The notes under the pieces are model-generated. The model did no database searches and was not told the DNA's origin. It saw only the letters and a program-made list of their open reading frames with translations. The translations under genes were made by a program, and so were the position numbers. A stretch of DNA of 64,000 nucleotides from a virus (taxonomy: Duplodnaviria; Caudoviricetes). Location of the stretch: IMG/VR virus record IMGVR_UViG_3300042988_001200, one strand, 5' to 3'. This document shows positions 1 to 64,000 of this stretch, in pieces. How positions within the stretch are numbered: the first letter of the stretch is position 1; the number at the start of each line of letters is the position of its first letter.

Positions 1-94
1 TCTTAGGTGCTTAACTATTTATAATCGATTACTTTGGGTTTACCGTTCCTTATCTACATAAATAAGAAGAGGATTTCTCCCCTTCCTAATTCAT

Positions 95-275
95 TACTCC
101 ATCCAGGATAGTAGATATCCTAGATAGGTATCCCACTCGGGACACATATCCAGGACACTACCTAAGTCCCCTGGAAGGAAGTTGGAAGCGGCTCTTAGAG
201 CCACCTCCAAACTTATCCTCCAGAATTCTCTTGGCACAACATTCTCAGAGGTTCGACACTAGTTCCTCTGCCTCA
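95..275 (-). ncRNA. Candidate structured RNA (run of hairpins); alternatively a 47-codon GTG-start ORF at about 93-237
   Basis: This is a GC-richer patch with consecutive stems on the minus strand. They are CAGAGG/CCTCTG (246-270), a long stem at 171-223 with core TTGGAGGTGGCTC-TAA-GAGCCGCTTCCAA, GTGTCCC-GAGT-GGGATAC, and AGGATA-TCTAC-TATCCT. Plus-strand C/A mismatches become G-U pairs on the minus strand. Confidence 0.3.
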
Positions 276-340
276 TAAAAAAGAGAGTTTATCTTTACTC
301 TTTCTTACAAGGTTTATCTTTTCTTATATAATTTACTTTT

Positions 341-1111
341 AAGAAAAAGGATTAAATTCTTATACTTAACTACTAAAGAGTTACTTAGTAAAACCAAGGA
401 ACTTTTATCTTCTTTAGTATTTTACTTATAATCTAAAGAAAAGGAAAGAACAGAGTTTTCTATTCTTACATTAAACTCTTATAGTTATGTCTTGACTTAA
501 CTAAACTATTAGTTAAAAGGTTACTTCTTTACCACTAACTCTATAGTTAGTAGCTCTAGAACCTAAACTTTTTTTAACTCTTAGAATCTACTTTCTTTAA
601 GAAGTAGAAGTATTAAGTAGTTAAAAGTAAGAAAAAGGATGGAAGATTTATTAACTTTCTTAAACTTAATTCTAAGTTTCCGAGTTAAATTTTTATTTTA
701 ACTAGTAACTAAGTAAAGAAAAGGCTATCTTTACTCTTCTTTAACAACTACATTCAGGGTTTAGAGTTACTTGGAAAGTAATTTCTTTAGAAGAATCTAG
801 AGTTAAGAAGTAGGTTTTAGCCTTAGAGTTCTTCTTAACTTTATTCTTTCTAGTCAAAAGACTTAACTAAGAAAAAGGAACTTTTAGAAGTTGAAGTAAG
901 GAGAAGAATCTAGAGTTAAGAAGTAGGTTTTAACCTTAGAGTTCTTCTTAACTTTATTCTTTATCTTCAAAAGACTTAACTAAGAAAAAGGAACTTTTAG
1001 AAGTTGAAGTAAGGAGAAGAATCTCTTCTTTCTAGTGTTTAAGGAAGTGAATTGTACTAGTAGAGAAAGGTTAAGTGGTACTAACTCTAGTAGTTGTAGT
1101 AAAGAAAAAGG
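341..1111 (+). repeat. Seven dispersed AAGAAAA(A)GG motifs in an ORF-free, AT-rich region
   Basis: Copies start near 341, 435, 629, 715, 869, 982 and 1102, all in the same orientation. No ORF of 60 aa or more lies in 1-1546. Confidence 0.7.
789..1024 (+). repeat. 113-bp tandem direct repeat (2 full copies plus a 10-bp start of a third)
   Basis: Units start at 789, 902 and 1015 with AGAAGAATCT. Copies 1 and 2 differ at 4 positions. Each contains the inverted repeat AGTTAAGAAG...CTTCTTAACT. 113 is not a multiple of 3. Confidence 0.95.
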
Positions 1112-1335
1112 AAGTTCAGTGTTAGTAAGTTTAACTTCTAGTTAACTCTTCGTCTAACTTAGTTCTTTAATATATTAAATATTTATGTAGTAATACCAGT
1201 AAACCCTAGTGTTCCAGAACTAAAGACTTATTAAAGTCCCGAGCCCGGGGGTAGGGGGGAGGGTATATACCCCTTAATAACCCTAAAAATCCCGCAGAGT
1301 AATTTACGAAATATGAAGATTTTTAGTTATATAAG

Positions 1336-1445
1336 ATATAACCATAATAGATATACCCCAGCTATTATTCCCTAAGTTATAAATTCCCCTTCGGGTATTA
1401 TTACACTTAGTGTAACTAGCTGGGGTATATCTATTATGGTTATAT
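1336..1445. repeat. Perfect 29-bp inverted repeat with a 52-nt spacer
   Basis: ATATAACCATAATAGATATACCCCAGCTA (1336-1364) is the exact reverse complement of 1417-1445. The spacer holds the small stems CCC-TTC-GGG and TTACAC-TTA-GTGTAA. Confidence 0.95.
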
Positions 1446-1546
1446 ATATTTAAGTTATATATATTAGAGTTATACAAATCTTATATAAGAATCTATATAA
1501 CCTCTTACATTTATATATAATATAGATACAATAACTTCTAGGCTAT

Positions 1547-3463
1547 ATGAAAGAAAGGATTAAAGTATTAAGAGAAGAAATCAAGAGGGCTAACTACGCT
1601 TATTATGAGTTAGGGGAACCTATAATGGAGGATTATGTATATGACAGTTTATATAGGGAACTAGAGGAGTTAGAGAAGGTCTATAGTAGTTCAATAGATA
1701 GTCCTACACAGGAAATAGGGGTAAGGAGTAGTAGTAATAAGATAAAGCATCATACTCCGTTATATAGTCTAGAGAATGCTTTTAGTATAGATGAGTTTAA
1801 GAGATGGGATAAGGGAAAGGAGTATATAGGGGAGTTAAAGGTAGATGGAGTTGCCATATCTCTTACTTATAGAAATGGAGTATTAGATAGAGCTTGTACT
1901 AGAGGGGATGGGTTAGAAGGAGAGGATGTGACAGATAATATAAAGAGTTTAGTTCCTTTAGTTATACCAAATCTAGTAGAAGTTCTAGAGATAAGGGGAG
2001 AAGCGTATATACCTTTAAGTAAGTTTAGGTCTATGAGTAGTGAGTTTTCTAATCCTAGAAACTTAGTAGCTGGTACTTTAAGGCATATAAACTCTAGAGT
2101 TATACAAGAAAGAGGTGTAGAATTCTACGCTTTTAGTGTTATACAGGCTTTGGATATTGGTTTAACTAGGCAATTTGAAGTTCTTAATTGGTTAGAACAG
2201 GTAGGGTTCAGTGTTAATAATAACCTTTTAATCTGTTCAACTATAGAGGAAGTTGATACTTTCTATAGATATTGGAGTAAGGAAAGAGAGACTTTAGACT
2301 ATCAAATAGATGGAGTTGTTATAAAGATTAATGATATTAGGCTACATAATGGAATAGGATTTACTAATAAGTATCCTAAATGGGCAATTGCCCTTAAGTT
2401 TCAAGGGGAGAAAGCTACTACTATAGTAGAGGAAATACATTATCAAGTAGGTAGAAGTGGGGTATTAACCCCTGTAGGAATATTAAAGCCAATAGAGGTT
2501 TCTAATAGTTTAATCTCTAGAGTTACTCTACATAATGATAAGTTTATTAAGGAAAAGGATATTAGAGTTGGGGATACTATAGTTATTCATAAATCTGGGG
2601 ATGTTATTCCAGAAGTAGTAGAGGTTCTATATTCTTTTAGAAGTAAGGATTCTTTACAATTAAGGGAGCCAAATGAGTGTCCAGAATGTAGTTCTAGGAC
2701 TATATATGATGGGGATTACAAGTGTATTAATCCTAGTTGTAAAGGGATATTAAAAGCTAGTTTACTACATTGGTGCTCTAGAGATTGTATGGATATAAGA
2801 GGATTAGGAGAATCTATTATTAATCAACTAGTTGATTCTAATATAGTAAAGTCTGTATCTCACTTATATAAACTAAAGGATTATCACCTTTTAGTGTTAG
2901 ATAAAGTGGGTATAAAGAGGGCTAACTCTATACTTCAGAGTATAGAAACTTCTAAGTCCAAACCATTAAACAAGGTACTTTACTCTCTTAACATTCCGCT
3001 TATGGGTAATACAACTTCTAGGTTAGTAGTATCTAAATACCCATCTATAGAATCTTTAATGGTAGCTTCTATATCTAATCTACAGGATATAGAGGGAATA
3101 GGAGAGGGAATAGCCACCTCTTTATATAATTGGTTACAGAATAATAAAGCGACTATAGATGAATTGAGGGAGGATGGATTATTGAGAGTAGAGTCTAAGG
3201 TTAGTCCAAGTAAGGGTTTAGATAAAGAAAAGAGGTTAGTTCTAGAGAGTAAAACCTTTGTACTAACGGGAACATTATCAATAACTAGAGAAGAGGCAAT
3301 TAATTTAATTAATATAAATGGAGGAAGGGTGGTTAATTCTATATCTTCTAAGGTAGATTATTTATTAATAGGTAATAATCCTGGGTCTAAGTATAAGAAA
3401 GCTATGGATTTAAATATAGATATTATAGATGAATCTAGCTTTTTAAATATAGTGAAGGTATAA
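1547..3463 (+). CDS. ligA: NAD-dependent DNA ligase
   Basis: Adenylation motif ELKVDGVAISLTY, TRGDG..GEDVT, EIRGE, NPRN, DGVVIK, PKWAIALKF, QVGRSGVLTPV, a Cys4 zinc finger, HhH repeats and a C-terminal BRCT (FVLTGTL...SKVDYLLIGNNPGSK). Confidence 0.98.
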   Translation: MKERIKVLREEIKRANYAYYELGEPIMEDYVYDSLYRELEELEKVYSSSIDSPTQEIGVRSSSNKIKHHTPLYSLENAFSIDEFKRWDKGKEYIGELKVDGVAISLTYRNGVLDRACTRGDGLEGEDVTDNIKSLVPLVIPNLVEVLEIRGEAYIPLSKFRSMSSEFSNPRNLVAGTLRHINSRVIQERGVEFYAFSVIQALDIGLTRQFEVLNWLEQVGFSVNNNLLICSTIEEVDTFYRYWSKERETLDYQIDGVVIKINDIRLHNGIGFTNKYPKWAIALKFQGEKATTIVEEIHYQVGRSGVLTPVGILKPIEVSNSLISRVTLHNDKFIKEKDIRVGDTIVIHKSGDVIPEVVEVLYSFRSKDSLQLREPNECPECSSRTIYDGDYKCINPSCKGILKASLLHWCSRDCMDIRGLGESIINQLVDSNIVKSVSHLYKLKDYHLLVLDKVGIKRANSILQSIETSKSKPLNKVLYSLNIPLMGNTTSRLVVSKYPSIESLMVASISNLQDIEGIGEGIATSLYNWLQNNKATIDELREDGLLRVESKVSPSKGLDKEKRLVLESKTFVLTGTLSITREEAINLININGGRVVNSISSKVDYLLIGNNPGSKYKKAMDLNIDIIDESSFLNIVKV

Positions 3464-3485
3464 ATTAAGTTTAAAGGAGAGGTCT

Positions 3486-3782
3486 ATGTATTATATCAAT
3501 TACTTAATAACCTATAAGATTCCTATTTCTTTTAGATGGAGTGTTATTTCTTATATTACCTATATAGCTCTATGGTTATCTTTTAGAGATATAGAAAGTT
3601 TAGAGATAAGATTTCATTATATATCTCTAAACTTTAATAGTAATATTTATCTATGCTTTTACTATTCAGAAGAAGGGTATATAACTAATACTAGAATAGA
3701 GGGGAGTATAACTCAATATACATTATTCTTTAACTTAAATAATCTAATGGATAAGATAAGAGAAGCTAAAAATTTAATCTAA
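3486..3782 (+). CDS. Hypothetical protein
   Basis: 98-aa ORF just after ligA and before a terminator; GGAG lies upstream. Confidence 0.55.
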   Translation: MYYINYLITYKIPISFRWSVISYITYIALWLSFRDIESLEIRFHYISLNFNSNIYLCFYYSEEGYITNTRIEGSITQYTLFFNLNNLMDKIREAKNLI

Positions 3783-3810
3783 TAAAGTACCACCCTCATT
3801 CTACAAGGAG

Positions 3811-3845
3811 ATACCCTAGTTATTGACTAGGGTATAACTTTTTAT
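3811..3845. terminator. Intrinsic terminator between convergent genes
   Basis: 10-bp stem ATACCCTAGT-TATTG-ACTAGGGTAT followed by a T run. Confidence 0.75.
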
Positions 3846-3852
3846 TTATATT

Positions 3853-4182
3853 CTAATATTTTAATTGAATATCTACTGGAAAGCCATGAGTACAGTGGTT
3901 ATTATTATATCCTCTAGTTTGGATATAGAATTCATCTTCATCAGTAGGGAAGTTCCTCATTAGATTATCTAGAAGAGTAATAAAGTTTGTACCTCTAGAA
4001 TCAATCCATTTGATTAATACTTGATTCTTATCTGTAGGCTTAATAGTTCCACATTTAGGATGATAAATAGTAAGAGGAAAGTCCCTAGAGTTAATATCAT
4101 TAAGAATCGTATAATCATCCAGTGCTAGAGAGGGACTAATTAAGGATAGAGTGATTAATACGGAAATTGGTAATGCTTTCAT
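3853..4182 (-). CDS. Small exported protein with a Cys pair; paralog of 11970..12287
   Basis: Signal-peptide-like N-terminus (MKALPISVLITLSLISPSLA), plus LTIYHPKC and GYNNNHCTHGFPVDI. Confidence 0.7.
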   Translation of the reverse strand: MKALPISVLITLSLISPSLALDDYTILNDINSRDFPLTIYHPKCGTIKPTDKNQVLIKWIDSRGTNFITLLDNLMRNFPTDEDEFYIQTRGYNNNHCTHGFPVDIQLKY

Positions 4183-4358
4183 ATCTTAGATAGACTATCA
4201 ATATAGTTAGTAATACAATCCTTTACTTCATATAGGGATTTACTAGAGGTAGTAAAAGACCCTTCTGAATCTATAATAAAACCTATGTATTCATTTCTAC
4301 TTCTCTTAATAATATAAAAGATTCCCTTATAGAACTCTTGATATTCATAAGAATTCAT
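4179..4358 (-). CDS. 59-aa protein with a HicB-N-like pattern (not in the ORF track)
   Basis: MNSYEYQEFYKGIFYIIKRSRNEYIGFIIDSEGSFTTSSKSLYEVKDCITNYIDSLSKI; its stop overlaps the next start as ATGA. Confidence 0.6.
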   Translation of the reverse strand: MNSYEYQEFYKGIFYIIKRSRNEYIGFIIDSEGSFTTSSKSLYEVKDCITNYIDSLSKI

Positions 4359-4370
4359 TATATATAGGTA

Positions 4371-4541
4371 TTAGTTATAATAATCCTTAATACTTTGAAT
4401 AAGGGTTTTAATAGTTTCATCTTTATCTTTTCCATTAGCTATAAGACTAAGGTTACTCTCTCTATATATAGCCACCCAGCCATCGGATATTTCCTCTATT
4501 TCAATAAGGTAGCCATCTATTATAAAGGTTTCTGGGTTCAT
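4371..4541 (-). CDS. 56-aa HicB-N-like protein (not in the ORF track); paralog of 5582..5788
   Basis: MNPETFIIDGYLIEIEEISDGWVAIYRESNLSLIANGKDKDETIKTLIQSIKDYYN; it abuts the upstream gene. Confidence 0.65.
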   Translation of the reverse strand: MNPETFIIDGYLIEIEEISDGWVAIYRESNLSLIANGKDKDETIKTLIQSIKDYYN

Positions 4542-5504
4542 TTATTTAGCCTCTAGTTCATAAAAGGAGTATGTATCTTCTAGTAAACAAAAGATTCTAT
4601 ATATAGAATTATCTATTGGAATATAATCTAAATCCAATATAGACTTATCTCTTTTCTCTAATATACTAATTTCATCTGTTATAGGTTCATATATATATAT
4701 AGAGTTAGTTGTAGTTACTATAAGGAAGATATTAACAAAGGGAATGCTTTTAATAAAGGATATAGACTCATTATTAATATTCTTAACAGAGACTAATGTT
4801 TCAGTTCCCGTATCATAATCAAAGTAAAAGGTATAGATATAACTATAATTATCAACCTTACATATATATCTATCACTAAGACTAATGTGTAAATAGTTAC
4901 AATCTAGTTCCTTTAACTCTTGGATATTACTTTCATTAATTAAAGTCTGAAGAGATACAAGGGTATTTATTTTCTTAATTGATATAGGAAAAGGTTCTTT
5001 ATTTAAAGATTCGTTATTTAAATCCTTAATTTGATATACATCAATAAAGCCCTTTTGGTCTAGAATAAAGAGATTGTTTTTATAGATAATGGATTTAAGT
5101 TTAGGATAATAGAGGTTTATGTAGGTTGTTTCTTCCTTTAATAGTTCATATATTACTATGGAAGTAGGTGTAAGTATGAATAAAAGGGTGTCATTATACC
5201 AATGGAAATCAATTATATTATCTTCTAGGGTTATTCTTTTAAAGAAGTTAGTATCAATATATCCATTAGAAAGGACTCTAAGAATGAATAAATCATTAGG
5301 GTCTTCTATAGAATTAAGGATTAGAAGTCCTCTAATTTTATTAACTAGGATTATATTAGAGGTAAATTCTAGGTAAACCTGTTCTATTATCTCATAATCA
5401 GTGTTGGTAATTGATAGATAGTTCTTACCATTCATTAAAGAAGTAATAACAGAAAGAGAGTTATTTATTAACTTACCATCTAATTGGAGTAATTCATTTA
5501 TCAT
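4542..5504 (-). CDS. Hypothetical protein, possible beta-propeller
   Basis: Repeated short hydrophobic beta-strand blocks (ISFIKSIP..IFLIVTTTNSIYIYE, ILDLDYIP). Confidence 0.5.
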   Translation of the reverse strand: MINELLQLDGKLINNSLSVITSLMNGKNYLSITNTDYEIIEQVYLEFTSNIILVNKIRGLLILNSIEDPNDLFILRVLSNGYIDTNFFKRITLEDNIIDFHWYNDTLLFILTPTSIVIYELLKEETTYINLYYPKLKSIIYKNNLFILDQKGFIDVYQIKDLNNESLNKEPFPISIKKINTLVSLQTLINESNIQELKELDCNYLHISLSDRYICKVDNYSYIYTFYFDYDTGTETLVSVKNINNESISFIKSIPFVNIFLIVTTTNSIYIYEPITDEISILEKRDKSILDLDYIPIDNSIYRIFCLLEDTYSFYELEAK

Positions 5505-5581
5505 TTATTGTTCTTTATAAAGTATTAACCTTTCTTATTAGGTTAAATAAGAAAGGTATATTTGTTATTTAATTGCTGTTA

Positions 5582-5788
5582 TTATAGGAGTTCTTGATGA
5601 AGATATATTACTAAACTATGGATAGCAGTATCTTTATCTGTATGAGATTTAGTAATAACTAGGCCCTTAGTTTTATAAGAAGCGCACCATTCATAGCCAT
5701 TTCCCTTTGGTAGAGTCTCTACTTCTATATAGTAACCATCAATAAAGAGACTCTCAATAGTATTACCAAACTCATTAGTTCTTACCAT
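5582..5788 (-). CDS. 68-aa HicB-N-like protein
   Basis: FIDGYYIEVE...WCASYK..GLVITKSHTDKDTAIHSL aligns with 4371..4541. Confidence 0.6.
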   Translation of the reverse strand: MVRTNEFGNTIESLFIDGYYIEVETLPKGNGYEWCASYKTKGLVITKSHTDKDTAIHSLVIYLHQELL

Positions 5789-6699
5789 AAATCTTTATTT
5801 AGAGGATTAATTAGACTCTTAGCTTTAACTAGAAAGGGGTCATTATGTTCTACTTTACTGCATATAAAGTCATATAGAACCCTAGCTTTATCCCATTTCT
5901 CATTTTCAATATAGTAATTCAAAGAATTAAAATGACTGTTAATGTATATTTCTCTTTCATTAAAGTTAAGTAAATCCCTATTTATTTGACTATAAAGTTT
6001 CCCATAACCCTTATATTCTTCTAGTTCATCCTTAACTAAGATAGTGGAACGGTTATAGTCACCTATTACATAGGGAGATTGAGTAGTAATAAAGAATTGG
6101 TGATTAGGGAAGTTATTGATAAGTAAATGTAGAATCTCACTCTGATATTTAATAGGAATATACCTTTCTATCTCATGGATAAATACTATTCCATTACTAG
6201 ATTTATTAATATTAAGAATAGAACTATAGTATTCCAATGGGGAATCCAATAAATTGGACTCTTCTATATCTCTTTCTCTAAACTTATTAAAGAGAAATAT
6301 ATTAAGGTTATCCTTAAATAAGACTAGATTATCCCATATATTCTTATAGGATTCATTCTCATTAATAACTATAAGATAAGAATTATTAATGAATCTAAGT
6401 GTTAGATTATTAATCCTAAACTCTATTAAACTATAGGAAGTCTCTGAATTAAAGGATCCTTCTATTGAGATAGTGTCTCCTAGTAAAGGACTATTACTAT
6501 ATAAATCAATAACTAAATCCCCTTGAATATCCTCATAAGTTCTCCAGTTATTTTCTTTTAACCCTAGTAGATATCTTAATGCTTTAACCATACTAGATAA
6601 AAGAGCGTTAGCTCCTTGAGTAATATCATCAAAAAAGAGGTTAACTCTGTCTATCTTAGTAGTAGAATTATTTAACTTTAATGATTTAATATGTAGCAT
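5782..6699 (-). CDS. Degenerate AAA_21/AAA_15 (PtuA-like) ABC-type ATPase
   Basis: The N-terminal HIKSLKLNN strand is present, but Walker A reads QGANALLSS (no GKS/T) and Walker B reads GIVFIHEIE. It also has YIPIKYQ..IL..L...FPNHQFFITTQSPYVI and a C-terminal helical tail ending DPFLVKAKSLI. Confidence 0.7.
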   Translation of the reverse strand: MLHIKSLKLNNSTTKIDRVNLFFDDITQGANALLSSMVKALRYLLGLKENNWRTYEDIQGDLVIDLYSNSPLLGDTISIEGSFNSETSYSLIEFRINNLTLRFINNSYLIVINENESYKNIWDNLVLFKDNLNIFLFNKFRERDIEESNLLDSPLEYYSSILNINKSSNGIVFIHEIERYIPIKYQSEILHLLINNFPNHQFFITTQSPYVIGDYNRSTILVKDELEEYKGYGKLYSQINRDLLNFNEREIYINSHFNSLNYYIENEKWDKARVLYDFICSKVEHNDPFLVKAKSLINPLNKDLW

Positions 6700-6703
6700 T
6701 AAC

Positions 6704-7168
6704 TTAATCCTCTTTAAGTAAATGTAAATAGGCTCTTATATCTTCTTTATTGGATAGAGTTGTAACATTATTAGAGTTAAGATTCTGAATAGCATCATTA
6801 AGAATGTCCTTTTTAAGTCTATTAAACTCTGGATTATTTAACTCTAATTGGTTTAAAACCTCATCTATAAATATATCAATAGTATATAAACAAAGCTTAT
6901 ATGTATCTAGTTCACCCTTAAGAAATAGATATAACCTTTTATGAATAGGCAGATTAATAGGTAAATCAAGGTATTTATATACAATATTTACTACATAATC
7001 CTTAGTTCTATTAGGTATATTATTCCAATTACTCTTAACTATGAGTCTTAGATTGGTTATAGATTCTATAAACTCAATAGGGTTATGTGGAAGTTTACCT
7101 TTATTAAATATACCTAGATAAGATAAACTTACTAGAGTAGAGGGGTGGATTAACATTTTCTTATTCAT
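6704..7168 (-). CDS. Hypothetical protein
   Basis: 154-aa ORF in the co-oriented run. Confidence 0.65.
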   Translation of the reverse strand: MNKKMLIHPSTLVSLSYLGIFNKGKLPHNPIEFIESITNLRLIVKSNWNNIPNRTKDYVVNIVYKYLDLPINLPIHKRLYLFLKGELDTYKLCLYTIDIFIDEVLNQLELNNPEFNRLKKDILNDAIQNLNSNNVTTLSNKEDIRAYLHLLKED

Positions 7169-7188
7169 ATTTAATCTATATAAAAGCT

Positions 7189-7220
7189 AATCTCCTAGTG
7201 TAGAAATATACTAGGAGATT
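7189..7220 (-). terminator. Intrinsic terminator downstream of the PatX-like ORF
   Basis: 11-bp stem AATCTCCTAGT/ACTAGGAGATT followed on the minus strand by AGCTTTTA. Confidence 0.65.
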
Positions 7221-7227
7221 ACTTAGT

Positions 7228-7414
7228 TTAGCTTAATGGAATGACTATAGTAAAGTTCTTTCTAACAAACTCTCTTCTTGAACCACCTCTATTAAGTTGT
7301 TTATCAGGCTTTTGGTATGTTTGAGCTTCTTTAGTGTTAAGAAGGACACTTAATACTAGACTTAGAACGAGGAGAAATCTCCTTGTTACTTTTTTAAATA
7401 CTACTTTTATTCAT
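7228..7414 (-). pseudogene. PatX-like signal-peptide mini-protein, one base out of frame with its ATG
   Basis: Frame 7410-7228 reads IKVVFKKVTRRFLLVLSLVLSVLLNTKEAQTYQKPDKQLNRGGSRREFVRKNFTIVIPLS*. The ATG at 7414 joins this frame if one A is removed from ATGAATAAAAGTA, giving MNKVVFKK. Confidence 0.5.
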
Positions 7415-7437
7415 AAAATAAGAGTAGTATCTATAAA

Positions 7438-7770
7438 TTATTTAAATCTACTTCCTGTAATAGGAAAGTTCTTTTCCCTCCAGTTCATATCATGTCTCTG
7501 AGGAATACTAGATACTTTATCTACTACTAGGTCCTCAAATCCATCTTCTGAATATACAACAACTTCATTGGAATCTATTCATTTGATTATGTCTTTAGCT
7601 ACCCAGGCTATATAGTCTATCCATTCTTGATTAGTATAGTCATAATTTAGATTATCTATAAGAGTCTTATAGATAAAGCCTGGGGTAAAGTCTACATCTC
7701 TCCAAGAACCCTTACCTAGGTCATATCTCTCATGGTTAATTGGTTTATATAGATAGTAATTTATACCCAT
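7438..7770 (-). pseudogene. Hypothetical protein of about 110 aa, interrupted by an in-frame TGA at 7579-7581
   Basis: The 63-aa ORF ends AKDIIK*. The same frame continues for 46 codons (IDSNEVVVYSEDGFED...GSRFK*). TGG at the stop would give IIKWIDS. Confidence 0.5.
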
Positions 7771-7803
7771 AGGTTTATTATTAGTTTATGAATATATCCA
7801 CAT

Positions 7804-8038
7804 TTAATAAATAACACTAGTGTCCCTCTTTTCTAATATCTTTATATCTATAGATTCTAGTTCTTTATTTGTGAAATAGACATTACCCATTTCACTTTCA
7901 AAACAAAGGGCTGGATAGTATTCTACTTCTTTACCATTCTCATCTCTAGATATAAAATATGGATTCTTTCTACTAGAGTCATATTATAGATTAAAGTTCT
8001 CTATATCGATAACATTCCAATCTAATTGTTAGCTTCAT
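7804..8038 (-). pseudogene. Broken small ORF (one frameshift and one stop)
   Basis: ATG at 8038 gives MKLTI. A +1 shift gives DWNVIDIENFNL*YDSSRKNPYFISRDENGKEVEYYPALCFESEMGNVYF...SVIY*. Confidence 0.35.
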
Positions 8039-9530
8039 AATCTATTAATAGAGCCTCAATAGGTTGATATCTAGGATTAGATAGAACTTCAGTATTAAGT
8101 ATAGACTTAGGTTCCAGACTACAATCATTCATTAGAGCTTTAAGTAATGATTCACTAAACCCACTAACTAGACTAACCCCCGGGGTGCTACATGAGGGAT
8201 AATCCATAGTATCACCTCTTAGATTCCAAAAGACTAGTTGAGGCATAGTATACCCATACTCTGAGTACAATGACTTAATCCCATCTAGATTAGTAGATAG
8301 ATTACCCTTATCGAACTCATCAAACTGACAATCACTAAATACCAATATGGTTCTAGGCATATCCTCTTGGGTTACTCTAGTCCCCCTAGCTTTGTCTAAT
8401 AGAACTTTAAAGGCTCCTCCAAAGTTAGTGTTATATCCTACCTCCATATCATTAAAGCTAGAGATTCTATCCTTTAATGTACTTCCTTTAATCTTAAAGA
8501 AGCTAGGCTTGTTTGTAAAGGTGATGATAAGGTCTTTGAATGGTGGGTTATTAAGTTCACTAACCATTAAACCAAGGGCTAGACATACATACATAGGGGT
8601 TCCATTCATTGAACCAGACACATCGCACATAGGTATAACCCCGTTTAATCTACCTTTAGATTTAAGTTCATCTACTAAGGTTTTCCATTGAGCTTCTATA
8701 ACCTTTTCTTGTAAGGCATTGTTATTAAATAAAAGGGCTTTAGTTATAGTATGAGGATAAAGGGTCCTAGCATTAATTTTAGACTCACAATTAGATAATC
8801 CTTCTATCCATTGAGTAAATCTTTGTTTATCATGTATCTCAAAGGCTTTACGGTATAAGTTCATAGCTATAGAAGGAACTTTAGAATAATCTATACTATC
8901 CCATTGATTAGAGCACATTTTTGACTCTACAATATCTATCTTTTGTCTAAGAGTAACAAGCATCTTTCTATAGCTCTTTTCCTTCATATTAAGAGCTATA
9001 AGTAGGTTACTATAGCTATCTCTATACTTCTTAGCTAGGGATTTATTAGGGGAGGGGGCCCATTTACCTACTAGAGATACATTATTCTTAGTAGATTTAT
9101 AGTCAGATATAAGCTGGTCACTAAGGACTTTAATAAAGGTTTTACTTTCATTAGAGTTACAATCCAGATTCATACCTAGTTGAATAGTGGTTTTCCAACT
9201 ACCATATTCAGCACTAAGATACCAAAATAAGGGGTTATTCAGTAATCTAAGTCTTAGATTCTCATAATTACCCCAGGGATTAGAGAAGGTAAATCTATAC
9301 ACATCCTTCCATTTCTTACCACCTCTAGGGTCTCTAGCATGAAATATAACCTTAAGAGTTTCTAGTAAATCCTCATCTAAACTCTCTTTTACTAGGTCTA
9401 TAAGTTTAGATTCATCTAATCCCTGATTGGTTTTAAAGAATAGATTAAGGACTTTACTCCCACTATCACCATAAGATAAAGCCCCGTTCTCTGTATATAC
9501 TTGGGTTTTATTAAATAGATTACTAAACAT
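8022..9530 (-). CDS. DUF2828-family vWA protein (TROVE/Ro60-like architecture)
   Basis: TENGALSY..SGSKVLNLFF, HARDPRGG, GKWAP, YRKMLVTLRQKIDIVESKMC..QWDSIDYSKVPSIAM, TLYPH, MIDAS motif CDVSGSM, FSDCQFD, PQLVFWNLR, LVSGFS. Confidence 0.88.
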   Translation of the reverse strand: MFSNLFNKTQVYTENGALSYGDSGSKVLNLFFKTNQGLDESKLIDLVKESLDEDLLETLKVIFHARDPRGGKKWKDVYRFTFSNPWGNYENLRLRLLNNPLFWYLSAEYGSWKTTIQLGMNLDCNSNESKTFIKVLSDQLISDYKSTKNNVSLVGKWAPSPNKSLAKKYRDSYSNLLIALNMKEKSYRKMLVTLRQKIDIVESKMCSNQWDSIDYSKVPSIAMNLYRKAFEIHDKQRFTQWIEGLSNCESKINARTLYPHTITKALLFNNNALQEKVIEAQWKTLVDELKSKGRLNGVIPMCDVSGSMNGTPMYVCLALGLMVSELNNPPFKDLIITFTNKPSFFKIKGSTLKDRISSFNDMEVGYNTNFGGAFKVLLDKARGTRVTQEDMPRTILVFSDCQFDEFDKGNLSTNLDGIKSLYSEYGYTMPQLVFWNLRGDTMDYPSCSTPGVSLVSGFSESLLKALMNDCSLEPKSILNTEVLSNPRYQPIEALLIDYEANN

Positions 9531-9554
9531 ACTACATTAATCCTTTCTTCTGTT

Positions 9555-9810
9555 TGCTGTAAGTAGTAAAGACTAGCTGCGTTTGGTTTATCTCTTTGAT
9601 ATAGATATTGCTGTTAGCAGCTATTAGGACACTGACTACGGGTTTATGCTTTTATATATGCTGTACGTAGTAACTAGTTGCATTTGTTTTATTTACAAGA
9701 TAAATAAGGTTTGCTGTATGCAACTATCAATATAGTGTAATAGGACTATTGTCTAACTGCTTTTGTCTTCCATATTGCAAAAGATATAACATTGCTGTTA
9801 GCAACTAATA
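9555..9810 (-). repeat. Array of five ACAGCA-containing stem-loop units upstream of the DUF2828 gene
   Basis: Plus-strand TGCTGT at 9555, 9609, 9659, 9712 and 9793 (spacing 54, 50, 53, 81). The minus-strand consensus is YTRCNNACAGCAW, preceded by GCAG/GTAG/GCAA-initiated partner strands. Confidence 0.8.
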
Positions 9811-9824
9811 ACCCTACTTCTTTT

Positions 9825-10328
9825 CTATATATCTATAGTATCACAATAATCCAACCAGGTATCAAAGATTTCTCTTCTTAGTTTAGAGTTGGGGGTAACA
9901 AGATATCCCTCAAGCGCATCATCTAGGATATCCTCTAGACTACATCTAGATTGGTTTACTAGTCCTATAAGATTCTTTAATCCTCTTATACAATCTTCCC
10001 ATATTTGTATATTAGGTATAGAGTGTGGGGAGAGGGGGTATCTATCTACATATTTAAGTATAAGAATATATAAATATGGTAATACCCTAGGTCTATACTT
10101 TTTAAAAGATAAGTAAACTATAAGAAGATTATATATCTCTTTATAGACCTCTGATGGATTATAGAAATATAGATTATCTAAACCTATAAGTATAAAGGGG
10201 AGACCCAGGTATAAATAATTCTTATGGTTATCTAGAATCCATCTTATAGAGATAGATAAAGAATCTTCTACTAGAGAATCTTCATAGAACTGGAGGTACT
10301 TAGTATTTTTTATAGATTGTATATTCAA
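9825..10328 (-). CDS. Hypothetical protein
   Basis: 167-aa ORF; its start overlaps the upstream stop as ATGA. Confidence 0.65.
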   Translation of the reverse strand: MNIQSIKNTKYLQFYEDSLVEDSLSISIRWILDNHKNYLYLGLPFILIGLDNLYFYNPSEVYKEIYNLLIVYLSFKKYRPRVLPYLYILILKYVDRYPLSPHSIPNIQIWEDCIRGLKNLIGLVNQSRCSLEDILDDALEGYLVTPNSKLRREIFDTWLDYCDTIDI

Positions 10329-11152
10329 TATTCAATGAAAGAACCAACAGGATAAAATTTCTTTAAGTCAAATTCTATTTCGTTATAGATTTCTAGAGGA
10401 AGGGATTCTACTTCCTTTTTATCTAGAGGATTGATGATAAATACCCTAGTAGAAGTACAGATATACATCTTTGTAACCCCCTGTTCTTCTATAACCTTAA
10501 GGAAAAGGACTTTTTCTCCATAGGCTCTATGAGCATTAATATTACTATAGATAGAATTTCTAGCATCATCTACTCCTTTTACAAAGGTAAATGAGTGGAA
10601 CTCTGGGTCATATAGGTAAGTTCCTTTAGAACTATGAATCCTTCTATGTTCCTCTGGAGTAAGATACTCTAGAGTTCTAATATCATTATTCCAAGGGTCA
10701 ATCATCCAGTGATGGCAGTGTAGTCCTTTAATAGAATCTAGATTATCACTAGCTAGACACATAACTAGACTATATAGAGGTACATAATATGAGTCTCCTA
10801 TTAAACCTTTAGTCTCTAGTTTCTTTATAGCCTCTACTGGAAGACTTTTATATAGAGATAGAACATTAACATATGCCCTTGGTTTGTCCTGACTATCTAA
10901 TCTAAAGGTGTATGAAATCTTATGACAGGTCTCTGAACCATTTCTTAGATTATAGAACCCTACTCTTGCTATTCCACTACCTCTACTTTCTATGGAGTTA
11001 CTGTATAGACTCTTATGGGTAAATGTAGAAATATTCTTAATGTAAGTGTATCTTTCCTTTAGACCTAGGACTTTCTCTTTATATTCTTTCTCTAAACTTT
11101 TACCATTATAGGTTTCATTGATAAAACTCTCTAGATTTAATACAGTAGTCAT
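10325..11152 (-). CDS. HNH endonuclease (HNH_3-like, possibly a homing type)
   Basis: LHCHHWMIDPWNNDIRTLEYLTPEEHRRIH matches the HH..D..NN...L..L...EH...H pattern. Confidence 0.75.
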   Translation of the reverse strand: MTTVLNLESFINETYNGKSLEKEYKEKVLGLKERYTYIKNISTFTHKSLYSNSIESRGSGIARVGFYNLRNGSETCHKISYTFRLDSQDKPRAYVNVLSLYKSLPVEAIKKLETKGLIGDSYYVPLYSLVMCLASDNLDSIKGLHCHHWMIDPWNNDIRTLEYLTPEEHRRIHSSKGTYLYDPEFHSFTFVKGVDDARNSIYSNINAHRAYGEKVLFLKVIEEQGVTKMYICTSTRVFIINPLDKKEVESLPLEIYNEIEFDLKKFYPVGSFIEY

Positions 11153-11281
11153 ATATCACCTCTAAGGTTATTTTCTAGGAAATAAGAAGGACTAGTTTCT
11201 AGAATAGCCCTTCTCATCTAGGTGTAAATTAATTATAACATGAAACTTTGGATATATGGGTTAATCTAGCATAATGATTTG

Positions 11282-12028
11282 TTATGGATAGAACTTTTCA
11301 TATAGGGTTTTTCTACTATTAAAGGGAAGGCTATCTATACTTAATCTTTTAGATTGAAGTATGGTATTAACTTCTTCCTTTGATAGATAAAAGCATTTGT
11401 AGGGTCTATATCTATAGTAGTGAGTAAAGGGTTGGGCTTCTAGTTTAATTTTACAGATACTGTGATTGAGTTCTGTATTAGATATTCCAAGGATTTTAGC
11501 TAGTTCCAGACTAAGAAGTAATTTAGAGGTTTGAGTTTTAATAGATTGAAAGAAGGTGATATTTCCTTTTAGAGTTCTTTCTAAGATTCTACCCTCTATA
11601 AGAAAGTCTATACAATCAACCCTACTTTTAAATTTAAGTCTTAGTTGTTCTCTAGTACAGTTACAGACTTTATCCTTATGGGTATGTATATGCCCTACAA
11701 CCCTTACTTCTTCTGGGTTTAGTCTACCTTGTAACTCTGTAGAGATTAATTCCTTGGTAGGTACAATCCAAGTTTTATTAGGAGATTGTTCAAGAGATAT
11801 ATACTCCAGTTCTATAAGTTTATTTATATCCTGTATTAGTTTTCTAGAGTAAACCTTTATACCTATATTAGACTTTATCCAGGTGTAGTTATATTGAGCT
11901 TTCCCTTTGGTGTATACGTATATGAGTAAAGCATATTGATTTATGGTTAGACCGATATTCTCTATTTCTTCAAGGGTTAATGGTTGTAGAGAGGTTGATA
12001 GGGATTCCATTGGGACATTGGTTATCAT
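11282..12028 (-). CDS. Putative DNA-binding protein with tandem winged-helix/HTH-like units
   Basis: LTINQYALLIYV...KLIQDINKLIELEYIS, then a second similar unit, then SLELAKILGISNTELNHSI. Confidence 0.5.
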   Translation of the reverse strand: MITNVPMESLSTSLQPLTLEEIENIGLTINQYALLIYVYTKGKAQYNYTWIKSNIGIKVYSRKLIQDINKLIELEYISLEQSPNKTWIVPTKELISTELQGRLNPEEVRVVGHIHTHKDKVCNCTREQLRLKFKSRVDCIDFLIEGRILERTLKGNITFFQSIKTQTSKLLLSLELAKILGISNTELNHSICKIKLEAQPFTHYYRYRPYKCFYLSKEEVNTILQSKRLSIDSLPFNSRKTLYEKFYP

Positions 12029-12287
12029 TATATCCAGACTTACTTATCCAAAATTTACTAGATATAGAGAGTTCTTGTTTTAATTTGTCATCTTTTATTA
12101 CTTCATCTAGTCTATATAGATTAAAGGAGGTGTTTTGCCATGCAATGTATATCTCTGTATTAGGTTCTATCACTAAGGGGTGGGTACATAAGGGGTGGGT
12201 GATAGTGAGACTAGATATAATAAATGGAATACATGAGTTAAGGAGAAATAGAAAGGTTAAAGGAGACATAAAGAATATTAAAGACAT
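11970..12287 (-). CDS. Small exported protein or lipoprotein with a Cys pair; paralog of 3853..4182
   Basis: Hydrophobic N-terminus with LLNSC (lipobox-like), plus LTITHPLC and GYNDNQCPNGIPINL. Confidence 0.65.
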   Translation of the reverse strand: MSLIFFMSPLTFLFLLNSCIPFIISSLTITHPLCTHPLVIEPNTEIYIAWQNTSFNLYRLDEVIKDDKLKQELSISSKFWISKSGYNDNQCPNGIPINLSTTINP

Positions 12288-12320
12288 AGGTTATGTAGGG
12301 GGTGTATACCCCCTTATTTA

Positions 12321-12740
12321 TTAGATAACAGATAGAAGTTCTTTAGGTAGATTGTTTTTATCTACTAACCGACCAAGAGAGATAGACCTACCTAGTTTGT
12401 ATGAGAAGTTATCCTTTTCTCCTAGGATAGAGAAGTCATAGTAGGTTCTGCCCTTTACTTCTACTACACAGATAGTAGCTATAGGTTTAGAGTGTTTAGG
12501 AGGTTTACCCTGACCATATGAAACTTTAGATATTTCTATAAGTTTATTTTTTATAGAGGTTAGTCTATCTTTATATTCAAACTGAAACTCATAGAAGTTC
12601 TTTATATATTCATCTTTTGATAGTTTGTCTTTAAAGGGATAGTTTTCATATCCTCCAGATATCCTTTTATCTAGAGGTAGGATTCTTAGGTGATGAAACT
12701 TAATAGTAAACAAGGAGTCTTCAATCTTTAGGTTATACAT
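12321..12740 (-). CDS. Small phage protein with a TIC...DNF...GR.I..GR motif
   Basis: ATICVVEVKGRTYYDFSILGEKDNFSYKLGRSISLGRL; AGAGGA RBS upstream. Confidence 0.65.
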   Translation of the reverse strand: MYNLKIEDSLFTIKFHHLRILPLDKRISGGYENYPFKDKLSKDEYIKNFYEFQFEYKDRLTSIKNKLIEISKVSYGQGKPPKHSKPIATICVVEVKGRTYYDFSILGEKDNFSYKLGRSISLGRLVDKNNLPKELLSVI

Positions 12741-12758
12741 ATTTTCCTCTTAAAGAAT

Positions 12759-12983
12759 CTAGTTATGTAAATCCCATCCAAGGGGGAATGACTTAACGAT
12801 ATAGTCTAAGTGTTGTTTATGAGTTTTAGATAAAGAGTGATAGTTCGATAGATTAGTTATATGATGCTTAAGGGTTGTACGAGAGTATGGGACTAGGCGT
12901 TTATAGCTATGAGTTTTAACAGAGAATGAGATATCAATAAAGTCCTTCCAGGTAGGGTCTATTAATTCCCAAGTGTAAATCAT
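12759..12983 (-). CDS. Hypothetical protein
   Basis: 74-aa ORF in the co-oriented run. Confidence 0.55.
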   Translation of the reverse strand: MIYTWELIDPTWKDFIDISFSVKTHSYKRLVPYSRTTLKHHITNLSNYHSLSKTHKQHLDYIVKSFPLGWDLHN

Positions 12984-12986
12984 AGA

Positions 12987-13973
12987 TTAAGCTAAAGATA
13001 TAAGGTGGTTCTTCCAGATACAGGCTTCATCAATAACTTCCATAGACCTATCTATAGAACCAAGGGAGTAGTCTATGAATTCTTCTATAGAAGTTATAAG
13101 TTTAGTATTAAGGTTTATATGTAAACCTTTATTTGTTATTTTTTTTACTATCTTTAAATCTTTATCCGTCTCTTTTATCCTATACTCTATAGTCTCTAAA
13201 TCAAACTTCTTACATCCTCTAATATCCTCTTTTCTTATATTAAATATAAATATTTCCTTATGTTTAGATTCCCAATAAATAGGGATTATGGGACTAATAA
13301 TATTAATATAGAACTCATATATCTTTGCTTCTATATCTAGAATAAAAGTACATGGCTCAAATTCTATACTACCTTCTTTACCTAGATACAATTGTAATAA
13401 GGCTCTAATTTTAGGGATATCTACTTTAATAAGCTCTGGATTCTGAAGAATAAACTGACATAGAAGAACGTATATAAAGAATTCCTTATATGAGAGTATA
13501 TCTAAGGATTCAATATTTCTATTTGTTAGATTAGTAATAACCTCTTTATAGTTAGGTTCATCCCATCTAAACAGATGTTTATAGATATAAAGATTAAAGG
13601 TAAGGAGATTAATCCTCCCTTTTTGATATAGAGATTGAGCTATTTGATATACAAGGTTATGTAGATTAAAGGTAAGGAATACTTCTATATCAAAGTTTTG
13701 AAATGGGTATGAATTACTATACTGTTCTAGATTTATATCTTTAAATAGAGATATGAATAGAGGTAGATAGTCCTCGTTAATATTACCCTCTAGTTGATAT
13801 TCAATCCTATCTGAGTATATAAGATAGTGGGTATCTGTATAGAACTTCTTATTCAATATAGATATTTCTACTAGATGGTTATCTATAGAATTAGATTCTA
13901 GTAGGTAATCAGAGTACATATTAGGGATAAATCTAGACTTAACTTTATTAAGTAAAGTGATATTAAGAACCAT
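12987..13973 (-). CDS. Hypothetical protein
   Basis: 328-aa ORF tightly packed with its neighbours. Confidence 0.7.
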   Translation of the reverse strand: MVLNITLLNKVKSRFIPNMYSDYLLESNSIDNHLVEISILNKKFYTDTHYLIYSDRIEYQLEGNINEDYLPLFISLFKDINLEQYSNSYPFQNFDIEVFLTFNLHNLVYQIAQSLYQKGRINLLTFNLYIYKHLFRWDEPNYKEVITNLTNRNIESLDILSYKEFFIYVLLCQFILQNPELIKVDIPKIRALLQLYLGKEGSIEFEPCTFILDIEAKIYEFYINIISPIIPIYWESKHKEIFIFNIRKEDIRGCKKFDLETIEYRIKETDKDLKIVKKITNKGLHINLNTKLITSIEEFIDYSLGSIDRSMEVIDEACIWKNHLISLA

Positions 13974-13974
13974 A

Positions 13975-14484
13975 TTAAAGAAAGAATAAATTAGGATTTA
14001 TAGGGATTTGATGTAATAGATTCTTATCTATATCAAATATAGATATATATGCTGGGTTATATATTTGAAGTACCTTCCATTCTTTTCTAGAAGGAAAGAA
14101 TCCATCTATATCATCTAGGCAGAATATATATTTATATTTATCATTAGGTAGATAGGAACTATTCCACCATTCGTAATTAGAAGGTATTAGTTTATTAATA
14201 CTTTTATAAGAAATAAATATACTAGGATTTCCTTCTTTATCTTTTATAATGGCAGTTACATTTCTTTCTATAACTTTAGATTCAAAACCTTTAATAGAAT
14301 TTAAAGCATTACTTATAGCTCTAGCGCCTTTTTCTTTGGATAGAATAATAACAAAACAGGGTGGTTCTAAACAACTAATACTTTTTTTAAGAGCTTTAAT
14401 AGATATAAATCCAGGACATAATATTACAGTTCTAGGCTGATAGTTTATTATCATATTGAATAAAGAGGGGGTATAAACCCCCAT
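13975..14484 (-). CDS. Hypothetical protein, possibly a degenerate P-loop/RecA-like fold
   Basis: Walker-B-like YIFCLDDIDG; no Walker A recognisable. Confidence 0.55.
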   Translation of the reverse strand: MGVYTPSLFNMIINYQPRTVILCPGFISIKALKKSISCLEPPCFVIILSKEKGARAISNALNSIKGFESKVIERNVTAIIKDKEGNPSIFISYKSINKLIPSNYEWWNSSYLPNDKYKYIFCLDDIDGFFPSRKEWKVLQIYNPAYISIFDIDKNLLHQIPINPNLFFL

Positions 14485-14490
14485 TACAAT

Positions 14491-14829
14491 TTAATAAAGT
14501 ACCGTATGAATCATATCTTCTATAGACATAGGGGGGAAACTAGAGGGTCTTTTAAGTTGAATCCAGGATAGAAAGGCTATAGCTACAATAGGATGAACCC
14601 AAGTTCCTTGTTTACTATAGTCCCCTCCTACCTTAATATCTGTAGTTTTACACCCTTTTTCTTGTAGTTTATTAACAAGAACTATAGTAGAAGGAAGATT
14701 AAGAAAAGCATTAACTCTTAGATTATGTTTTTTAGCTAAGGGAGTTATATAGACCAGGTTATCACTTTCTCTTATATCTACCTTGACCTTCTGTAGACCC
14801 AGGGAGGTATCACTATTGATTGAGACCAT
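14491..14829 (-). CDS. KilA-N/APSES DNA-binding protein
   Basis: IRESDNLVYITPLAK...NAFLNLPST...GGDYSKQGTWVHPIVAIAFLSWI. Confidence 0.88.
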   Translation of the reverse strand: MVSINSDTSLGLQKVKVDIRESDNLVYITPLAKKHNLRVNAFLNLPSTIVLVNKLQEKGCKTTDIKVGGDYSKQGTWVHPIVAIAFLSWIQLKRPSSFPPMSIEDMIHTVLY

Positions 14830-15188
14830 ATATTTAGACCTTCTTTCTTTGCTTTATCTTCTAGTGAATTAAACTCAATATCAGTACAGTATAGAGAATA
14901 AGTATGGGCTAGACCTTCTGCTACTAGTTCTTTACTTACATCTATACCGGTCTCATTAGTAATCTTACTTATGTTTCTTCCATATATATCTACTCCTAAT
15001 ACTTCAATGGTTAATTTTTGATTGGAGATTAATGAATTTAGTCTTTGTCTAGATTCTGGTCCATAGTTTTGACTTAGTTCTGGAGCATCTATACAATATA
15101 ATCTATGTCTAACGTTATTTATCTTTAGAGTATCTCCATCTATAACGTAAGGAAGTAAAGATACTAATGCAATAACTATGATATTCAT
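14778..15188 (-). CDS. Thermonuclease (staphylococcal nuclease family) with a signal peptide
   Basis: VIDGDTL, RLYCIDAPE, DIYGR, LVAEGLA, EDKAKKEGLNIW, PPWVYR; hydrophobic N-terminus. Confidence 0.92.
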   Translation of the reverse strand: MNIIVIALVSLLPYVIDGDTLKINNVRHRLYCIDAPELSQNYGPESRQRLNSLISNQKLTIEVLGVDIYGRNISKITNETGIDVSKELVAEGLAHTYSLYCTDIEFNSLEDKAKKEGLNIWSQSIVIPPWVYRRSR

Positions 15189-15218
15189 AATAGATATATT
15201 CTATATGTATTTATTATA

Positions 15219-15536
15219 ATGGAGAGTACAAAGTGGAAAGGGGTTTATAGAGATAACGGAAAGTTAGTTTATAGAGGATTAAAGTTTGAGGATTTCAATA
15301 AACCTAAACCAAGTAATAAAAAGGATAAGAAGTTTATGGTTCTAGCTAAATATAAAGAAGATATTAAACTTGTTCATTTTGGTGCTAAGGGATATAGTGA
15401 TTACACTAAGCATAAAGACCCTAAGAGAAGGGATAATTATAGAGCTAGACATGAGGCTATACTTAATAAAGAAGGTAAGCCTGCATACAAAGACCCGTTA
15501 TCCCCAGCCTATTGGGCATATAACTATTTATGGTAG
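15219..15536 (+). CDS. Basic protein of the DUF5754-like family
   Basis: KKFMV...VHFGAKGYSDYTKHKDPKRRDNYRARH...SPAYWAYNYLW; the family is recalled, not searched. Confidence 0.65.
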   Translation: MESTKWKGVYRDNGKLVYRGLKFEDFNKPKPSNKKDKKFMVLAKYKEDIKLVHFGAKGYSDYTKHKDPKRRDNYRARHEAILNKEGKPAYKDPLSPAYWAYNYLW

Positions 15537-15991
15537 AACTTTTAACTTTAACCCCCACTATACTTATAGAATCTATAGGTGTATTTAGTTCCATTACCTC
15601 CCATGAATCTACTATAACTTTATTAAATGGAGTTATAGAGATAAACAATCTACTTAACTCTAAACAATCGGAGTTGGATTATATATCTAAAGAACTAGAT
15701 ATACCTTTATCTTTATTTTTAAATAAAAGATTTGTAGTAAAAGATAGTAATGTTCTTTATTTATGTAATAATTTATTAGAGATAAGAACTTATATTAAGC
15801 CTAAGTTAGCGGTAAGGGTTGATATAGATTTAGAGTTAAAGGGTTATATAGAGGATGAGGACTTATTTCCTTATATGAAACAATGGTTTAAGCCATCTCC
15901 TTTGGTTTATATAGATAAATATGTCTATCCTCTAGAGGTAGAAGGAGATAAAGTCTATTACTCTTATACTAAGAGGTATAAGATAGATTAA
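15530..15991 (+). CDS. Hypothetical protein
   Basis: 153-aa ORF overlapping the upstream stop. Confidence 0.6.
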   Translation: MVELLTLTPTILIESIGVFSSITSHESTITLLNGVIEINNLLNSKQSELDYISKELDIPLSLFLNKRFVVKDSNVLYLCNNLLEIRTYIKPKLAVRVDIDLELKGYIEDEDLFPYMKQWFKPSPLVYIDKYVYPLEVEGDKVYYSYTKRYKID

Positions 15992-16043
15992 TTTCTTATA
16001 TAAGAAATATATATAATATTAAAAGTAAACATAATAAAAAGCT

Positions 16044-16223
16044 ATGATATATTATAATTTAGGTTCATTACCCTCAGAGATTAGAAGTGTAAATGCTTCT
16101 ATTTCTATGCCAAGGTTTAATGCTGCTAGAATGGAGACTCCTATTCCTATTTCTAGACCTTCTGGTACTAGTTCTTTTAGTAGAGCTAGAGGTCCTGGTA
16201 TTGGGTATTTATTTCAACAATAA
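16044..16223 (+). CDS. 59-aa Ser/Pro/Arg-rich peptide (not in the ORF track)
   Basis: MIYYNLGSLPSEIRSVNASISMPRFNAARMETPIPISRPSGTSSFSRARGPGIGYLFQQ*, followed by the hairpin GCTCTATA-GATGA-TATAGAGC. Confidence 0.5.
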   Translation: MIYYNLGSLPSEIRSVNASISMPRFNAARMETPIPISRPSGTSSFSRARGPGIGYLFQQ

Positions 16224-16305
16224 GTTCTAATAAATATAGGCTCTATAGATGATATAGAGCTTATACCTTTTATGTTATATTAATTAGATAAATATAGAGA
16301 ATGAT

Positions 16306-16638
16306 ATGTATAAGTTATTAGATAAGAGTTATAGATTAGTTGGAGAGATGAATGATAAAACCCTAGTAGATGAAATAAAGGGTGTTGTGAAGTATACATT
16401 AGGGTACATAGACTTTAACTTTTTAAAGAAGAAGAGTAATAAAGTTCTAGGTAATTTAATTAATATTCCTCTTGATATTTATATAGAGGAGCCAACAGAT
16501 GAGGGTTTTAGGTTATATAAATTAGATTCTATTGATTATATGAGTACGGTTAATCAAGGAATCAATATAGGAGTAAAGGATATGGTAGTAAGTCTAAAGG
16601 AGTTTACAGATAGTAATTTAACTAGAGAAGCTCTATGA
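16306..16638 (+). CDS. Hypothetical protein
   Basis: 110-aa ORF coupled to the next gene by ATGA. Confidence 0.6.
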   Translation: MYKLLDKSYRLVGEMNDKTLVDEIKGVVKYTLGYIDFNFLKKKSNKVLGNLINIPLDIYIEEPTDEGFRLYKLDSIDYMSTVNQGINIGVKDMVVSLKEFTDSNLTREAL

Positions 16639-16853
16639 TTAAGAATTTATTAAGAAGATTAAGGAATCTATATAGACTCTCTAATATAGATATAGACAGA
16701 CACTCTTTAGATTTAACTACTATAAGAAAGATTTATATAGAGACTTTAGATTTAACAGATAAGGATATAGATACATATGAAATTGGTAGTTTGCATGGGT
16801 CATCGAGTATTAAGGACCACTCCTCCTATGATAGGTTTAGTCTTAGAAGGTAG
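16635..16853 (+). CDS. Hypothetical protein
   Basis: 72-aa ORF coupled to the previous gene by ATGA. Confidence 0.5.
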   Translation: MIKNLLRRLRNLYRLSNIDIDRHSLDLTTIRKIYIETLDLTDKDIDTYEIGSLHGSSSIKDHSSYDRFSLRR

Positions 16854-17031
16854 TATTAACTTAATGATTAAGGGTAGACCTGTTTCTTATATAGGGGCTA
16901 AGACGCTAGGAGGTTTAATTCTTACAGGTAGTAAAAGGTTATATATAAAAGGTAGACCAATAGCCCTTCATCTAGGTAAACTAACTAATGGTATAACTTT
17001 AGAGGGATGTTTTAATATAACAAGTGTATGA
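16828..17031 (+). CDS. PAAR-repeat spike tip protein (start probably 16828 rather than 16777)
   Basis: Repeats GLVLEGSINLMIKGRPVSYIG / GLILTGSKRLYIKGRPIALHLG / GITLEGCFNITSV. Confidence 0.8.
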   Translation: MIGLVLEGSINLMIKGRPVSYIGAKTLGGLILTGSKRLYIKGRPIALHLGKLTNGITLEGCFNITSV

Positions 17032-18017
17032 ATTTAGATAATATAAGACAGTTTATTAAACAAGATGATGGTACAGAGTCTATACAAGATATAGAAAAAC
17101 CAGAGTTTCCAGATATATCTAAAGGGTTTAATACTGCTTTTAAAGAGATGCACTACCCTCAAATAGATATGAAATGGGAGTATGGAAGTAATACTTTAGT
17201 AGGAGAAGAAATATGGGAAAGGTCTTTTACCACTCTTGAATTCTTACCTTCTACATCAATTAAAGAGGTTATTCAACCAGATATTGATGAGGAATATAAG
17301 ACCAATTCCTTCTATTTAGTTAGATTCCCCTTTCTAGAATACGAATATAAAGCTACTAAACCCTTCTTTGAATGGGATTTATCTGTTAATAAATACATAC
17401 ATGAAGAGCTGTTCTATCGTAAAAAGAGTAGTTCTATTAGATGGGATAGACCTTTTAATACTTATATAAACCCCAATTCTGATACTGAGATTAAGTATTA
17501 TTTACCTTTAAGCCTCCCTTTTATTAAAGAGTTTGTACCTAATAAAGCTCTAGGATTTCAAGTAAGGTCTGATTCTACCTTTGTAATAGAGAGTAATCAA
17601 ATAGTTTATCCTTCTAATGAATTAATAACCCCAGCTATAGAGTCTCAATATAACATTACTTTCCCTTATATAAGTAATCAAACTTATAGTAATTACATAT
17701 CTATAAGACAGGATGGGGATTACCAGTATGAGGATTTATATCATTTAGTTAATGGTAATGCCTCTCCTACTTATATTGAAATAGACCTTTGGGGCCTTGA
17801 TAAGATACCAAATAGTAAAAGGATCATACCCAATGGAGAAGATTATGAAAGACAAGAGATTCTTATACATCCATCTAATACTCCATTAGAACAAAGGTTA
17901 AAGCCCCCTAATACTAATTTTGATGATAGTGGATTCTGGAATATGGAATCTCCAACTAACTATAAAGATATAGTCAACTATTATGATAGAAAGAGTAAGG
18001 ACTCTAGTTTAAGTTGA
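17028..18017 (+). CDS. Hypothetical protein, probably virion-associated
   Basis: 329-aa ORF coupled by ATGA to the PAAR gene. Confidence 0.7.
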   Translation: MNLDNIRQFIKQDDGTESIQDIEKPEFPDISKGFNTAFKEMHYPQIDMKWEYGSNTLVGEEIWERSFTTLEFLPSTSIKEVIQPDIDEEYKTNSFYLVRFPFLEYEYKATKPFFEWDLSVNKYIHEELFYRKKSSSIRWDRPFNTYINPNSDTEIKYYLPLSLPFIKEFVPNKALGFQVRSDSTFVIESNQIVYPSNELITPAIESQYNITFPYISNQTYSNYISIRQDGDYQYEDLYHLVNGNASPTYIEIDLWGLDKIPNSKRIIPNGEDYERQEILIHPSNTPLEQRLKPPNTNFDDSGFWNMESPTNYKDIVNYYDRKSKDSSLS

Positions 18018-18018
18018 T

Positions 18019-18390
18019 ATGAAAGAGGATAAGATATTAAATTATTTAGTAATGGAGTTAAAAAGGACTCCTAAAGAGGTTCAAAGACTAGGGATTGAAC
18101 TTCTCCTTTTAGAGGATTTAGATAGTATTAGACTACTAAGAAGGCGCTTAAATGATAGATTAAAGACCCCTATTAGTAGAAGTTATCTAAGTGAATTAAA
18201 GATAATGTATTATATGCTTGGCAATTATATTACAGAAGTAGAAGATATTGAAGATACAGCCCCTATAGATATACTAGATTTTATTAAATCCTATGATAAT
18301 CCTTTATCAATTGATGTCCAACCACCTAATGATTTACTCATGTCTAACTCAACAACCTATAGAGCTAGACTCCCTAAAAATACCAAATGA
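18019..18390 (+). CDS. Hypothetical protein
   Basis: 123-aa ORF starting 1 nt after the previous stop. Confidence 0.65.
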   Translation: MKEDKILNYLVMELKRTPKEVQRLGIELLLLEDLDSIRLLRRRLNDRLKTPISRSYLSELKIMYYMLGNYITEVEDIEDTAPIDILDFIKSYDNPLSIDVQPPNDLLMSNSTTYRARLPKNTK

Positions 18391-18541
18391 TATTACTTAT
18401 ATACAACTAGTTATATCTATATTTAATAGAGAGGGGGACTTATTAGATTGTATAAGTGAGTATTTACCTAACTCTATATCTGTAATAAGAAGTAAGGTAA
18501 AGGTGGTTTATAAGATGATAGAGAAGCTAGAACTAGACTAA
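18293..18541 (+). CDS. Possible small hypothetical protein; start uncertain
   Basis: Fills the gap up to the giant ORF, but the only in-frame ATG overlaps the previous gene by about 100 nt. Confidence 0.3.
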   Translation: MIILYQLMSNHLMIYSCLTQQPIELDSLKIPNDITYIQLVISIFNREGDLLDCISEYLPNSISVIRSKVKVVYKMIEKLELD

Positions 18542-21500
18542 ATCCTCATACTCAGAGTTATCTATAGTAAGTTCAACTACAGAGTTGTTAGAGACCATAG
18601 CAAAGAGACCCTCTGGTACAGAGAATTCATTAGATATATAATCCCCTTCAAATATAGACTCACTAACTCTAACCATCTCCTCCCATTGAATAAACCCACC
18701 ATCCTCACTATAGATATCTGGGTCATTAGTATCCTGCTCTGTACTATAAGCCTCTGATATAAGTTGCTCATCTATAGCCTCAATAGCTCTTTCTATAATA
18801 GTAAACTCTGATTGGTTATCTGTTATAGGTTGCATCATACTACCAGCTATACCTGCACCTACCATACCAAATAGTCCTGAGAGTACAGCACTAGTTATAC
18901 TCTGAGCAGCTATCCTTTTACCGCCCATAGCATCATAATCTAGAGCTCCTTTATTACTATTAAATAGATATCTTAGTTTCTCATTAGAGGAAAGTTGACT
19001 AAGTTTAGCTTCTCTATACATCTGAGCTTTATATGAGCTTAGATGAGATAGAGACATCATAGAGTTAATAGCACTCTTCTCTACAAATGGAGCTACTACA
19101 GAAGCACCTAGAGTAAAACCTATTTCTCTAGCTGCTGCTAACCCTATAGCCTCACCTAAATCTCCATCTGTTTCACTAAGAGCCATATTAAGTTTAAAGG
19201 AGCCTCCTATCATAGACTTAGTTAACATAGCTTTAGGGTCTATACTAGTTCCCTTCTTACCGTAGGCTATAGAAAAGATAGTACCCCCCACTATATTACC
19301 TATAGCGTCTGGGTTGATAGTCCCATTAATAACAGCACTACCTATAGTGGTTAGAGCTAGAGGTAATGCTAGTTCCATAAAGTTATTAATGTTATTAAAC
19401 TGTACTGCCTGGGATAGATTATTAAAATTAGGGGTAAGGGACTGGGCGTAAGCATTAGAACTACCTGTATCTACCTTGGTTCTAAGACTGGCTAGTTTAT
19501 GCTGTCTATACTCTGATGTGGCTTTATTATATTGTCTCTCTATCTGTTCTATCTCTGTTATAGAGAGACCATGATTCTCTCCTAATAGAGCTTTAATAAA
19601 ACTCTCTCCCTCTACATAAGAATCTATCTCCTCTTTTTTTCCATACATCTTAGTAAGGAACTCGTTAAGAGCCCTCCCTTTTGCCATAGAGGCAGTGGTC
19701 TCTAACTTATTTGATAGATACTTCTCTAGAGTGGTATTAATAGTATTACCATTTTCATCCTTATACTCCATACTAGAACCAGACTCAATGGCATTAAATA
19801 GAGCTAGTCTAGATTGAAAGTCTTTCTTAGCTTCTTCCTCTGGCATGTTAGCTAGTTTGTATGCAAATGTATCAACTATTTTTCCATTCTCCTTTTTAAT
19901 ACCAGTCATAAGGAGAGGGATATTTCCTTTAAAGTTAGTCTTTAAAAATTCATTAGAGGCAAAGGTATCCCATACAGCAGGTATAGCATGAGAGCTTAGT
20001 TTATTACTTCCAGCTAAATTAAGCATGGTATCCCATATATCAGCTCCTAGTAGTTCAGTATTAGAAGAGTTACCTCCCATTAGGCTAATAGTTTTTTGTC
20101 TAGCTCCTTCCATATCTGTAAATCTACTTAACCCCTCTCCATATTTACCCATCATCTTATCGGTAAATTCTGTAGTAGTATTAATAATCTCTAACATACT
20201 AAGAACCTCTCTAGCTCCTCCTTTATTTGTATCTAGGTTTAAGTAATTAGATTTAATATCCTCTTCATTTTTATTAAAGATTCTAGATAGGATATGAAGG
20301 TTTCTAGAACCCTCTGCTGTATCTGAATTAAATCTTTTATTAATGAAATCTTGTATATCTTCTCCATTTACCTGGTCTCTATCCTTACCTAACTCCCTAC
20401 TTATTATCCCTATATAACCAGAGAAGATGGTGTCTAAGAAGCTACTTTGTTCCCCTTTATCATATCCACTTGCTCCTGTAGTTATGTTATATCTATAGGC
20501 TATAACTAAGGATTCAAGGTCTCTCTTTACCTTTAAAGCTCCAATATCAAAGGCTGATATCTCCTCTTTATTACCAAATGTATTAAGTTCTTGTACTAAT
20601 CTTTCATATTGGGTGTTATCAATACTAAGGTCTGAGGCTAGAATCTGCTCATTCTTAGTAGAAGTAGCCCCTCCCCAGAAGGATGAAACTATTACCCCAT
20701 TCATTAATTTAACTCTTCCATCCTCACTTAAGGTCTCTCTATTTCTCACTAAAGAGCCTAGTTGCATAAATACATCCATACCAACATTAGAGCCAGAGGG
20801 ACCGAACTTACCTGCTTCTCTAGTGATAAGAGCTCTTTGTTTATCTGGATTATCACTTAGGGACTCATATTCACTAGATAGTCTCTCCATATTAGCTATG
20901 AAATCACCTCCAGCTTTAGGTTTAATTCCATCTCTTAATAGTTGGTTTATGCTTTTTATAAAGGCTAGGATTCCCTCTCCTGTATCACTATTTCTCTTAA
21001 TAGAGGATACAAAGTCCTCTTCTTTTATCCCTTGAGAATTATAGAAATCATTATCTCTAAGGAACTGTTTAGTAGATTCCTCTTGAATAATAGAGGATAG
21101 AGCTAGTAAAGGACTCTCTTGATATAAAGTTCCTACAAAGGTGTTATAGGTTTTACCTAGTACATCACCCCCAGCTTTACCCATAATCTTAACCATCATG
21201 TCATAACCAGTAAGAGACATATTAACCCCTGCCCCCTGTCCTAATATAGATTGAAGACTACTTACACTCTTTAATCTAGCTGCATATAAACCACTAGCCC
21301 TAGCTAATATCTCCTCCTCTTGTTCCTTAGATATAGAAGTAGAGTTAGGGGCAATAGATTGTATAGATTTGTACATAAGATCTAATAAATCCTTCTGAGC
21401 CTCCTCTCCCATAAGTAATATACCTAGATAAGTATTTCTATTAGCATTAGTCTCATCTTGGGCTAATACCTTTAATCTATCTTGTAATAAATGAAACCCA

Positions 21501-24500
21501 GAATGGGCATTAGATACAGAAGCTAGATAGCTAAATAAAGACATATTAGGACCATTATTACCAGTAGTAGGTATACCTGTTTGTTGCTTAGATAAAACAG
21601 TAGTCTCTGTATTTATAAAGACATCCTTAAGGATGCTATTCACTTTCTTAATAGAAGAGCCCGTACCCCCTAATCCCCCAAATAGACCTCTACCCTGTTC
21701 TATAAAAGTAAGAGCTACATTCATACTTATATCATTCTGTTGAAAACCTTCTGGTCCTCCTAAGAAATGTTCTACTCTTATACCTAGGTAGTTAGCCACC
21801 TCTTTCTTAACAGCTTTACTAAAAGAGGAACTTTCTAATTGATTTCTCCAGGTGTATAACTTAGCCTTATTATTAGCTATCCTTACTTTATGTTCCTCTA
21901 TCTCACTCTTAAGGATATGAACCCTAGTCTTTTCTTCTTTTATACCTTCTTCTAAAGCCAATCTATCTTCATATGAGGATAAGGGACCTAGACCCCCTAC
22001 TTTATTATCAATGCTAGTATCTAGAGCCCTTATTCTAGCCTCTGTAGTCTTAATCATAATACTGTCACTCTCTATAGACCTTTGTAGGTCCATAAACTGA
22101 CTAAAGATAGTAGTATAGGGGTCCCCATCAAAGTCCCCTATATTCATAGTTAAAAGGGATATGGGGGATAGTAGAGATAATCCTTTATTCCTTTCCTCAT
22201 CGTATTGAACCATAGAATCCTGTCCTATAGCTTGATTAAGTAGAGATATATCTTGTATAACAGTAAGAGCCATTCTTTGTTGTTCACTACCTCCAATGGG
22301 GGGACTTCTAAATCCTAAGACTTCAATACTATCTCTCATGTCTAGATGGTTCATCATTTTTTCCATTAGAGCTATAGAGTTAGATAAAAGACTTTCATTA
22401 AGAGTTAGTTTATATTTATTTACTACTTGTCCTTTAACTACTCTAGACTCTGTAACAGCTAGCTTAGGGTTTATATTTAATAAAGAATATATATTTATAT
22501 CTGGGTCAATAGATTTAAATATCCTTTCTAGAGCTTTAAGGGATGTGTCATTAATAGATTGGGTCTTAACTATCTTTCTAAGTATGGCTAGCCCACTAGA
22601 TAAATCATCTAGTCCCTGTTTATTCTTATTAAGCATATCTATTTGAGATTCTGAGTTCTTAAAGGTATCTCTAGCCCTTCTACTAAACTCTTGACTTACT
22701 GAACTAGAGCTCTTAATATACTCTCCTAGAGCTGTCTCTATAACTATAGCCTTCTCCTTAATATCAGATATACCCCCTAGGTATTTATGCTCATCAAAGG
22801 AGAAACTTTTAGTTTTTTTATAAGTACCTTCTAAAGATTCAATAGTTTGAAGTAATCCAGGTTTATCTTTAGTACCCTCCAAATGTTGATAAATAGAACT
22901 ATATTCCTCTTTAAATCTTTGATTCGATTGAGGTATAATATTCTCGAATCTATATTGAATATAAGCCAATTTCATTTTTATTGGCTCATAGGTAATATTT
23001 TCATTGGCCTCTATATATTTTTGATGTTCTTCTATAGCATTACCTTCTTTATCTTTTCCAAACCATTTAGGAACTTTAATACTATCTATATCCTTATATA
23101 GAGTTTCTAGTTCACCCTCAGATAGAGATGGGTTCTCTAGTTTAAGTTGAGATATAACTAGTTCTTGTTTTCTCTTTTTAAGTTCATCTAATTGATTTTT
23201 AGTATCAGCTTGATAGGTAGTAAATATATTTCTTATAGCTTCTTTAAACAGCTTAATTTCTTTACCTATATTAAGAACTTTATCCTTTAGACTTCTATGT
23301 TGAGAAATTATAGAACTCCTTTGTTCTAGTAGAGTAGTTTTTCTTACTTCTATTAGTTTATTAATAGAGAGGGTTATAGATTCTTCTAACTCTCTTAATT
23401 GATTAAGTTCAGAGTGATACTCTATAGAGTTTCCAGGATGAATTTGCTTTTTAAACTCTTGTATCTCACTTCTTATATTGGCTCTATTAATCTCTAAAGA
23501 TTCTATTAGTCTAGTAAACTCTCTTTTTTCAATAGATTTATCTATTCCTATATCTCTAAGAAATAAAGAAGCGGCTTTCTCTTCTCTTATAATTATTTCT
23601 TTATACTTGGATATAGACTTAGATAAACCCTGGATAGAGGATTTAGTATCTACTTCACCTAATCTACTTTGTATTTCTTTTATAGCTTTACCATTAATCT
23701 CATCATATTTAGATTTAAGTTCCTTTTCTCTAGACATTAGATAAGTAATAACAGGGGAGTACCTATCTAAACTAGATAATCCTTCTATAGAATTTATCCT
23801 AGTAGATAAGTGTTCTATTTCTCCATCTAACTTTTTAATTTGAAGCTCTAATGGACTTTCATATTCACTAATCTCTTGAGTAAGAGCTAATTGCTTTCTT
23901 TCTAATTTAGCTTTATACTCTGTTAAATCAGCCCATTCACTATCGGCTATCTCTTCATAAGGAGCTATCTTTAAGAAATAAAGTCTATTTTCTAATTCCC
24001 TCTCTTCTAATAAAAGTCTAGAAGAGTCTTGTTTATACTCTTTAACTTTGTATAAATGATTAAGTTTATTTTTTACTTCTGTATATTCTTTATCTATTTT
24101 GTTAATATATTCTGTACTATGAATTCCTAAGTGTATATTTCTCTTAATCTTAGATAAGATTTCTAATCTAGATTTATAACTAGAAATATCTTCTTCTAGA
24201 ATTCTATAGCCATTGGAACTTGGATTTAAACCCATCCAAGGAGGAGTTTCCAAAGCACTTCTATCATATATTTTTATACTACTTTTAATTTTATTTATAT
24301 ATTTTAATCTACTTTCAATTTCTCTAGAGTATTGGTATATAAGTCTTTTAGTAGTACCTAGCCAAGTTTCTCCTTCTAATTCACTTATAGTTCTATTAAC
24401 ATATTTATGTTCTTCTTCAAGTTCTTGTTGTATAGATTCTAGTTTCTTTATATCTCTTTCTCTAATTTCCTCGTCCCTTTTTTTAGCTTCTGGTGAGGAT

Positions 24501-27500
24501 AGAAACTCTATAGTAGCATTTCTATATTTCATTTCGAGTTCACTTAATTCTAGTTGTTTACTCTCTAAGGAATTATATCTACTACCATAATCATCTAGAT
24601 AAACACTCTTAGAAGTAGAGTCTATACTCTGTTGAATACTAGTTCTAGCTCTATTTAATCTATTTAACTCATTCTCTAAATCACTTATAGAGTTATTACT
24701 ATACTCATTTCTACTTTTATCTAGTTCTTTCCTTAATACTATAGAGGTAGAATCACTAGGTTTAATGTCTGGAAATAATTCTCTACCTACTAAACTATTC
24801 TGTTCTAGAGTTATATTGGCTCTCTTTATATATAGTTCTTGTTCTACTTTTCTAATTCTATCTTCTATTTGTTGTAGATTATTACCATGAATTAGTAAAT
24901 CTTCATTATTAGGTCTAACCATTATAGTTCCACTTTTACCCTCTTCTTTAGCCTTTTGTATCTGTTCTATAAGGTTTATTTGTTCTTCTCTTAATTTAAT
25001 TAATCTATTCTTATCATCTCTAATAGAATTTAACTCCTCACTTATTCCAATTAAGGAGGAGATTCTATCTCTTTCTAGTTCTAATATCTTAACCTTACTC
25101 TTTATATAACCATCTTCTAAATCAATATCCTTAGAGTTCTTTATTAAATCTAGTTCATATTCCAATTTAGATAAGTTATCTCTAGTGGGTCTCATCCCCT
25201 TAACCTTACTTTCTTGTAGCTTTAATCTATAGATAATACTATCTGAACTATCGATTTCTTCTATAGTTCTTTCTATATAATGAATCTCTTTATTAACATC
25301 TGATAGGTTACTACTATATATTCCTCTAATAAAAGAGGCTATTCTCTTAACTGTTTTATTATCTGGAACTATCTTACTTAATGATTTACCTTCTTCTACT
25401 ATCTTAGTTAATCTAGTTCTTTCACTATTTAATTCTTTAATCCTTTCATTAATAAGGGTTTTATCTATACCCTCACTAGCTCTTTTAAGACTTAATAGCT
25501 CTAATCTCTGTTTATTTAAACTCTCAACTTGGCTTTCTATATCAACTAAATAGCTATTTAGATAATCCAAACTACTAGATATATCAAAGCTACCACTCTT
25601 TTCTAGAGCCTTAAAACTATTTAATATACTAGATAACTCCTCTCTTTTATTTATTAAAGAAGGGAGACTGTTTATTTGATTAATCTTTCTAGATAATGAA
25701 TCTGGGTCATTACCACTAGAATTAATTCTTTGTAATTCATTTAAATCTCTTAACTCCCTATTTATCTCTCTAAAGGTAGGAGCATATGCTTCAATATGGC
25801 TCTGAACTCTCTTATAATATTCACTGAACAATACAGATACTGGTATAGAATCCACCCCAGTAGCTACTTGTAAAACCCTTCTTATATTACCTAGTTCCAA
25901 TTGATTAGCTTTACTTAATCTCTCTTTAAATATAGAACTAGCCTCATTTACTAGTTTTAATACTTCTTCTGGGAGATTATAATAAAGGTCTTCTTGTATA
26001 GATGGAAATATGGAATAATCAACTAGATTACTTTGAAATATAGAGAAGAATATATTTAAATCCATACCTGCTGGACCACTAACTCTATTATTAATGTCTA
26101 GAGTCATCTTATATAAGAACTCGGAAGGGATATTATATCTGTATTCATTATTTAAGAAAGGCTTAGTTGTCTTCTCATAAACTATACCTTTATTCGTCTT
26201 AATCCTATTTATTTCATCTTCTAATACCTCTAGTTCTATAAGAAAGATTCCCTCTTTATATACTTTAGAACCCTCACTTAATCTTTTCCATTTATTGAAT
26301 TTAGTCTTATCTCTTTTATATGCCTTATTTTCCTCTATATCTCCTTCCACTAATCCGCTTCTTTTTATCCTTTCAGCCTCTAGTTTAGCTAGTTCTACAG
26401 CTAAAGAATCTCCCTGATTCTTACCTATTTGTATATTAGATAGGAGTTCAAGTCTAGATAAAAGGCTATTAGCCTGTCTATTAAGGGGTTCTATAACAGC
26501 AGTATCTTCTTGGTTTATACTCCCTAACTTACCAATAAGAGAGTCCACTTCTTTCTTTATAGTTAGAACTTCATCAATATACGACATACCTAAAGGAGAA
26601 AGTCCCCCTCTAACTGCTAATAAAGCTGCTCTAATAACATTCTGTTCCTTATAAGAGCTACTAGAATTACCTATATTCTCTAGTAAACTAACTAATTCAT
26701 AACGTTCAGGACTAGCACTAGTATATCTATTAAGAGCCTCTTTAGCTAATAGAATACTACCATTAGGTATTAACCAAGAAGCTGCTGATGAGGTTACAGC
26801 TCCACTATGTCTAGTTTTAAATCCAATAGCAGCTTGAGCTCTAGTACCAGCACTAGCCTCTGCCATAAGATTAACTATACCCTGGTCTCCAAAAGCATAG
26901 GAGTAGAACTTCTTAAGTAGTATAAGTTCTTCTTTATCTAGTTCAATAACACCTGTACCTTCTTCCTTAGCTCTAACAATCTTATCTCTAACATTAGACA
27001 TAGCAGTACCAGGAGCAAAGGCACTAGCTAGAAATATGGTTCTACTTACTATCTCATCAATATAAGAACCATAGGCATCACCTAATCCTTTAAGTTCAGC
27101 TCCACTCATAAGATAACTATAATACTTCTGACTATAGTCCAGCTCTAGTCTTACCTTACCCCCTATGTCATTACTACTATCCTCTGACATATATATCTGA
27201 GGAAGACTAAAGGCAAAGCTCTTATAGTTTAACTGGTCTAGTATAGGGGATACAGAACCAGCTCCAAAGGGTTTATCACTATGTAATTGATAGTACCTAC
27301 TTATATCTAATAACCTTCTAGAACTTATATTATCTAATAAAGTAAGAGCCCCAGTTATATCAAATCCAGACCCCATCTTATCTTTCATATCTACAATAAT
27401 CCCTCTTATAGCCTCATTCTCTGATGGGTTATAGGTCATTAATTGATTAATCTTTTCTATGGTATCTATCCTACTCTCAGGTGTAAGGTTATTACTATCT

Positions 27501-30500
27501 AGCTCCTTTATTAATATATTAACTACATTATTTACTAGAGCTCCATATGACTCATAGTCCTTCTTATATTGATTTAAATAGGCTGTAGTCCTAGCATCTA
27601 CCCCAGCATATATACCTAAGAACTTACTCTTATGTAATTGAGAACCTAGTCTTATATCTGATATGTCATATACTTTTTTATCTATCCAATCTCTATCCCT
27701 TATATCCCCACTTACACTATGTAAAGTTGCACTATCTGATACAACAGATAACATATTAGCAACTATAGTTCTTAATGAGGATATAGACCCTTGTTCTTGG
27801 AAGGATGAACTTACTTGCATAAGGGGTTTAAGTAAGTGCTGATATTCCAGAGCTCCTGTAGACTTAGAACCTATAGACTCCTTACTCTCAGAGGCTAGTA
27901 GGTCTGTGAATAATCTTATAACTGTAGATTGAGTAGTAAATCCTCTTACCATAGCTCTAACAGCATTAAGATAATCTAAAGATTCCTTCTCCTCTTTATC
28001 TAAAGATGTTAATGACCTTTTCTCTAATAGAGAACCCCTCTCTAGTTTATTAAGGTCCACATCCCCCATAATAGAAGCTATTTGTTTAATAATTTCATTG
28101 TTATTAAAATCTATTTCTGTAGGTATGGTTATGCCATCATTATCATATTTAGATAGTTGGGCTATAAGGTCTAGGGAACCAGCTAGTATAGAAGCCTCTC
28201 TTTCAAAGGGGTTATCTATTCTAATAAACTCTCTACCCACTAGACCTTTACCTTCTCCTAGATCTGATACTAGTTTTCTCTCTAACCATGAAGTGATATA
28301 ATTAATACCCTCTTGTTCCCCTTTAGCTGCTTTAAGTAACATCTGAGAATCTAGTAGAGCTAAGGAAGGTGTCTGTTGAGTATTAAACAATCCCTTTGTC
28401 TTAGATACTAGAGCATTACCAAACATAGAACCAAACTTAGTTCTTATATCTTGGTACTTGTGGTAATTAGGGTCACTATCATTGAATATGGCATTTATAG
28501 CAGTATCAAAGTCCCCTAATCCAGTAATAGCTCCTACTAATTCAGAGGACCCGTTTAAATGACTAATAACAGTTCCTAGAGCCTGATTCCTAAAGAAGGA
28601 ACCCATTTCCCCTTTAATACTAGATTCAAATAGAATCGTATTAATATCCTTCTTTACATCAGAATCCATCCACTCATTACCAAAGGCTAGGGCTAAGGAT
28701 AGTAATAGTTTATTCCCTTTCTTATTAGATATAGTATTAGGATTAAACTCACTTATAAGAGAACGTAATAGCTGTTCGTTTCTTACTATATGGGAACCAT
28801 GAGAATAGAAATGACTCTTTAAGTTAGTGGGGTTAAAAAGACCAAATATAGAGCCCACATCTACTTTTGTATATCCATCCTGAGTCTTATTGAATTGGGC
28901 AGCTAGATAGGAGAAGAAGTCCATGTTTTGATATCTACTATCTTTAATATCCAGGAAGTCAGTGGATGTGAATTTAAGTACAGCCTTAGCTAGAGTACCA
29001 ATACCCTCAACTCTTCTACCCCCCTCTAGAATAAAGGAGCGGTTATATACCATTTCCCATATAAGCTGGTTATTATCAGCATTACCTGTTAATTGTTTAG
29101 AGCTTACTAGATATTCTATAGAGTTAGCTGCATTCCTATGCCAAGTCTGTCTATCTAATCTAGAGACATTAGGTAAATCATCTATAGTTCTAAAGTTATC
29201 TATTACTCCATTAAGGAATGCCACCTGGTCCCTAGAGTCTACCATTGATTTAAGGACATAATGTCCAGACTCTCTATCTAAAGAATAATACTTATTAAAC
29301 TCTGTACCTAATACTGCTTGTTTAAGAGTAGATAAAACATCCTTTGATTGATTAATAAGCTCAATAGATTGTTTAACTCCACTAGTTGTTTCACTTATTA
29401 ACTCACTAGAGTTACCCCATACTAGAACTCTATTAGTATCAGTATCAAAGGTTATGATATCTCCTTTACGGGCTAGTAGTTTACCATTAGAGACCCAATC
29501 CTCTGATAGTTTAGAGGACTTCTGTTTCTTCTCTGCTTTCTCTATAAAGCCACTCATAGTTCTAATCTTAGACATAACCTCCACTCTTTCATTTAGAGGT
29601 ATGTTCTTATAGCCTTTATATTGTTTTATTAAAGAATGTAACTCTTTAATGTCATCATTACTTCCACCATATAGGGGGTTGGCATAGGCATAATCACTAA
29701 AGTCTCCAGTTAGTTGAACTAATATAACTGGATTAAGTCCTTCTGTTGTACCAGTAAACCCCTTGGTTCCAGAGGCTAAACTATCAGCACTTCTCGCTCT
29801 ATATAACAACATAAAGCGAGCTAATGAAATGTCCCCTCTTCTATATTCAAAGTCTTCTTCTTTAAATCCAAAGTCTTCTTTTAACTCTTCTTTAGCTTGT
29901 TCTACTATAGATGCTAACTCACTGGTCATAACCCCTCTAAATCCACTAGCATTTATAATTCCAATACTTAAGTCCTCACCTAAGTAACTCTCAGCTTTAA
30001 GATATAGATGATTTAGTTTATGTAATATAGTTTGTTTAGATTGATTATTTAATCCTTTTGTTCTATCTATAGCTATTTCTATTAGTCTATTAAAGGAGTA
30101 AAGTCCTATATTATCTTCTTGAACTACTATTTTCAGATTATCCAGGACCTTCTTTGTATTAGTATCTATACCAGAATTTGTAGTGTTAAGTCTATTAAAT
30201 AGGGTTTCTACTACTTGAACTTTAATATTTAGACTTCTCTTTTCTATAATATTATTAACATTACCCTTTGTTAAAAGGGCATAGGATATTTCTTTATCTA
30301 TTTCATACATACCCCTAGTTCCTAGTTTATTCTTCATTCTTTGGGGTACTTGACTAACTTTCTTAGCAACATTATAAGTATAAGTAACTATTTCATCACT
30401 ATATTTAAAGCCACTTCCATCAATAATTCTTTCATATTTACTATCAATCTTTTGGATAAGACTAGATTCAAAGGTACTTTTACCCCCCTTTCTTCTATTT

Positions 30501-33500
30501 CTATATTCATTTAATCTATTAACCATAGCTTCTATACTATGAATCTCTTCATTATATAGAGCTACTTTATACTCATTATAGATAGATTCAAAGATATATC
30601 TATCAAACTCATCTCTTTTAGTTACATATCCGACCCCACCATATTTAGCAAACTCTACTAAAGCTATATCTCCTATAGGAGTTTTCTTAATTCCATGTAT
30701 AGATAAACCCCCTTCTTCTATACTTTCACTTATAGAACCACCTTCTGCTACACCTCTAATAGCTCCTTCTGTACCCTTACCAGTAGTATCTGAAGGACCA
30801 AATATATAAGGTTGGGCTATAGCAAATCTAAATATATTGCTTATACCATCCCCTCTTTTCTTTAAATTACTAAGGAAAACTCTTTGAGACCTATTAATTC
30901 CATATAAAGGAGTTTTGAATTCAGCCTGGTTATCTGTATAAGTAGATACCTGTTTCTGTGTAATAAAGGGTTCTAGTAGTCCAGCTTTAACTAACTTAAT
31001 GGCATTAATAAAGCTATCATCGTACATAAATTCCCTTCTACTCTCTATAATTCCAAGAGCAATGTCTGATTGAAATGTATGTATATCCCCTATTCCCATA
31101 CTTAAATCGAACCCTTCTCTTATACTTTCTATAACAGCTTCCTTACTAAAGAGTAGTTGTCTCTTATTAGATTCAGATAAATTACTATCTTTAAGAGCTC
31201 TATTAATAGTTCTAATAGCTTGTAATCCTTTAATAACCCTAGTTCTTATATCTAAGTCATTAGAGTTATCTACTAATTGATATGACATAAGGGAAGAACT
31301 CTTAAGCTGAGAGACTATATCCTCTCCCCCTCTAAGGTTTAAAGAGGCTTTAAATGAGCCACTAATACCTATTCCATGTCTCTGTTCAAACTTTGTTATT
31401 AAATTAGTTATCTCTATATCTGATAGGGAACTAGACCTTAAGAAGTCTCCAGCTATGCCATTATATCTAGATACTCTCCCATAAGTTAAATACTCTAGAT
31501 AATCTAACCCAGCTTTACCTAACATACTATTACCCTGAACATTCTCCTTTTTACTTAGAGACCTCATATAATGCAAAGGTTGAGTTATTAAAGCTCTATA
31601 AGTCATCTCCCCAGCTAAAGAAGATATAACGTTAGAAAATGTTTCTATAGGTGTTAGTAATAAACTCTCCCTGCTCTTTAATGGTTTATATTGAAGACTA
31701 TAAGAACCATCATCTCTCCTAGTAAAGGAATCTTTACCATAAGGAAGATTTATAGTCTCTTCTTGATTATTAATAAATAGACTTTTACCTACTAGCTTAT
31801 TCTGGTCTATAAGATATATAAACCCACTTTTATTATTTAATCCCCCTTTTAAAGCTGTAACTCTAAAGGAGGAATTATTATATGTAACCCCAGCTTTATG
31901 TCCACTTATTAATGAACCTGCATTAATATCTACCTGTATACTTATTAGTTCTCCATGTTGACCATAAGATTTCTTTATAGATATACCTTCCCCTTTACCT
32001 AGTCCCATTTCTTTATTAAGGGCTTCTAGTCTAGCTATAAGAGTGTTAAGAGAAGCTCTATCCACTTTATTAGTCCATGAGGCTTTACTAGAGGATAGAG
32101 AACTATCTACATTACCTACTTTAGTTCTAGTTAATCTAAACCACTCTCTTTCTAGGTGTTGACCCTCTGAGGCTTTAAAGTCCTCCATCTCCTCTGACAT
32201 ACTATCTTTACTTCTATATAGAGTCCCCTCTCTTTCACCATATCTCCTCATATCTCTAGCTAGATTAATAATACCCACTTCCCCACTAGTAGTATCATCC
32301 CCTACATCAAAGGCTAAGGAGGAACTACCAAAGTTAGATGAACCTTGTATAGCTCCTATATGTTTAAAGGAATCATCCTCCCCTCTATACCTTTGTATGG
32401 CAAATATATTCTTTACATGACTCATAGTCTCTGTAACCTCTATAATATTCCCACTAGTTATAGCTAGTATCTGAAGGGCTGTTCTATAACTAGACTCACT
32501 ACTTACCTTATTATAGAATCTGGATAATTTATCTCTAGGGTCAATGAATTTATCTATAGATACTCCATAGTTAACTCCCCCTTTATCTAATCCTAAAAGA
32601 TTAATAAGGGCTTTAGAGTCTCTATTTACTGCATTAGTAAGAGTTCTTAGAGAACTACTGTATCTATCTTCAAATACCTTAGAACCTAATCTAACAGTAG
32701 ATTCATAATCTAGGGAGGTGTTCTCCATTCTACCTAGGAGATAACTAACTTTCTCTATAGTAGGTTCTAGAACTTTATCTCTATAGTTTCTAATATCAAC
32801 AGAGACATAGGCTCTTCCCTTATTAACTAGCTCAAAGAACTTATATTGAATCTCACTTCTATAGATAGAGTCTCGGTTATTACCTTTATTCCTTATTAAG
32901 AATGTTTCTATAGGTATAGTTCTAGATTTACCAGAGGGACCAAACTCTCCACTATAATCCCCTTTCTTACCATAATAGATATCATCATCTAGTTGAAGGA
33001 GCCATACCTGGTTAAGGTTAGCGTATAGTTCTATAGGTTTATCATATGTAGATTTACTAGAAGCATATTTAATCATAGTCCTAAGTCCCTGTCCTATATC
33101 CCCGGCATTACCTATTTGATTACCAGTAACAGCTCTTCTAGTTTTAATCTCATTAAGAGCTATCATCCTAGCTTGGAGGTATAGATGTGTATCTATATAC
33201 TCCTGTTTCTTCTCCTTTGTCATAGAACTAGAGAAGGAGCTTCTTATATCTAAAGCTGTTCTTTTAACTCCATCCATATCTGGAATATAGTAGCTAGATG
33301 AATTAGGATTTATTCTATCTAGTCTATTATGAAGAATGATTACTTCTTCATAGTTAGACCCTGCTACTGAAGGACTATTACCTACTGGAGAAGTTAAGTT
33401 AAAGGAGCCTAACATAGCAAACTTCTCAGTAGTATATAACTTAGGGTGATAGCTGCCACTATCTATAAACTCTAGGTTCATATTAGGTAGATAGTTAGCT

Positions 33501-34651
33501 ATAGTGTTATTTATATTACCTGGTGATGTAAGAGTCTCTACATCATTAACTCCTAGGGATATAAGTTTCTCTTTAACAATATCCTTTTGAACTCTATAAA
33601 TCCTTTCCATAATAATAATATTAGGGCCAAGGATTTGATGACCCACCATATTAGCATTACTTCCATTAGAGGGGGCAGCTAGTCTAATACTAAACTTAAA
33701 GTCTCCAGAGGCTATTCTACTAGATTCCCTCTGTAGTTTAGATACTAGTACATCAGATATAGTCTTATTCTGAAGTTGAAATAGGTCTATAGTTAGTTCT
33801 TTATCGGCACTTTCTATAAAAGCAATAGCCATTCTCACACCGGGTTTATATACATAATCACTCTTATCTAGTAACCTAGTGGAGAAATCTTTGACATAAG
33901 AAGTAGATGTAGTAAACCCATAATCCATCCTTTTTAATAGAATCTCTGGATCTGTTCTTATTAATTCATCATGTATCTTGTTAACTCTATTAGTAACTTG
34001 ATACTCTTCTCCAGTTAATAAGTGATTTAAAACCCATCTTCCCTTAGCCATTCCATCTAAATCATTAATATTAGGATTCTCTTTTAGTATCTTAAGACCC
34101 CCATATATGTTCTTATTAACTTCATTACTAACTACTTCAGTAGTGTCATGGTCAAATAAATATCTATATGCAACACTGGAAGTATACCTTTCATACTCTA
34201 TTCGGCGCTTATCCTTTTCCTTCTCAGATAGAGTTGACTCAAAGAAACCATCATTTAATCCAATATTAAACTCTCCAGTTATACGATTAATGGCCTTTAT
34301 CCCACTAGTTGATAGGTTGTATAAATCACTTGAAAAGGCAGAGAATGCGTTTCTAGCTAGAGCTCTAGCTGCTTCTTCATATACATCTACCTTATCCTGT
34401 AGAATATCCTGTTTAACAACTTGTTTTATATAATCCCTTCTTTGAACCTCTTCCTTCTCTGTGTAATAACCCCTATAGTTCTTACTAGAACTTACTCCAA
34501 AATCCTGATTATATTTATCATCATATTGTTCATTAAAAAGGAAATGGGTATTAATAGTATCTTTTAAATGGTCTCTTATTCCTTTCTCATAGAAAGAACC
34601 ACTTAATATTCTATTATCTGTAGGGTTATTACTCCAATTAGGATAGTGCAT
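18533..34651 (-). CDS. Giant 5372-aa protein: tandem PLD domains, two-barrel RNA polymerase and tape-measure-like helical regions (putative virion RNAP)
   Basis: PLD motifs H402PKLY...GSFN and H745VKN...G770SSN. RNAP motifs G1638LNPVILVQLTGDFSD, G2610FKTRHSG, R4115SP, G4172DFDGD, LG4499KTYN and D4574GIKPKAG. A long E/K/L/I-rich coiled coil and Gly/Ala hydrophobic segments at about 5094-5273. Confidence 0.8.
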   Translation of the reverse strand: MHYPNWSNNPTDNRILSGSFYEKGIRDHLKDTINTHFLFNEQYDDKYNQDFGVSSSKNYRGYYTEKEEVQRRDYIKQVVKQDILQDKVDVYEEAARALARNAFSAFSSDLYNLSTSGIKAINRITGEFNIGLNDGFFESTLSEKEKDKRRIEYERYTSSVAYRYLFDHDTTEVVSNEVNKNIYGGLKILKENPNINDLDGMAKGRWVLNHLLTGEEYQVTNRVNKIHDELIRTDPEILLKRMDYGFTTSTSYVKDFSTRLLDKSDYVYKPGVRMAIAFIESADKELTIDLFQLQNKTISDVLVSKLQRESSRIASGDFKFSIRLAAPSNGSNANMVGHQILGPNIIIMERIYRVQKDIVKEKLISLGVNDVETLTSPGNINNTIANYLPNMNLEFIDSGSYHPKLYTTEKFAMLGSFNLTSPVGNSPSVAGSNYEEVIILHNRLDRINPNSSSYYIPDMDGVKRTALDIRSSFSSSMTKEKKQEYIDTHLYLQARMIALNEIKTRRAVTGNQIGNAGDIGQGLRTMIKYASSKSTYDKPIELYANLNQVWLLQLDDDIYYGKKGDYSGEFGPSGKSRTIPIETFLIRNKGNNRDSIYRSEIQYKFFELVNKGRAYVSVDIRNYRDKVLEPTIEKVSYLLGRMENTSLDYESTVRLGSKVFEDRYSSSLRTLTNAVNRDSKALINLLGLDKGGVNYGVSIDKFIDPRDKLSRFYNKVSSESSYRTALQILAITSGNIIEVTETMSHVKNIFAIQRYRGEDDSFKHIGAIQGSSNFGSSSLAFDVGDDTTSGEVGIINLARDMRRYGEREGTLYRSKDSMSEEMEDFKASEGQHLEREWFRLTRTKVGNVDSSLSSSKASWTNKVDRASLNTLIARLEALNKEMGLGKGEGISIKKSYGQHGELISIQVDINAGSLISGHKAGVTYNNSSFRVTALKGGLNNKSGFIYLIDQNKLVGKSLFINNQEETINLPYGKDSFTRRDDGSYSLQYKPLKSRESLLLTPIETFSNVISSLAGEMTYRALITQPLHYMRSLSKKENVQGNSMLGKAGLDYLEYLTYGRVSRYNGIAGDFLRSSSLSDIEITNLITKFEQRHGIGISGSFKASLNLRGGEDIVSQLKSSSLMSYQLVDNSNDLDIRTRVIKGLQAIRTINRALKDSNLSESNKRQLLFSKEAVIESIREGFDLSMGIGDIHTFQSDIALGIIESRREFMYDDSFINAIKLVKAGLLEPFITQKQVSTYTDNQAEFKTPLYGINRSQRVFLSNLKKRGDGISNIFRFAIAQPYIFGPSDTTGKGTEGAIRGVAEGGSISESIEEGGLSIHGIKKTPIGDIALVEFAKYGGVGYVTKRDEFDRYIFESIYNEYKVALYNEEIHSIEAMVNRLNEYRNRRKGGKSTFESSLIQKIDSKYERIIDGSGFKYSDEIVTYTYNVAKKVSQVPQRMKNKLGTRGMYEIDKEISYALLTKGNVNNIIEKRSLNIKVQVVETLFNRLNTTNSGIDTNTKKVLDNLKIVVQEDNIGLYSFNRLIEIAIDRTKGLNNQSKQTILHKLNHLYLKAESYLGEDLSIGIINASGFRGVMTSELASIVEQAKEELKEDFGFKEEDFEYRRGDISLARFMLLYRARSADSLASGTKGFTGTTEGLNPVILVQLTGDFSDYAYANPLYGGSNDDIKELHSLIKQYKGYKNIPLNERVEVMSKIRTMSGFIEKAEKKQKSSKLSEDWVSNGKLLARKGDIITFDTDTNRVLVWGNSSELISETTSGVKQSIELINQSKDVLSTLKQAVLGTEFNKYYSLDRESGHYVLKSMVDSRDQVAFLNGVIDNFRTIDDLPNVSRLDRQTWHRNAANSIEYLVSSKQLTGNADNNQLIWEMVYNRSFILEGGRRVEGIGTLAKAVLKFTSTDFLDIKDSRYQNMDFFSYLAAQFNKTQDGYTKVDVGSIFGLFNPTNLKSHFYSHGSHIVRNEQLLRSLISEFNPNTISNKKGNKLLLSLALAFGNEWMDSDVKKDINTILFESSIKGEMGSFFRNQALGTVISHLNGSSELVGAITGLGDFDTAINAIFNDSDPNYHKYQDIRTKFGSMFGNALVSKTKGLFNTQQTPSLALLDSQMLLKAAKGEQEGINYITSWLERKLVSDLGEGKGLVGREFIRIDNPFEREASILAGSLDLIAQLSKYDNDGITIPTEIDFNNNEIIKQIASIMGDVDLNKLERGSLLEKRSLTSLDKEEKESLDYLNAVRAMVRGFTTQSTVIRLFTDLLASESKESIGSKSTGALEYQHLLKPLMQVSSSFQEQGSISSLRTIVANMLSVVSDSATLHSVSGDIRDRDWIDKKVYDISDIRLGSQLHKSKFLGIYAGVDARTTAYLNQYKKDYESYGALVNNVVNILIKELDSNNLTPESRIDTIEKINQLMTYNPSENEAIRGIIVDMKDKMGSGFDITGALTLLDNISSRRLLDISRYYQLHSDKPFGAGSVSPILDQLNYKSFAFSLPQIYMSEDSSNDIGGKVRLELDYSQKYYSYLMSGAELKGLGDAYGSYIDEIVSRTIFLASAFAPGTAMSNVRDKIVRAKEEGTGVIELDKEELILLKKFYSYAFGDQGIVNLMAEASAGTRAQAAIGFKTRHSGAVTSSAASWLIPNGSILLAKEALNRYTSASPERYELVSLLENIGNSSSSYKEQNVIRAALLAVRGGLSPLGMSYIDEVLTIKKEVDSLIGKLGSINQEDTAVIEPLNRQANSLLSRLELLSNIQIGKNQGDSLAVELAKLEAERIKRSGLVEGDIEENKAYKRDKTKFNKWKRLSEGSKVYKEGIFLIELEVLEDEINRIKTNKGIVYEKTTKPFLNNEYRYNIPSEFLYKMTLDINNRVSGPAGMDLNIFFSIFQSNLVDYSIFPSIQEDLYYNLPEEVLKLVNEASSIFKERLSKANQLELGNIRRVLQVATGVDSIPVSVLFSEYYKRVQSHIEAYAPTFREINRELRDLNELQRINSSGNDPDSLSRKINQINSLPSLINKREELSSILNSFKALEKSGSFDISSSLDYLNSYLVDIESQVESLNKQRLELLSLKRASEGIDKTLINERIKELNSERTRLTKIVEEGKSLSKIVPDNKTVKRIASFIRGIYSSNLSDVNKEIHYIERTIEEIDSSDSIIYRLKLQESKVKGMRPTRDNLSKLEYELDLIKNSKDIDLEDGYIKSKVKILELERDRISSLIGISEELNSIRDDKNRLIKLREEQINLIEQIQKAKEEGKSGTIMVRPNNEDLLIHGNNLQQIEDRIRKVEQELYIKRANITLEQNSLVGRELFPDIKPSDSTSIVLRKELDKSRNEYSNNSISDLENELNRLNRARTSIQQSIDSTSKSVYLDDYGSRYNSLESKQLELSELEMKYRNATIEFLSSPEAKKRDEEIRERDIKKLESIQQELEEEHKYVNRTISELEGETWLGTTKRLIYQYSREIESRLKYINKIKSSIKIYDRSALETPPWMGLNPSSNGYRILEEDISSYKSRLEILSKIKRNIHLGIHSTEYINKIDKEYTEVKNKLNHLYKVKEYKQDSSRLLLEERELENRLYFLKIAPYEEIADSEWADLTEYKAKLERKQLALTQEISEYESPLELQIKKLDGEIEHLSTRINSIEGLSSLDRYSPVITYLMSREKELKSKYDEINGKAIKEIQSRLGEVDTKSSIQGLSKSISKYKEIIIREEKAASLFLRDIGIDKSIEKREFTRLIESLEINRANIRSEIQEFKKQIHPGNSIEYHSELNQLRELEESITLSINKLIEVRKTTLLEQRSSIISQHRSLKDKVLNIGKEIKLFKEAIRNIFTTYQADTKNQLDELKKRKQELVISQLKLENPSLSEGELETLYKDIDSIKVPKWFGKDKEGNAIEEHQKYIEANENITYEPIKMKLAYIQYRFENIIPQSNQRFKEEYSSIYQHLEGTKDKPGLLQTIESLEGTYKKTKSFSFDEHKYLGGISDIKEKAIVIETALGEYIKSSSSVSQEFSRRARDTFKNSESQIDMLNKNKQGLDDLSSGLAILRKIVKTQSINDTSLKALERIFKSIDPDINIYSLLNINPKLAVTESRVVKGQVVNKYKLTLNESLLSNSIALMEKMMNHLDMRDSIEVLGFRSPPIGGSEQQRMALTVIQDISLLNQAIGQDSMVQYDEERNKGLSLLSPISLLTMNIGDFDGDPYTTIFSQFMDLQRSIESDSIMIKTTEARIRALDTSIDNKVGGLGPLSSYEDRLALEEGIKEEKTRVHILKSEIEEHKVRIANNKAKLYTWRNQLESSSFSKAVKKEVANYLGIRVEHFLGGPEGFQQNDISMNVALTFIEQGRGLFGGLGGTGSSIKKVNSILKDVFINTETTVLSKQQTGIPTTGNNGPNMSLFSYLASVSNAHSGFHLLQDRLKVLAQDETNANRNTYLGILLMGEEAQKDLLDLMYKSIQSIAPNSTSISKEQEEEILARASGLYAARLKSVSSLQSILGQGAGVNMSLTGYDMMVKIMGKAGGDVLGKTYNTFVGTLYQESPLLALSSIIQEESTKQFLRDNDFYNSQGIKEEDFVSSIKRNSDTGEGILAFIKSINQLLRDGIKPKAGGDFIANMERLSSEYESLSDNPDKQRALITREAGKFGPSGSNVGMDVFMQLGSLVRNRETLSEDGRVKLMNGVIVSSFWGGATSTKNEQILASDLSIDNTQYERLVQELNTFGNKEEISAFDIGALKVKRDLESLVIAYRYNITTGASGYDKGEQSSFLDTIFSGYIGIISRELGKDRDQVNGEDIQDFINKRFNSDTAEGSRNLHILSRIFNKNEEDIKSNYLNLDTNKGGAREVLSMLEIINTTTEFTDKMMGKYGEGLSRFTDMEGARQKTISLMGGNSSNTELLGADIWDTMLNLAGSNKLSSHAIPAVWDTFASNEFLKTNFKGNIPLLMTGIKKENGKIVDTFAYKLANMPEEEAKKDFQSRLALFNAIESGSSMEYKDENGNTINTTLEKYLSNKLETTASMAKGRALNEFLTKMYGKKEEIDSYVEGESFIKALLGENHGLSITEIEQIERQYNKATSEYRQHKLASLRTKVDTGSSNAYAQSLTPNFNNLSQAVQFNNINNFMELALPLALTTIGSAVINGTINPDAIGNIVGGTIFSIAYGKKGTSIDPKAMLTKSMIGGSFKLNMALSETDGDLGEAIGLAAAREIGFTLGASVVAPFVEKSAINSMMSLSHLSSYKAQMYREAKLSQLSSNEKLRYLFNSNKGALDYDAMGGKRIAAQSITSAVLSGLFGMVGAGIAGSMMQPITDNQSEFTIIERAIEAIDEQLISEAYSTEQDTNDPDIYSEDGGFIQWEEMVRVSESIFEGDYISNEFSVPEGLFAMVSNNSVVELTIDNSEYEDLV

Positions 34652-34679
34652 AATATAAATACAATTAAGAATAAGATAT

Positions 34680-34862
34680 ATGAATAAAGATTTACAAGAA
34701 CCTCTATATAAAGAATGTAGAGGTAAGACTTTAGATAGTCGTATTAAATCTGCCCCCTTTTCTTATAGATACTTTTCTATAAGGTCATATAAGTCTAATT
34801 CCTTTGAGGAAATGGAGATAAAAAGACAATTAGAAGAGGAACTATATTATACGACTATTTAA
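34680..34862 (+). CDS. Hypothetical protein
   Basis: 60-aa ORF starting 28 nt from the divergent giant ORF. Confidence 0.45.
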   Translation: MNKDLQEPLYKECRGKTLDSRIKSAPFSYRYFSIRSYKSNSFEEMEIKRQLEEELYYTTI

Positions 34863-34903
34863 TTATGTTATATTAGAACAAGTTATATATTAGTAATATA
34901 AAT

Positions 34904-35344
34904 ATGAACACATTAAGTAATGTAGCTTTAGGTCCTTTTGAGTTACCCTCTGGAAAGGTAATTACGTTTAGAACTTTATCTTTTAAAGAAAGAAGAGAAT
35001 TGCTTTCTAAGTGGCAGAAGAATGATGGTAGAACCCAAGGTTATCTTCTAGAAGAATATTTTATGGCTGCTGCTTTAGTAACAGAGGATAATCAAGGAGT
35101 TATTGATGAGTATCAATCTTCAGATGGTTATATTGCTAGACTTGACCATTGGTCAATGAAAGATACCTCTTATTATATGGAAGCCTTTATTATCATTAAT
35201 GGTGTAGGTGAGAGAGAAAGACCTAATATTGAGGCAGAGGTAAAAAAAATACTTGGGGTTACTCCAGGTACACCCTTACCCCCTCCCCCACCCGTTTCTC
35301 AGGAGAGTACCTCCTCTCTACCCAAAGGGCTAAAGATTATGTAA
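34904..35344 (+). CDS. Tail assembly chaperone (gpG-like)
   Basis: FELPSGKVITFRTLSFKERREL at the N-terminus, and a slippery site linking it to the next ORF. Confidence 0.78.
   Translation: MNTLSNVALGPFELPSGKVITFRTLSFKERRELLSKWQKNDGRTQGYLLEEYFMAAALVTEDNQGVIDEYQSSDGYIARLDHWSMKDTSYYMEAFIIINGVGERERPNIEAEVKKILGVTPGTPLPPPPPVSQESTSSLPKGLKIM
35242..35248 (+). other. -1 programmed ribosomal frameshift site, A-AAA-AAA
   Basis: The 0 frame reads GTA AAA AAA ATA. The -1 frame is closed by TGA at 35230-35232, then open from the slip site through 35431 to 35874. Confidence 0.85.
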
Positions 35345-35430
35345 TTCCTCCCATCCAAGTATGGGGAGTATTAGATGTTTATTATTCATATGAACTAAAT
35401 AATCTATCTACATTATTCCCCACACCTTTA

Positions 35431-35874
35431 ATGCCTATAGCTCCACTATTATATATAGGGTTAAAAGAAAGATATCTTATTAATATACCTATAGATACAT
35501 TAAGTAGAGCTATAGATAGTCTAAGATTTATTCCTCCTTCCTATGCCGGTTCTTTATACTATGACCCTAATATCCCTTATTACTTTAGTTTATTAGTTGA
35601 TGCTATTTCCACTAATATAGTAGAGCAGACTCAACTAGATAACTGGATAAGAATATGTCAAGTATGTCCTCTACCCTTATTTCAAGATATAGCTTATTTA
35701 GAGTTAGATATCTTTTGGAGTACAGCTATAGCTAAGGCGGTAGATAGTTATGTTAGAGAGCAGAATAAGAAACAGGATGAAGTAATGAAGAATCTAGAGA
35801 AGAAGTTAATTAAAGAGGATATACCTACAAGTAACTTTAATCACATACCCATGCCCAAGAATTATGGAATGTAA
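35431..35874 (+). CDS. C-terminal part of the frameshifted chaperone (gpT-like; fusion product 34904..35874)
   Basis: Lies in the -1 frame relative to 34904 and is continuous with KKNTWGYSRY...STLFPTPL upstream of its ATG. Confidence 0.75.
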   Translation: MPIAPLLYIGLKERYLINIPIDTLSRAIDSLRFIPPSYAGSLYYDPNIPYYFSLLVDAISTNIVEQTQLDNWIRICQVCPLPLFQDIAYLELDIFWSTAIAKAVDSYVREQNKKQDEVMKNLEKKLIKEDIPTSNFNHIPMPKNYGM

Positions 35875-35880
35875 ATAAAT

Positions 35881-37257
35881 ATGGATAGAACTCCAGTAGA
35901 GAATAAGACAACACAACTAGAGAGTAGCCCTCCTAGTATAGATTTAATCCCTTCTTATAAAAGGAAACCCCCAGTAATAAGACAGATGGGTAGAACCACT
36001 TCTTATATCTCTACTGGAGATGACCTCTTTACCTCTTGTGTTAGACCTAGTATCCAACAACTATCCTTATGGGATTCAGCTAGAAGGAAAGAACCTATTC
36101 TATTTGATGGGTTACAAAAGATGGTAGGAGCTGTTAGAGCTAAGTATGCTGGATGTAGTCATCCAGACCCTATTATTAATACTTTTGTTAATAGAGTTCT
36201 AGAGAATAGAATACTTGAATGGGTAGGCTCTATAACTAATACTATGCTATGGAGTGGGTTCTGTGTAGGAGAGATAGTCCATGAATATAAGACTGGTATT
36301 AATGGGGAGAAGCAGGTATGGATAAAGGACTTTTTTACTTACCACCCTATAGAGCCTAGATTTATATTAAATAAACAGGGACTTCTTACTCATGGCGAGT
36401 TAATGGAAGAAAGTTCTTTATCTACAGGTATATGGGTTCCAGCTCCGGAGTATTTATCATCTAAAAGAGCTATAAATCATTCTTTTACAGGTAGTCATGT
36501 TAGATTACCTAAGACTAAAGTTTTTCATATAGCTTTTAATTCAGAAGGTAATAATCCTTATGGAATGTCTCAATTAGAAGCTGCTACTAAATATCATATA
36601 TATAAAGAAACCTTCTTAGAGATGGAGGCAGCCGCTCTTGATAGATATGGGACTCCCCTTATTTACTGTACTGTACCCTTACAAAAGACTAAGGAATCAG
36701 TGCAAGAGCCTGATGGTTCTATAAGGGACCTTTATTACCATGAAGTAATAAGTAATCATCTAGCTGATTTGAGGTCACAGCAGACCATAGTTTTATCTTA
36801 TGCTGATAAAGATAACCCACCTAAGTTAGAGGCTCTTACTACAGGTAATAACTTTAGTGATACGTTTAATATGGGTATAGAACTCTGTGATAGTAATATG
36901 ATGATAGCTCTAGGTATACCTAATCTAATACTAAAAGATAATAATCAGGGGTTAGGGACTGGTGGTGCAGCAGAGAGACAAATGGAGGCATTCCATTTAT
37001 TTATTACAGATATATTTAATACAGTAACTAATAAGATAATAGAACAGGTTATTACTCCTTTAATTCTATGGAACTTTGATATAGATAAGCATCCATTAGC
37101 TACTCAACCTGTTACCTTTCTATCTAAACCTATTAGATGGTCAGAGAATCAGGTTCTGGTTAATGTTATTAAAACACTAACAGAACTTAATTATATAAAC
37201 CCAGAGGACCCTAAACATAAGGCTTGGGTACTAGATATGTTTAATATACCTAAATAA
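35881..37257 (+). CDS. Portal protein (Mu gp29/DUF935-like)
   Basis: GFCVGEIV, FNSEGNNPYGMSQLEAATKYHIYK...LDRYGTP, IELCDSNMMIALG; it lies upstream of the protease and capsid genes. Confidence 0.85.
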   Translation: MDRTPVENKTTQLESSPPSIDLIPSYKRKPPVIRQMGRTTSYISTGDDLFTSCVRPSIQQLSLWDSARRKEPILFDGLQKMVGAVRAKYAGCSHPDPIINTFVNRVLENRILEWVGSITNTMLWSGFCVGEIVHEYKTGINGEKQVWIKDFFTYHPIEPRFILNKQGLLTHGELMEESSLSTGIWVPAPEYLSSKRAINHSFTGSHVRLPKTKVFHIAFNSEGNNPYGMSQLEAATKYHIYKETFLEMEAAALDRYGTPLIYCTVPLQKTKESVQEPDGSIRDLYYHEVISNHLADLRSQQTIVLSYADKDNPPKLEALTTGNNFSDTFNMGIELCDSNMMIALGIPNLILKDNNQGLGTGGAAERQMEAFHLFITDIFNTVTNKIIEQVITPLILWNFDIDKHPLATQPVTFLSKPIRWSENQVLVNVIKTLTELNYINPEDPKHKAWVLDMFNIPK

Positions 37258-37259
37258 AG

Positions 37260-38282
37260 ATGCCACAAGTATTTCATAAAGATATAAAGCCTCAAGATGT
37301 ACACCCCCCCTACTCTTTTATATTTAATACAGCAATACAAAGAGAGGCTGCTCTTGTTACTAATAATGATATTGGGAAACTAGCTAGACAAATAGATGAG
37401 GATTCTATATATATACTTACATCTACAGCTCCTACTTGGATAAAACTATTAATGCAAGGGGATAGTACCTTTCCTTCTGGTATAGCTGGTGGGGATTTAA
37501 GTGGAGTGTATCCTAATCCTAGAGTTATAGCAGACTCTCATAGTCACACCCCAGGTTTGACTGTTCCTTTATATCCAACTACTTTACCCCCTTCAGGTAT
37601 AGCTGGAGGAGATTTAACAGGTTCTTATCCTAATCCTGAACTATCTAATACTGGAGTAATACCTGCTTTATATCACTATCCTTCTATAGAAGTGGATAGT
37701 AAAGGAAGGGTAAGATCTATACAAAGTAATCCTAAAGGAGAAACTAATTTAGGTACTTCTTTAGGTAATGGATTACCTATATATAAAGATAAGCAGGGAT
37801 TTAATCTTTTATTTAGGTCTATTAAAGGAGAGGGGGGTATAGATATAACTAATGTACTAGATACACTAGTAGTAAGACCTGGGAATAATCTAGCGCTTTT
37901 ATCGGGTTCTACATTTACAGGTCCTATATCTACCCCTTCTCTGGCTTCTCCTCTAATAGAGACTAGTAGATTAGTCTCTAGTATTTATATGTCAGGTACT
38001 GGGGGTTCTTGGAATATAAGAGCTCAGGATGGGAATATACAGACTAGAACTATAGCTAGTTCCTGTTATATATCCTCTATCTCTGGTTGTAGAGAAGGAG
38101 AAAGATACACTCTAGTGATTAGACAGAATAGTATAGGAGGACATAATATTACCTTTAGTCAAGAGTATAAATTTTGTAGAGGAGACACTTTATCTATATC
38201 TCCTAATAGTATATCTACTATAGATATACTAGTTACTCACTTATCTGAGTATTTATGTACTATAAAAAAAGATTATATATAA
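37260..38282 (+). CDS. Fiber or head-appendage protein
   Basis: Duplicated PSGIAGGDL(S/T)GxYPNP, plus IEVDSKGRV and C-terminal YTLVIRQNSIGGHNITF, all typical of phage fiber proteins. Confidence 0.7.
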   Translation: MPQVFHKDIKPQDVHPPYSFIFNTAIQREAALVTNNDIGKLARQIDEDSIYILTSTAPTWIKLLMQGDSTFPSGIAGGDLSGVYPNPRVIADSHSHTPGLTVPLYPTTLPPSGIAGGDLTGSYPNPELSNTGVIPALYHYPSIEVDSKGRVRSIQSNPKGETNLGTSLGNGLPIYKDKQGFNLLFRSIKGEGGIDITNVLDTLVVRPGNNLALLSGSTFTGPISTPSLASPLIETSRLVSSIYMSGTGGSWNIRAQDGNIQTRTIASSCYISSISGCREGERYTLVIRQNSIGGHNITFSQEYKFCRGDTLSISPNSISTIDILVTHLSEYLCTIKKDYI

Positions 38283-38283
38283 A

Positions 38284-38703
38284 CTACAATTTACGGGACA
38301 TAAGGTATTGGCTAGATAGTTGATTAAGGTGTAAATATCCTTGAGCCATAAGTATATGGATACAGGGAGCTTTACTTTTAGAGAAGGAGTAGCAGGTACA
38401 AGAGGAAAGATTAGCTGGTAATTGATATTCCTCCTTAGTGTTAACACATAACCATCCATTAGATATAGGTATAAGAAGATACCCTTTATAAATTAGATAA
38501 GCATATGTAAATACCTTAATCATATTAGAAGGGGAGTCCCATAGTTTATTAATATTAAATTTATATTTTCTTTTAAATAGATAAAATGATAAGGATATGT
38601 TATCCTTTTCTTCCTCTAGATTTATATTAGATATAGACTTATTAAGATAATCAAATAAAAGAAAAAAAGCAATAGGAGATGTAGATTTAGAATCAAGTAA
38701 CAT
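38284..38703 (-). CDS. SWIM zinc-finger protein
   Basis: SCTCYSFSKSKAPCIHI fits CxC-x(n)-CxH. Confidence 0.75.
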   Translation of the reverse strand: MLLDSKSTSPIAFFLLFDYLNKSISNINLEEEKDNISLSFYLFKRKYKFNINKLWDSPSNMIKVFTYAYLIYKGYLLIPISNGWLCVNTKEEYQLPANLSSCTCYSFSKSKAPCIHILMAQGYLHLNQLSSQYLMSRKL

Positions 38704-40086
38704 ATGAATAAAATTCCATTAGAGATAGAGAGTAAGAATATATTAAATATACCAGTAGCCAAGGTTGGTAAATGGTATAGGAATAATAGAGTTATATCAT
38801 TTACCATGAAGGACTTAAAGTCTATGGTAGATAACTTTAAGAAGAGGGTTCTGTCTTTTAATCCTTTTTTAACCTATGGTCATTTAGTTGATACAGCTTC
38901 AATAGACTCACATAGAAAGAAGGGAGATATATTAGATTTATATATTAAAGGAAATACTCTATGGGCCAAAGCTATAACAAAAGAAGATACTTATGAAAGT
39001 ATTTTAAAAGGAGAATATGAACACTCATCAGGAGAGTTTATATTAGATTATACTAATCCTAATACTGGAATGAAGACTGGAGCTGTTTTATTAAGATTAG
39101 CTCTTACTAACTCTCCCTTTTTACCATTAGGTAAAATCGAAGCTCTGTCCTTAGATGTAAATGATAATATTGAAGTATTTAGTATTCAAGTAGATGTACC
39201 TAAAGTTATTATGGAAAATATAGAAGAAGTTAATCCTATTAAGGAACCTTTAGAAGATTCAACTGTTATAGAAGTTCCTCTAGAACAATCTAAAGAACCT
39301 GAACCTATTACTGAAGTTCAAATAGAAGCCTCTTTAGATTCTAAAGTAGAAGAGTTTGTAGTAAAGTCTACTTCTAAAGCAGAACCTTTGGTAAAAGAAG
39401 AACTTTTAACTAAAGAGGAATTAAAGGTAGAACCCCCAGTAGAAGTTGTCCCACAATCTCCTACTTCTAAAGAAGATAATAAAGAAAACTTATCAATATC
39501 ACCAAAAGAAAAACCCAATAAAAAGAAGAATATGCCCCAAATTAGTGACCCAACCCCTAATGAAATTAATATTCAATCTCTAGTAGATTCATTAAAGACT
39601 CAATTAGAAGCTACTTATGCTGCTCAACTAGAGAGACTAAGTATTCAAAATGAGAGTCTTGTAAAGCAACTAGAGGCTAAAGAGACACAAGTTGAGGAAC
39701 TTTCAGTACAAGCTAAGACTCAAAGTCTATCTTTATCTGCTACTCATCAACAGATGTTACATGTACAGGATGGAATCTTTGAAGATTATTTAATTGCTAA
39801 TGGAGCTCCTCCTGTTATTATCAATAAAGCTAAAGAGTTAAGAAATGCTATTCTAGCTGGAGATAATATTATTAAATTATCTAATGATGAAGGTCAAGAA
39901 GTAGAATATACATATTCTCAATACATCTCAGACCTAGTAGTATCAGCCCTAAAGATTTATCCAATTGAGCCCTCTCAAACTGGAGTCTCTAGATTCTCTA
40001 TTACAAATGCTCCCTTTGATTCCAATGGTTCCCATTTATTTTTAAATGAGATTATTCGTAGAAACAAAGAAAAGGTTAATAAATAA
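38704..40086 (+). CDS. Prohead protease plus scaffold (Mu gpI-like)
   Basis: IPVAKVGKW...FTMKDLKSMVDNF, TYGH, YEHSSGEF, GAVLLRLALTNSPFLP, followed by an acidic/Pro linker and a coiled-coil scaffold. Confidence 0.85.
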   Translation: MNKIPLEIESKNILNIPVAKVGKWYRNNRVISFTMKDLKSMVDNFKKRVLSFNPFLTYGHLVDTASIDSHRKKGDILDLYIKGNTLWAKAITKEDTYESILKGEYEHSSGEFILDYTNPNTGMKTGAVLLRLALTNSPFLPLGKIEALSLDVNDNIEVFSIQVDVPKVIMENIEEVNPIKEPLEDSTVIEVPLEQSKEPEPITEVQIEASLDSKVEEFVVKSTSKAEPLVKEELLTKEELKVEPPVEVVPQSPTSKEDNKENLSISPKEKPNKKKNMPQISDPTPNEINIQSLVDSLKTQLEATYAAQLERLSIQNESLVKQLEAKETQVEELSVQAKTQSLSLSATHQQMLHVQDGIFEDYLIANGAPPVIINKAKELRNAILAGDNIIKLSNDEGQEVEYTYSQYISDLVVSALKIYPIEPSQTGVSRFSITNAPFDSNGSHLFLNEIIRRNKEKVNK

Positions 40087-40131
40087 AACTACCCTTTTAA
40101 TTTATATTTAAGTAACTATTAATAAATAAAT

Positions 40132-41397
40132 ATGCCAGTTCCAAATAATACAAACTTTTCACCCTGGGCCTCTCCTCTTAGTCCTATTAGACCGGACTTA
40201 ATTCCTTCTGAACCTATTTATACAGAAGTAGCTAGAAGTTTTATTCCTAATGTTGGTCAATCCCCCCTAACTGAATTATTCCCTATTGAGGAAATTCTAG
40301 AACGTACTGTTATTATCAACCAATACTTTGAAGCTGCCTATTCTATTTGGCCACTTGTTGATTGGGGTAAGCCTGATGTTGTAACAGGTTTTAATAAAGG
40401 GGCTATGCAAACAAGAAGCTATCAACCCCTTGTTATTCGTAATACTAAGGCTCTCTCATATGGAGAGATGAATATTCGTCTTCGTAGTGGTACTAATGAA
40501 AGATGGAGACCAGAAGAACAAATTGTTAGTGTTATTGAAGGTATGGTAAGAGAACATAACCTAACATGGGATGTATATCGTACTATGATGCTTCAAGGTG
40601 GTATTGACCATAGTGATAGTCAAACAGGCTCTTCCGCTAGAGTACCTGCTGAAATCCCTCTTCATAACATCTGGAATTGGTCTGTATCATCTGGTTATAA
40701 GGGTAGAGCTGATTCCTCTGTATTTCTAGATATTACAGATAACAACTCAGTACAACCTACTTCTCAAGGTACTCCTTGGACCCACCCTAATGCTGATGTC
40801 TTAGGTACTATACAAAAGATTAGTAGTTATTTCTCTACTACTAATAAGAGTATGCCTACTGATATCTATATGTCTAGAGAACTAGCTCATATCCTAGCTG
40901 GTAATAACCAGGTTAAGATGGCTAGAGGAGCTACTGTATTTGGTTTACCAGGTGGAGCAGTTTCTAGAGATACTCCAGACCCAGACTTATCTAGAATGTT
41001 TAGTATGGATAATATGGGTCTATCATCTATTAATGGTCTTCCTGTTAAGATTATTGATACTATCTATAGAGACCAAGCTACTGGTTTAATGCGCTCTGCA
41101 TGGCCTAAGAATAAGGTAGTAATTGCATCTAGAGTAGCTCCAGATGGTTCTCCTGAAGCTCCAGGTAGAACTCAGTTCTGTATATCTGAACAAGCAGGTA
41201 CTTCCTCTGGTCTATGGGTAAGAACTATTGATAACTCTGTACCCCCAGCAGCCCCTGCTATGATGATTCAAATGGGTAATGCTGGTCTTCCATATCTTAA
41301 ATACCCCTATAGAGTTGTTCATATGACAGTATCTAGTGTGGCTGATGTTAATGCTAGATTAGGTGCTGTAGGGGACCTAAGTTTTGGTGTTGTATAA
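40132..41397 (+). CDS. Major capsid protein (capsid E-like, HK97 fold)
   Basis: LTELFP...PLVDWGKPD...YQPLVIR...MMLQGG..., located after the protease/scaffold gene, with a strong codon bias. Confidence 0.85.
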   Translation: MPVPNNTNFSPWASPLSPIRPDLIPSEPIYTEVARSFIPNVGQSPLTELFPIEEILERTVIINQYFEAAYSIWPLVDWGKPDVVTGFNKGAMQTRSYQPLVIRNTKALSYGEMNIRLRSGTNERWRPEEQIVSVIEGMVREHNLTWDVYRTMMLQGGIDHSDSQTGSSARVPAEIPLHNIWNWSVSSGYKGRADSSVFLDITDNNSVQPTSQGTPWTHPNADVLGTIQKISSYFSTTNKSMPTDIYMSRELAHILAGNNQVKMARGATVFGLPGGAVSRDTPDPDLSRMFSMDNMGLSSINGLPVKIIDTIYRDQATGLMRSAWPKNKVVIASRVAPDGSPEAPGRTQFCISEQAGTSSGLWVRTIDNSVPPAAPAMMIQMGNAGLPYLKYPYRVVHMTVSSVADVNARLGAVGDLSFGVV

Positions 41398-41414
41398 CTC
41401 TAATCTCTAATAAA

Positions 41415-41451
41415 TATATATATTACTAATTACCTGTTAGTAATATATATA
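41415..41451 (+). terminator. 15-bp hairpin after the capsid gene
   Basis: TATATATATTACTAA-TTACCTG-TTAGTAATATATATA. Confidence 0.6.
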
Positions 41452-41483
41452 CTATTAATAAATAATATCTATTAATAAAGTAT

Positions 41484-42989
41484 ATGCCATCACTTTCAAC
41501 TGGTTTAATCAATAATTCACAGGTTCTAGTAGGAGCAAGAACCTTAGCTGCATCAAGTCCTTATATTCCAGGTGCAGTATTACAAGCTCCTAGAGTAGTG
41601 TTACATGACCCTATTACTCTTGCAGCAGCAATGGCCTCTGCTACTGCTTGGAATGCTTCTACTACCACTTCAGCTACCCCTAATATCATCTCCTTTGTAG
41701 GAGGTTCTATTGAGTTTGGTGGAATGGTCTTTCCATTAGATACTGGTCCTGCCACTGGTTCTAATAAAGTAGGTAATGTATCTATTGACTTAGATTATCT
41801 ATATAGTCAACTATGTATTAAAAATACAGTCTGTCCAGAGTATATTATAGCTGCTGTACCTAGATATGATGAGGCTATGACTGAGCAAGAGGCTAGAGCT
41901 AGAGGTTTATCCTTTTATCTATCCTTAGCTTCTACTGGCGAGTTTGTAGCTCGTAGAGTTATTAATGAGGCTTGTATGGGTACATATTGTGGAGCAGGGG
42001 GTATTGAAGGTCTATACATGAAATACATCAATGGGTGTGCTGATTGTGATGAGATTAGTGTATTATTTGATTGTCTTAATGATACTTGTTCTAAGGGTAT
42101 GTGTATTAAAGGAGTAGCTTTTATCCTAGCTGAATCATGCCCAGCTAGTAACTGCTGCTCCTCTAGTGCTAACTACACTAAATGTGAACTAGAACAGATT
42201 CTAGCTACTCTACCCTCTGTACAGAGTGTAAGACTCTTTCCAAGAGTAGGGGCCTTTGGTACTGATATTGGTGTTACTACAGCAGGTATGTACACTCTTA
42301 ATGAGTTTTTTGGTACTGTAGCTACCCCCACCCCATTCCCTGACGATACTACTGGTACAGCCGGGTCTAATAGTTCATTCTTAGGTTCACCTTCTATTGG
42401 TTCAGATTTTGGAGAAGAGAATGGTCCTGGTTCTCAGTTATATAGACTACAATCTATATCCTTTTTTAAGGATGAGGCAGCAGTAAATAGCTGTGACTCC
42501 CCTGTAGTAATTCAGAGTCCTTCCTCTATGGCTCAAGTTAATGCTACTATTGATAGATTAACCTTTGTAGACCCTAACACTAATCCTTGTGTAGTTAATT
42601 GTGGCTATGGATGGGATGCTAATGAAATTAGGATTGTAGCTAGAGAGTATGATTTATCCTGCTGCAACTTTGACCCCACTAATCAAGGACACTATCCTAA
42701 GATTAGTAGGTATATTACTAAGAGAGATGCTATTGGGGCTCCTTGGTTAGGTCGAGTTAATCCAGCCTATAGTGAAGATAGTCAAATTTCTCTTAGACTA
42801 CCTAATGTCTCTAGTGGTGGGGGTGCTTTACATTACTATGCTAATCCTATTGGGATTATGAAATTCTCTATTAGATCCTTAACTGCACCAGTAGCCCCTA
42901 ATACTGCTGTTACAGATCCTAATCCTAACGTCATAATTGATCCAGCTAGTGTAGTATTAATGCCTACCTTCTTTTTAGGTAATGGTTAA
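41484..42989 (+). CDS. Cys-rich virion protein (possible head decoration protein)
   Basis: Directly follows the capsid gene; A/G/S/T-rich; 18 Cys counted. Confidence 0.7.
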   Translation: MPSLSTGLINNSQVLVGARTLAASSPYIPGAVLQAPRVVLHDPITLAAAMASATAWNASTTTSATPNIISFVGGSIEFGGMVFPLDTGPATGSNKVGNVSIDLDYLYSQLCIKNTVCPEYIIAAVPRYDEAMTEQEARARGLSFYLSLASTGEFVARRVINEACMGTYCGAGGIEGLYMKYINGCADCDEISVLFDCLNDTCSKGMCIKGVAFILAESCPASNCCSSSANYTKCELEQILATLPSVQSVRLFPRVGAFGTDIGVTTAGMYTLNEFFGTVATPTPFPDDTTGTAGSNSSFLGSPSIGSDFGEENGPGSQLYRLQSISFFKDEAAVNSCDSPVVIQSPSSMAQVNATIDRLTFVDPNTNPCVVNCGYGWDANEIRIVAREYDLSCCNFDPTNQGHYPKISRYITKRDAIGAPWLGRVNPAYSEDSQISLRLPNVSSGGGALHYYANPIGIMKFSIRSLTAPVAPNTAVTDPNPNVIIDPASVVLMPTFFLGNG

Positions 42990-43024
42990 TAATCCCCTTA
43001 CTTTATCTGTATAATTAGTATTAA

Positions 43025-43060
43025 GCTATGTAAGATATAAGAGTTCTTACATAGCATTTT
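43025..43060 (+). terminator. Intrinsic terminator
   Basis: GCTATGTAAGA-(9 nt)-TCTTACATAGC followed by ATTTT. Confidence 0.7.
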
Positions 43061-43083
43061 AATATTAAATCTTTTAATTAATT

Positions 43084-43701
43084 ATGATAAGTATTATTAG
43101 TAAAGCTACATTTAAATATGTTTTTAATGGTGTATCCTATTGGGTACATTCTGGAGAGGTTATTAATATAGACCCTAGAATTCCAGAGAAGAGAGAATTA
43201 CTTAAGTATTTTCTATCTAAGGACTTTGAATCTCTTAGGAAGTTCTTTTATATTGATTTAAATGAGGCTAAGAAGTATTTAACTCAAGAGGAGATAGAGG
43301 ATTTCTCTAAAGATAAAGATAGTTTATATTTAGAGGTTCCTTCTAGTTTCTATCAACCTATACAAGAAGCCTTACCTAATTCCTTTATTAAAGAAGTAGA
43401 AGAGGTTAAATCTGAACCTAAGAAAGAGATTAAGGCTTCTTCTTTAGATTCTATTAAACTTGTAGAAGATAAAAAAGAGTTTGTAGAGATTCATAGTTCT
43501 ATTCCAGAACTAGATTCATTACATAAAGAAGAAAAGGAAAAGGAGGATAGTAGAAGGGAGGAACTAGAGAATAGTCATTGGAATAAGATTAAGAATATAG
43601 CTGAAGAAATGGGCTTACAGTATTCAAATAAACCTGAGACTATTAAGAAGATACTTGAAAAAGAGTTTAATAGAACAGAAGACTCTTTAGATTTTATCTA
43701 A
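43084..43701 (+). CDS. Hypothetical protein with a C-terminal Rho-N/HeH-like motif
   Basis: ELENSHWNKIKNIAEEMGLQYSNKPETIKKILE. Confidence 0.6.
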   Translation: MISIISKATFKYVFNGVSYWVHSGEVINIDPRIPEKRELLKYFLSKDFESLRKFFYIDLNEAKKYLTQEEIEDFSKDKDSLYLEVPSSFYQPIQEALPNSFIKEVEEVKSEPKKEIKASSLDSIKLVEDKKEFVEIHSSIPELDSLHKEEKEKEDSRREELENSHWNKIKNIAEEMGLQYSNKPETIKKILEKEFNRTEDSLDFI

Positions 43702-43725
43702 TATTTAGACTCATTAGTTTATCTA

Positions 43726-45429
43726 TTGGAGATATCCTTTATCTCCAATTTATTAATTATATTTATGAAAGTAAATACTAGCCCAGAGATTTTATCAATA
43801 ATTGACTCTCCAATATTTTATGAAAGGGTAAGACAATACTCACTTATTATTAATGAATCAATTAGTAATATAACAATAAGAGATATAACTGTTAATGAAT
43901 CAATACCAAGAATAGTATTTAGATTAGCTTTTGCTAAGGATAAACAGGGTTATCCAGTGTTTAAAGGTATAAGTTCTAATACAGAGAATCTGGAGTTTAT
44001 TATCTATTCTTTATTAACATCTTCTATATTTATAGATAACTTTATTAGATTAGCCTCTTGTTATACAGCCTCTAAATTAATAAGGTCTATACCTTTAAAC
44101 GGGGACCTTAAACTATTAGATGTTGCTAATAGGATAGAACAGGAAGCAAATGAAGAGATTAATCTAGTTATAGGGGTTCTATCAGAGGATTCAGCTAAGT
44201 ATATTAATGAGAGTTTACTACAGTTATCTAATAGAGAGGGTAAGCTATCTTTATCTTCTACACCAGCTTTCTATATATCTCAAGAGATTAATTATCTAAC
44301 TATTCCCTCCAATGCCTTTGATTTAGTAAAAGAGGATATAGCTAGGATTAATAATGTTAAGACTTATCCTTCTATTTCCATACCCCCTGGCTATAATGGT
44401 TATTGTTTATTTACTCTAACTTCTAATAAAGAGTCTAAGTTATATGAGGAGTTAGTGGAACTAGAGGATAAAGAGGATATAGATTCAATAGTATATAAAC
44501 TAGGAACTTTATTTAATCAAGCCTATAAGAATCTAAACTCTAATCTTCTATGTACTACTAATATAGATAATATTAAGAGTGTTGAACTTAAGTATTTAAA
44601 ACAAGAACTTTATCCTAATTCAATAACAAATAATGAGAAACAACTAGTCTTTGTTTTATCTACTAAAGTTCACTTTCTTAACTTTACAGCTAGGGAACTA
44701 TCCTCTTTTATTAATAGAGAGTTTATAAGTATTCTATTCTTCCTATGTCCTATCACTATTCAAGACCCTTTATCTAATAGGTCTAAATGGTTAAGAGGGG
44801 TTCCTGGGATTATAGCTGGTATTAATCCAGACTATAAATCCTTATCTAACAAGGGACCTCATTCTCTATTTATTGATGTAGAGAAGGGTTCGGTTATTCC
44901 CTCTGCTACAGATACAGAGGATGAAGTTAACACTTTCTATTTCTCAAATACTCAACCTATAAGTGGAACTATAACAATTAGAGCTTCTAGTGCTCCCTTT
45001 TCTAATAACATATCCTCCTGGAATCTTACATTTAATGGGGCTAATAGTGAACAAATAGCTTATGAAATCCTTAATTCAATCTATGAAAGAAGAGATAATA
45101 ATGAGTTAATAGGTTCTTTACCTTATAGTAATGCCATATCAATTGTCCCCTTTGTATTAACAAATGAGGAGGTTCGGATAGTAATAGATATATTTAATCC
45201 AATAGAAGAATTACTTATTGGTACAGGTAGTAGTAAGAAGATATTAACTTCATATAAGAAAGGTAATAGGTCTATAACAGTAAAGAGTCAGTTAGATTAT
45301 GTTAATTATGCAAGAAATACTAAAGAGGAGGATAAACCCTATAGTGTTGGATTATCAATAAAAGCTAATGAATCAAATCTTATGGTTAAAGCAAATCAAA
45401 GAATTAAATATATAGAAAGAAGATGTTAG
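43726..45429 (+). CDS. Probable head-tail adaptor or neck protein
   Basis: Located between the head and tail genes; the helical N-terminus RLASCYTASKLIRS resembles head-completion proteins. Confidence 0.5.
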   Translation: MEISFISNLLIIFMKVNTSPEILSIIDSPIFYERVRQYSLIINESISNITIRDITVNESIPRIVFRLAFAKDKQGYPVFKGISSNTENLEFIIYSLLTSSIFIDNFIRLASCYTASKLIRSIPLNGDLKLLDVANRIEQEANEEINLVIGVLSEDSAKYINESLLQLSNREGKLSLSSTPAFYISQEINYLTIPSNAFDLVKEDIARINNVKTYPSISIPPGYNGYCLFTLTSNKESKLYEELVELEDKEDIDSIVYKLGTLFNQAYKNLNSNLLCTTNIDNIKSVELKYLKQELYPNSITNNEKQLVFVLSTKVHFLNFTARELSSFINREFISILFFLCPITIQDPLSNRSKWLRGVPGIIAGINPDYKSLSNKGPHSLFIDVEKGSVIPSATDTEDEVNTFYFSNTQPISGTITIRASSAPFSNNISSWNLTFNGANSEQIAYEILNSIYERRDNNELIGSLPYSNAISIVPFVLTNEEVRIVIDIFNPIEELLIGTGSSKKILTSYKKGNRSITVKSQLDYVNYARNTKEEDKPYSVGLSIKANESNLMVKANQRIKYIERRC

Positions 45430-46160
45430 ATTCTTATCCAATAACTACAGCAGTACCTTCCTTACCTTTCTTATGTAGATATATATTCAGACTATTATCT
45501 ACACATCCCCTAATAATAAATCCACCTATATATCACCCTGTAACAGGAGAAAGAGTTTATATAAAGGGATATAAGTTATTTAATGGTATAGAGACTAATC
45601 TAGGTTTATATTGTTCTATATTTCCTCACTCTACTCCTACTGATGGTATAAGTCTACCTAAACCAGCAGATACATCTACTTCTGTTCTATTTGAGCCCCA
45701 AGGTAATGGGTATGATTTAGCAGTATACCATATAGCTCTTAAACTTCACTATAATTTTTCTATATTAGGTAATAAGGAGACTAATAATGACCTTATAGCT
45801 GTACCCTTAGATGCTGCTATACACCCATCTCAGACTCCATATGCTAGAGAGGGGTCTAGAGAGTTAGAACTATACTACAGTCCAAGTCTATACATTATTG
45901 GTGAGTATTTAGAGTTAATACGATTAGCTATTTTAGATAAAGAACATACATTTTCTATGCCATCTGTTTTTAGAACATCAGATATACCAAGAAATATACA
46001 GGTTCTTTATTTTAATTTAAAGACTCCACCTTGGGAGAAGGATAAGGCTTTATATTTCCATGAAGGAGAAATACTTATTCGTATTGATTCAATCCTATCT
46101 AAAGAATGGAAGAGTCAATTTGAAGTTCCCACTGCTTCCTTCCAAGTCTCCGTTTTATAA
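45423..46160 (+). CDS. Probable tail terminator or neck protein
   Basis: Located immediately before the sheath gene; beta-rich. Confidence 0.5.
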   Translation: MLDSYPITTAVPSLPFLCRYIFRLLSTHPLIINPPIYHPVTGERVYIKGYKLFNGIETNLGLYCSIFPHSTPTDGISLPKPADTSTSVLFEPQGNGYDLAVYHIALKLHYNFSILGNKETNNDLIAVPLDAAIHPSQTPYAREGSRELELYYSPSLYIIGEYLELIRLAILDKEHTFSMPSVFRTSDIPRNIQVLYFNLKTPPWEKDKALYFHEGEILIRIDSILSKEWKSQFEVPTASFQVSVL

Positions 46161-46179
46161 TCTTTATTTAATATTATTT

Positions 46180-49161
46180 ATGTCCATTCCATATATTAAA
46201 TTCCATGAAGTAAATGATAGTACCTCACCTATATCTCCTAATGCTAGAAATAGAATTCTTATAGCTGGAGAGTTCTCTAGAGGACCAGCTAATGAGGTAA
46301 GGTTTATAGCTAACTATAAGGACTTCTCTGATAGATATGGTTCTGATAATGCTATAGGTTCAACAGCCTTCCAAGCTGCATGGGACCAAGGGGCTAGAGA
46401 CTTTGCTCTATTAAGAGTTCTAGGAGCAGGTTCTCCAGCTAAGGGTTATATAGACTTTAATGGTTATGCCTCTAAGTCTAATGATATGGTTCTAGCTATG
46501 AGATTTATAGGGGACCCTGTTATTAGAAGTCTTAGAAAGATACCTACCTCTATTACTACAACTGGTAACTATGTAGGCTCTGTCTCTGGTAGATACTGGT
46601 TTAGAGTTGATGAGAAAGATGATAAAGGTTATTACAATGTAAAATACGTATTTGTACCTATTGGGATAGAGGGTTATATAAACTGGTATCCACAGAGTAG
46701 AACAGACAAGAATTGGAGTGTAGACCCAACCTTTCCCTTTTCAACTATAGGTGCAGCTTTAATTCAAGAGACATCTAATCTATCCTCTATATCATCTTCT
46801 CTTCTACAGTTAGTAGGAGCTGAGCCTATAGTGTTCTCTAACACTTGCTTAGATTTAGTACAACCAGGAATGACTTGTGGACAGGCTCAGGTTAATGGTT
46901 GGAAAGTTGTTATTGAAGTAGGGGATATGAGGTGGATATGGCATACTGATAGTGCAGGAGCTACTAAGTTACTAGATAAGAATAACTCTGGATATACAGG
47001 TAATATCCCTGTTATAGTTCCAGGTACTAATGGTGTTGCTTCCTTTAACACTATGGATGGAGTCACCCTAACCTCTACCCAAACAGGACAGGATATACCT
47101 GCCTCTGGTCTATTTGCTAATTCTACTACTGCTGGAGCTATTAACCCATATATCATTCCAGTTACTGAATCCTTTATATTCCATGAAGAGGATACTGGGG
47201 CTCCTATATCTGTGGATAATGGGGTGTTTGTTAGATTTGATAATGCTTCTACACAACAGTCTATTCAATTAATGAATGGGGATATGTGGACTGTTAGAGT
47301 TAACTTTGATAAGTTTGATATTCCTATTTATGATGGAGCAACCCCATCTCAAGTTGTTACTTCCATAATGGAGGTTACTCAAGGTAGAGAGCCTATTGGG
47401 TTAGTAGAGAGAAATGAACTAGATAATGGTCTTATATTTGGTTTAGATGAGACTTTCTTTAATGGTTCTATAGGTAATAACTATTCATATTATGTAGAAC
47501 TAGCTGAACCAGATGGAGAGGTAATCACCCAAGCCTCCTTCTATAGTGGTGAGTTATATATTCAAGTTCCTATCAGATATGGCATATATATCAAACCAGG
47601 GGCTGTTGTTTCTTTAGTAGAGAGTGGGGGTATCTATGGGGTAGTTAATGTCTCTAACCCTTTTGACCCTAATGCTAATAAACCTATTAGTAGAAACATC
47701 CTTAGTCCTAATACTAGAGTTACTAAGGTAGATGCTCCTATCTATGGTGGGGGTCTAGCTACTATATGGTTAGATAAACCCGTGATATCAGACTTTGATA
47801 GTATAGGTCTATTCCATTTTGCTAATCCTAATGGTCTATCTATCTCTACCTATACTAGCTATATGGCTAAGTTTATGCAAGGTGGACAGAATGGTCCTAC
47901 TAGAGCTTCTAGAGACTTATATACAATGGAGGGACTTCCCCTTGTATCTCTATTTGCTATATCAGAGGGAGCGTGGGGTAATAACTTAAGAATCTCTTTA
48001 TATCCCTTTGATAACAAGTCTTTTAGATTAATGATAGTAGACCTTAATAAGAATAACTTTGACCCTCCTTTAGCAGATGAGATGTTTAATGTCTCATTCG
48101 ATAGGATAGATGAGCAGGGTGGACTTATAGACCTTTCTACATCTAAGTTTATAAGAGGGGTATTTCTACCTAAGTATATTAACAGAAACTTTAATGTTTC
48201 ATTATTAAGAAAGAGTCCTATGAGGTTAGCTGCACCTGATGATACAGCTACTGACCCTTCAGACTTTGCACATCCTGAGATGTTTGGTCCTAGAGTTCTA
48301 TCTACTATTACTCTTGAAGGAGGCTTTGATGGTCCCCCACCTACTGATGCTGACTATATAAGAGCTATAGATTTATCTAAATCTAGTCCTGTTAATATGC
48401 TAGTTCTACCAGGTATATATAGTCCTGTAGTTAAACAAAGGATGATAGCTGCTGCTAATGGTGCTGATGAGTTTGAAGGTCTACGTATAGCTATACTTAA
48501 TGCTCCTCCTAGATTAACTCCAGAAGCAGCTAGAGTAGAATCTATAGGTTATGACTCTAAGAGAGCAGTTCTATTAGCTGGATGGTCTACTTATGGTGGA
48601 GCTCTTAATGCTCAGAGATATGGCCTATCTCCAGATGCTCCCTATGCTGGGAAATTAGCTTCTATACCTATTTATGTAGGACCCCATGCTCGTTCTAGTA
48701 GTGGACCTGTATTTGGATTAGCTGAGGTAGATACTCAACCATACACTTCTAAAGCTCAATTAGAGATGTACCATGATGCAAGGATGGAGGTTATTATGTT
48801 AGACCCCATATCCCTATCCTTTAACTTCCTTAATGGTAGAACTACTAGTATGCTAGCTGCATGGGAGAAGGTCTCTTTTACTAGAGTAGTAGATATGATT
48901 CGTATGGACCTAGCTAGAAGTCTTAATCAATATAAGAGTGAACCTAACACTCCTAGATTAAGACAGAGGATAGCTTCTTCTATTGATGCTTATCTAGGAA
49001 CTCTATTTAGAAATGGGGTTATAGCTCTATCTACTACAGCTAGTGTTAATGCTAATCCTCAGAATCCAGCAGGTATACAAATTAGCTTCTCTGTCGTACC
49101 TGTGTACTCAGCGGATTATATAGATGTTTATATTAGTAGAGCTGATTTAGGAGTTTCATAA
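46180..49161 (+). CDS. Tail sheath protein with a large insertion (start probably 46180, MSIPYIKF)
   Basis: IAGEFSRGPANEVRFI..Y.DF..RYG, LFAISEGAWGNNLRI, LEGGFDG, PDAPYAGKLA, VSFTRVVDMIR, PNTPRLRQRIASSIDAYLGTLFRNGVI, PVYSADYI. Confidence 0.92.
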   Translation: MSIPYIKFHEVNDSTSPISPNARNRILIAGEFSRGPANEVRFIANYKDFSDRYGSDNAIGSTAFQAAWDQGARDFALLRVLGAGSPAKGYIDFNGYASKSNDMVLAMRFIGDPVIRSLRKIPTSITTTGNYVGSVSGRYWFRVDEKDDKGYYNVKYVFVPIGIEGYINWYPQSRTDKNWSVDPTFPFSTIGAALIQETSNLSSISSSLLQLVGAEPIVFSNTCLDLVQPGMTCGQAQVNGWKVVIEVGDMRWIWHTDSAGATKLLDKNNSGYTGNIPVIVPGTNGVASFNTMDGVTLTSTQTGQDIPASGLFANSTTAGAINPYIIPVTESFIFHEEDTGAPISVDNGVFVRFDNASTQQSIQLMNGDMWTVRVNFDKFDIPIYDGATPSQVVTSIMEVTQGREPIGLVERNELDNGLIFGLDETFFNGSIGNNYSYYVELAEPDGEVITQASFYSGELYIQVPIRYGIYIKPGAVVSLVESGGIYGVVNVSNPFDPNANKPISRNILSPNTRVTKVDAPIYGGGLATIWLDKPVISDFDSIGLFHFANPNGLSISTYTSYMAKFMQGGQNGPTRASRDLYTMEGLPLVSLFAISEGAWGNNLRISLYPFDNKSFRLMIVDLNKNNFDPPLADEMFNVSFDRIDEQGGLIDLSTSKFIRGVFLPKYINRNFNVSLLRKSPMRLAAPDDTATDPSDFAHPEMFGPRVLSTITLEGGFDGPPPTDADYIRAIDLSKSSPVNMLVLPGIYSPVVKQRMIAAANGADEFEGLRIAILNAPPRLTPEAARVESIGYDSKRAVLLAGWSTYGGALNAQRYGLSPDAPYAGKLASIPIYVGPHARSSSGPVFGLAEVDTQPYTSKAQLEMYHDARMEVIMLDPISLSFNFLNGRTTSMLAAWEKVSFTRVVDMIRMDLARSLNQYKSEPNTPRLRQRIASSIDAYLGTLFRNGVIALSTTASVNANPQNPAGIQISFSVVPVYSADYIDVYISRADLGVS

Positions 49162-49193
49162 TTGATTATACTTATTCACATTCATAAATTTAT

Positions 49194-50009
49194 ATGGCTT
49201 GGAAAGATACTTATTCACAATATACAGATTCACTTTATTGCTCTCCAGTTAATAATACGGGTCTAGACCCATTACAGGGCTTTGACTTCTTTGTATGGGT
49301 ACAGGATGTATGTACTGGTAAAGTAGCATGGTTTGGTCTATTTCAATCTCTTACATTAAGTATTAGAGATGCTACAGAGACATATCTAGAGTTGGGTCAG
49401 AGATTACCCATTCACCTTAATGGTGAAATTCAGATAGCCTGGGTATTAGAACAAGGTCTAGTAGATATGAACTTTGTAGAAAGAGCCTTTGGTACTAGTT
49501 GTCTTAGAAGAGACATGTATATTACCAGAGGTCCTAGATTTCAAATATCCTTTGATGCCAATGCTCAAGAATTAGAGAACTTTAATACAGGAAATGTGGT
49601 TGGTAAATTAGATAGAGGAAATACAGGGGGTCAAGGAACAGGTGGTACAGGATTAATTTCTAGACAAGGCTCAGATGAATACTTTAGTTTTCCAGAGGCT
49701 GCCTATGCTACTAGAAATGGGGGACCTGATGCTGGTAAGAAAGGTCCTACAGCGGTAGGTAGATATGATGTACTTAGATGTAAACTAGATTCTATATCCA
49801 TTGGTATTATGCCCGGAAGAAGAGTAGTAGCTGTTAGATGGGAAGGTGTAGCTGAAGGTATATGCTTTGTACCAACTAGTGTTCAGACATTTAAAACTGA
49901 TAGAGCCAGATTGGGTAATGCTTCTTCTGGTAACTTTGTTAATGGTATTGACTTTGCTAATGGAGCTCCTGGGGCTCTTACTACTATGACTGCTGGAGCA
50001 AGTCAATAA
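49194..50009 (+). CDS. Tail tube protein
   Basis: Follows the sheath gene; DPLQGFDFFVWV...GLFQSL...ETYLELG...GEIQIAWVLEQG. Confidence 0.8.
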   Translation: MAWKDTYSQYTDSLYCSPVNNTGLDPLQGFDFFVWVQDVCTGKVAWFGLFQSLTLSIRDATETYLELGQRLPIHLNGEIQIAWVLEQGLVDMNFVERAFGTSCLRRDMYITRGPRFQISFDANAQELENFNTGNVVGKLDRGNTGGQGTGGTGLISRQGSDEYFSFPEAAYATRNGGPDAGKKGPTAVGRYDVLRCKLDSISIGIMPGRRVVAVRWEGVAEGICFVPTSVQTFKTDRARLGNASSGNFVNGIDFANGAPGALTTMTAGASQ

Positions 50010-50026
50010 CCCCAACCTATTAATTT

Positions 50027-50068
50027 AAAAAGCTATCTTATCTATTAGAATAAATAAGATAGCTTTTT
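50027..50068 (+). terminator. Intrinsic terminator after the tube gene
   Basis: AAAAAGCTATCTTAT...ATAAGATAGCTTTTT. Confidence 0.75.
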
Positions 50069-50074
50069 ATTTAT

Positions 50075-52081
50075 ATGAAACAATATAATCCAAATTGTTC
50101 AGTACCTGCTGCTGCCATTACATATGCTGGTGGGTTAACAGGTAATCAACCTATACTCTTTACCACTCAATACGGGCATGTAGATACAGGAGTTGGTCCT
50201 AGTGGTACAAAGGAGGATAAGTATGCAGATAGACCCCTAGAATGGGCTATTAACTATATAAAGGTTACTATAGTAAGGGACTGGAGTAGTTCTATAGCTA
50301 ATATCATGTTAACTTCTAGTATCCCCTCTAACCTATGTGATTGTCCTCCATTACCTAATCTATCTAAGATAAGAGGTGGTAACTACCCTTATCTAACAGT
50401 AGAGGATGAAATACGTATATACATGGGTTTTATAGGGGCAGTAGGTCAACCTATAACGGCTGATATGTTAGATGAGATACCAGTAGACCTATGTCCAGAG
50501 GGAGTGGAATGTGGGATACCTAGTGGTGAATCCTTTAAGCAAGACCCTAATAAACCCTTATGTCCTGTATTCTGGGGCTTTATAGATAACATCTCAGTAT
50601 CCGCTGATATTAAGTCTGGATATAGAGTTCTTATTCAATGTAGAGATAGAACCAGGGTCTTTAGTGATACTAAGATAATCTCTATCCCAGCTCTCTCAGG
50701 TAGAAGTAGAAACCTAACAGATAAAGGGGTTAAGACAGGTTTAGCTGATGGTAGAAGAGAGGACATTCTTATACAAGTAGCTAGAGCTGCTACTGGTAGA
50801 CTATTTGACTCTACTGGTAATGTTCTATATCAATCTACTAGTAAGGATGGTAAATCAGATACATGTTGGAAACCTGTAATAGGGGGTTCTGATTTATTAG
50901 AGGAGAATAAGTATCAGCCAGGGTGGGGGGAGTCAGGAGTTCAGTACAAGCCTTCAGAGTTAGGGGTTATGAGGTATACAGGGTTTGAGGGGGATGTAGT
51001 AAGTGGGTTAACTAGAGTATCTCCACCAGAGGACCCAGCTTTATGGATAAGAGAGGCTATGTTTAAGATTATGCTTCCTTATTCAGAGCCTAGGTTCCAT
51101 ATGTGGGTACAGAGACCTCCCTTAGTAGCAGTGGCAGGAGCTGCTGTATTTCAGATAAAGGAAAAAACCCCCATAGAAGTAATGACCTTTCTAGCTAATT
51201 CAGAGGAGAGACCTACTGACTTCTATGCTTCTCATGTTAATGGGGATTTTATATTTGCACCTAGGATGTTAGATACTAGTGGATTCTATGACCCTAATAG
51301 ATTCTATAGAACCTATTTCTATAATAGTTACCCCAGGACTTTATCTAGTAATCCCCCCTCCCCTAATCAGATGATAATAAGCATGAGGTCTGTAACTTCA
51401 TCTCTAGCAGCCTTTAATAGATATGTTCTTATAGATGCTACTACAGAAGGAGCTTCTAATGCTTTCCTAGATAAGCTAGTTCTATCAATGGAAACTACCC
51501 CTTGGTCTTTAGATGATAGAGATGTTAAACCTCCTTGTAGAGTTCAGATTATCTATGATGGTAATTTAACAGCTTATGGTAATGAGGACTATCAACAAGC
51601 GGGTGCAGCTATTACTGTAGCTCTATCTCATGCTAGAACTTGGTCTAAGGAGTTACAGGGTATACAAATAACTATAATGGGAGACCCCACTCTATATCCT
51701 AATGAAGCTATAAGAGTTTATAATACAGTTCTCCATGATTATGCTACTAGCTTTAATCCTGGTACAGTAGAGAGTCAACAAGTAGCTGTAGATAATTTAG
51801 CTAGAGTAGAGAGCTTGTTTAATGATGAGGAGTTTGTTAAGAAGGTTATGACTCTTTCCTCTAATAAGAAATATAAACTAGATAACTTTGATAGTCAACA
51901 GGCTAAGACCTTAAAGGATGAGGCTAATGCCCTTTTTAATAGTCATATGATTCAATCTAATAAAGACCCAGATAACCTTATTCTACCTGTCTATAAGATA
52001 AGGTCTGTACAACATACTCTATCAGTAACAGGTAACTCCCCAGGCTTCTTTACTAAATTAGAATGTATAGGGGATTATTGA
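50075..52081 (+). CDS. Baseplate hub / tail protein (gp27/gp44-like)
   Basis: VFWGFIDNIS...VLIQCRDRTRVF, IQITIMGDPTLYPNEAIRV, YKIRSVQHTL...GFFTKL. Confidence 0.7.
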   Translation: MKQYNPNCSVPAAAITYAGGLTGNQPILFTTQYGHVDTGVGPSGTKEDKYADRPLEWAINYIKVTIVRDWSSSIANIMLTSSIPSNLCDCPPLPNLSKIRGGNYPYLTVEDEIRIYMGFIGAVGQPITADMLDEIPVDLCPEGVECGIPSGESFKQDPNKPLCPVFWGFIDNISVSADIKSGYRVLIQCRDRTRVFSDTKIISIPALSGRSRNLTDKGVKTGLADGRREDILIQVARAATGRLFDSTGNVLYQSTSKDGKSDTCWKPVIGGSDLLEENKYQPGWGESGVQYKPSELGVMRYTGFEGDVVSGLTRVSPPEDPALWIREAMFKIMLPYSEPRFHMWVQRPPLVAVAGAAVFQIKEKTPIEVMTFLANSEERPTDFYASHVNGDFIFAPRMLDTSGFYDPNRFYRTYFYNSYPRTLSSNPPSPNQMIISMRSVTSSLAAFNRYVLIDATTEGASNAFLDKLVLSMETTPWSLDDRDVKPPCRVQIIYDGNLTAYGNEDYQQAGAAITVALSHARTWSKELQGIQITIMGDPTLYPNEAIRVYNTVLHDYATSFNPGTVESQQVAVDNLARVESLFNDEEFVKKVMTLSSNKKYKLDNFDSQQAKTLKDEANALFNSHMIQSNKDPDNLILPVYKIRSVQHTLSVTGNSPGFFTKLECIGDY

Positions 52082-52113
52082 TAGTATATAAAGGATATAT
52101 ATAAATAATAATT

Positions 52114-54750
52114 ATGTATAACGATGATGGAGAGTTAGGAAGAAGAAGGCAGTATAACAATAGGATGGAGAGTTCTACTAAAGCTGTAAGGGGTAACTTT
52201 GAGATTCTATATGGGAAGATAGTGGGACTTATAGGCGCTGAGAGTTATGAACATAAAGGGTTTAACTATCAAGTAGAGCTTATAGATACAGGACAGTATA
52301 TTTTATGTAGAAGGTTACTACCCTATGCTTCATATGAGGGAGTAGGAGTTTATCATCCAATGGAGGTAGGAGACCCTGTAGTAGTAGCTGTTAAGAATGG
52401 GGTTATGAGAGATGGGTTGATACTAGGCTCTTTTTTTACAGAAGGTAACTACGAAGAGTTCTATGTAGATGGATTAGGTGGAGAACCCACTCAATATAAT
52501 CAGGGGACTCTAAGACAGATGGAGAATAATGCTCCTAGTGTTCATCCTAATAGAGTGGCTCAGCCAGACTCCTTCTTTCATATAGTAGGGGGAAAGAATG
52601 TATTAGAGGCATTCCATGACCCCTCTCTTACTGATGGAAGTATAGATAAAAGGGCTCTTAAAAGGAATCAACCTGTATCCATAGAACTAAAGAATAGATT
52701 AGGAGACTGGTCTCAATGGGTTTCTGGGGATGCTATTATCTACTCAGACCAGGCTATTATTCTTGCTTCTAGTATGAGTGGAGCTTCTATTTGTAAGAAG
52801 CAAAAGGAGATGGTAGAGTATTATGAACAAATGGCTAAGGACTTAGAATCCTATCTATCCGATAGTAGGTCCTATTCCCCTATTGATTTATCTCAGGGGG
52901 TAACAGGTTTAATATCTGTTACTACAGAGGGGAATATTCCTTTAACAAGTGAGTTAGATGAGGATAAGAGGGTAAAGATTAATAAATCAAAGGAGCATAG
53001 GTTAAGAAGATATATAAATGGGTATGAGAATCCAGACTTTCTACAATGGGCCCCTTTTATTGAATATCATTTAGTAGAGATAAAGAGGTTAGCAGAGGAG
53101 GCTAGAAAGGGGTTAACTAATTGTAAGGAGAGTGAGTATTTAGTTAATAGAGAAACAGAGGTTAGTAAAGAAATAAATAAAGAACTACCCTCTAATGACC
53201 AATGTCAGGTTCTATCAGATAATGGTGCAATAGATGATAAGTATATAGAGTCATTAGCTGAGCATTCTATATGTAAGAAAGGGAATACTAAACACTATCC
53301 TTATGTAAAGTGGAAGGCTAATAAAGAAGACTTAGTTAAGTTAGATAGTCTAGCTATTAAGGGTAAAGAAGAAAGGTTAATTCATAAGGATATAGTTACT
53401 CCTTTAAAAGAACTCTTTGATAAAGCTAAGAAAGTTGGTATTAATCTAGCAGCTACTTCTAGTTATAGAGATGAAGATACTTTAGAAGATTCAAATAAAA
53501 GAACTTGTACAGACCTTGATGAGACCTCTATCAAATCAGTTGCCCCTTATACTCATAGTGAGCATATAACTGGTTATGCTCTGGATATTGTAGATAGAGA
53601 TGATGCAAGTACCCATTCCTTAGATAGTAAGGTAAATAGTAAAGCCTGGGAGTGGTTAGGTAAGAACTTAAAGGATTCGGACTTTGAGTTGTCATTCCCT
53701 AAAGATAATAAACAGGGAGTAAACTATGAACCTTGGCATATTAGATATATAGGAGATAAGCTCCCTAAGTTCTTAGCAGTAATGTTTGCCTATACAAGGG
53801 GTAACACTGATTTAATTAAGGAGTTAGTAGGTAAGTTATGTAAAGATAGACCCCCAGAGTCTAACTCTAATACTAATAAAGGGAAAGATAGAAGTGATTT
53901 AGATATTGATTTACTTATAGATAAGGTCACTAAGGCTAATCCTACTCTAGTCTCTGATAAGACTGGGATTCATTCTTTTGGAGTAATAGGTAAAAAGACT
54001 TTTTTATCTAAGAAAGCTAAAGAGAGTATAGGTCCAGCATCTATTATTAAGTTGAATATAGCTCTAGCCTTTGATAGTTTGATGAAAGGAACTCCTTTAA
54101 CTCAATTAAAAAGAAAGTTTGATATAAGTAAATTTCCCATTGAGGTTATAGCTGAGGGAGACTCTTTTAATGGTAGGTCTGTATTCCTTTTAGAGAATCT
54201 AGTAGAAGCTATGTTAAAAGATAGTTCTAATACTGCAACTAATATTCTTTTTCTTTTATTAGGGGAAAGAGATGATGGTAGGGGTAACTCTGTATTTAAT
54301 AGAGATAAGTCTAATGAAACTCTAAAGGGAACTAGTCCTTCTACTGAGTTTAATAGGTTATTATCTTCTACTAGTGAAGCCGAAAAAGCTAAGGATACTA
54401 CCAATAAATCTACAACGGAGGATGCCCTTAATGCTATGTATAAACTAGCTATATCTAATGTTCCATTAACTAAGGAGATTAGTATTCCCGCATTAGGGGA
54501 AGCCGAGAGACCTTCTGGATTACAGAAAGTAGAGCTTAATAAGATAGGTTGGAATAGTTATGCTAGTGGTAATGTTTGTTTATATAAAGGTAAGAAAGGA
54601 AGGTTTGTTATAGGTGGATTTACTAACTATGACCCATCTAAAGAAACAGACTATGACTTAAAACTATTAACTCAGGCTTCTAATTTAGCTATTAAAGCTC
54701 TAGAAAGTGGTATTGAATATATAGAACAAATGGAGATAGAGGGATTTTAA
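52114..54750 (+). CDS. Spike-base (gpV/gp5 OB-fold) protein fused to an M15B D,D-peptidase and a serine beta-lactamase/PBP-like domain
   Basis: N-terminal GVGVYHPMEVGDPVVVA...GLILGSF. M15B motifs TSSYRD, SEHITGYALDI and YEPWHIRYIG. Serine-hydrolase motifs PASIIK (SxxK), DSSN (SxN) and KIG (KTG-like). Confidence 0.82.
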   Translation: MYNDDGELGRRRQYNNRMESSTKAVRGNFEILYGKIVGLIGAESYEHKGFNYQVELIDTGQYILCRRLLPYASYEGVGVYHPMEVGDPVVVAVKNGVMRDGLILGSFFTEGNYEEFYVDGLGGEPTQYNQGTLRQMENNAPSVHPNRVAQPDSFFHIVGGKNVLEAFHDPSLTDGSIDKRALKRNQPVSIELKNRLGDWSQWVSGDAIIYSDQAIILASSMSGASICKKQKEMVEYYEQMAKDLESYLSDSRSYSPIDLSQGVTGLISVTTEGNIPLTSELDEDKRVKINKSKEHRLRRYINGYENPDFLQWAPFIEYHLVEIKRLAEEARKGLTNCKESEYLVNRETEVSKEINKELPSNDQCQVLSDNGAIDDKYIESLAEHSICKKGNTKHYPYVKWKANKEDLVKLDSLAIKGKEERLIHKDIVTPLKELFDKAKKVGINLAATSSYRDEDTLEDSNKRTCTDLDETSIKSVAPYTHSEHITGYALDIVDRDDASTHSLDSKVNSKAWEWLGKNLKDSDFELSFPKDNKQGVNYEPWHIRYIGDKLPKFLAVMFAYTRGNTDLIKELVGKLCKDRPPESNSNTNKGKDRSDLDIDLLIDKVTKANPTLVSDKTGIHSFGVIGKKTFLSKKAKESIGPASIIKLNIALAFDSLMKGTPLTQLKRKFDISKFPIEVIAEGDSFNGRSVFLLENLVEAMLKDSSNTATNILFLLLGERDDGRGNSVFNRDKSNETLKGTSPSTEFNRLLSSTSEAEKAKDTTNKSTTEDALNAMYKLAISNVPLTKEISIPALGEAERPSGLQKVELNKIGWNSYASGNVCLYKGKKGRFVIGGFTNYDPSKETDYDLKLLTQASNLAIKALESGIEYIEQMEIEGF

Positions 54751-54752
54751 TT

Positions 54753-55220
54753 ATGAAATATAAACTATTAGTTGTTATACATGAGTCTTTAATAACCTTT
54801 GAAGAAGTGTTAGAACTAGTGCAAAGTTCTAATATTCAGGGGACATATCATTCATTTATTAGAAGAGATGGAGAGATTATTTATTTAGAGGAGTCTACTA
54901 AGAATGTAAATGCAGCTATGGAATCTTCTTTTAATGGAGAAGAAATACTAGGTTCAGTAGACCCCTTTGCTTATCATATATGTCTAGAAAGTCCTATTAA
55001 CTGTCCTATTAAAGCAAGAGAACATCTAGGATATACAGACCAACAGTATTACTCATTAGCCTGGTTGATAGCTAGTTTAAATCCAGAATCTAATAGGATA
55101 GTTAAACATAAGGATATAGACACTTCTGGAACTATTTATGATCCTAGGAGTTTAGATATTTTAAGGGTTAAGTCTGATATACCCAAGTTCCTAGCTCATG
55201 TTAAACCTATTACTATATAG
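54753..55220 (+). CDS. N-acetylmuramoyl-L-alanine amidase (Amidase_2, cyanobacterial-type)
   Basis: VVIHES, YHSFIRRDGEI.YL, SVDPFAYHICLE, GYTDQQYYSLAWL, HKDID.SG...DPRSL. Confidence 0.82.
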   Translation: MKYKLLVVIHESLITFEEVLELVQSSNIQGTYHSFIRRDGEIIYLEESTKNVNAAMESSFNGEEILGSVDPFAYHICLESPINCPIKAREHLGYTDQQYYSLAWLIASLNPESNRIVKHKDIDTSGTIYDPRSLDILRVKSDIPKFLAHVKPITI

Positions 55221-55222
55221 AT

Positions 55223-56443
55223 ATGAATGTATTTGAAAAGTATAATGCTCTTAGAAGTAATAAATATGTAATAGCTGTACTAAATCTAATATCTTATTAT
55301 GAATCGGGAGGGTATGGTCATAAGGGATTAGAACAGTATCAAGTGTCATGGGGTGGAGTGTTAGTAGATTTAAAGGCTAATGCTCCTAAACACCCTTGGC
55401 CTGGGGGTGGATGTGCTGAGAGTACAGCTCTACCTAGAGCTGTAGGTAGATATCAATTCTGTGGATATGTATGGGATGAGATATTAACTTATCAGGGATT
55501 AGAGAATCTAGATTTTAGTAATCCAGTACACCAGGATGTAGCTGCTATAGCAAGAATGGATGTGTTTAGAAAGAAACTAGACTTAGTTCTAGAAGGTAAA
55601 ATGCTAGAGGCTATTATAGGTACTGATGTAGAAGCAGATGGTCTATCTTGGGAATGGGCAGGTCTACCTCCTGGTAGGTATAGGGAGAATAGAAATGTAC
55701 CAATAGAACCTGCTGAGAGAATGCTAGCTGAGTTCTTAACATCTAAGTTACCCTCTGATGGGGGTGATGGCACTTATAAAGGGGGAGGTTCCTCTAGTAA
55801 TGGAACTAATACAAGTATTAGTTCGGATGGTTTATCTATTTCTACAGGTCCCTCTTCTATCCTAGGATTTAATATAGAAACAATAAGGAGTGAGCTATGT
55901 TATTCTATGAGATTCTGTAAGGTACTAGGAGGATTTGTTCCTACTAAAGCAGAAAGGATTCTAGGAGGCAATCCCTCTTTGAATGGTTCTTTAACAGTTT
56001 TTTCTCCAGGTTCTAATACTGGTTCTACTCCAGGGAAAATGGGTAAGTTTACTCCCAAAGAAGGTTTTATTAATCCTTGTCCTTCTATAGCTATGAATAG
56101 TCCTTTTGGTTGGAGATGGGGAAGAATGCACTGGGGTCTAGACTTTGCAGGGCCTATAGGTACAGATATAATGGCTTCTGCTGATGGTGTGGTGGATGAA
56201 GCTGGATGGAATGATGGGGGTTATGGTAATTGGGTTATTATTGTTCATCAAGATAGTCCTAGAACTGAGACTCTGTATGGTCATATGGACACTACGCCTT
56301 TTGTTAAAAAGGGAGACAAGGTTAAACAAGGTCAGGTTATAGGACCTATGGGTACTACTGGGTTTAGTACAGGACCTCATCTTCATTTTGAAATAAAACT
56401 AAATGGTGAGAAAGTAGACCCAGCCCCTCTTATTGGTTTATAG
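55223..56443 (+). CDS. Lambda-R-like lysozyme/transglycosylase plus M23 peptidase
   Basis: LNLISYYESG, AVGRYQF..YVW, FSNPVHQD.AA; M23 motifs HWGLD, GYGNWV, LYGHM, STGPHLHFE. Confidence 0.9.
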   Translation: MNVFEKYNALRSNKYVIAVLNLISYYESGGYGHKGLEQYQVSWGGVLVDLKANAPKHPWPGGGCAESTALPRAVGRYQFCGYVWDEILTYQGLENLDFSNPVHQDVAAIARMDVFRKKLDLVLEGKMLEAIIGTDVEADGLSWEWAGLPPGRYRENRNVPIEPAERMLAEFLTSKLPSDGGDGTYKGGGSSSNGTNTSISSDGLSISTGPSSILGFNIETIRSELCYSMRFCKVLGGFVPTKAERILGGNPSLNGSLTVFSPGSNTGSTPGKMGKFTPKEGFINPCPSIAMNSPFGWRWGRMHWGLDFAGPIGTDIMASADGVVDEAGWNDGGYGNWVIIVHQDSPRTETLYGHMDTTPFVKKGDKVKQGQVIGPMGTTGFSTGPHLHFEIKLNGEKVDPAPLIGL

Positions 56444-56445
56444 AT

Positions 56446-57015
56446 ATGAAAGAACTTATATTTAAAGAACTTAATTCATCTAGACATTTCTCTACTAGAC
56501 ATATAGATTTCTTATCTCTTCTCCTAGATTCTTCCTATACAAAGGAAGATAAAGAGTTACAAGATGCAAGGTCCTATATCTATATCCTTCTAAATTTAAA
56601 ACCAATAGAAGTTCTTATAGTCTCATATCTAATAGAGAAACAGGATATATTCTACTCTAAATCTAACTCTCTAAACTCTAAATCTATATCTAATCCTATA
56701 TCTAGTATTAGTATTCTTAATGCTATCTTCCTAATTCATAATCAGAAGTTATCTAGTGAGTATATAAGATTAGTTATGTTAGAGGGTTTAACTCTCTCTA
56801 AAGAGTTAGAGATATATGGATATAGAGTTAAGATTCCTTCTATATCTAATTGGAATGGAGGGACTTTCTATAGAGTTATGAGTGATTTAGGTATAGATTA
56901 TGAAGGTAAGAGTAAGATAGATAGTCTAGATTTTATATTAAGAAGGCTAGAATATGAAGAGAAGATTATAAATAATGCTTTAGTTATATATGAAAGATTT
57001 AGAAAATATAGATAA
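56446..57015 (+). CDS. Hypothetical protein
   Basis: 189-aa ORF in the operon. Confidence 0.6.
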   Translation: MKELIFKELNSSRHFSTRHIDFLSLLLDSSYTKEDKELQDARSYIYILLNLKPIEVLIVSYLIEKQDIFYSKSNSLNSKSISNPISSISILNAIFLIHNQKLSSEYIRLVMLEGLTLSKELEIYGYRVKIPSISNWNGGTFYRVMSDLGIDYEGKSKIDSLDFILRRLEYEEKIINNALVIYERFRKYR

Positions 57016-58090
57016 TAATCTATTAGATAAAGAGCTTTTATCTAGAAGAAAGATTAGTTTTTTATATAAAAGATTAGAGGATATTAACAGAATTCATATA
57101 AAGGATACTAATTATCTAGCTACTTCAGATAGATATATATCTATAATTGAGTCATTAGCCATTAGTTTATTAACTATTCCCTGGGATAGAGATGCTAAAT
57201 CTAGAGAGATAACTAGAGCTTCCTCTATTATTCATATGGATTATTTTATTAATAATGACTATTTAGATTTTATTCATAGTAGAAAGATAAACCCTTGGAT
57301 AGGTAAACCTGGAACTTTATTAGGAGAACTACTACTAATGGATAATCTAAATAGCTATCTTAGTATTCACCAAATGTTAGATAAGTGTGTTACCCAGGCT
57401 CTTATTCGTAATAATCTTCAATGGTTTATTAATAGAAAGCTAGATGAAGCTATAGAGGATGAATTATATACAAACATAGAGATTAGATTACAAGTCTTAA
57501 CTAACCAATCCAGATTTATTAAAAGGCTTTCTCAATGGACTCAATCTATTAATTCACTAGATACAAGTAATAAATCCAGTGAGTTAGATGTCATATTACA
57601 GGATATAAAACTCATTCTTTATAGAAATGGATACCAGTATATAGAGGAAGTAGAGAGTGAATCTATATTATTTCTAGACCATTCTTATAATCTTGGACAA
57701 CTTATTAGTGAATTAATAGATAAAAGAAGGAGTATTTCCCTAGGTTTTAATCAACCTTCTAATACTAAAGAGGAGGCTATTATGTTCTTTTTAGAGATAG
57801 TATCTCCATCAATGGATAGATTAATAGTTCAAAAGATAGTAGATGAAGTTAAATCCTTCTTTCTACCAGGAGGTATTGATTATTACTTAGTAGTAATGTC
57901 TGCTCTATATCTGTCTAGAGCTCTAAGTCTATCTATATATACCTCTGATATAAAGAATATTAAGTTTAATTTATATCTAGCTGGCTATCTATTAAGAAAA
58001 AGTAATATAAGAAGTTTAAATATTCTAGGTAATAACTGTTGTTATAGCTCTAGTTTAAAAGATAAAGAACCTATTAGAATACCTCTATGA
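56990..58090 (+). CDS. Hypothetical protein
   Basis: 366-aa helical ORF in the operon. Confidence 0.65.
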   Translation: MKDLENIDNNLLDKELLSRRKISFLYKRLEDINRIHIKDTNYLATSDRYISIIESLAISLLTIPWDRDAKSREITRASSIIHMDYFINNDYLDFIHSRKINPWIGKPGTLLGELLLMDNLNSYLSIHQMLDKCVTQALIRNNLQWFINRKLDEAIEDELYTNIEIRLQVLTNQSRFIKRLSQWTQSINSLDTSNKSSELDVILQDIKLILYRNGYQYIEEVESESILFLDHSYNLGQLISELIDKRRSISLGFNQPSNTKEEAIMFFLEIVSPSMDRLIVQKIVDEVKSFFLPGGIDYYLVVMSALYLSRALSLSIYTSDIKNIKFNLYLAGYLLRKSNIRSLNILGNNCCYSSSLKDKEPIRIPL

Positions 58091-61000
58091 CCACTCCAAA
58101 ACCCACAGAGACTAATAAAGAAGTAGCTCCTAAAGAAGTAGCTAAAGATACAGATAAGACTTTAAAAGAAGAGAAGGCTAATACTGATAAGGAAACAGAT
58201 AAAGCAGAGGAGACAGTAGAAAGTAGTAATACTAAGAAGAGAAAACTATTACCAGCTAATATCCTTACAGAGCCTAGGTTATTAATGAATGGGGGTACTC
58301 CTCAGACAGAGACTCTTAATGTAGTAGAGGAGGTTACTGTTAAGGTACAACAAACAGCAGAGGCTAAGGCTAAGGCTGCTAGTAAAGTGTCAAAGGAGAA
58401 GAGTTTTCCATCCCAATTAGGTACAACTCTAATTGAGATGACTAAGAGTTTATTTAACTATCAAAGGTTATTTACTTATGAACCTAATATAGAGAAACTT
58501 AATCAGGCTGCCCTTAATACTAATGAGGGTAATACCACATCTATAGTCTCTAATAAGGGTATACAGATATCATCAGCCTCGTCCTTGGATTTGTCTAGTC
58601 TTACAGCTAGTTCTGTCCATGCTCCAATGGTTATAACCAATAGCTCTACTACCTATAATAAAAGTGAGGCTTTCTACTCTCTAGGTAATACTAATCAGAG
58701 TAGATATGAGCTGTCATATAACCAGAGTAATAAGTTTATTAATACAGGTAAACATAATCTAGATATATTCTCTCTATCAGAAGATAAGAGTCGAAACAAG
58801 ATTCTAGAAGCTACTATTGATTATAGTGAGACCTCCCCCTCTATATCTAGATATTCATCTACTGATAACACCCTAACAGATAATCATAAGTTACAGGTAG
58901 CAGAGGACTCTTTATATCAAACTCAGACAGGCTCTATAGTTATAGCTAATGGAAGACCTATAGCTGATAACATTCCCTCCCTTTTATCTTTTCCTATTAC
59001 TGGTATTAACCCTAATCAAAGTCTTATGGTTATAGGAGAGGGTACTATAACTACTAACTCCTCTAAACAAATAAAGAATACTGTACCTAGAATGACCTCT
59101 GTAGGTAAGTTTATAGAGAATATAGCTAAGGATAAGGCTGTGACTCTTACAGACCTACATAATGTATATTCTGACACCTCTGTTATTCTAGGGAATAAGG
59201 GATTTATATCTGGTACTACTCTTAAATCAGCTACCACTCTTATAGGTAAATTCACCTTCTTGGGAGGATTTCTAAGTGCTGTCTATACAGGTAAATCTCT
59301 TATATCTATTGCTAAGAACGTTTTATCTAAAGTAGAAATACCTATTAAACTCCCTATTCCCCCTTTACCATCTAAGCCTAAAGGATATGACTCTAAGGAT
59401 ATAGATGATTGTATTCCTAAAAGTCAGAAAGAAGAGGATGAGATTGTAGAGGATTATCATAATCAACCTATAGACCCTACTCTATACTATGTTCCTTATT
59501 TAGGGGATTTAGAGGAGTATGAAAGTCTAGGAGATACTGTCCCTAAACTCTTTATCCTTAGAAGGAATCTTAGAAGAGTTGATAGAGAAGTAAATAAGGT
59601 AAGTAAAGAGATATTAAAGTATAAGGCTTATAGTTCTCAGTTTAATGAACTAATACAAATAAAGGTAGATTTAGACCTTAGATTTGTAGGGATAATTAAT
59701 AAAATAAGAGCTTTAGAAGCTAAGTTAAGAGCTTTGGGTATAGATACAGAACAGTTTGAGTTTAGTGAGCCTACCCTAGATTCTGTAATTCTCTATGATA
59801 ATAATGATGCTCCTATAGATGCTGGTATAGATACAGAAAGAAGGGTTTCTATACCTCCTAGTAATAGAGAGGATTCTACTACTCCTCTAGAGGAACAACC
59901 TTCTAGGAGTTCTACTACAGGAGATAATTCTAATGAAGAGAGCGAGGACTATCAACAGTATAGAAAGAATAGAGATACTCTTCCTTCCTTGGAACAGGAT
60001 GCTTATAAAAAAGAGAAGGAGTTATCTTCTAATAAATCTACAGGTAATACTGTTCAAGCTAGTGAGGAGAGTGGTTCCTTAAGTAGTTCAGCCTTTACTA
60101 CTAGAACTACTTCTCTAAGATATGAACTTAGTTCTAAGAGGGAGATAAAGGGTATAGAGAGTAGTAAGAAACCATCACTAGCCCCAGGCTCTTATTTAAA
60201 TCTTTTTAGTCAGGATGTAGAAGATACTGATGAAGAGAAGCAAGAAACAGAGAATAACTCTATATCTACTCTAGGGGCCTTTGAGAAACTATCTTTATCT
60301 ATATTTACAAAGGCTGTGGATGAGTTAGATAGCTTAACAGACCTTGATAAACAATTACTAAAAGAGAAAGGAGATGCCATTATTAAAGAGATACAAAGGA
60401 GTAAATCCTTTAAAGGTATAGCTACTGCATTAGGTCTAGATAAGAAATATGATGAGGTTATAGAAGGTCTAGATAAACAATTAACTAATCATATAGGAGC
60501 GGGCTTCCTTTGTTTATTAGATAAAGGTATATCTAAGGCTAAAGGGGCTAGTAATAGATATATTAATAATCTAGAGAGGATACAAGATATTGTAGTAAAT
60601 ATACCTAATAGAGGCGTAGAGTCAGGAGAGGACTTTGGTAGAGACCTATTATTTACTCTTAATAAATCTCAAGACCCTATAGGAGATATTAAGAAAGTGT
60701 TTACTCGTTCTCTTATAAGGAAGTATGGTTTAACCCCTGGTATTAACCCTTCTATTCCAGACCCCTATAGTGGTTTATATAAGACTCAGAAGGCTATAGA
60801 TGGGGATTTAAGGAATATAGAAAGTCTTGTATCTAGTCTAGTAGAGGACATTATTAAGGATAAAGAGGTTGTTATAGAGGCTTATGATGAACATGTTAGA
60901 CCTCTAGTTAAAGATGTAGTAGATACTTATAAAGAAAAAGGGTTTAGTGGTTTAGTCTCTAGAGTTACTCAGGATACAGAAACTAAAGAGTTTATAAAGA

Positions 61001-61212
61001 ATAAAGTAGAGGATTTTATAGATAGTAAAACTAAGGCTATTGGTGGGATTAATACTATTAAGAAGATACCTAAACTTATAAAACTATTAACTAAGTATGA
61101 TATCCCTATCCTAGAAAGAGTTAACACTATTATGGATTGTTTAGATATATTGGAGGAAGCTCGTAATATATTTAATCCTGATATATTAGAGGATGTAATT
61201 ATTAATAACTAA
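58087..61212 (+). CDS. Large virion protein; Ser/Thr/Asn-rich region resembling a spike beta-helix
   Basis: Charged N-terminus, about 250 aa of S/T/N-rich short repeats, then acidic linkers and helical regions. Confidence 0.55.
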   Translation: MTTPKPTETNKEVAPKEVAKDTDKTLKEEKANTDKETDKAEETVESSNTKKRKLLPANILTEPRLLMNGGTPQTETLNVVEEVTVKVQQTAEAKAKAASKVSKEKSFPSQLGTTLIEMTKSLFNYQRLFTYEPNIEKLNQAALNTNEGNTTSIVSNKGIQISSASSLDLSSLTASSVHAPMVITNSSTTYNKSEAFYSLGNTNQSRYELSYNQSNKFINTGKHNLDIFSLSEDKSRNKILEATIDYSETSPSISRYSSTDNTLTDNHKLQVAEDSLYQTQTGSIVIANGRPIADNIPSLLSFPITGINPNQSLMVIGEGTITTNSSKQIKNTVPRMTSVGKFIENIAKDKAVTLTDLHNVYSDTSVILGNKGFISGTTLKSATTLIGKFTFLGGFLSAVYTGKSLISIAKNVLSKVEIPIKLPIPPLPSKPKGYDSKDIDDCIPKSQKEEDEIVEDYHNQPIDPTLYYVPYLGDLEEYESLGDTVPKLFILRRNLRRVDREVNKVSKEILKYKAYSSQFNELIQIKVDLDLRFVGIINKIRALEAKLRALGIDTEQFEFSEPTLDSVILYDNNDAPIDAGIDTERRVSIPPSNREDSTTPLEEQPSRSSTTGDNSNEESEDYQQYRKNRDTLPSLEQDAYKKEKELSSNKSTGNTVQASEESGSLSSSAFTTRTTSLRYELSSKREIKGIESSKKPSLAPGSYLNLFSQDVEDTDEEKQETENNSISTLGAFEKLSLSIFTKAVDELDSLTDLDKQLLKEKGDAIIKEIQRSKSFKGIATALGLDKKYDEVIEGLDKQLTNHIGAGFLCLLDKGISKAKGASNRYINNLERIQDIVVNIPNRGVESGEDFGRDLLFTLNKSQDPIGDIKKVFTRSLIRKYGLTPGINPSIPDPYSGLYKTQKAIDGDLRNIESLVSSLVEDIIKDKEVVIEAYDEHVRPLVKDVVDTYKEKGFSGLVSRVTQDTETKEFIKNKVEDFIDSKTKAIGGINTIKKIPKLIKLLTKYDIPILERVNTIMDCLDILEEARNIFNPDILEDVIINN

Positions 61213-61213
61213 T

Positions 61214-61708
61214 ATGGACTCTTTATCTCTACTTTATCTACTAGAAGACCTTCCTAGATATATTCAATACATCAATCTTTATAATGATTTAAACCCAGAA
61301 GAGCCTATTATTCTACCAAAGAACTGTCAATTACCTAGAGAAACCTCTATAGCTTCTACTTGTTTACTTAATGGAATAACTAATAATCAGGTCTCCTTTA
61401 GTTATATAGAGAGACCTAAGTACCCTCCTACTATTAATAAAAGTAAGTTAGTTATTAAACCAAAGAGCTATATAAGACTCCTAGATAACTCTTATCATTA
61501 TCCTTATATATCAAACCAGGAGTTTATACCCCTTTGTTTAGTTAGTGTAATAACCCAATACGACACTCAATCTAACCAAGGAATTGCTTATATGAGTCCT
61601 AGAGATGTGTATGTTATAGATGCTTTCTCTGTACTAAGGAAGATAAATACTATTCAATTAGGCTCTTTATACTCTATTAATCTAGAAGATTGTTATATTG
61701 ATTATTGA
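61214..61708 (+). CDS. Hypothetical protein (baseplate region)
   Basis: 164-aa ORF in the operon. Confidence 0.6.
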   Translation: MDSLSLLYLLEDLPRYIQYINLYNDLNPEEPIILPKNCQLPRETSIASTCLLNGITNNQVSFSYIERPKYPPTINKSKLVIKPKSYIRLLDNSYHYPYISNQEFIPLCLVSVITQYDTQSNQGIAYMSPRDVYVIDAFSVLRKINTIQLGSLYSINLEDCYIDY

Positions 61709-62039
61709 TATGTTAAGTATAAGTAAACCCCCTTTCTATGACTATAAAGGCTTAGTTCTTTTAATAAAGAATGTAGATAAGATAGGTAAAAGAGTTAATA
61801 TAAGCCTTTATGAAGAGGATTTAAGTTGTATTAATTCTCTATTTACTCTTATAAATGAATATATAAATGTACCTAAAGGAGAGAGTTTATTCCAAAAGGA
61901 GATAGATATTACCCCCTTTCGTATCTATAAGATAGAACTTATATATGAAGATAATAGAACTTCATTAGTGTTAACTCCTAATAAAGGACAATTAATAGTC
62001 GGAGTTCCCTATTCTTCTTACTCTTATCTAGAGATATAG
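61698..62039 (+). CDS. Hypothetical protein (baseplate region)
   Basis: 113-aa ORF in the operon. Confidence 0.55.
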   Translation: MIIDMLSISKPPFYDYKGLVLLIKNVDKIGKRVNISLYEEDLSCINSLFTLINEYINVPKGESLFQKEIDITPFRIYKIELIYEDNRTSLVLTPNKGQLIVGVPYSSYSYLEI

Positions 62040-62083
62040 AGCTATATTTTATATAGATTAATAGAAGATAAATAGGAGACTAT

Positions 62084-62536
62084 ATGAAAGATTTAGCTTT
62101 AAAAGATGGAGATATAAGTCTAGGTGTAAGTGAGTTAGTTCAACAAGAGTATGGAACTAGGAGAGTAAAAGACCTTTTAGTTATAGATAAAGAGACAACT
62201 CTTAAGAGATTATTAAAAAGAGCTCTAATAACTCCTATTACTTATATAGGTAGAGAGGTAATTAATTATGATGAGGGTTCTGATAGGTTAGATTTATATT
62301 ATGGTAATGGATTATATCTAGAGTTATCTGAACCATTAACTCCTGAGTGGTTAGAAAGAGCCAATAGTCATATAAGAAAAGCTCTTGCATTTTTACCTCC
62401 CGATATTCAAGTAAATAATACTAAGGTAGATATTGTATCAGAGTCCTCTGTATCTATAGTAATAACATACACTTTTAATAATCAATTAATGACTATACAA
62501 GAACTTATAGATATAAATAATCTATCTATATCTTAA
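62084..62536 (+). CDS. Baseplate wedge / sheath initiator (gp25-like)
   Basis: DLALKDGDI...RALITP...YGNGL...IRKAL...DIQVNNTKV; it precedes baseplate J. Confidence 0.75.
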   Translation: MKDLALKDGDISLGVSELVQQEYGTRRVKDLLVIDKETTLKRLLKRALITPITYIGREVINYDEGSDRLDLYYGNGLYLELSEPLTPEWLERANSHIRKALAFLPPDIQVNNTKVDIVSESSVSIVITYTFNNQLMTIQELIDINNLSIS

Positions 62537-62542
62537 ATAAAT

Positions 62543-63598
62543 ATGATACCTAAGACTACAGAACAGATTATTCAATTATTTAGAAAGGAGTTATCTACCT
62601 CTGGCTCTGAACTAGCTAACTTCTATAGATATAGTAATCTTCATTTAATATATAGGTCTATAGCCTCTATACTCTCAGAACAGGATACAGATATAAAGAT
62701 AACAAAGGATACAGGGTTTATATCTACTAGTACCGGAGAGGATTTAGATTATATAGGTAGAGACTTTAGTGTTTATAGAGATGAAGGTAATAAGGCTAGA
62801 GGATATGTACTAGCATCCAACTCTTCTCTAATAGAGATACCTCCTGGCACTATATTAAACATTGCTTCTCAGGCTCTTCAATATGAGACCTTAGAAAGAA
62901 GGGTTCTATCAAATAACATACCTCAGAGTATACCTATAGTTTCTCTATCTAGTTCCTCTCTATATAACATTAGTGCTGGTACTGTTTTATATAACTCTAT
63001 ATTCCCCTCTACTTCCTTTATAGTAGGTAGATATTCCACTAATGGTAGATATTATCCAGACTTAGTAGGAGGCTCTGATTTAGAAGAGGATGACTCCTTT
63101 AGAGATAGGATTCTAAGAAAGATTGTAGGTACAGAGTTTGGTACTTATGGAGCTATATATGATGCTGTTAAATCCCTACCATTTATTAGCCAGGTAATAA
63201 TAAAGGATTCCCTTCCTGTACCTGGCTATTTTACAGTATATATAGATACAGCAGATACTGTAAATATAAATACAGTTAGAAGACTTGTTAATAATATTAA
63301 ACCTATAGGAGTGGGATTTGTTATTAGACCTATTCTCTATACAAGTTTCTCTATAGTAGCTAGAGTAAGGGTTAATAGAATAGAGGAGGGGGTTCTTAAT
63401 AATATAAAGACTAGAATAAGGGATTTAACTACAAATCTAAGGGTAGATGAACATTTATCTAGGGATTCTATTCTTGCATCTATTATGAGAGTTAATGGAG
63501 TTATATCTGTATCTTTAACCTCCCCTTCTGGAGATTTAATACCAGCCTCTCAACAGGTGGTATCTATAGATAATATCCAAATAGATTTATATGAATAA
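62543..63598 (+). CDS. Baseplate J-like protein
   Basis: STSTGEDLDYIG...GNKARG...IPPGTI...GGSDLEEDDSFRDRI...GTYGAI.DAV. Confidence 0.92.
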   Translation: MIPKTTEQIIQLFRKELSTSGSELANFYRYSNLHLIYRSIASILSEQDTDIKITKDTGFISTSTGEDLDYIGRDFSVYRDEGNKARGYVLASNSSLIEIPPGTILNIASQALQYETLERRVLSNNIPQSIPIVSLSSSSLYNISAGTVLYNSIFPSTSFIVGRYSTNGRYYPDLVGGSDLEEDDSFRDRILRKIVGTEFGTYGAIYDAVKSLPFISQVIIKDSLPVPGYFTVYIDTADTVNINTVRRLVNNIKPIGVGFVIRPILYTSFSIVARVRVNRIEEGVLNNIKTRIRDLTTNLRVDEHLSRDSILASIMRVNGVISVSLTSPSGDLIPASQQVVSIDNIQIDLYE

Positions 63599-63603
63599 AA
63601 TAT

Positions 63604-64000
63604 ATGCTTACTTGTATTGAAGCACTAGAGAAAATAAGTTCCCTATCTGGATTAGATTTAGATGAATCTATAGATATTTCAATAGAGTCTGGGAATCAGT
63701 ATAGTTCTATTAATTATATATCTGGTTATATCAAGGGATTAGATAATGGAACTTCCTTTTCTAATTATGAGAGTGGGGTATATGAGAAAGAATGTTCTAT
63801 ATCTACTGGTATGTGGGTATATAAAGATAAGGTAGTTACAGATAACTCCTGGTGTTTGAAAGACTGTTATGAGCCTTATACCCCTATATGTAAGACTAAG
63901 GAACCCATCTATATAGACTATATATATGAACCAGATGTCTTTGAATCCAACACTTATGAACAGAGGTTAATATATAAAGAATCTTTTAAACCCTGTGGAT
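63604..64000 (+). CDS. Partial ORF running off the window (baseplate or tail-fiber region)
   Basis: MLTCIEALEKISSLSGLD... is open to base 64000. Confidence 0.65.
   Translation, partial: MLTCIEALEKISSLSGLDLDESIDISIESGNQYSSINYISGYIKGLDNGTSFSNYESGVYEKECSISTGMWVYKDKVVTDNSWCLKDCYEPYTPICKTKEPIYIDYIYEPDVFESNTYEQRLIYKESFKPCG

Follow-up and report, generated by a model that had tools for sequence, protein, structure and literature searches.

The stretch of DNA analysed here (64,000 nucleotides, referred to as the window) is of phage origin and carries genes for a portal, a major head protein, a tail sheath and baseplate proteins. Its major head protein shares 39-43% identity with the counterparts in Microcoleus phage My-WqHQDG and the Microcystis Ma-LMM01 group, and the source virus is an uncultured cyanobacterial myovirus of ~204 kb (204,120 bp), distant kin of Microcystis phage Ma-LMM01. 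We found no tRNA genes within the window. The ORF listing and translation place a gene for a protein of 305 aa, P0001, on the minus strand, at exactly the position that an earlier note on this DNA had given (5782-6699). This gene is the middle member of a compact minus-strand unit of three genes, ORF154, the PtuA-like gene and ORF68 (Table 1). It is separated from ORF154 by a 4-nt gap and preceded by a good Shine-Dalgarno sequence, and its stop codon overlaps the start of ORF68 in the sequence ATGGTAA. The same minus-strand accessory block encodes a 502-aa protein (8022-9530, minus strand) with the domains DUF2828 (E 6e-44) and DUF7788 (E 4e-50), and elsewhere in the window a single minus-strand ORF of 5,372 codons occupies positions 18533-34651.

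Table 1. Features of the PtuA-like gene and its three-gene unit (positions in the window; residues are those of P0001)
Feature	Position	Strand	Evidence
PtuA-derived pseudo-ATPase gene (P0001)	5782..6699	-	translation; PADLOC PtuA E 5e-21; PtuA-chain fold match Z 16; ESM Atlas TM 0.74
N-lobe strands, former P-loop and first helix (residues 1-50)	6550..6699	-	hhalign 26 vs shuffles; AF2 pLDDT 77-89
Degenerate Walker A DDITQGAN (residues 24-31)	6607..6630	-	91-PtuA column table; G, N, G, K also replaced in both relatives
Shrunken, fast-evolving middle without signature motif or arm (residues 51-165)	6205..6549	-	pLDDT 29-54; 20% identity to P0002; mostly deleted in P0003
Walker B IVFIHE, Asp to His (residues 171-176)	6172..6189	-	phmmer vs Eco7 PtuA; DNA reading
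H-loop TTQSP, His to Gln (residues 205-209)	6073..6087	-	alignment to ITTHSP
Linker with block EYKGYGKLYSQI, best-conserved part of the short family (residues 223-250)	5950..6033	-	57% identity to P0002; aligns with PtuA linker
C-terminal helices, equivalent of the PtuB-docking domain (residues 251-305)	5785..5949	-	hhalign 99.6%; pLDDT 88-97; role from PMC12819146, PMC12673091
ORF154, orphan gene 4 nt upstream, possible HNH-less PtuB remnant (weak)	6704..7168	-	PtuB profile 8.8 bits
ORF68, small downstream gene, ATG on preceding stop	5582..5788	-	sequence reading; no family match
Hairpin, upstream border of the three-gene unit	7188..7221	.	terminator-like scan
Hairpin, downstream border of the three-gene unit	5528..5557	.	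terminator-like scan

Septu (PtuAB) modules are widespread, and type I-A retrons use PtuAB too. PtuA models make up 24 of the 25 best PADLOC matches of P0001 (best E 5e-21, residues 168-300), and the PtuA alignments always span residues ~166-300 and reach the profile ends. The NCBIfam PtuA model NF041760 was matched with E 1e-15 and 57.2 bits, which misses its equivalog cut-off of 500 bits. A phmmer comparison with PDB sequences likewise retrieved retron I-A and Septu PtuA chains, and hhalign against 40 canonical PtuAs returned a probability of 99.6% for residues 165-301; identity to any bacterial PtuA is only ~30%. Judged from these sequence comparisons, the homology of residues 166-300 to PtuA is far beyond chance. 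Pfam yielded no AAA family, neither AAA_15 nor AAA_21, at E values up to 1 (hmmscan), and the relationship is visible only through PtuA-specific profiles and the fold.

HMMER detected no PtuA similarity in residues 1-165. In an hhalign comparison of the PtuA profile with a profile of the short family (P0001 and its two relatives described below), the N-terminus nevertheless aligned at the expected register with PtuA positions 9-63, which comprise the first strands, the P-loop and the helix of PtuA; the score of 26 compares with 12.3 +/- 2.8 and a maximum of 21 in 150 column shuffles. An AF2 model built with an alignment (pLDDT 70.7; high for residues 1-50 and 165-300, low for 52-160) superimposed on PtuA chains with Z 15-16 over 252-260 residues, 1..305 on Septu PtuA 1..462 (VIA-align), a match that is not independent of PtuA sequences as these were part of the input alignment. 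More weight is thus carried by the independent ESM Atlas model, which matches 400-465-aa AAA_15/AAA_21 ATPases with TM 0.72-0.75 over 270-282 residues. Run on the single sequence, AF2 produced only a low-quality model (pLDDT 47). In the two former models, the chain forms an ABC-type head, then a linker and at its end a C-terminal domain of three helices.

The heads of AriA, GajA, OLD and SMC proteins fitted the P0001 model with Z 10-12 and left its C-terminal helices uncovered. AriA of PARIS and GajA of Gabija share the ABC-type head fold with P0001 (Z 12.1 and 11.4), but their alignments end at about residue 225-245, and the C-terminal helices match PtuA only; AriA chains reached Z 10-12 over residues 1-225, and neither protein is among the 25 best PADLOC matches. 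An identity as AriA, GajA or OLD appears unlikely on these lower fold scores and the unmatched C-terminal helices. PtuA of Septu and type I-A retrons, and not AriA or GajA, comes out as the closest family.

We then compared P0001 column by column with 91 canonical PtuA sequences. The columns of Walker A, GxNGxGK[ST], read DDITQGAN and contain neither the Lys nor the Ser/Thr; the G, N, G and K of this motif, each 95-99% conserved in the reference set (K 99%), are D, I, T and A. The phmmer alignment sets IVFIHEIERYIP of P0001 opposite IVLIDEIELHLHP of PtuA, so that the Walker B Asp is replaced by His while the Glu is kept, and it pairs IVFIHE with 391-IVLIDE-396 of retron Eco7 PtuA. Where PtuA has the H-loop ITTHSP, P0001 has ITTQSP, with Gln in place of a His that is 99% conserved in the 91 sequences. 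The canonical D-loop LHLHP corresponds to RYIP, its two histidines being replaced by Tyr and Pro, and the columns of the signature motif LSxGE and the conserved R/W columns are gaps. Also missing is the helical arm or coiled-coil insertion, whose conserved columns are gapped or replaced, and P0001 is 100-160 residues shorter than canonical PtuA from bacterial loci (410-470 aa). Retained are the fold-core residues I174, L193, F197, P198, Q201, F202, T206, S208 and P209, together with G233, R249 and A272, which are invariant positions of the linker and C-terminal part in canonical PtuA, and the NDP motif.

These alignments agree with the earlier reading of a Walker A without GKS/T, of HE in place of the Walker B DE (here in alignment with PtuA chains of the PDB), of TQSP in place of the H-loop THSP and of a retained C-terminal helical tail. 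Its further claim that the whole scaffold is kept holds only for the head and the tail, since P0001 has neither signature motif nor helical arm and is shorter (305 against 410-470 aa). In retron Eco7 PtuA, each of the single changes D395A, E396Q, N95A and H400A abolishes ATPase activity or defence (PMC12673091), so that the catalytic death of P0001 can safely be inferred. Judging by its sequence, P0001 should neither bind nor hydrolyse ATP and should not assemble into the usual PtuA tetramer or hexamer. Compared with solved PtuAs (PDB 8EE4/8EEA, 9KJX, 9E90, 9O4A), it has in common the C-lobe, the linker, the three-helix C-terminal domain and the whole-chain fold, and its N-terminus is collinear with the PtuA P-loop region; it differs from PtuAs of Septu and type I-A retrons in its length (305 against 410-550 aa), the missing motifs and arm, the absence of a downstream ptuB and its carrier, a lytic-type phage. 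P0001 is PtuA-derived, yet it lacks what defines a working PtuA, and it is a new phage-borne, non-catalytic form of this known family. The central claim of the earlier note, a catalytically dead PtuA-type ATPase in a phage, is thus supported by sequence, profile and fold evidence.

An HMMER search of 1.84 billion representatives returned 543 relatives of P0001, only three of which are close: P0002 (312 aa, about 37-38% identity over the full length), P0003 (181 aa) and P0004 (81 aa). All three are encoded on one metagenomic contig of 61,144 bp, where P0003 and P0004 look like a second copy that was apparently split after the H-loop strand. The short family thus consists of three genes in public data, P0001, P0002 and P0003 (with P0004). 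P0003 also lacks the middle region, and the 81-aa piece recurs in another assembly (P0153); the apparent split may stem from a frameshift, from decay or from an error of assembly. Scans of IMG/VR and metagenomes with P0001, P0002 and an alignment of both found no loci, the BFVD viral structures contained no convincing relative, and blastn of the gene region against phage records gave no matches; tblastn against the same records retrieved three gut contigs only, and the one inspected carries an ordinary ptuA-ptuB pair beside hsdR.

The same motifs are missing in both relatives, and the residues found in their place differ: the Walker B Asp is H/Q/Q and the H-loop His is Q/S/K across the family, and the P-loop replacements are unrelated. 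Common to the members are the Walker B Glu (3/3) and a Tyr at the first D-loop His position. Among the 119 search proteins in which both motifs could be located (115 plus the four short-family sequences), 113 keep both the Walker B Asp and the H-loop His. Between P0001 and P0002, identity is 57% in the linker, 49% in the C-lobe, 20% in the middle and only 28% in the C-terminal helices; the linkers of the two proteins share 12 consecutive identical residues, a block shared among the short family. The relatives preserve the core of the fold and the invariant residues of linker and C-terminus while the catalytic positions vary, and an intact ORF was retained in at least two diverged lineages after catalysis was lost. 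This selective conservation, together with intact ORFs at 37% identity in DNA of ~28% G+C, argues for purifying selection, which would have acted on the non-catalytic form since before the lineages split and would make P0001 a pseudo-enzyme rather than a gene in decay.

We weighed these patterns against the possibility that the gene is what is left, in decay and without present function, of a Septu operon that the phage lineage had once acquired. The complete loss of the catalytic motifs, a middle region that is shrinking and poorly conserved, the apparently split copy (181-aa and 81-aa pieces) on the related contig and the rarity of the family would all fit such decay. A reading frame of 305 codons has stayed intact, however, at a base composition of ~28% G+C where stops arise easily; a second full-length copy with conserved blocks, including the 12 identical residues in a row, exists at 37% identity; structural and C-terminal invariants persist where catalytic residues vary; and the gene retains a good Shine-Dalgarno sequence and its operon coupling. 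We therefore regard the remnant explanation as improbable.

A still-active defence NTPase with a non-canonical site, which would shield the phage or its host from other phages, is hardly credible. The Walker B glutamate is present in all three members, and defence systems are sometimes carried by phages, but P0001 lacks the glycines and the lysine of the P-loop, the signature motif, the histidines of the D- and H-loops and a nuclease partner, and the four Eco7 PtuA changes named above, D395A, E396Q, N95A and H400A, are each disabling on their own (PMC12673091). Residual ATPase activity was rejected because all motifs are lost.

No HNH or PtuB protein was detected in the neighbouring genes or the window with a PtuB query and a 69-sequence PtuB profile, in line with the earlier statement that an HNH or toxin partner is not adjacent; ORF154, directly upstream, gives a weak PtuB-like signal. 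It ranks first among the 528 ORFs of the window against the 69-sequence profile, with a weak score (8.8 bits, E 0.04) that 1 of 3000 shuffles reached, and it remains first with two disjoint PtuB subsets. The matches form two collinear stretches, before and after the missing HNH core, and the second one corresponds to the start of the C-terminal, PtuA-binding domain of PtuB. ORF154 may thus be an HNH-less remnant of PtuB, and we treat this weak signal as a lead and not as a finding. The protein has no detectable homologue, the metagenomes of the relatives included, and no informative Atlas neighbours; ORF154 and ORF68 match no family in Pfam, PHROGs, PADLOC or NCBIfam and show no recognisable effector domain. 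By eye, ORF68 resembles two nearby mini-ORFs, all three being small minus-strand ORFs with a strands-then-helix pattern (5582-5788, 68 aa; 4371-4541, 56 aa; 4179-4358, 59 aa), and none of them matches Pfam, PHROGs, PADLOC or NCBIfam.

The arrangement of the three genes raises another explanation, in which P0001 is the scaffold of a module owned by the phage (ORF154, PtuA-like protein, ORF68) and the dead ATPase was exapted as an adaptor for phage proteins. Such a module could serve superinfection exclusion, a toxin-antitoxin-like switch or regulation, all unrelated to the blocking of a host Septu system. The three genes are translationally coupled (4-nt gap, ATGGTAA) and bracketed by hairpins, and ORF154 is weakly collinear with PtuB, including the start of the PtuA-binding C-terminal domain, which implies that the C-terminal helices of P0001 may bind a phage partner rather than one of the host. 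We consider this explanation unlikely on balance but serious: the ORF154 signal is weak (8.8 bits), neither neighbour carries a recognisable effector domain, and a partnership with a protein that has no detectable homologue is not visibly conserved. The same resemblance would also permit a two-part inhibitor, made of a PtuB without its HNH core but with its PtuA-binding tail (ORF154), which would cap host PtuA, and a dead, arm-less PtuA with its PtuB-binding tail (P0001), which would sequester host PtuB, so that the host PtuAB complex is attacked from two sides. We hold this combination to be quite improbable; if true, no earlier case would be known in which an ATPase-nuclease immune system is inhibited by two components that both derive from defence.

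Our favoured reading of the gene is that of a miniaturised, non-catalytic descendant of Septu or retron I-A PtuA, which acts as a decoy against a putative host Septu system; we hold it tentatively and give it somewhat less than an even chance. In solved PtuAB complexes, the paired C-terminal extensions of PtuA clamp one PtuB C-terminal domain in a nine-helix bundle, the PtuA linker lends stability to the dimer, and higher-order assembly runs through the coiled-coil or flap of PtuA (PMC12819146, PMC12673091). With its ABC-type head, linker and three C-terminal helices kept and catalysis and the arm gone, P0001 would be a non-enzymatic binder, and selection would have preserved it as a working binding protein within a small group of uncultured cyanophages. 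Early in infection, its linker and C-terminal module would be deployed. P0001 could then self-associate and titrate the PtuB nuclease of the host, or it could pair with a host PtuA protomer to yield a dead, arm-less heterodimer; either way, a host Septu system would be blunted. The equivalents of Eco7 N95, H400 and H402, which make the nucleotide-mediated head-to-head contact, are replaced in P0001, which casts doubt on a heterodimer formed via the heads.

What makes a decoy plausible is the retention of the PtuB-docking module, and the idea has a precedent: viral cas homologues inhibit CRISPR through defective complexes (Katz et al., bioRxiv 10.1101/2023.06.24.545427). P0001 resembles these in being a defence subunit copied onto a mobile element, which could join or imitate a host complex and thereby render it defective, but they have been shown experimentally to act on Cascade/Cas3, whereas the putative target of P0001 would be Septu. 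Several observations speak against a decoy. The conservation of the C-terminal helices (28% within the family, ~30% to bacterial PtuA) is loose for a mimic that has to fit a host protein, the close coupling to two orphan genes may point to a role within the phage itself, and the short family is tiny, with one copy apparently split.

Known counter-measures of phages against Septu comprise extra tRNA-Tyr genes, SegB-driven tRNA amplification and the proteins Anhur and Svarog (PMC13728456; bioRxiv 10.1101/2025.06.06.658234). The anti-Septu strategies that we found in the literature act via tRNA-Tyr supply or uncharacterised proteins. A decoy would serve the same end, escape from PtuAB, but none of the counter-measures described there is a PtuA homologue. 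A phage PtuA of which little but the docking surfaces remains would lend itself to a dominant-negative role, and if the decoy reading is true, the evolution of inhibitors by co-opting defence subunits would extend from CRISPR to ATPase-nuclease systems. It would also expose the linker and C-terminal module as a weak point of PtuAB and open a way to study how bloom-forming cyanobacteria defend themselves and how their phages respond. Should the decoy idea fail, P0001 would still be a clean example of a virus pseudo-enzyme under selection.

The origin of the gene was examined with a tblastn scan that used the C-terminal half of the phage protein against one genome per species, and the best 80 matches were retained. 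A ptuB homologue lies directly downstream of ptuA at 69 of these 80 bacterial loci and at 26 of the 29 cyanobacterial ones. Filamentous cyanobacteria account for 10 of the top 13 and for 29/80 of the best matches listed, a ranking that fits the capture of a host gene by a cyanophage and by which alone a cyanobacterial origin is suggested. In a tree of the C-terminal halves, the short family falls outside all of the canonical PtuAs at the end of a very long branch, and because of this branch length the tree cannot place it inside cyanobacterial PtuA. As an observation in its own right, Septu-type ptuA-ptuB pairs are strikingly common in filamentous cyanobacteria among these best 80 matches, with representatives in Nostoc, Microcoleus, Lyngbya, Mastigocoleus and Calothrix.

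Follow-up and report, generated by a model that had tools for sequence, protein, structure and literature searches.

We found that P0001, a giant protein of 5,372 aa (18533..34651, minus strand) encoded in a 64,000-nucleotide stretch of viral DNA (the window), carries near its C-terminus a conserved module of three hydrophobic segments, which lies at a fixed spacing from the catalytic motif of a putative RNA polymerase, and that its gene is surrounded by genes for virion proteins. Because the three-helix C-terminus is conserved and tail genes flank the giant gene, it is probable that P0001 enters the host by injection and is anchored in the host membrane. It may well be an ejected virion polymerase equipped with a membrane-insertion module, and this is the reading that we tentatively favor. 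The virus has a cyanobacterial host and belongs to the Ma-LMM01-like (Fukuivirus-like) contractile-tailed cyanophages. True homologues of P0001 are gp080 of Ma-LMM01, ORF102 of MaMV-DH01 and the giant protein WOL31285 of My-WqHQDG, which correspond to PHROG 31006 and are all annotated as hypothetical proteins. They have the same conserved blocks as P0001, the DFDGD motif and the three-helix module at the C-terminus, and the neighboring genes (PAAR block, chaperone pair and portal) are the same as well. P0001 exceeds gp080 by 1,810 aa, of which ~1,190 aa fall in an insert between the polymerase halves. Diverged full-length homologues with the C-terminal module (n = 15) range from at least 2,622 to 4,838 aa. 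Scanned in thirds against Pfam and PHROG, P0001 matched only its own PHROG 31006 and no tape-measure family, which is weak evidence, as many tape measures likewise give no such matches. The same scans detected no peptidase domain in P0001; an M23 domain is encoded by a separate gene (55223-56443). The 3′ end of the giant gene gave no blastn match in the phage collection, and tblastn with residues 3700-5372 against 50,697 phage records matched only Microcystis and Microcoleus phages.

The module (residues ~5085-5275; 18827..19399, minus strand) consists of segment 1 (residues 5094-5112; 19316..19372, minus strand; Kyte-Doolittle 1.55), in which Gly5104 and Gly5110 are invariant, the hydrophobic/amphipathic segment 2 (residues 5169-5190; 19082..19147, minus strand; 1.37), in which an Arg-Glu pair is conserved and Glu5176 is invariant, and segment 3 (residues 5252-5273; 18833..18898, minus strand; 1.62) with the invariant Gly5262. 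It is followed by a weakly conserved acidic C-terminal tail (residues 5274-5372; 18536..18832, minus strand). In a Kyte-Doolittle scan of P0001 (19-aa windows, cut-off ≥1.35), positive windows occurred only at residues 5090-5112 (peak 1.55), 5168-5190 (1.37) and 5247-5273 (1.62), and the three segments are the sole hydrophobic regions in its 5,372 residues. Gly/Ala-rich hydrophobic segments had been noted at about residues 5094-5273, within positions 18800-19400, and the analysis confirmed them there (18833-19372, minus strand). Gly, Ala and Met account for 11.6, 12.1 and 5.8% of the module vs. 6.8, 4.9 and 1.9% of the whole protein. Shuffled sequences of the same composition contained ~9 such windows, randomly scattered, and in 18% of the shuffles three of them fell within 200 aa; the clustering alone is thus not significant, and the real evidence is conservation. 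With 15-33% identity, the three segments and the acidic tail recur C-terminally in gp080 of Ma-LMM01, in the giant protein of My-WqHQDG and in 13 metagenomic giants; Gly5104, Gly5110, Gly5122, Glu5176, Asp5240 and Gly5262 are invariant in the alignment.

Against a Kyte-Doolittle threshold of 1.6, segments 1 and 3 of P0001 attain or approach the transmembrane level, with values of 1.8-1.95 in the homologues, while segment 2 is amphipathic (1.37); overall, the hydrophobicity in P0001 (1.37-1.62) is borderline for transmembrane helices. Judged from its sequence, the module would comprise two near-transmembrane helices and an amphipathic helix with a buried Arg-Glu pair, in addition to the acidic tail. 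Given the conserved charges in segment 2, the helices could instead form the core of a soluble helical domain. For residues 4880-5372, AlphaFold2 predicted helices throughout but did not yield a globular fold with confidence (pLDDT 41.5), and such a low-confidence helical model is compatible with a metastable or membrane-inserting region. Sequence and profile searches of the PDB with the module returned only coiled-coil or chance matches. A module profile did not match gp120, gp098-type or other large virion proteins, and among 1.84 billion representatives the module was absent from proteins in the size range of conventional tape measures.

The conserved part of P0001 upstream of the module appears to form a putative two-barrel (beta/beta-prime-like) RNA polymerase, as suggested by the invariant DxDGD metal-binding loop in a conserved block. 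The family-invariant DFDGD motif (residues 4173-4177; 22121..22135, minus strand) lies 921 residues upstream of segment 1. Across 13 family members the pattern G-D-[FYL]-D-G-D is invariant, with a conserved R-x-x-P...G motif ~58 aa upstream, and in all full-length homologues the distance from the D[FYL]DGD motif to the module is 780-1,005 residues. Searches of the PDB with both polymerase halves and with a 13-sequence profile of the DFDGD block found no polymerase, only coiled-coil or chance matches. Between the two conserved polymerase blocks lies a charge-rich, Gly/Pro-poor, helical insert (residues ~2704-4036; 22544..26542, minus strand), the only strongly length-variable part of the family (~146 aa in Ma-LMM01, ~790 aa in My-WqHQDG and ~1,330 aa in P0001). 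This insert is the sole long charge-rich helical stretch in the protein, and a long uninterrupted ruler helix conserved in the family was not found. gp080 aligns almost wholly to the conserved blocks of P0001 and leaves no spare segment of ~1,400 aa.

Examination of the gene neighborhood revealed a conserved block of spike-tip genes beside the giant gene, a new finding of this analysis. An 84-aa PAAR-motif spike-tip protein (16777..17031, plus strand; PF05488, 29.9 bits) is followed by three conserved genes (329, 123 and 82 aa; 17028..18541, plus strand) that extend from the PAAR gene to the 3′ end of the giant gene and converge on it. This arrangement adjoins the giant gene in all seven lineages with a readable flank (the window, Ma-LMM01, L006, L009, L040, L041 and L042). 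The other side of the giant gene is flanked by a tail assembly chaperone and the portal gene in 8/9 lineages. Consistent with the original prediction, the giant ORF starts (34651) 253 nt from the opposite-strand chaperone ORF, and the chaperone does have the features of a frameshifting G/GT-like pair: the G-like ORF (146 aa; 34904..35344, plus strand) contains the slippery heptamer A AAA AAA (35242..35248, plus strand; A AAA AAG in Ma-LMM01), just upstream of which the -1 frame opens, to continue into the T-like extension ORF (35431..35874, plus strand; -1 relative to the first). A -1 slip would yield a predicted 323-aa GT-like fusion, and the -1 frame is open from a conserved EAKKLMG motif to the end of the second ORF in each of the six lineages read as DNA. 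A Pfam scan of the chaperone ORFs found no chaperone family; the nearest named Atlas clusters, which serve as leads only, were Phage_TAC_1, 2, 5, 7, 13 and 15 (scores 0.89-0.91, TM 0.39-0.53). No tape measure gene follows the pair, as had also been noted, and the next gene encodes a Mu-type portal (35881..37257, plus strand). The chaperone is always directly upstream of the portal gene and not between a tube gene and a tape measure gene. Relative to the chaperone, the giant gene is divergent in six lineages, upstream in two and 8.5 kb away in one (L009), where the chaperone remains with the portal. In L040 the PAAR block, giant, chaperone and portal genes are all co-directional; in My-WqHQDG, the record of which begins within the upstream flank, the giant gene precedes the chaperone and portal genes, and all run in the same direction. 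A complex model of the C-terminal 344 residues of the giant protein with the G-like chaperone scored 0.00, which is evidence neither way.

The tail genes proper form a separate module with a tail sheath (46060..49161, plus strand), a tail tube of the phrog_34837 family (49194..50009, plus strand), to which we assign this role because it is conserved and follows the sheath, a baseplate hub of the gpD/Mu gp44 type (50075..52081, plus strand) and a spike protein with a gp5/V OB domain, a VanY peptidase and a beta-lactamase-fold domain (52114..54750, plus strand). As had been pointed out from the sequence alone, no tape measure comes after the tube: the hub gene follows it directly, and a tape measure gene between tube and hub was found neither in the window nor in 22 related loci. 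The tape-measure profiles PF10145, PF20155, PF06791 and TIGR01760 had no match in either the Ma-LMM01 record, which is complete, or the My-WqHQDG record, which is partial. Since these four HMMs found none in the two relatives, the tape-measure slot is formally open, and the nearest large neighbor of the chaperone is the giant gene.

For P0001 as an ejected, membrane-inserting polymerase, we envisage that the protein would be synthesized together with virion proteins and carried inside the particle, and would leave through the tail either together with the DNA or before it. Its C-terminal helices would enter the cytoplasmic membrane of the host or anchor the protein there, and the polymerase, thus placed at the site of DNA entry, would transcribe the first genes. 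The protein would in this way perform the membrane part of the job of a tape measure or ejection protein, with tail length set by another protein. Such a tape-measure-like membrane role is plausible, and it gains support from the conservation of the PAAR spike-tip block beside the giant gene. In Ma-LMM01, gp080 is not expressed at 1 h, and its transcription increases at 3-6 h along with that of the baseplate genes (class B5; supplement of PMC5780444). This late expression fits a protein packaged for the next infection and not an early polymerase.

The precedent invoked in the original prediction is correct: gp96 of the Thermus phage P23-45 is a tape-measure-fused virion RNA polymerase in which the polymerase is coupled to a membrane domain (Chaban et al., 2024; PMC10770324). 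Like P0001, gp96 is giant (5,002 vs. 5,372 aa), has a DFDGD motif and hydrophobic membrane segments, and both proteins probably deliver a polymerase with the DNA. Their layouts differ, however. DFDGD occupies residues 779-783 in gp96 but begins at residue 4173 of 5,372 in P0001, i.e., in the C-terminal quarter and not near the N-terminus. The remaining ~4,200 residues of gp96 are tape for an extraordinarily long non-contractile tail, whereas in P0001 polymerase blocks fill most of the chain and the cultured relatives of its virus have ordinary tails (230-260 nm). gp96 also has metallopeptidase and tape-measure annotations, while P0001 is without a peptidase and its gene lies outside the tail module; of the features that mark the gp96-type layout, hydrophobic segments are the only one present in P0001. 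The tblastn search described above gave no similarity between the two. Two further precedents, N4 gp50 and crAss-like gp66 (cited in PMC10770324), are giant virion RNA polymerases that podoviruses eject, and they resemble P0001 in being very large single chains with the polymerase flanked by packaging or ejection regions. They differ in polymerase fold or lineage (T7-like in N4) and in their short tails, no sequence similarity to P0001 was found, and to our knowledge a C-terminal hydrophobic three-helix module has not been reported for them. Canonical tape measures (lambda gpH, T4 gp29, P2 gpT and T5 pb2) have, like P0001, C-terminal hydrophobic Gly-rich helices and a nearby G/GT-type chaperone. 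Unlike P0001, they consist mostly of one long helical ruler (~1.5 Å per residue), their genes have the chaperone on one side and hub or distal tail genes on the other, and none is known to have a polymerase core across most of its chain.

The original prediction took the giant polymerase protein for the tape measure of the contractile tail, in effect a contractile-tail version of the P23-45 design. On the evidence collected here we regard this as unlikely. P0001 would then be held by the chaperone, occupy the lumen of the tube with its C-terminal end at the hub and spike, set tail length and leave first to form the membrane channel, as has been proposed for P23-45 gp96; to this arrangement we give little credence. 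In Ma-LMM01-like cyanophages it would have replaced the conventional tape measure, being both a tail-lumen protein and an injected transcription enzyme, but such a replacement is improbable; there is likewise only a slim chance that the relocated G/GT chaperone loads the giant protein and that its C-terminal helices dock under the PAAR-tipped spike, or that the protein is a myovirus counterpart of gp96 with a different architecture. The tube-hub interval lacking a tape measure in the window and the related loci, the empty tape-measure HMM searches, the frameshifting chaperone adjoining the giant gene in 8/9 lineages, the PAAR genes on its other side, the C-terminal hydrophobic helices (residues 5094-5273) that are typical of tape measures and the P23-45 precedent all speak for it. 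Length does not. The tail of the cultured relative MaMV-DH01 is an ordinary 230-260 nm (PMC9927357), yet its 3,562-aa homologue would predict 534 nm at 1.5 Å per residue. In gp080 no free helical segment of ruler length is available, and the variable insert (146 to ~1,330 aa) sits inside the polymerase, while the distance from DFDGD to the module is constant. As far as we know, the ~4-nm lumen of a tail tube is too narrow for a two-barrel polymerase in its folded state. The giant gene also lies outside the sheath-tube-hub block, P0001 has neither a peptidase domain nor similarity to gp96, and there are two other candidates for the ruler, P0002 and a second giant protein outside the window. In one lineage, L009, the chaperone itself, the positional cue for a tape measure, goes with the portal and not with the giant gene.

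It is somewhat less unlikely that P0001 is a head-packaged ejection protein like N4 gp50, with the module serving as a capsid-targeting or portal/core-docking signal; that its hydrophobic helices would accordingly mediate protein-protein packing and not form a membrane element we also consider a minor possibility. Encapsidation of the 3,500-aa N4 virion polymerase requires its C-terminal domain, and the virion polymerases of phiKZ-type and AR9-type myoviruses are located in the head. The giant gene adjoins portal and head genes, segment 2 has conserved charges, and the AlphaFold2 model shows packed helices without a clear membrane topology, all of which agree with packaging in the head. The PAAR and chaperone neighbors, however, indicate tail rather than head, the values of 1.8-1.95 for segments 1 and 3 in the homologues are high for soluble packing helices, and N4-like similarity was not among the matches of the C-terminal third, which were confined to Microcystis and Microcoleus phages. 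Least probable of all, in our estimate, is that P0001 is not a virion protein but acts as a polymerase inside the infected cell, where its C-terminus would attach it to the cytoplasmic or thylakoid membrane. Hydrophobic helices at the C-terminus (tail-anchor-like) are typical of post-translationally inserted membrane proteins, and we infer packaging indirectly; but gp080 expression coincides with that of structural genes and is absent at 1 h, and the gene is embedded among virion genes, forming one operon with them in L040 and running co-directionally with the chaperone and portal genes in My-WqHQDG.

Among the cultured viruses of bloom-forming Microcystis, Ma-LMM01-type phages are the main ones, and they have been published as dependent on the host polymerase. 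The membrane-type module and the spike-tip and chaperone neighbors suggest delivery of P0001 via the contractile tail and its anchoring at the entry site; if true, this changes the picture of how infection starts in these phages. As an ejected, membrane-inserting polymerase, P0001 would be a further example of the coupling of polymerases to tail-lumen or ejection proteins, a pattern that is now emerging. Were the module only a packaging signal, the finding would amount to a modest annotation of an orphan domain.

We know of no annotated tape measure in Ma-LMM01-type phages, and the analysis leads to a concrete question: there are three candidate proteins, and one of them may determine tail length in this lineage. 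The tail of Ma-LMM01 measures 209 nm. Among other large proteins of Ma-LMM01, gp064 (1,673 aa) was dropped as a ruler, as it has a DADGD motif and sits beside early genes. An M23 peptidase in gp120, suspected because PHROG 6700 is of the same length, was likewise dropped, Pfam finding none. P0002 (1,041 aa; 58087..61212, plus strand), the rival to the giant protein in the window, has the spike/peptidoglycan-hydrolase genes on one side and the gp25/J wedge genes on the other and is syntenic with Ma-LMM01 gp098. It is without a family assignment: a word-based homologue search retrieved one relative, the Atlas search nothing, and sequence and profile searches of the PDB only coiled-coil or chance matches, while its AlphaFold2 model is of low confidence (pLDDT 30.8). 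BLAST and genome searches gave no significant similarity to the syntenic proteins of Ma-LMM01 and My-WqHQDG, and its putative orthology with them is suggested by gene position and by two short motifs that visual inspection showed to be shared. P0002 is nevertheless the best ruler candidate in the window, with the second giant protein outside the window as an alternative.

The window derives from an uncultured contractile-tailed phage, kin of Microcystis phage Ma-LMM01 (Fukuivirus) and Microcoleus phage My-WqHQDG (41-42% sheath identity); the longest contig encoding one of its proteins is 204 kb. Its giant ORF (18533-34651, minus strand) encodes a predicted virion-type RNA polymerase protein of 5,372 residues (P0001). 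A Kyte-Doolittle scan confirmed the three hydrophobic segments that the original prediction had placed at about residues 5094-5273: strongly hydrophobic 19-residue windows occur only at residues 5090-5112, 5168-5190, and 5247-5273 (nt 18833-19372, minus strand), where Gly, Ala, and Met are over-represented. Composition-preserving shuffles of the protein gave about 9 hydrophobic windows, i.e., more than observed, not fewer. As 18% of these shuffles placed three windows within 200 aa, the clustering of the segments is not significant by itself. The reality of the module rests on its conservation and not on clustering.

The three segments and the acidic tail that follows them are also C-terminal in gp080 of Ma-LMM01 (3,562 aa), the homologue of the giant protein, and in the giant protein of My-WqHQDG. 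An exhaustive phmmer search with residues 5040-5372 against 1.84 billion representatives matched 22 proteins; all full-length matches are giants of 3,586-4,838 aa with the module at the extreme C-terminus, and among these representatives the module was found in no protein of conventional tape-measure size. Such family-wide conservation and fixed placement of the module are new. Gly5104, Gly5110, Gly5122, Glu5176, Asp5240, and Gly5262 are invariant in the module alignment. In homologues, segments 1 and 3 attain Kyte-Doolittle values of 1.8-1.95; segment 2 is an amphipathic one in which an Arg-Glu pair is conserved. Modelled with AlphaFold2, residues 4880-5372 come out entirely helical, at low confidence (pLDDT 41.5). 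For the polymerase assignment, we saw an invariant D[FYL]DGD motif, present in all full-length module-bearing giants 780-1,005 residues upstream of segment 1; sequence and profile searches of the PDB for a polymerase fold in the giant protein gave no polymerase match. Close to the N-terminus (residues about 400-775; window about 32330-33900, minus strand), two HxK...GSxN-like motifs were noticed by eye and would be a PLD-type candidate.

The G/GT-like chaperone ORFs (34904-35874, plus strand) open the virion operon and are immediately followed by the portal gene, instead of lying between tube and tape measure genes. The proposed frameshift held up: the slip site is A AAA AAA at 35242-35248 in the window and A AAA AAG in Ma-LMM01, and in all six lineages for which the DNA was read the -1 frame stays open between the conserved ...EAKKLMG... 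and the end of the second ORF. This conserved -1 frameshift supports the chaperone assignment well. Among named Atlas clusters, those closest to the chaperone are families of tail assembly chaperones. In the Ma-LMM01 transcriptome, both ORFs rank among the top late transcripts in abundance (6 h, log2 13.2-13.6).

In eight of nine lineages the giant gene has the chaperone-portal pair as its neighbour, and in lineage L040 and My-WqHQDG the giant gene runs in the same direction as both; the My-WqHQDG record starts inside the giant gene, with the upstream flank outside the record. At its 3' end, the giant gene of the window meets a convergent block (16777-18541, plus strand) of a PAAR-motif spike-tip gene (16777-17031, plus strand; 84 aa; PF05488, 29.9 bits vs. 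a cutoff of 27) and three conserved genes (329, 123, and 82 aa), which could encode adaptors or chaperones for the giant protein. A PAAR gene, an approximately 300-aa gene, and small genes stand beside the giant gene in all seven lineages with a readable flank. In Ma-LMM01 (gp075-gp079), L006, L041, L042, and L009 two or three small genes separate the giant gene from the PAAR gene and its approximately 300-aa neighbour. In L040 the block is upstream of the giant gene and co-directional, so that PAAR block, giant gene, chaperone, and portal read in that order as one operon. Lineage L009 keeps the chaperone pair directly upstream of the portal, with the giant gene and PAAR block 8.5 kb (about 13 genes) away. 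This separation indicates that the chaperone is primarily tied to the portal and the giant gene to the PAAR block. Both the linkage of the PAAR block to the giant gene and the L009 arrangement are new.

Expression of gp080 in Ma-LMM01 is absent at 1 h and increases at 3-6 h along with that of the baseplate genes (class B5; PMC5780444 supplement). Since the protein is made only alongside virion proteins and its gene lies between spike-tip, chaperone, and portal genes, the best reading is that of a packaged enzyme. Prior to ejection it may sit either in the tail lumen under the spike, as its PAAR and chaperone neighbours would suggest, or in the head, as the precedents of N4, phiKZ, and AR9 would suggest. 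The protein would be ejected through the tail, after which its C-terminal helices may become inserted in or anchored to the cytoplasmic membrane where the DNA enters; such coupling of polymerase to membrane was proposed for gp96 of Thermus phage P23-45 and suggested for N4 and crAss-like polymerases (PMC10770324). A membrane or ejection role is plausible for what would be a virion polymerase joined to a membrane or delivery module.

The original prediction went further, proposing that the giant polymerase protein doubles as the tape measure, a contractile version of the P23-45 design. The precedent of a tape-measure-fused polymerase in P23-45 is real (PMC10770324), and the absence of a tape measure gene after the chaperone pair and after the tube was borne out. 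The plus-strand virion operon runs from the G-like and T-like ORFs to a Mu-type portal, protease, and major capsid protein, and after four more genes to sheath, tube, a 668-aa protein, and spike. As the 668-aa protein is a gpD/Mu gp44-type baseplate hub (Atlas feature score 0.97-0.98; structural TM 0.75-0.82, subject side), the tube is directly followed by the hub, an adjacency seen in 22 of 22 related loci with both genes visible. A distant relative (L036, 10025-17035) has two short tube paralogues and a transposase after the tube, then an enlarged 1,176-aa hub, with no tape measure between tube and hub. The sheath ORF as listed (46060) begins 40 codons before the homology starts and shares 100 nt with the gene before it; translation probably starts at the Met near 46180.

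Even so, we regard a ruler role of the giant protein as unlikely, in part by a new argument from tail length. The cultured relative MaMV-DH01 has a tail of 230-260 nm (PMC9927357). Its homologue ORF102, with 3,562 residues, predicts 534 nm at 1.5 Å per residue. The Ma-LMM01 tail is reportedly 209 nm long. Blocks conserved with P0001 (175-1195, 1280-2235, and 2381-2901) and the C-terminal module cover almost the whole of gp080, leaving no spare ruler segment of approximately 1,400 residues. Strong length variation sits instead in a charge-rich, Gly/Pro-poor insert between two polymerase blocks (22544-26542, minus strand), of about 146 aa in Ma-LMM01, 790 in My-WqHQDG, and 1,330 in the window. 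As an insertion, it would be expected to stick out from the enzyme as a long helical hairpin. The spacing between the catalytic motif and the hydrophobic module barely varies among homologues. The architecture also differs from that of gp96: the catalytic motif lies in the last quarter of the chain, the giant protein has no peptidase domain, and BLAST detected no similarity to Thermus phage proteins.

Our preferred tape-measure candidate, a rival not raised before, is the 1,041-aa protein P0002 (58087-61212, plus strand), encoded in the baseplate module between spike/peptidoglycan-hydrolase genes and gp25-like/J-like wedge genes. It is preceded by overlapping conserved helical ORFs of 189 and 366 aa (56446-57015 and 56990-58090, plus strand), the second in the +1 frame. 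Its syntenic counterparts are Ma-LMM01 gp098 (1,177 aa), MaMV-DH01 ORF120 (1,160 aa), and a My-WqHQDG protein (870 aa). These diverge rapidly, with no significant BLAST similarity to P0002, but share with it a Gly-rich hydrophobic stretch in mid-protein and, after it, a P-x-x-P-x-L-P motif. A chain of 1,160 residues would be 174-255 nm long at 1.5-2.2 Å per residue, near the measured MaMV-DH01 tail. The P0002 model consists of helices and long coils with no fold (pLDDT 30.8). In a more distant relative (L035), tube, hub, and spike are followed by a 1,025-aa protein that has strong hydrophobic Gly/Ala helices, and then by gp25 and J. Another candidate is a second giant protein, encoded outside the window, of the type of Ma-LMM01 gp120 (2,898 aa), in which at least 13 strong hydrophobic Gly/Ala segments are spread over the chain. 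None of the ruler candidates matched a known tape-measure family, and four tape-measure HMMs searched against the genomes of Ma-LMM01 and My-WqHQDG (the latter a partial record) gave no matches.

Ma-LMM01 encodes a further DADGD-containing protein, gp064 (1,673 aa; 32129-37150 of its genome), beside the early cluster gp054-gp063 and a 42-bp repeat array; no homologue is present in the window. It is possibly a second, non-virion polymerase, and would then parallel the two-polymerase scheme of P23-45.

Follow-up and report, generated by a model that had tools for sequence, protein, structure and literature searches.

The giant protein encoded by open reading frame P0002, in the 64,000-nt stretch of phage DNA analyzed here (the window), carries in its N-terminal part a module, residues ~262–830, that is predicted to fold as a complete, apparently active phospholipase D (PLD)-type enzyme that cuts phosphodiester bonds. 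Its PLD-type active site is very probably intact, and we posit, at about even confidence, that the module is a catalytically competent two-HKD phosphodiesterase, probably delivered by the virion, whose substrate is most likely nucleic acid. The features discussed are listed below with their window coordinates and the corresponding residues of the giant protein.

18533..34651, minus strand: giant open reading frame P0002, 5,372 aa.
32162..33868, minus strand: two-lobed PLD-superfamily module, residues ~262–830, as indicated by the AF2 model, superpositions, and Atlas neighbors.
33137..33868, minus strand: N-lobe, residues ~262–505, which aligns by itself to Nuc, NucT, Zucchini, and BfiI.
33746..33820, minus strand: β1-type motif FIESADKELTIDLFQLQNKTISDVL, residues 278–302, the first strand-loop-helix of the N-lobe, FIESADKELTIDLFQLQNK...
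33398..33448, minus strand: HKD motif 1, HPKLYTTEKFAMLGSFN, residues 402–418, identified by the Pfam PLDc_2 match and invariance.
33347..33349, minus strand: E435, acidic and invariant, 17 residues past N418.
32162..33106, minus strand: C-lobe with helical linker, residues ~516–830, which explains the doubled aligned length against two-lobed PLDs.
32333..32419, minus strand: HKD motif 2, HVKNIF...GSSN, residues 745–773, identified by model strands and invariance.
32279..32281, minus strand: E791, acidic and invariant, 18 residues past N773, paired with E435 in the lobe-to-lobe hhalign alignment.
22121..22138, minus strand: GDFDGD loop, residues 4172–4177; each of 47 relatives has one GD-x-DGD.

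The first half-site, H402-x-K404-x4-E409-x5-G415-S-F-N418, is near-canonical, with E replacing the D of HxK(x)4D(x)6GSxN; the second, H745-x-K747...G770-S-S-N773, lacks the D and has a 22-residue spacer modeled as a long β hairpin (model strands 508–516 and 522–531). The pattern H.K.{8,30}GS.N has exactly two matches in the 5,372-aa protein, as compared with an average of 0.046 after shuffling; 0.02% of 5,000 shuffles contain a pair of matches within 600 residues of each other. I288, Q292, Q294, and N295 of the first N-lobe strand-loop-helix are invariant or nearly so, and E435 is a candidate partner of the catalytic His by analogy with the Nuc and Streptomyces PLD sites. The sequence-only reading had placed all three motifs correctly in the giant open reading frame, the numbering of G770 included. 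The range it gave, 32330–33900, does contain the motifs, but the folded module (32162–33868) extends slightly below 32330, and the PLD does not sit at the extreme N-terminus, as had been supposed: ~260 poorly conserved residues come before it.

The fold itself is best seen in an AlphaFold2 model of the module (pLDDT 82, pTM 0.84). In VIA comparisons, both lobes (model 23–591) superpose at once on two-lobed PLD enzymes over 270–290 aligned residues, with the highest Z scores for vaccinia F13 (15.2–15.4; rmsd 3.7 over 273–274 aa), followed by 7e0m, labeled “phospholipase D” (14.4), PPK1 (13–14.3), the phosphatidylserine synthase PssA (13.6–14.0), and PLD1 and the PLD3/PLD4 exonucleases (13.2 each). 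Tdp1 is a further, lower-scoring structural match (Z 9.2–9.7). The N-lobe by itself (model 20–267) aligns with Nuc (Z 11.8, rmsd 2.8, 137 aa) and NucT (Z 11.4–11.6), and also with Zucchini and BfiI. Because the aligned length against two-lobed PLDs is twice that of the single-lobe matches to Nuc and NucT, the C-lobe is needed to account for it. The best 50 Foldseek matches of the module, a check that the sequence-only reading had proposed, are all PLD-superfamily entries, and all 10 of the ESM Atlas neighbors listed are PLDc_2 clusters. In the predicted model, both His/Lys pairs lie within one PLD fold, and the superpositions support the proposal that the HxK...GSxN half-sites are the two halves of a single two-lobed structure; the simultaneous superposition of both lobes further suggests that both catalytic His residues face a single pocket at the lobe interface.

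Conservation points the same way. H402, K404, N418, E435, H745, K747, N773, and E791 are invariant among 39 relatives (23–52% identity) in an alignment whose mean column identity is 23% and in which the sequence around these residues diverges freely; the same eight residues are kept in seven further giants found via the other end of the protein and in gp080 of Microcystis phage Ma-LMM01. Loss of the His/Lys pairs in homologs, which would have spoken against the PLD assignment, is thus not seen in any relative. The module is restricted to the N-terminus of giant proteins (3.5–5.4 thousand aa) of Ma-LMM01-like myoviruses: a search of 1.84 billion representatives yielded 42 clusters, essentially all of them giants in which the module starts at residue ~150–330, and the reading frame runs on past the module in 13 of 14 IMG/VR loci. 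The GDFDGD loop is always found together with the PLD module, with one GD-x-DGD in each of the 47 full-length or near-full-length relatives, and no shorter proteins with the polymerase-side region, whether split or stand-alone, turned up in a word-limited search, which is not proof of absence.

Sequence profiles recognize mainly the first half-site, and do so faintly. In the query, Pfam PLDc_2 matches residues 397–422 with an E-value of 0.012–0.077 and 13–16 bits, under the Pfam cut-off of 27; among the relatives, PLDc_2 matches 27 of 39 (E up to 1; best 5.9e-9), PLDc 13 of 39, and RE_NgoFVII 2 of 39. NCBIfam models found in the same set are DpdK (12/39, best E 1.4e-4), NucT (5/39), DrmC (4/39), and ClsB (1/39), the DpdK-, NucT-, and DrmC-type matches having marginal E-values and being centered on the short HKD motif. 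A profile search of PDB sequences returned only the K4-type virion nicking-joining enzyme of poxviruses (E 0.02) and PLD4. Taken alone, the C-lobe with the second half-site is matched by Pfam in 1 of 39 members (E 0.19) and by nothing in the PDB profile search. Aligning one lobe to the other with hhalign gave a nonsignificant result in local mode (E 0.14) and a meaningless one in global mode, although the nonsignificant local alignment still places H402 on H745, GSFN on GSSN, and E435 on E791. Because sequence methods miss the second half-site, its PLD identity rests on the predicted model and on invariance. The module represents a very divergent branch of the PLD superfamily with a second lobe that escapes sequence models, and should be useful for building better family profiles.

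P0002 is a member of the ortholog family of Ma-LMM01 gp080 (YP_851094.1, 3,562 aa), which has the same architecture: a PLD module at 175–634 (E 8e-102 against the module profile) with both HxK motifs, GDFDGD at 2536, and a position adjoining capsid and sheath genes. The same gene is present in phages MaMV-DC, MaMV-DH01, MaMV-CH, and MaMV-DL. The window protein shares ~27% identity with gp080 in the module and is 1,800 residues longer, most of the extra length being due to a lineage-specific coiled-coil insert. In the window, the portal, capsid, and sheath module stands back to back with the giant-protein gene. We also considered a crAss-like or N4-like podovirus vRNAP and reject this reading: both a tail sheath and a baseplate are encoded in the window, and its relatives are Fukuivirus myoviruses, marking the phage as a contractile-tailed, Ma-LMM01-like myovirus rather than a crAss/N4-type podovirus.

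Among known systems, the closest in shape is the group formed by poxvirus F13/K4 and PLD3/PLD4 (PDB 9fhk, 30ie, 8v08, 8v05, 9vbj), which share with the module a single-chain, two-HKD, two-lobed fold over ~275 aligned residues (rmsd 3.7–3.9, identity 11–13%). K4 is a viral nuclease that is packaged into the virion, and PLD3 and PLD4 are 5′ exonucleases. In contrast to these proteins, the module measures ~570 aa, has long helical insertions and the 22-residue hairpin in motif 2, and forms part of a giant bacteriophage protein. Nuc of pKM101 (1bys/1byr) and NucT of Helicobacter (6ehi) superpose on the N-lobe (rmsd 2.8, 135–137 of ~155 residues, 17–19% identity), but these single-HKD homodimeric endonucleases build their active site from two identical chains, whereas the module combines two diverged lobes in one chain, the second unrecognizable by sequence. 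DpdK and the DISARM protein DrmC are the most frequent NCBIfam matches among the relatives, yet they are bacterial defense proteins, not phage virion proteins.

Is the rest of the giant protein an RNA polymerase, as the sequence-only reading held? The DxDGD metal-binding loop that characterizes two-barrel RNA polymerases is present as GDFDGD, and the five residues flanking its F do not vary across 47 relatives. No polymerase match emerged in fold and profile tests of the region. A phmmer search with residues 3500–5372 against PDB sequences gave nothing relevant, a 34-sequence profile found only coiled coils among PDB sequences, and a profile built from 47 sequences over the 87 residues surrounding GDFDGD found only spurious vitamin D receptor matches there. 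The AF2 model of residues 4040–4720 has a pLDDT of 72 overall and <50 around the loop; with this model, poor at the loop, VIA wide returned only coiled-coil hairpins and Foldseek only coiled coils, phi14:2 gp66 appearing at rank 36 with an E-value of 1.0, which is not meaningful. Residues 831–1640 had no usable match in the ESM Atlas. Giant virion RNAPs (P23-45 gp96, phi14:2 gp66 [PDB 6vr4], N4 gp50) are likewise very large phage proteins and deliver an enzyme to the cell alongside the DNA, but these tests gave no match between the window protein and their two-barrel polymerase fold. In Thermus phage P23-45, gp96 is a tape-measure fusion, so such an enzyme can join a tail-lumen protein (PMC10770324); the searchable text and supplements of that paper mention neither a PLD domain nor Microcystis phages. 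Ma-LMM01-type phages have been published as being without RNA synthesis enzymes of their own (PMC9927357, PMC5780444).

How might the module work? The two homologous lobes would pack about a pseudo-dyad within one chain, contributing H402/K404/N418/E435 and H745/K747/N773/E791, respectively. By analogy with all studied HKD enzymes, one His would act as the nucleophile on the phosphodiester phosphorus, giving a phospho-histidine intermediate, and the second would protonate the leaving group. Carried in the virion, the module would enter the cell together with the genome and, acting next to the remainder of the giant protein, could nick DNA or RNA, incoming or host, process its ends, or degrade it exonucleolytically. 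Virion carriage is probable because the protein is produced in the middle to late period and its gene lies next to structural genes: in Ma-LMM01, gp080 has no early reads, rises at 3–6 h, and falls into class B5 (PMC5780444 supplement). Hydrophobic segments at the C-terminus of the protein are a further indirect hint of virion packaging. We found no virion proteomics for any family member in the literature.

Nucleic acid as the substrate is a proposition to which we give an even chance. Profile matches lean weakly to nuclease-type PLDs (DpdK, NucT, DrmC, poxvirus K4, PLD4), and the structural Z scores for nucleases differ from those for lipid enzymes by no more than ~1–2 units. The charge of the module was considered as a clue to the substrate and proved uninformative, since in different relatives its pI lies anywhere between 4.9 and 9.5, which amounts to no consistent basic character. 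In the published Ma-LMM01 transcriptome, host transcription is reported not to change significantly (PMC5780444), which argues against a nuclease that degrades host DNA or RNA in bulk. Were the enzyme a nuclease that enters together with the genome, it would represent a novel type of phage takeover or template-preparation device, with only a loose parallel in the poxvirus virion nicking-joining enzyme. We also entertain, as a speculative and rather improbable extension, that the PLD, acting as a nuclease, nicks DNA or processes its ends in cis with a polymerase-like core on one ejected, membrane-anchored polypeptide to prepare the template; it would nick, resect, or unblock the leading DNA end during genome entry, and the co-delivered enzyme would then initiate the first round of transcription independently of host factors. 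If true, this would be an all-in-one machine for ejection, template preparation, and transcription, undescribed for any phage.

The main competitor of a nuclease, although we consider it unlikely, is a virion-borne phospholipase that would hydrolyze host-membrane lipid locally at tail penetration or DNA ejection, helping the giant protein and the DNA across the cytoplasmic membrane, much as the logic of the capsid-tethered PLA2 of parvoviruses would suggest. Lipid-acting PLDs (PssA, PLD1, 7e0m) are among the best structural matches, one relative matches ClsB, the gene adjoins the structural module, and two hydrophobic Gly/Ala-rich segments (5090–5112 and 5247–5273) end the same polypeptide; a lipase here would give tailed phages their first example of a PLD-type membrane-breaching enzyme. 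However, profile matches run ~20 to 1 in favor of nuclease-type families despite the many lipid-enzyme models in NCBIfam, and ~4,300 residues separate the PLD module from the hydrophobic C-terminus. Moreover, the cultured family members infect Microcystis, and in cyanobacterial membranes galactolipids predominate and phosphatidylglycerol is the sole major phospholipid, which would leave a PLD lipase with little substrate there. The breadth of the PLD superfamily, which spans all these chemistries, also leaves a modest chance, below that of a lipase, for a phosphodiesterase acting on another substrate, such as a protein-DNA or DNA-adduct bond (Tdp1-like), host-defense nucleotide second messengers, polyphosphate, or phosphodiester-linked envelope polymers. 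Tdp1 and PPK1 do appear among the structural matches, but they lack the full HxK...GSxN...E sets that do not vary in the module, and no such family is matched by sequence profiles. That the domain could be a catalytically dead scaffold with only a structural or docking part, like the PPK1 C-domains, FAM83, and MITD1, we regard as very improbable: the noncatalytic folds PPK1, FAM83B, MITD1, and TrmB are indeed among the good structural matches, and the best match, F13, has a degenerate first HKD motif, but dead PLD folds typically lose active-site residues, whereas here all eight persist while their surroundings diverge freely.

The sequence-only reading knew of no PLD-RNAP fusion, and this is consistent with the literature, in which we found no paper on a PLD joined to a virion-type RNA polymerase; nor did we find the module or the fusion described in polyvalent-protein and jumbo-phage surveys or in the Ma-LMM01 and MaMV papers. 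Ma-LMM01-type phages control toxic Microcystis blooms, and the gene in question, their largest at ~7–8% of the genome, is annotated as a hypothetical protein only, gp080 included. An apparently intact PLD-type head, always linked to a GDxDGD-bearing core, offers the first testable enzymatic handle on this gene.

The giant protein encoded on the minus strand of the window carries, at about residues 262-830, a PLD module whose two lobes (N-lobe and C-lobe) contain one HKD motif each, and this PLD fold, with an intact two-HKD active-site signature, is fixed at the head of the giant-protein family. The three strings picked out in the sequence-only reading are found in the protein at the residues it had assigned to them; they are listed here with the other features, residue numbers being those of the giant protein.

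18533-34651, minus strand: giant ORF, 5,372 aa
33869-34651, minus strand: leader ahead of the PLD module, residues 1-261, conserved in the closest 7-10 relatives only
Residues 278-302, minus strand: FIESADKELTIDLFQLQNK stretch
Residues 402-418, minus strand: motif 1, H402-P-K404...G415-S-F-N418
Residues 745-773, minus strand: motif 2, H745-V-K747...G770-S-S-N773
29732-32161, minus strand: conserved block between the PLD module and the GDxDGD-side blocks, residues 831-1640
22652-26554, minus strand: lineage-specific coiled-coil-rich insert of ~1,300 residues (about 2700-4000), splitting conserved blocks 240-2700 and 4100-5300
20915-21172, minus strand: invariant motifs K-x-LGKAGG-xx-LGKTYN and QLLRDSIKPK, residues 4494-4503 and 4570-4579, past GDFDGD
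18833-19384, minus strand: two hydrophobic Gly/Ala-rich segments near the C-terminus, residues 5090-5112 and 5247-5273 (Kyte-Doolittle >1.4 over 19 residues)

The whole protein contains exactly two copies of the pattern H.K.{8,30}GS.N, against an average of 0.046 copies after shuffling; two copies no more than 600 residues apart arose in 0.02% of 5,000 shuffles. The AlphaFold2 model of residues 240-830, computed from a 17-sequence alignment, is confident (pLDDT 82.3, pTM 0.84). In an exhaustive VIA-align search of 48,161 PDB representatives its best match is vaccinia F13 (Z 15.2, rmsd 3.8, 273 aligned), followed by phospholipase D 7e0m (Z 14.4), PPK1 (14.3), phosphatidylserine synthase (13.6) and PLD4 (13.3); these matches cover model residues 23-591 with 270-290 positions aligned, whereas the single-lobe proteins Nuc (Z 11.8), NucT (11.4), Zucchini (10.8) and BfiI (9.6) cover residues 20-267 only, with 135-145 positions. 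Since the aligned length is twofold against the two-lobed enzymes, both lobes superpose simultaneously, which in the model would set them in the canonical relative orientation and bring the two HKD motifs together, much as the sequence-only reading had it when it assigned both HxK...GSxN half-sites to one PLD active site. Foldseek, one of the checks which that reading had proposed, gives weak E-values (best 3.6e-3), and its best 50 rows are all PLD-superfamily; the re-examined list agrees with VIA-align and adds PLD3 (Z 13.2), PLD1 (13.2) and E. coli PssA (14.0). In the ESM Atlas, too, the ten closest clusters are PLDc_2 families without exception. Motif 1 is modeled as a short hairpin of the usual kind (strands 166-169 and 172-176, model numbering) and motif 2 as a long one (508-516 and 522-531); the long hairpin would explain both the 22-residue spacer of motif 2 and the variable insertions that relatives have there.

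Sequence methods recognize half-site 1 only. Pfam PLDc_2 touches the query at residues 397-422 (E 0.012-0.077, under the cut-off) and matches 27 of 39 relatives (best E 5.9e-9), PLDc matching 13 of the 39; the C-lobe alone gives a Pfam match in a single member of 39 (E 0.19), and its profile has no matches in the PDB. The lobe-versus-lobe profile-profile comparison is non-significant (E 0.14), its best path placing H402 on H745, GSFN on GSSN and E435 on E791. Because these methods are blind to half-site 2, the identity of the C-lobe rests on the predicted structure and four invariant residues. Only ~42 clusters related to the module turned up among 1.84 billion cluster representatives, searched by word index and exhaustively with HMMER. 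Nearly all are proteins of 3,500-5,400 aa whose matching segment begins around residue 150-330, and the few short matches look like fragments. Across 39 aligned sequences (23-52% identity to the query, mean column identity 23%), H402, K404, N418, H745, K747 and N773 are invariant, as are G271, Q292, I340, N344, G431 and E435, and a focused alignment of half-site 2 adds E791. Homologs thus retain both His/Lys pairs, whose loss would have spoken against the sequence-only reading, and each lobe keeps a His-Lys-Asn-acid set, in which we take the acidic residue (E435, E791) to hold the catalytic His, as in the Nuc and Streptomyces PLD structures. A query with the far end of the protein brought in seven additional giants, each with the module and both motifs, which are present also in gp080 of the cultured Microcystis phage Ma-LMM01 (H287/K289...GTMN and H566/K568...GSSN). 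On 14 IMG/VR contigs of 8-252 kb, the frame stays open at least 3 kb past the module in 13; at the remaining locus (L005:3001-7320) it switches at ~nt 4416, just past the module, probably through an assembly frameshift and less probably because the form is split.

The module very probably has an intact PLD-type active site, and we infer that it is an active, virion-carried phosphodiesterase whose reaction proceeds via a phospho-histidine intermediate; a dead scaffold is highly improbable. As to substrate, structural Z values fail to separate lipid enzymes from nucleic-acid enzymes and the charge of the module is uninformative. The evidence, thin as it is, leans toward nucleic acid, to which we give an even chance: the family profile finds only the poxvirus virion nicking-joining enzyme (E 0.02) and PLD4 among PDB sequences, NCBIfam matches among relatives are to DpdK (12), NucT (5) and DrmC (4) versus ClsB (1), and Pfam RE_NgoFVII matches two family members. 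Membrane phospholipid is unlikely, as little of it is present in the membranes of cyanobacteria, which the cultured members infect, and another phosphodiester is somewhat less likely still. A nuclease could degrade host nucleic acid in bulk, but host transcription reportedly undergoes no significant change during Ma-LMM01 infection (PMC5780444), so the module seems more likely to act locally, on the genome as it enters or on its transcripts, than to destroy the host.

The window phage is contractile-tailed, with portal, major head, sheath and baseplate genes adjoining the giant gene in divergent orientation. Among 50,697 phage records, only Microcystis phages of the Ma-LMM01/MaMV group (Fukuivirus) match the giant protein; their counterpart, gp080 (3,562 aa), lies at the same position and is annotated as hypothetical. 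In Ma-LMM01 it has zero reads at early points, rises at 3-6 h and falls in class B5 (PMC5780444 supplement), timing that suits a protein destined for the next virion better than it suits an early take-over factor. Metagenomes with DNA near-identical to the window are freshwater, freshwater-sediment and subsurface. The window has ~32% G+C versus ~45% in Microcystis phages, so its host may not be Microcystis.

The PLD superfamily and virus-carried PLD nucleases (poxvirus K4) are already well known. What is new is a very divergent branch, fused exclusively and obligatorily to a giant GDxDGD-bearing phage protein and occurring in phages published as being without RNA synthesis enzymes, the Ma-LMM01 type (PMC9927357). 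The sequence-only reading knew of no PLD-RNAP fusion, and our literature search likewise found no paper describing this module fused to a giant phage protein. Thermus phage P23-45 gp96 is a precedent for the fusion of a tail-lumen protein to a virion polymerase (PMC10770324); neither a PLD domain nor the Microcystis phages come up in that paper's searchable text and supplements.

The earlier label of giant RNAP found no confirmation. A single GD-x-DGD loop lies about 1,000-1,400 residues before the C-terminus in every full-length relative, but outside the PLD module profiles against PDB sequences, Foldseek and VIA-align returned only coiled-coil or spurious matches in place of a polymerase signal. 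A 681-residue model of the GDFDGD region has a pLDDT of 72 and is poor at the loop. In the two motifs past the loop, G, L, G, Y, N, Q, R, D and K are invariant in 34 relatives; both sit in long predicted helices and may be bridge-helix-like. Block 831-1640 has no match in Pfam, PHROG or ESM Atlas, and BLAST found no counterpart to the 2700-4000 insert among 48 relatives. The C-terminal hydrophobic segments look membrane-inserting, by analogy with tape-measure or ejection proteins, and the leader may serve in virion targeting or in processing.
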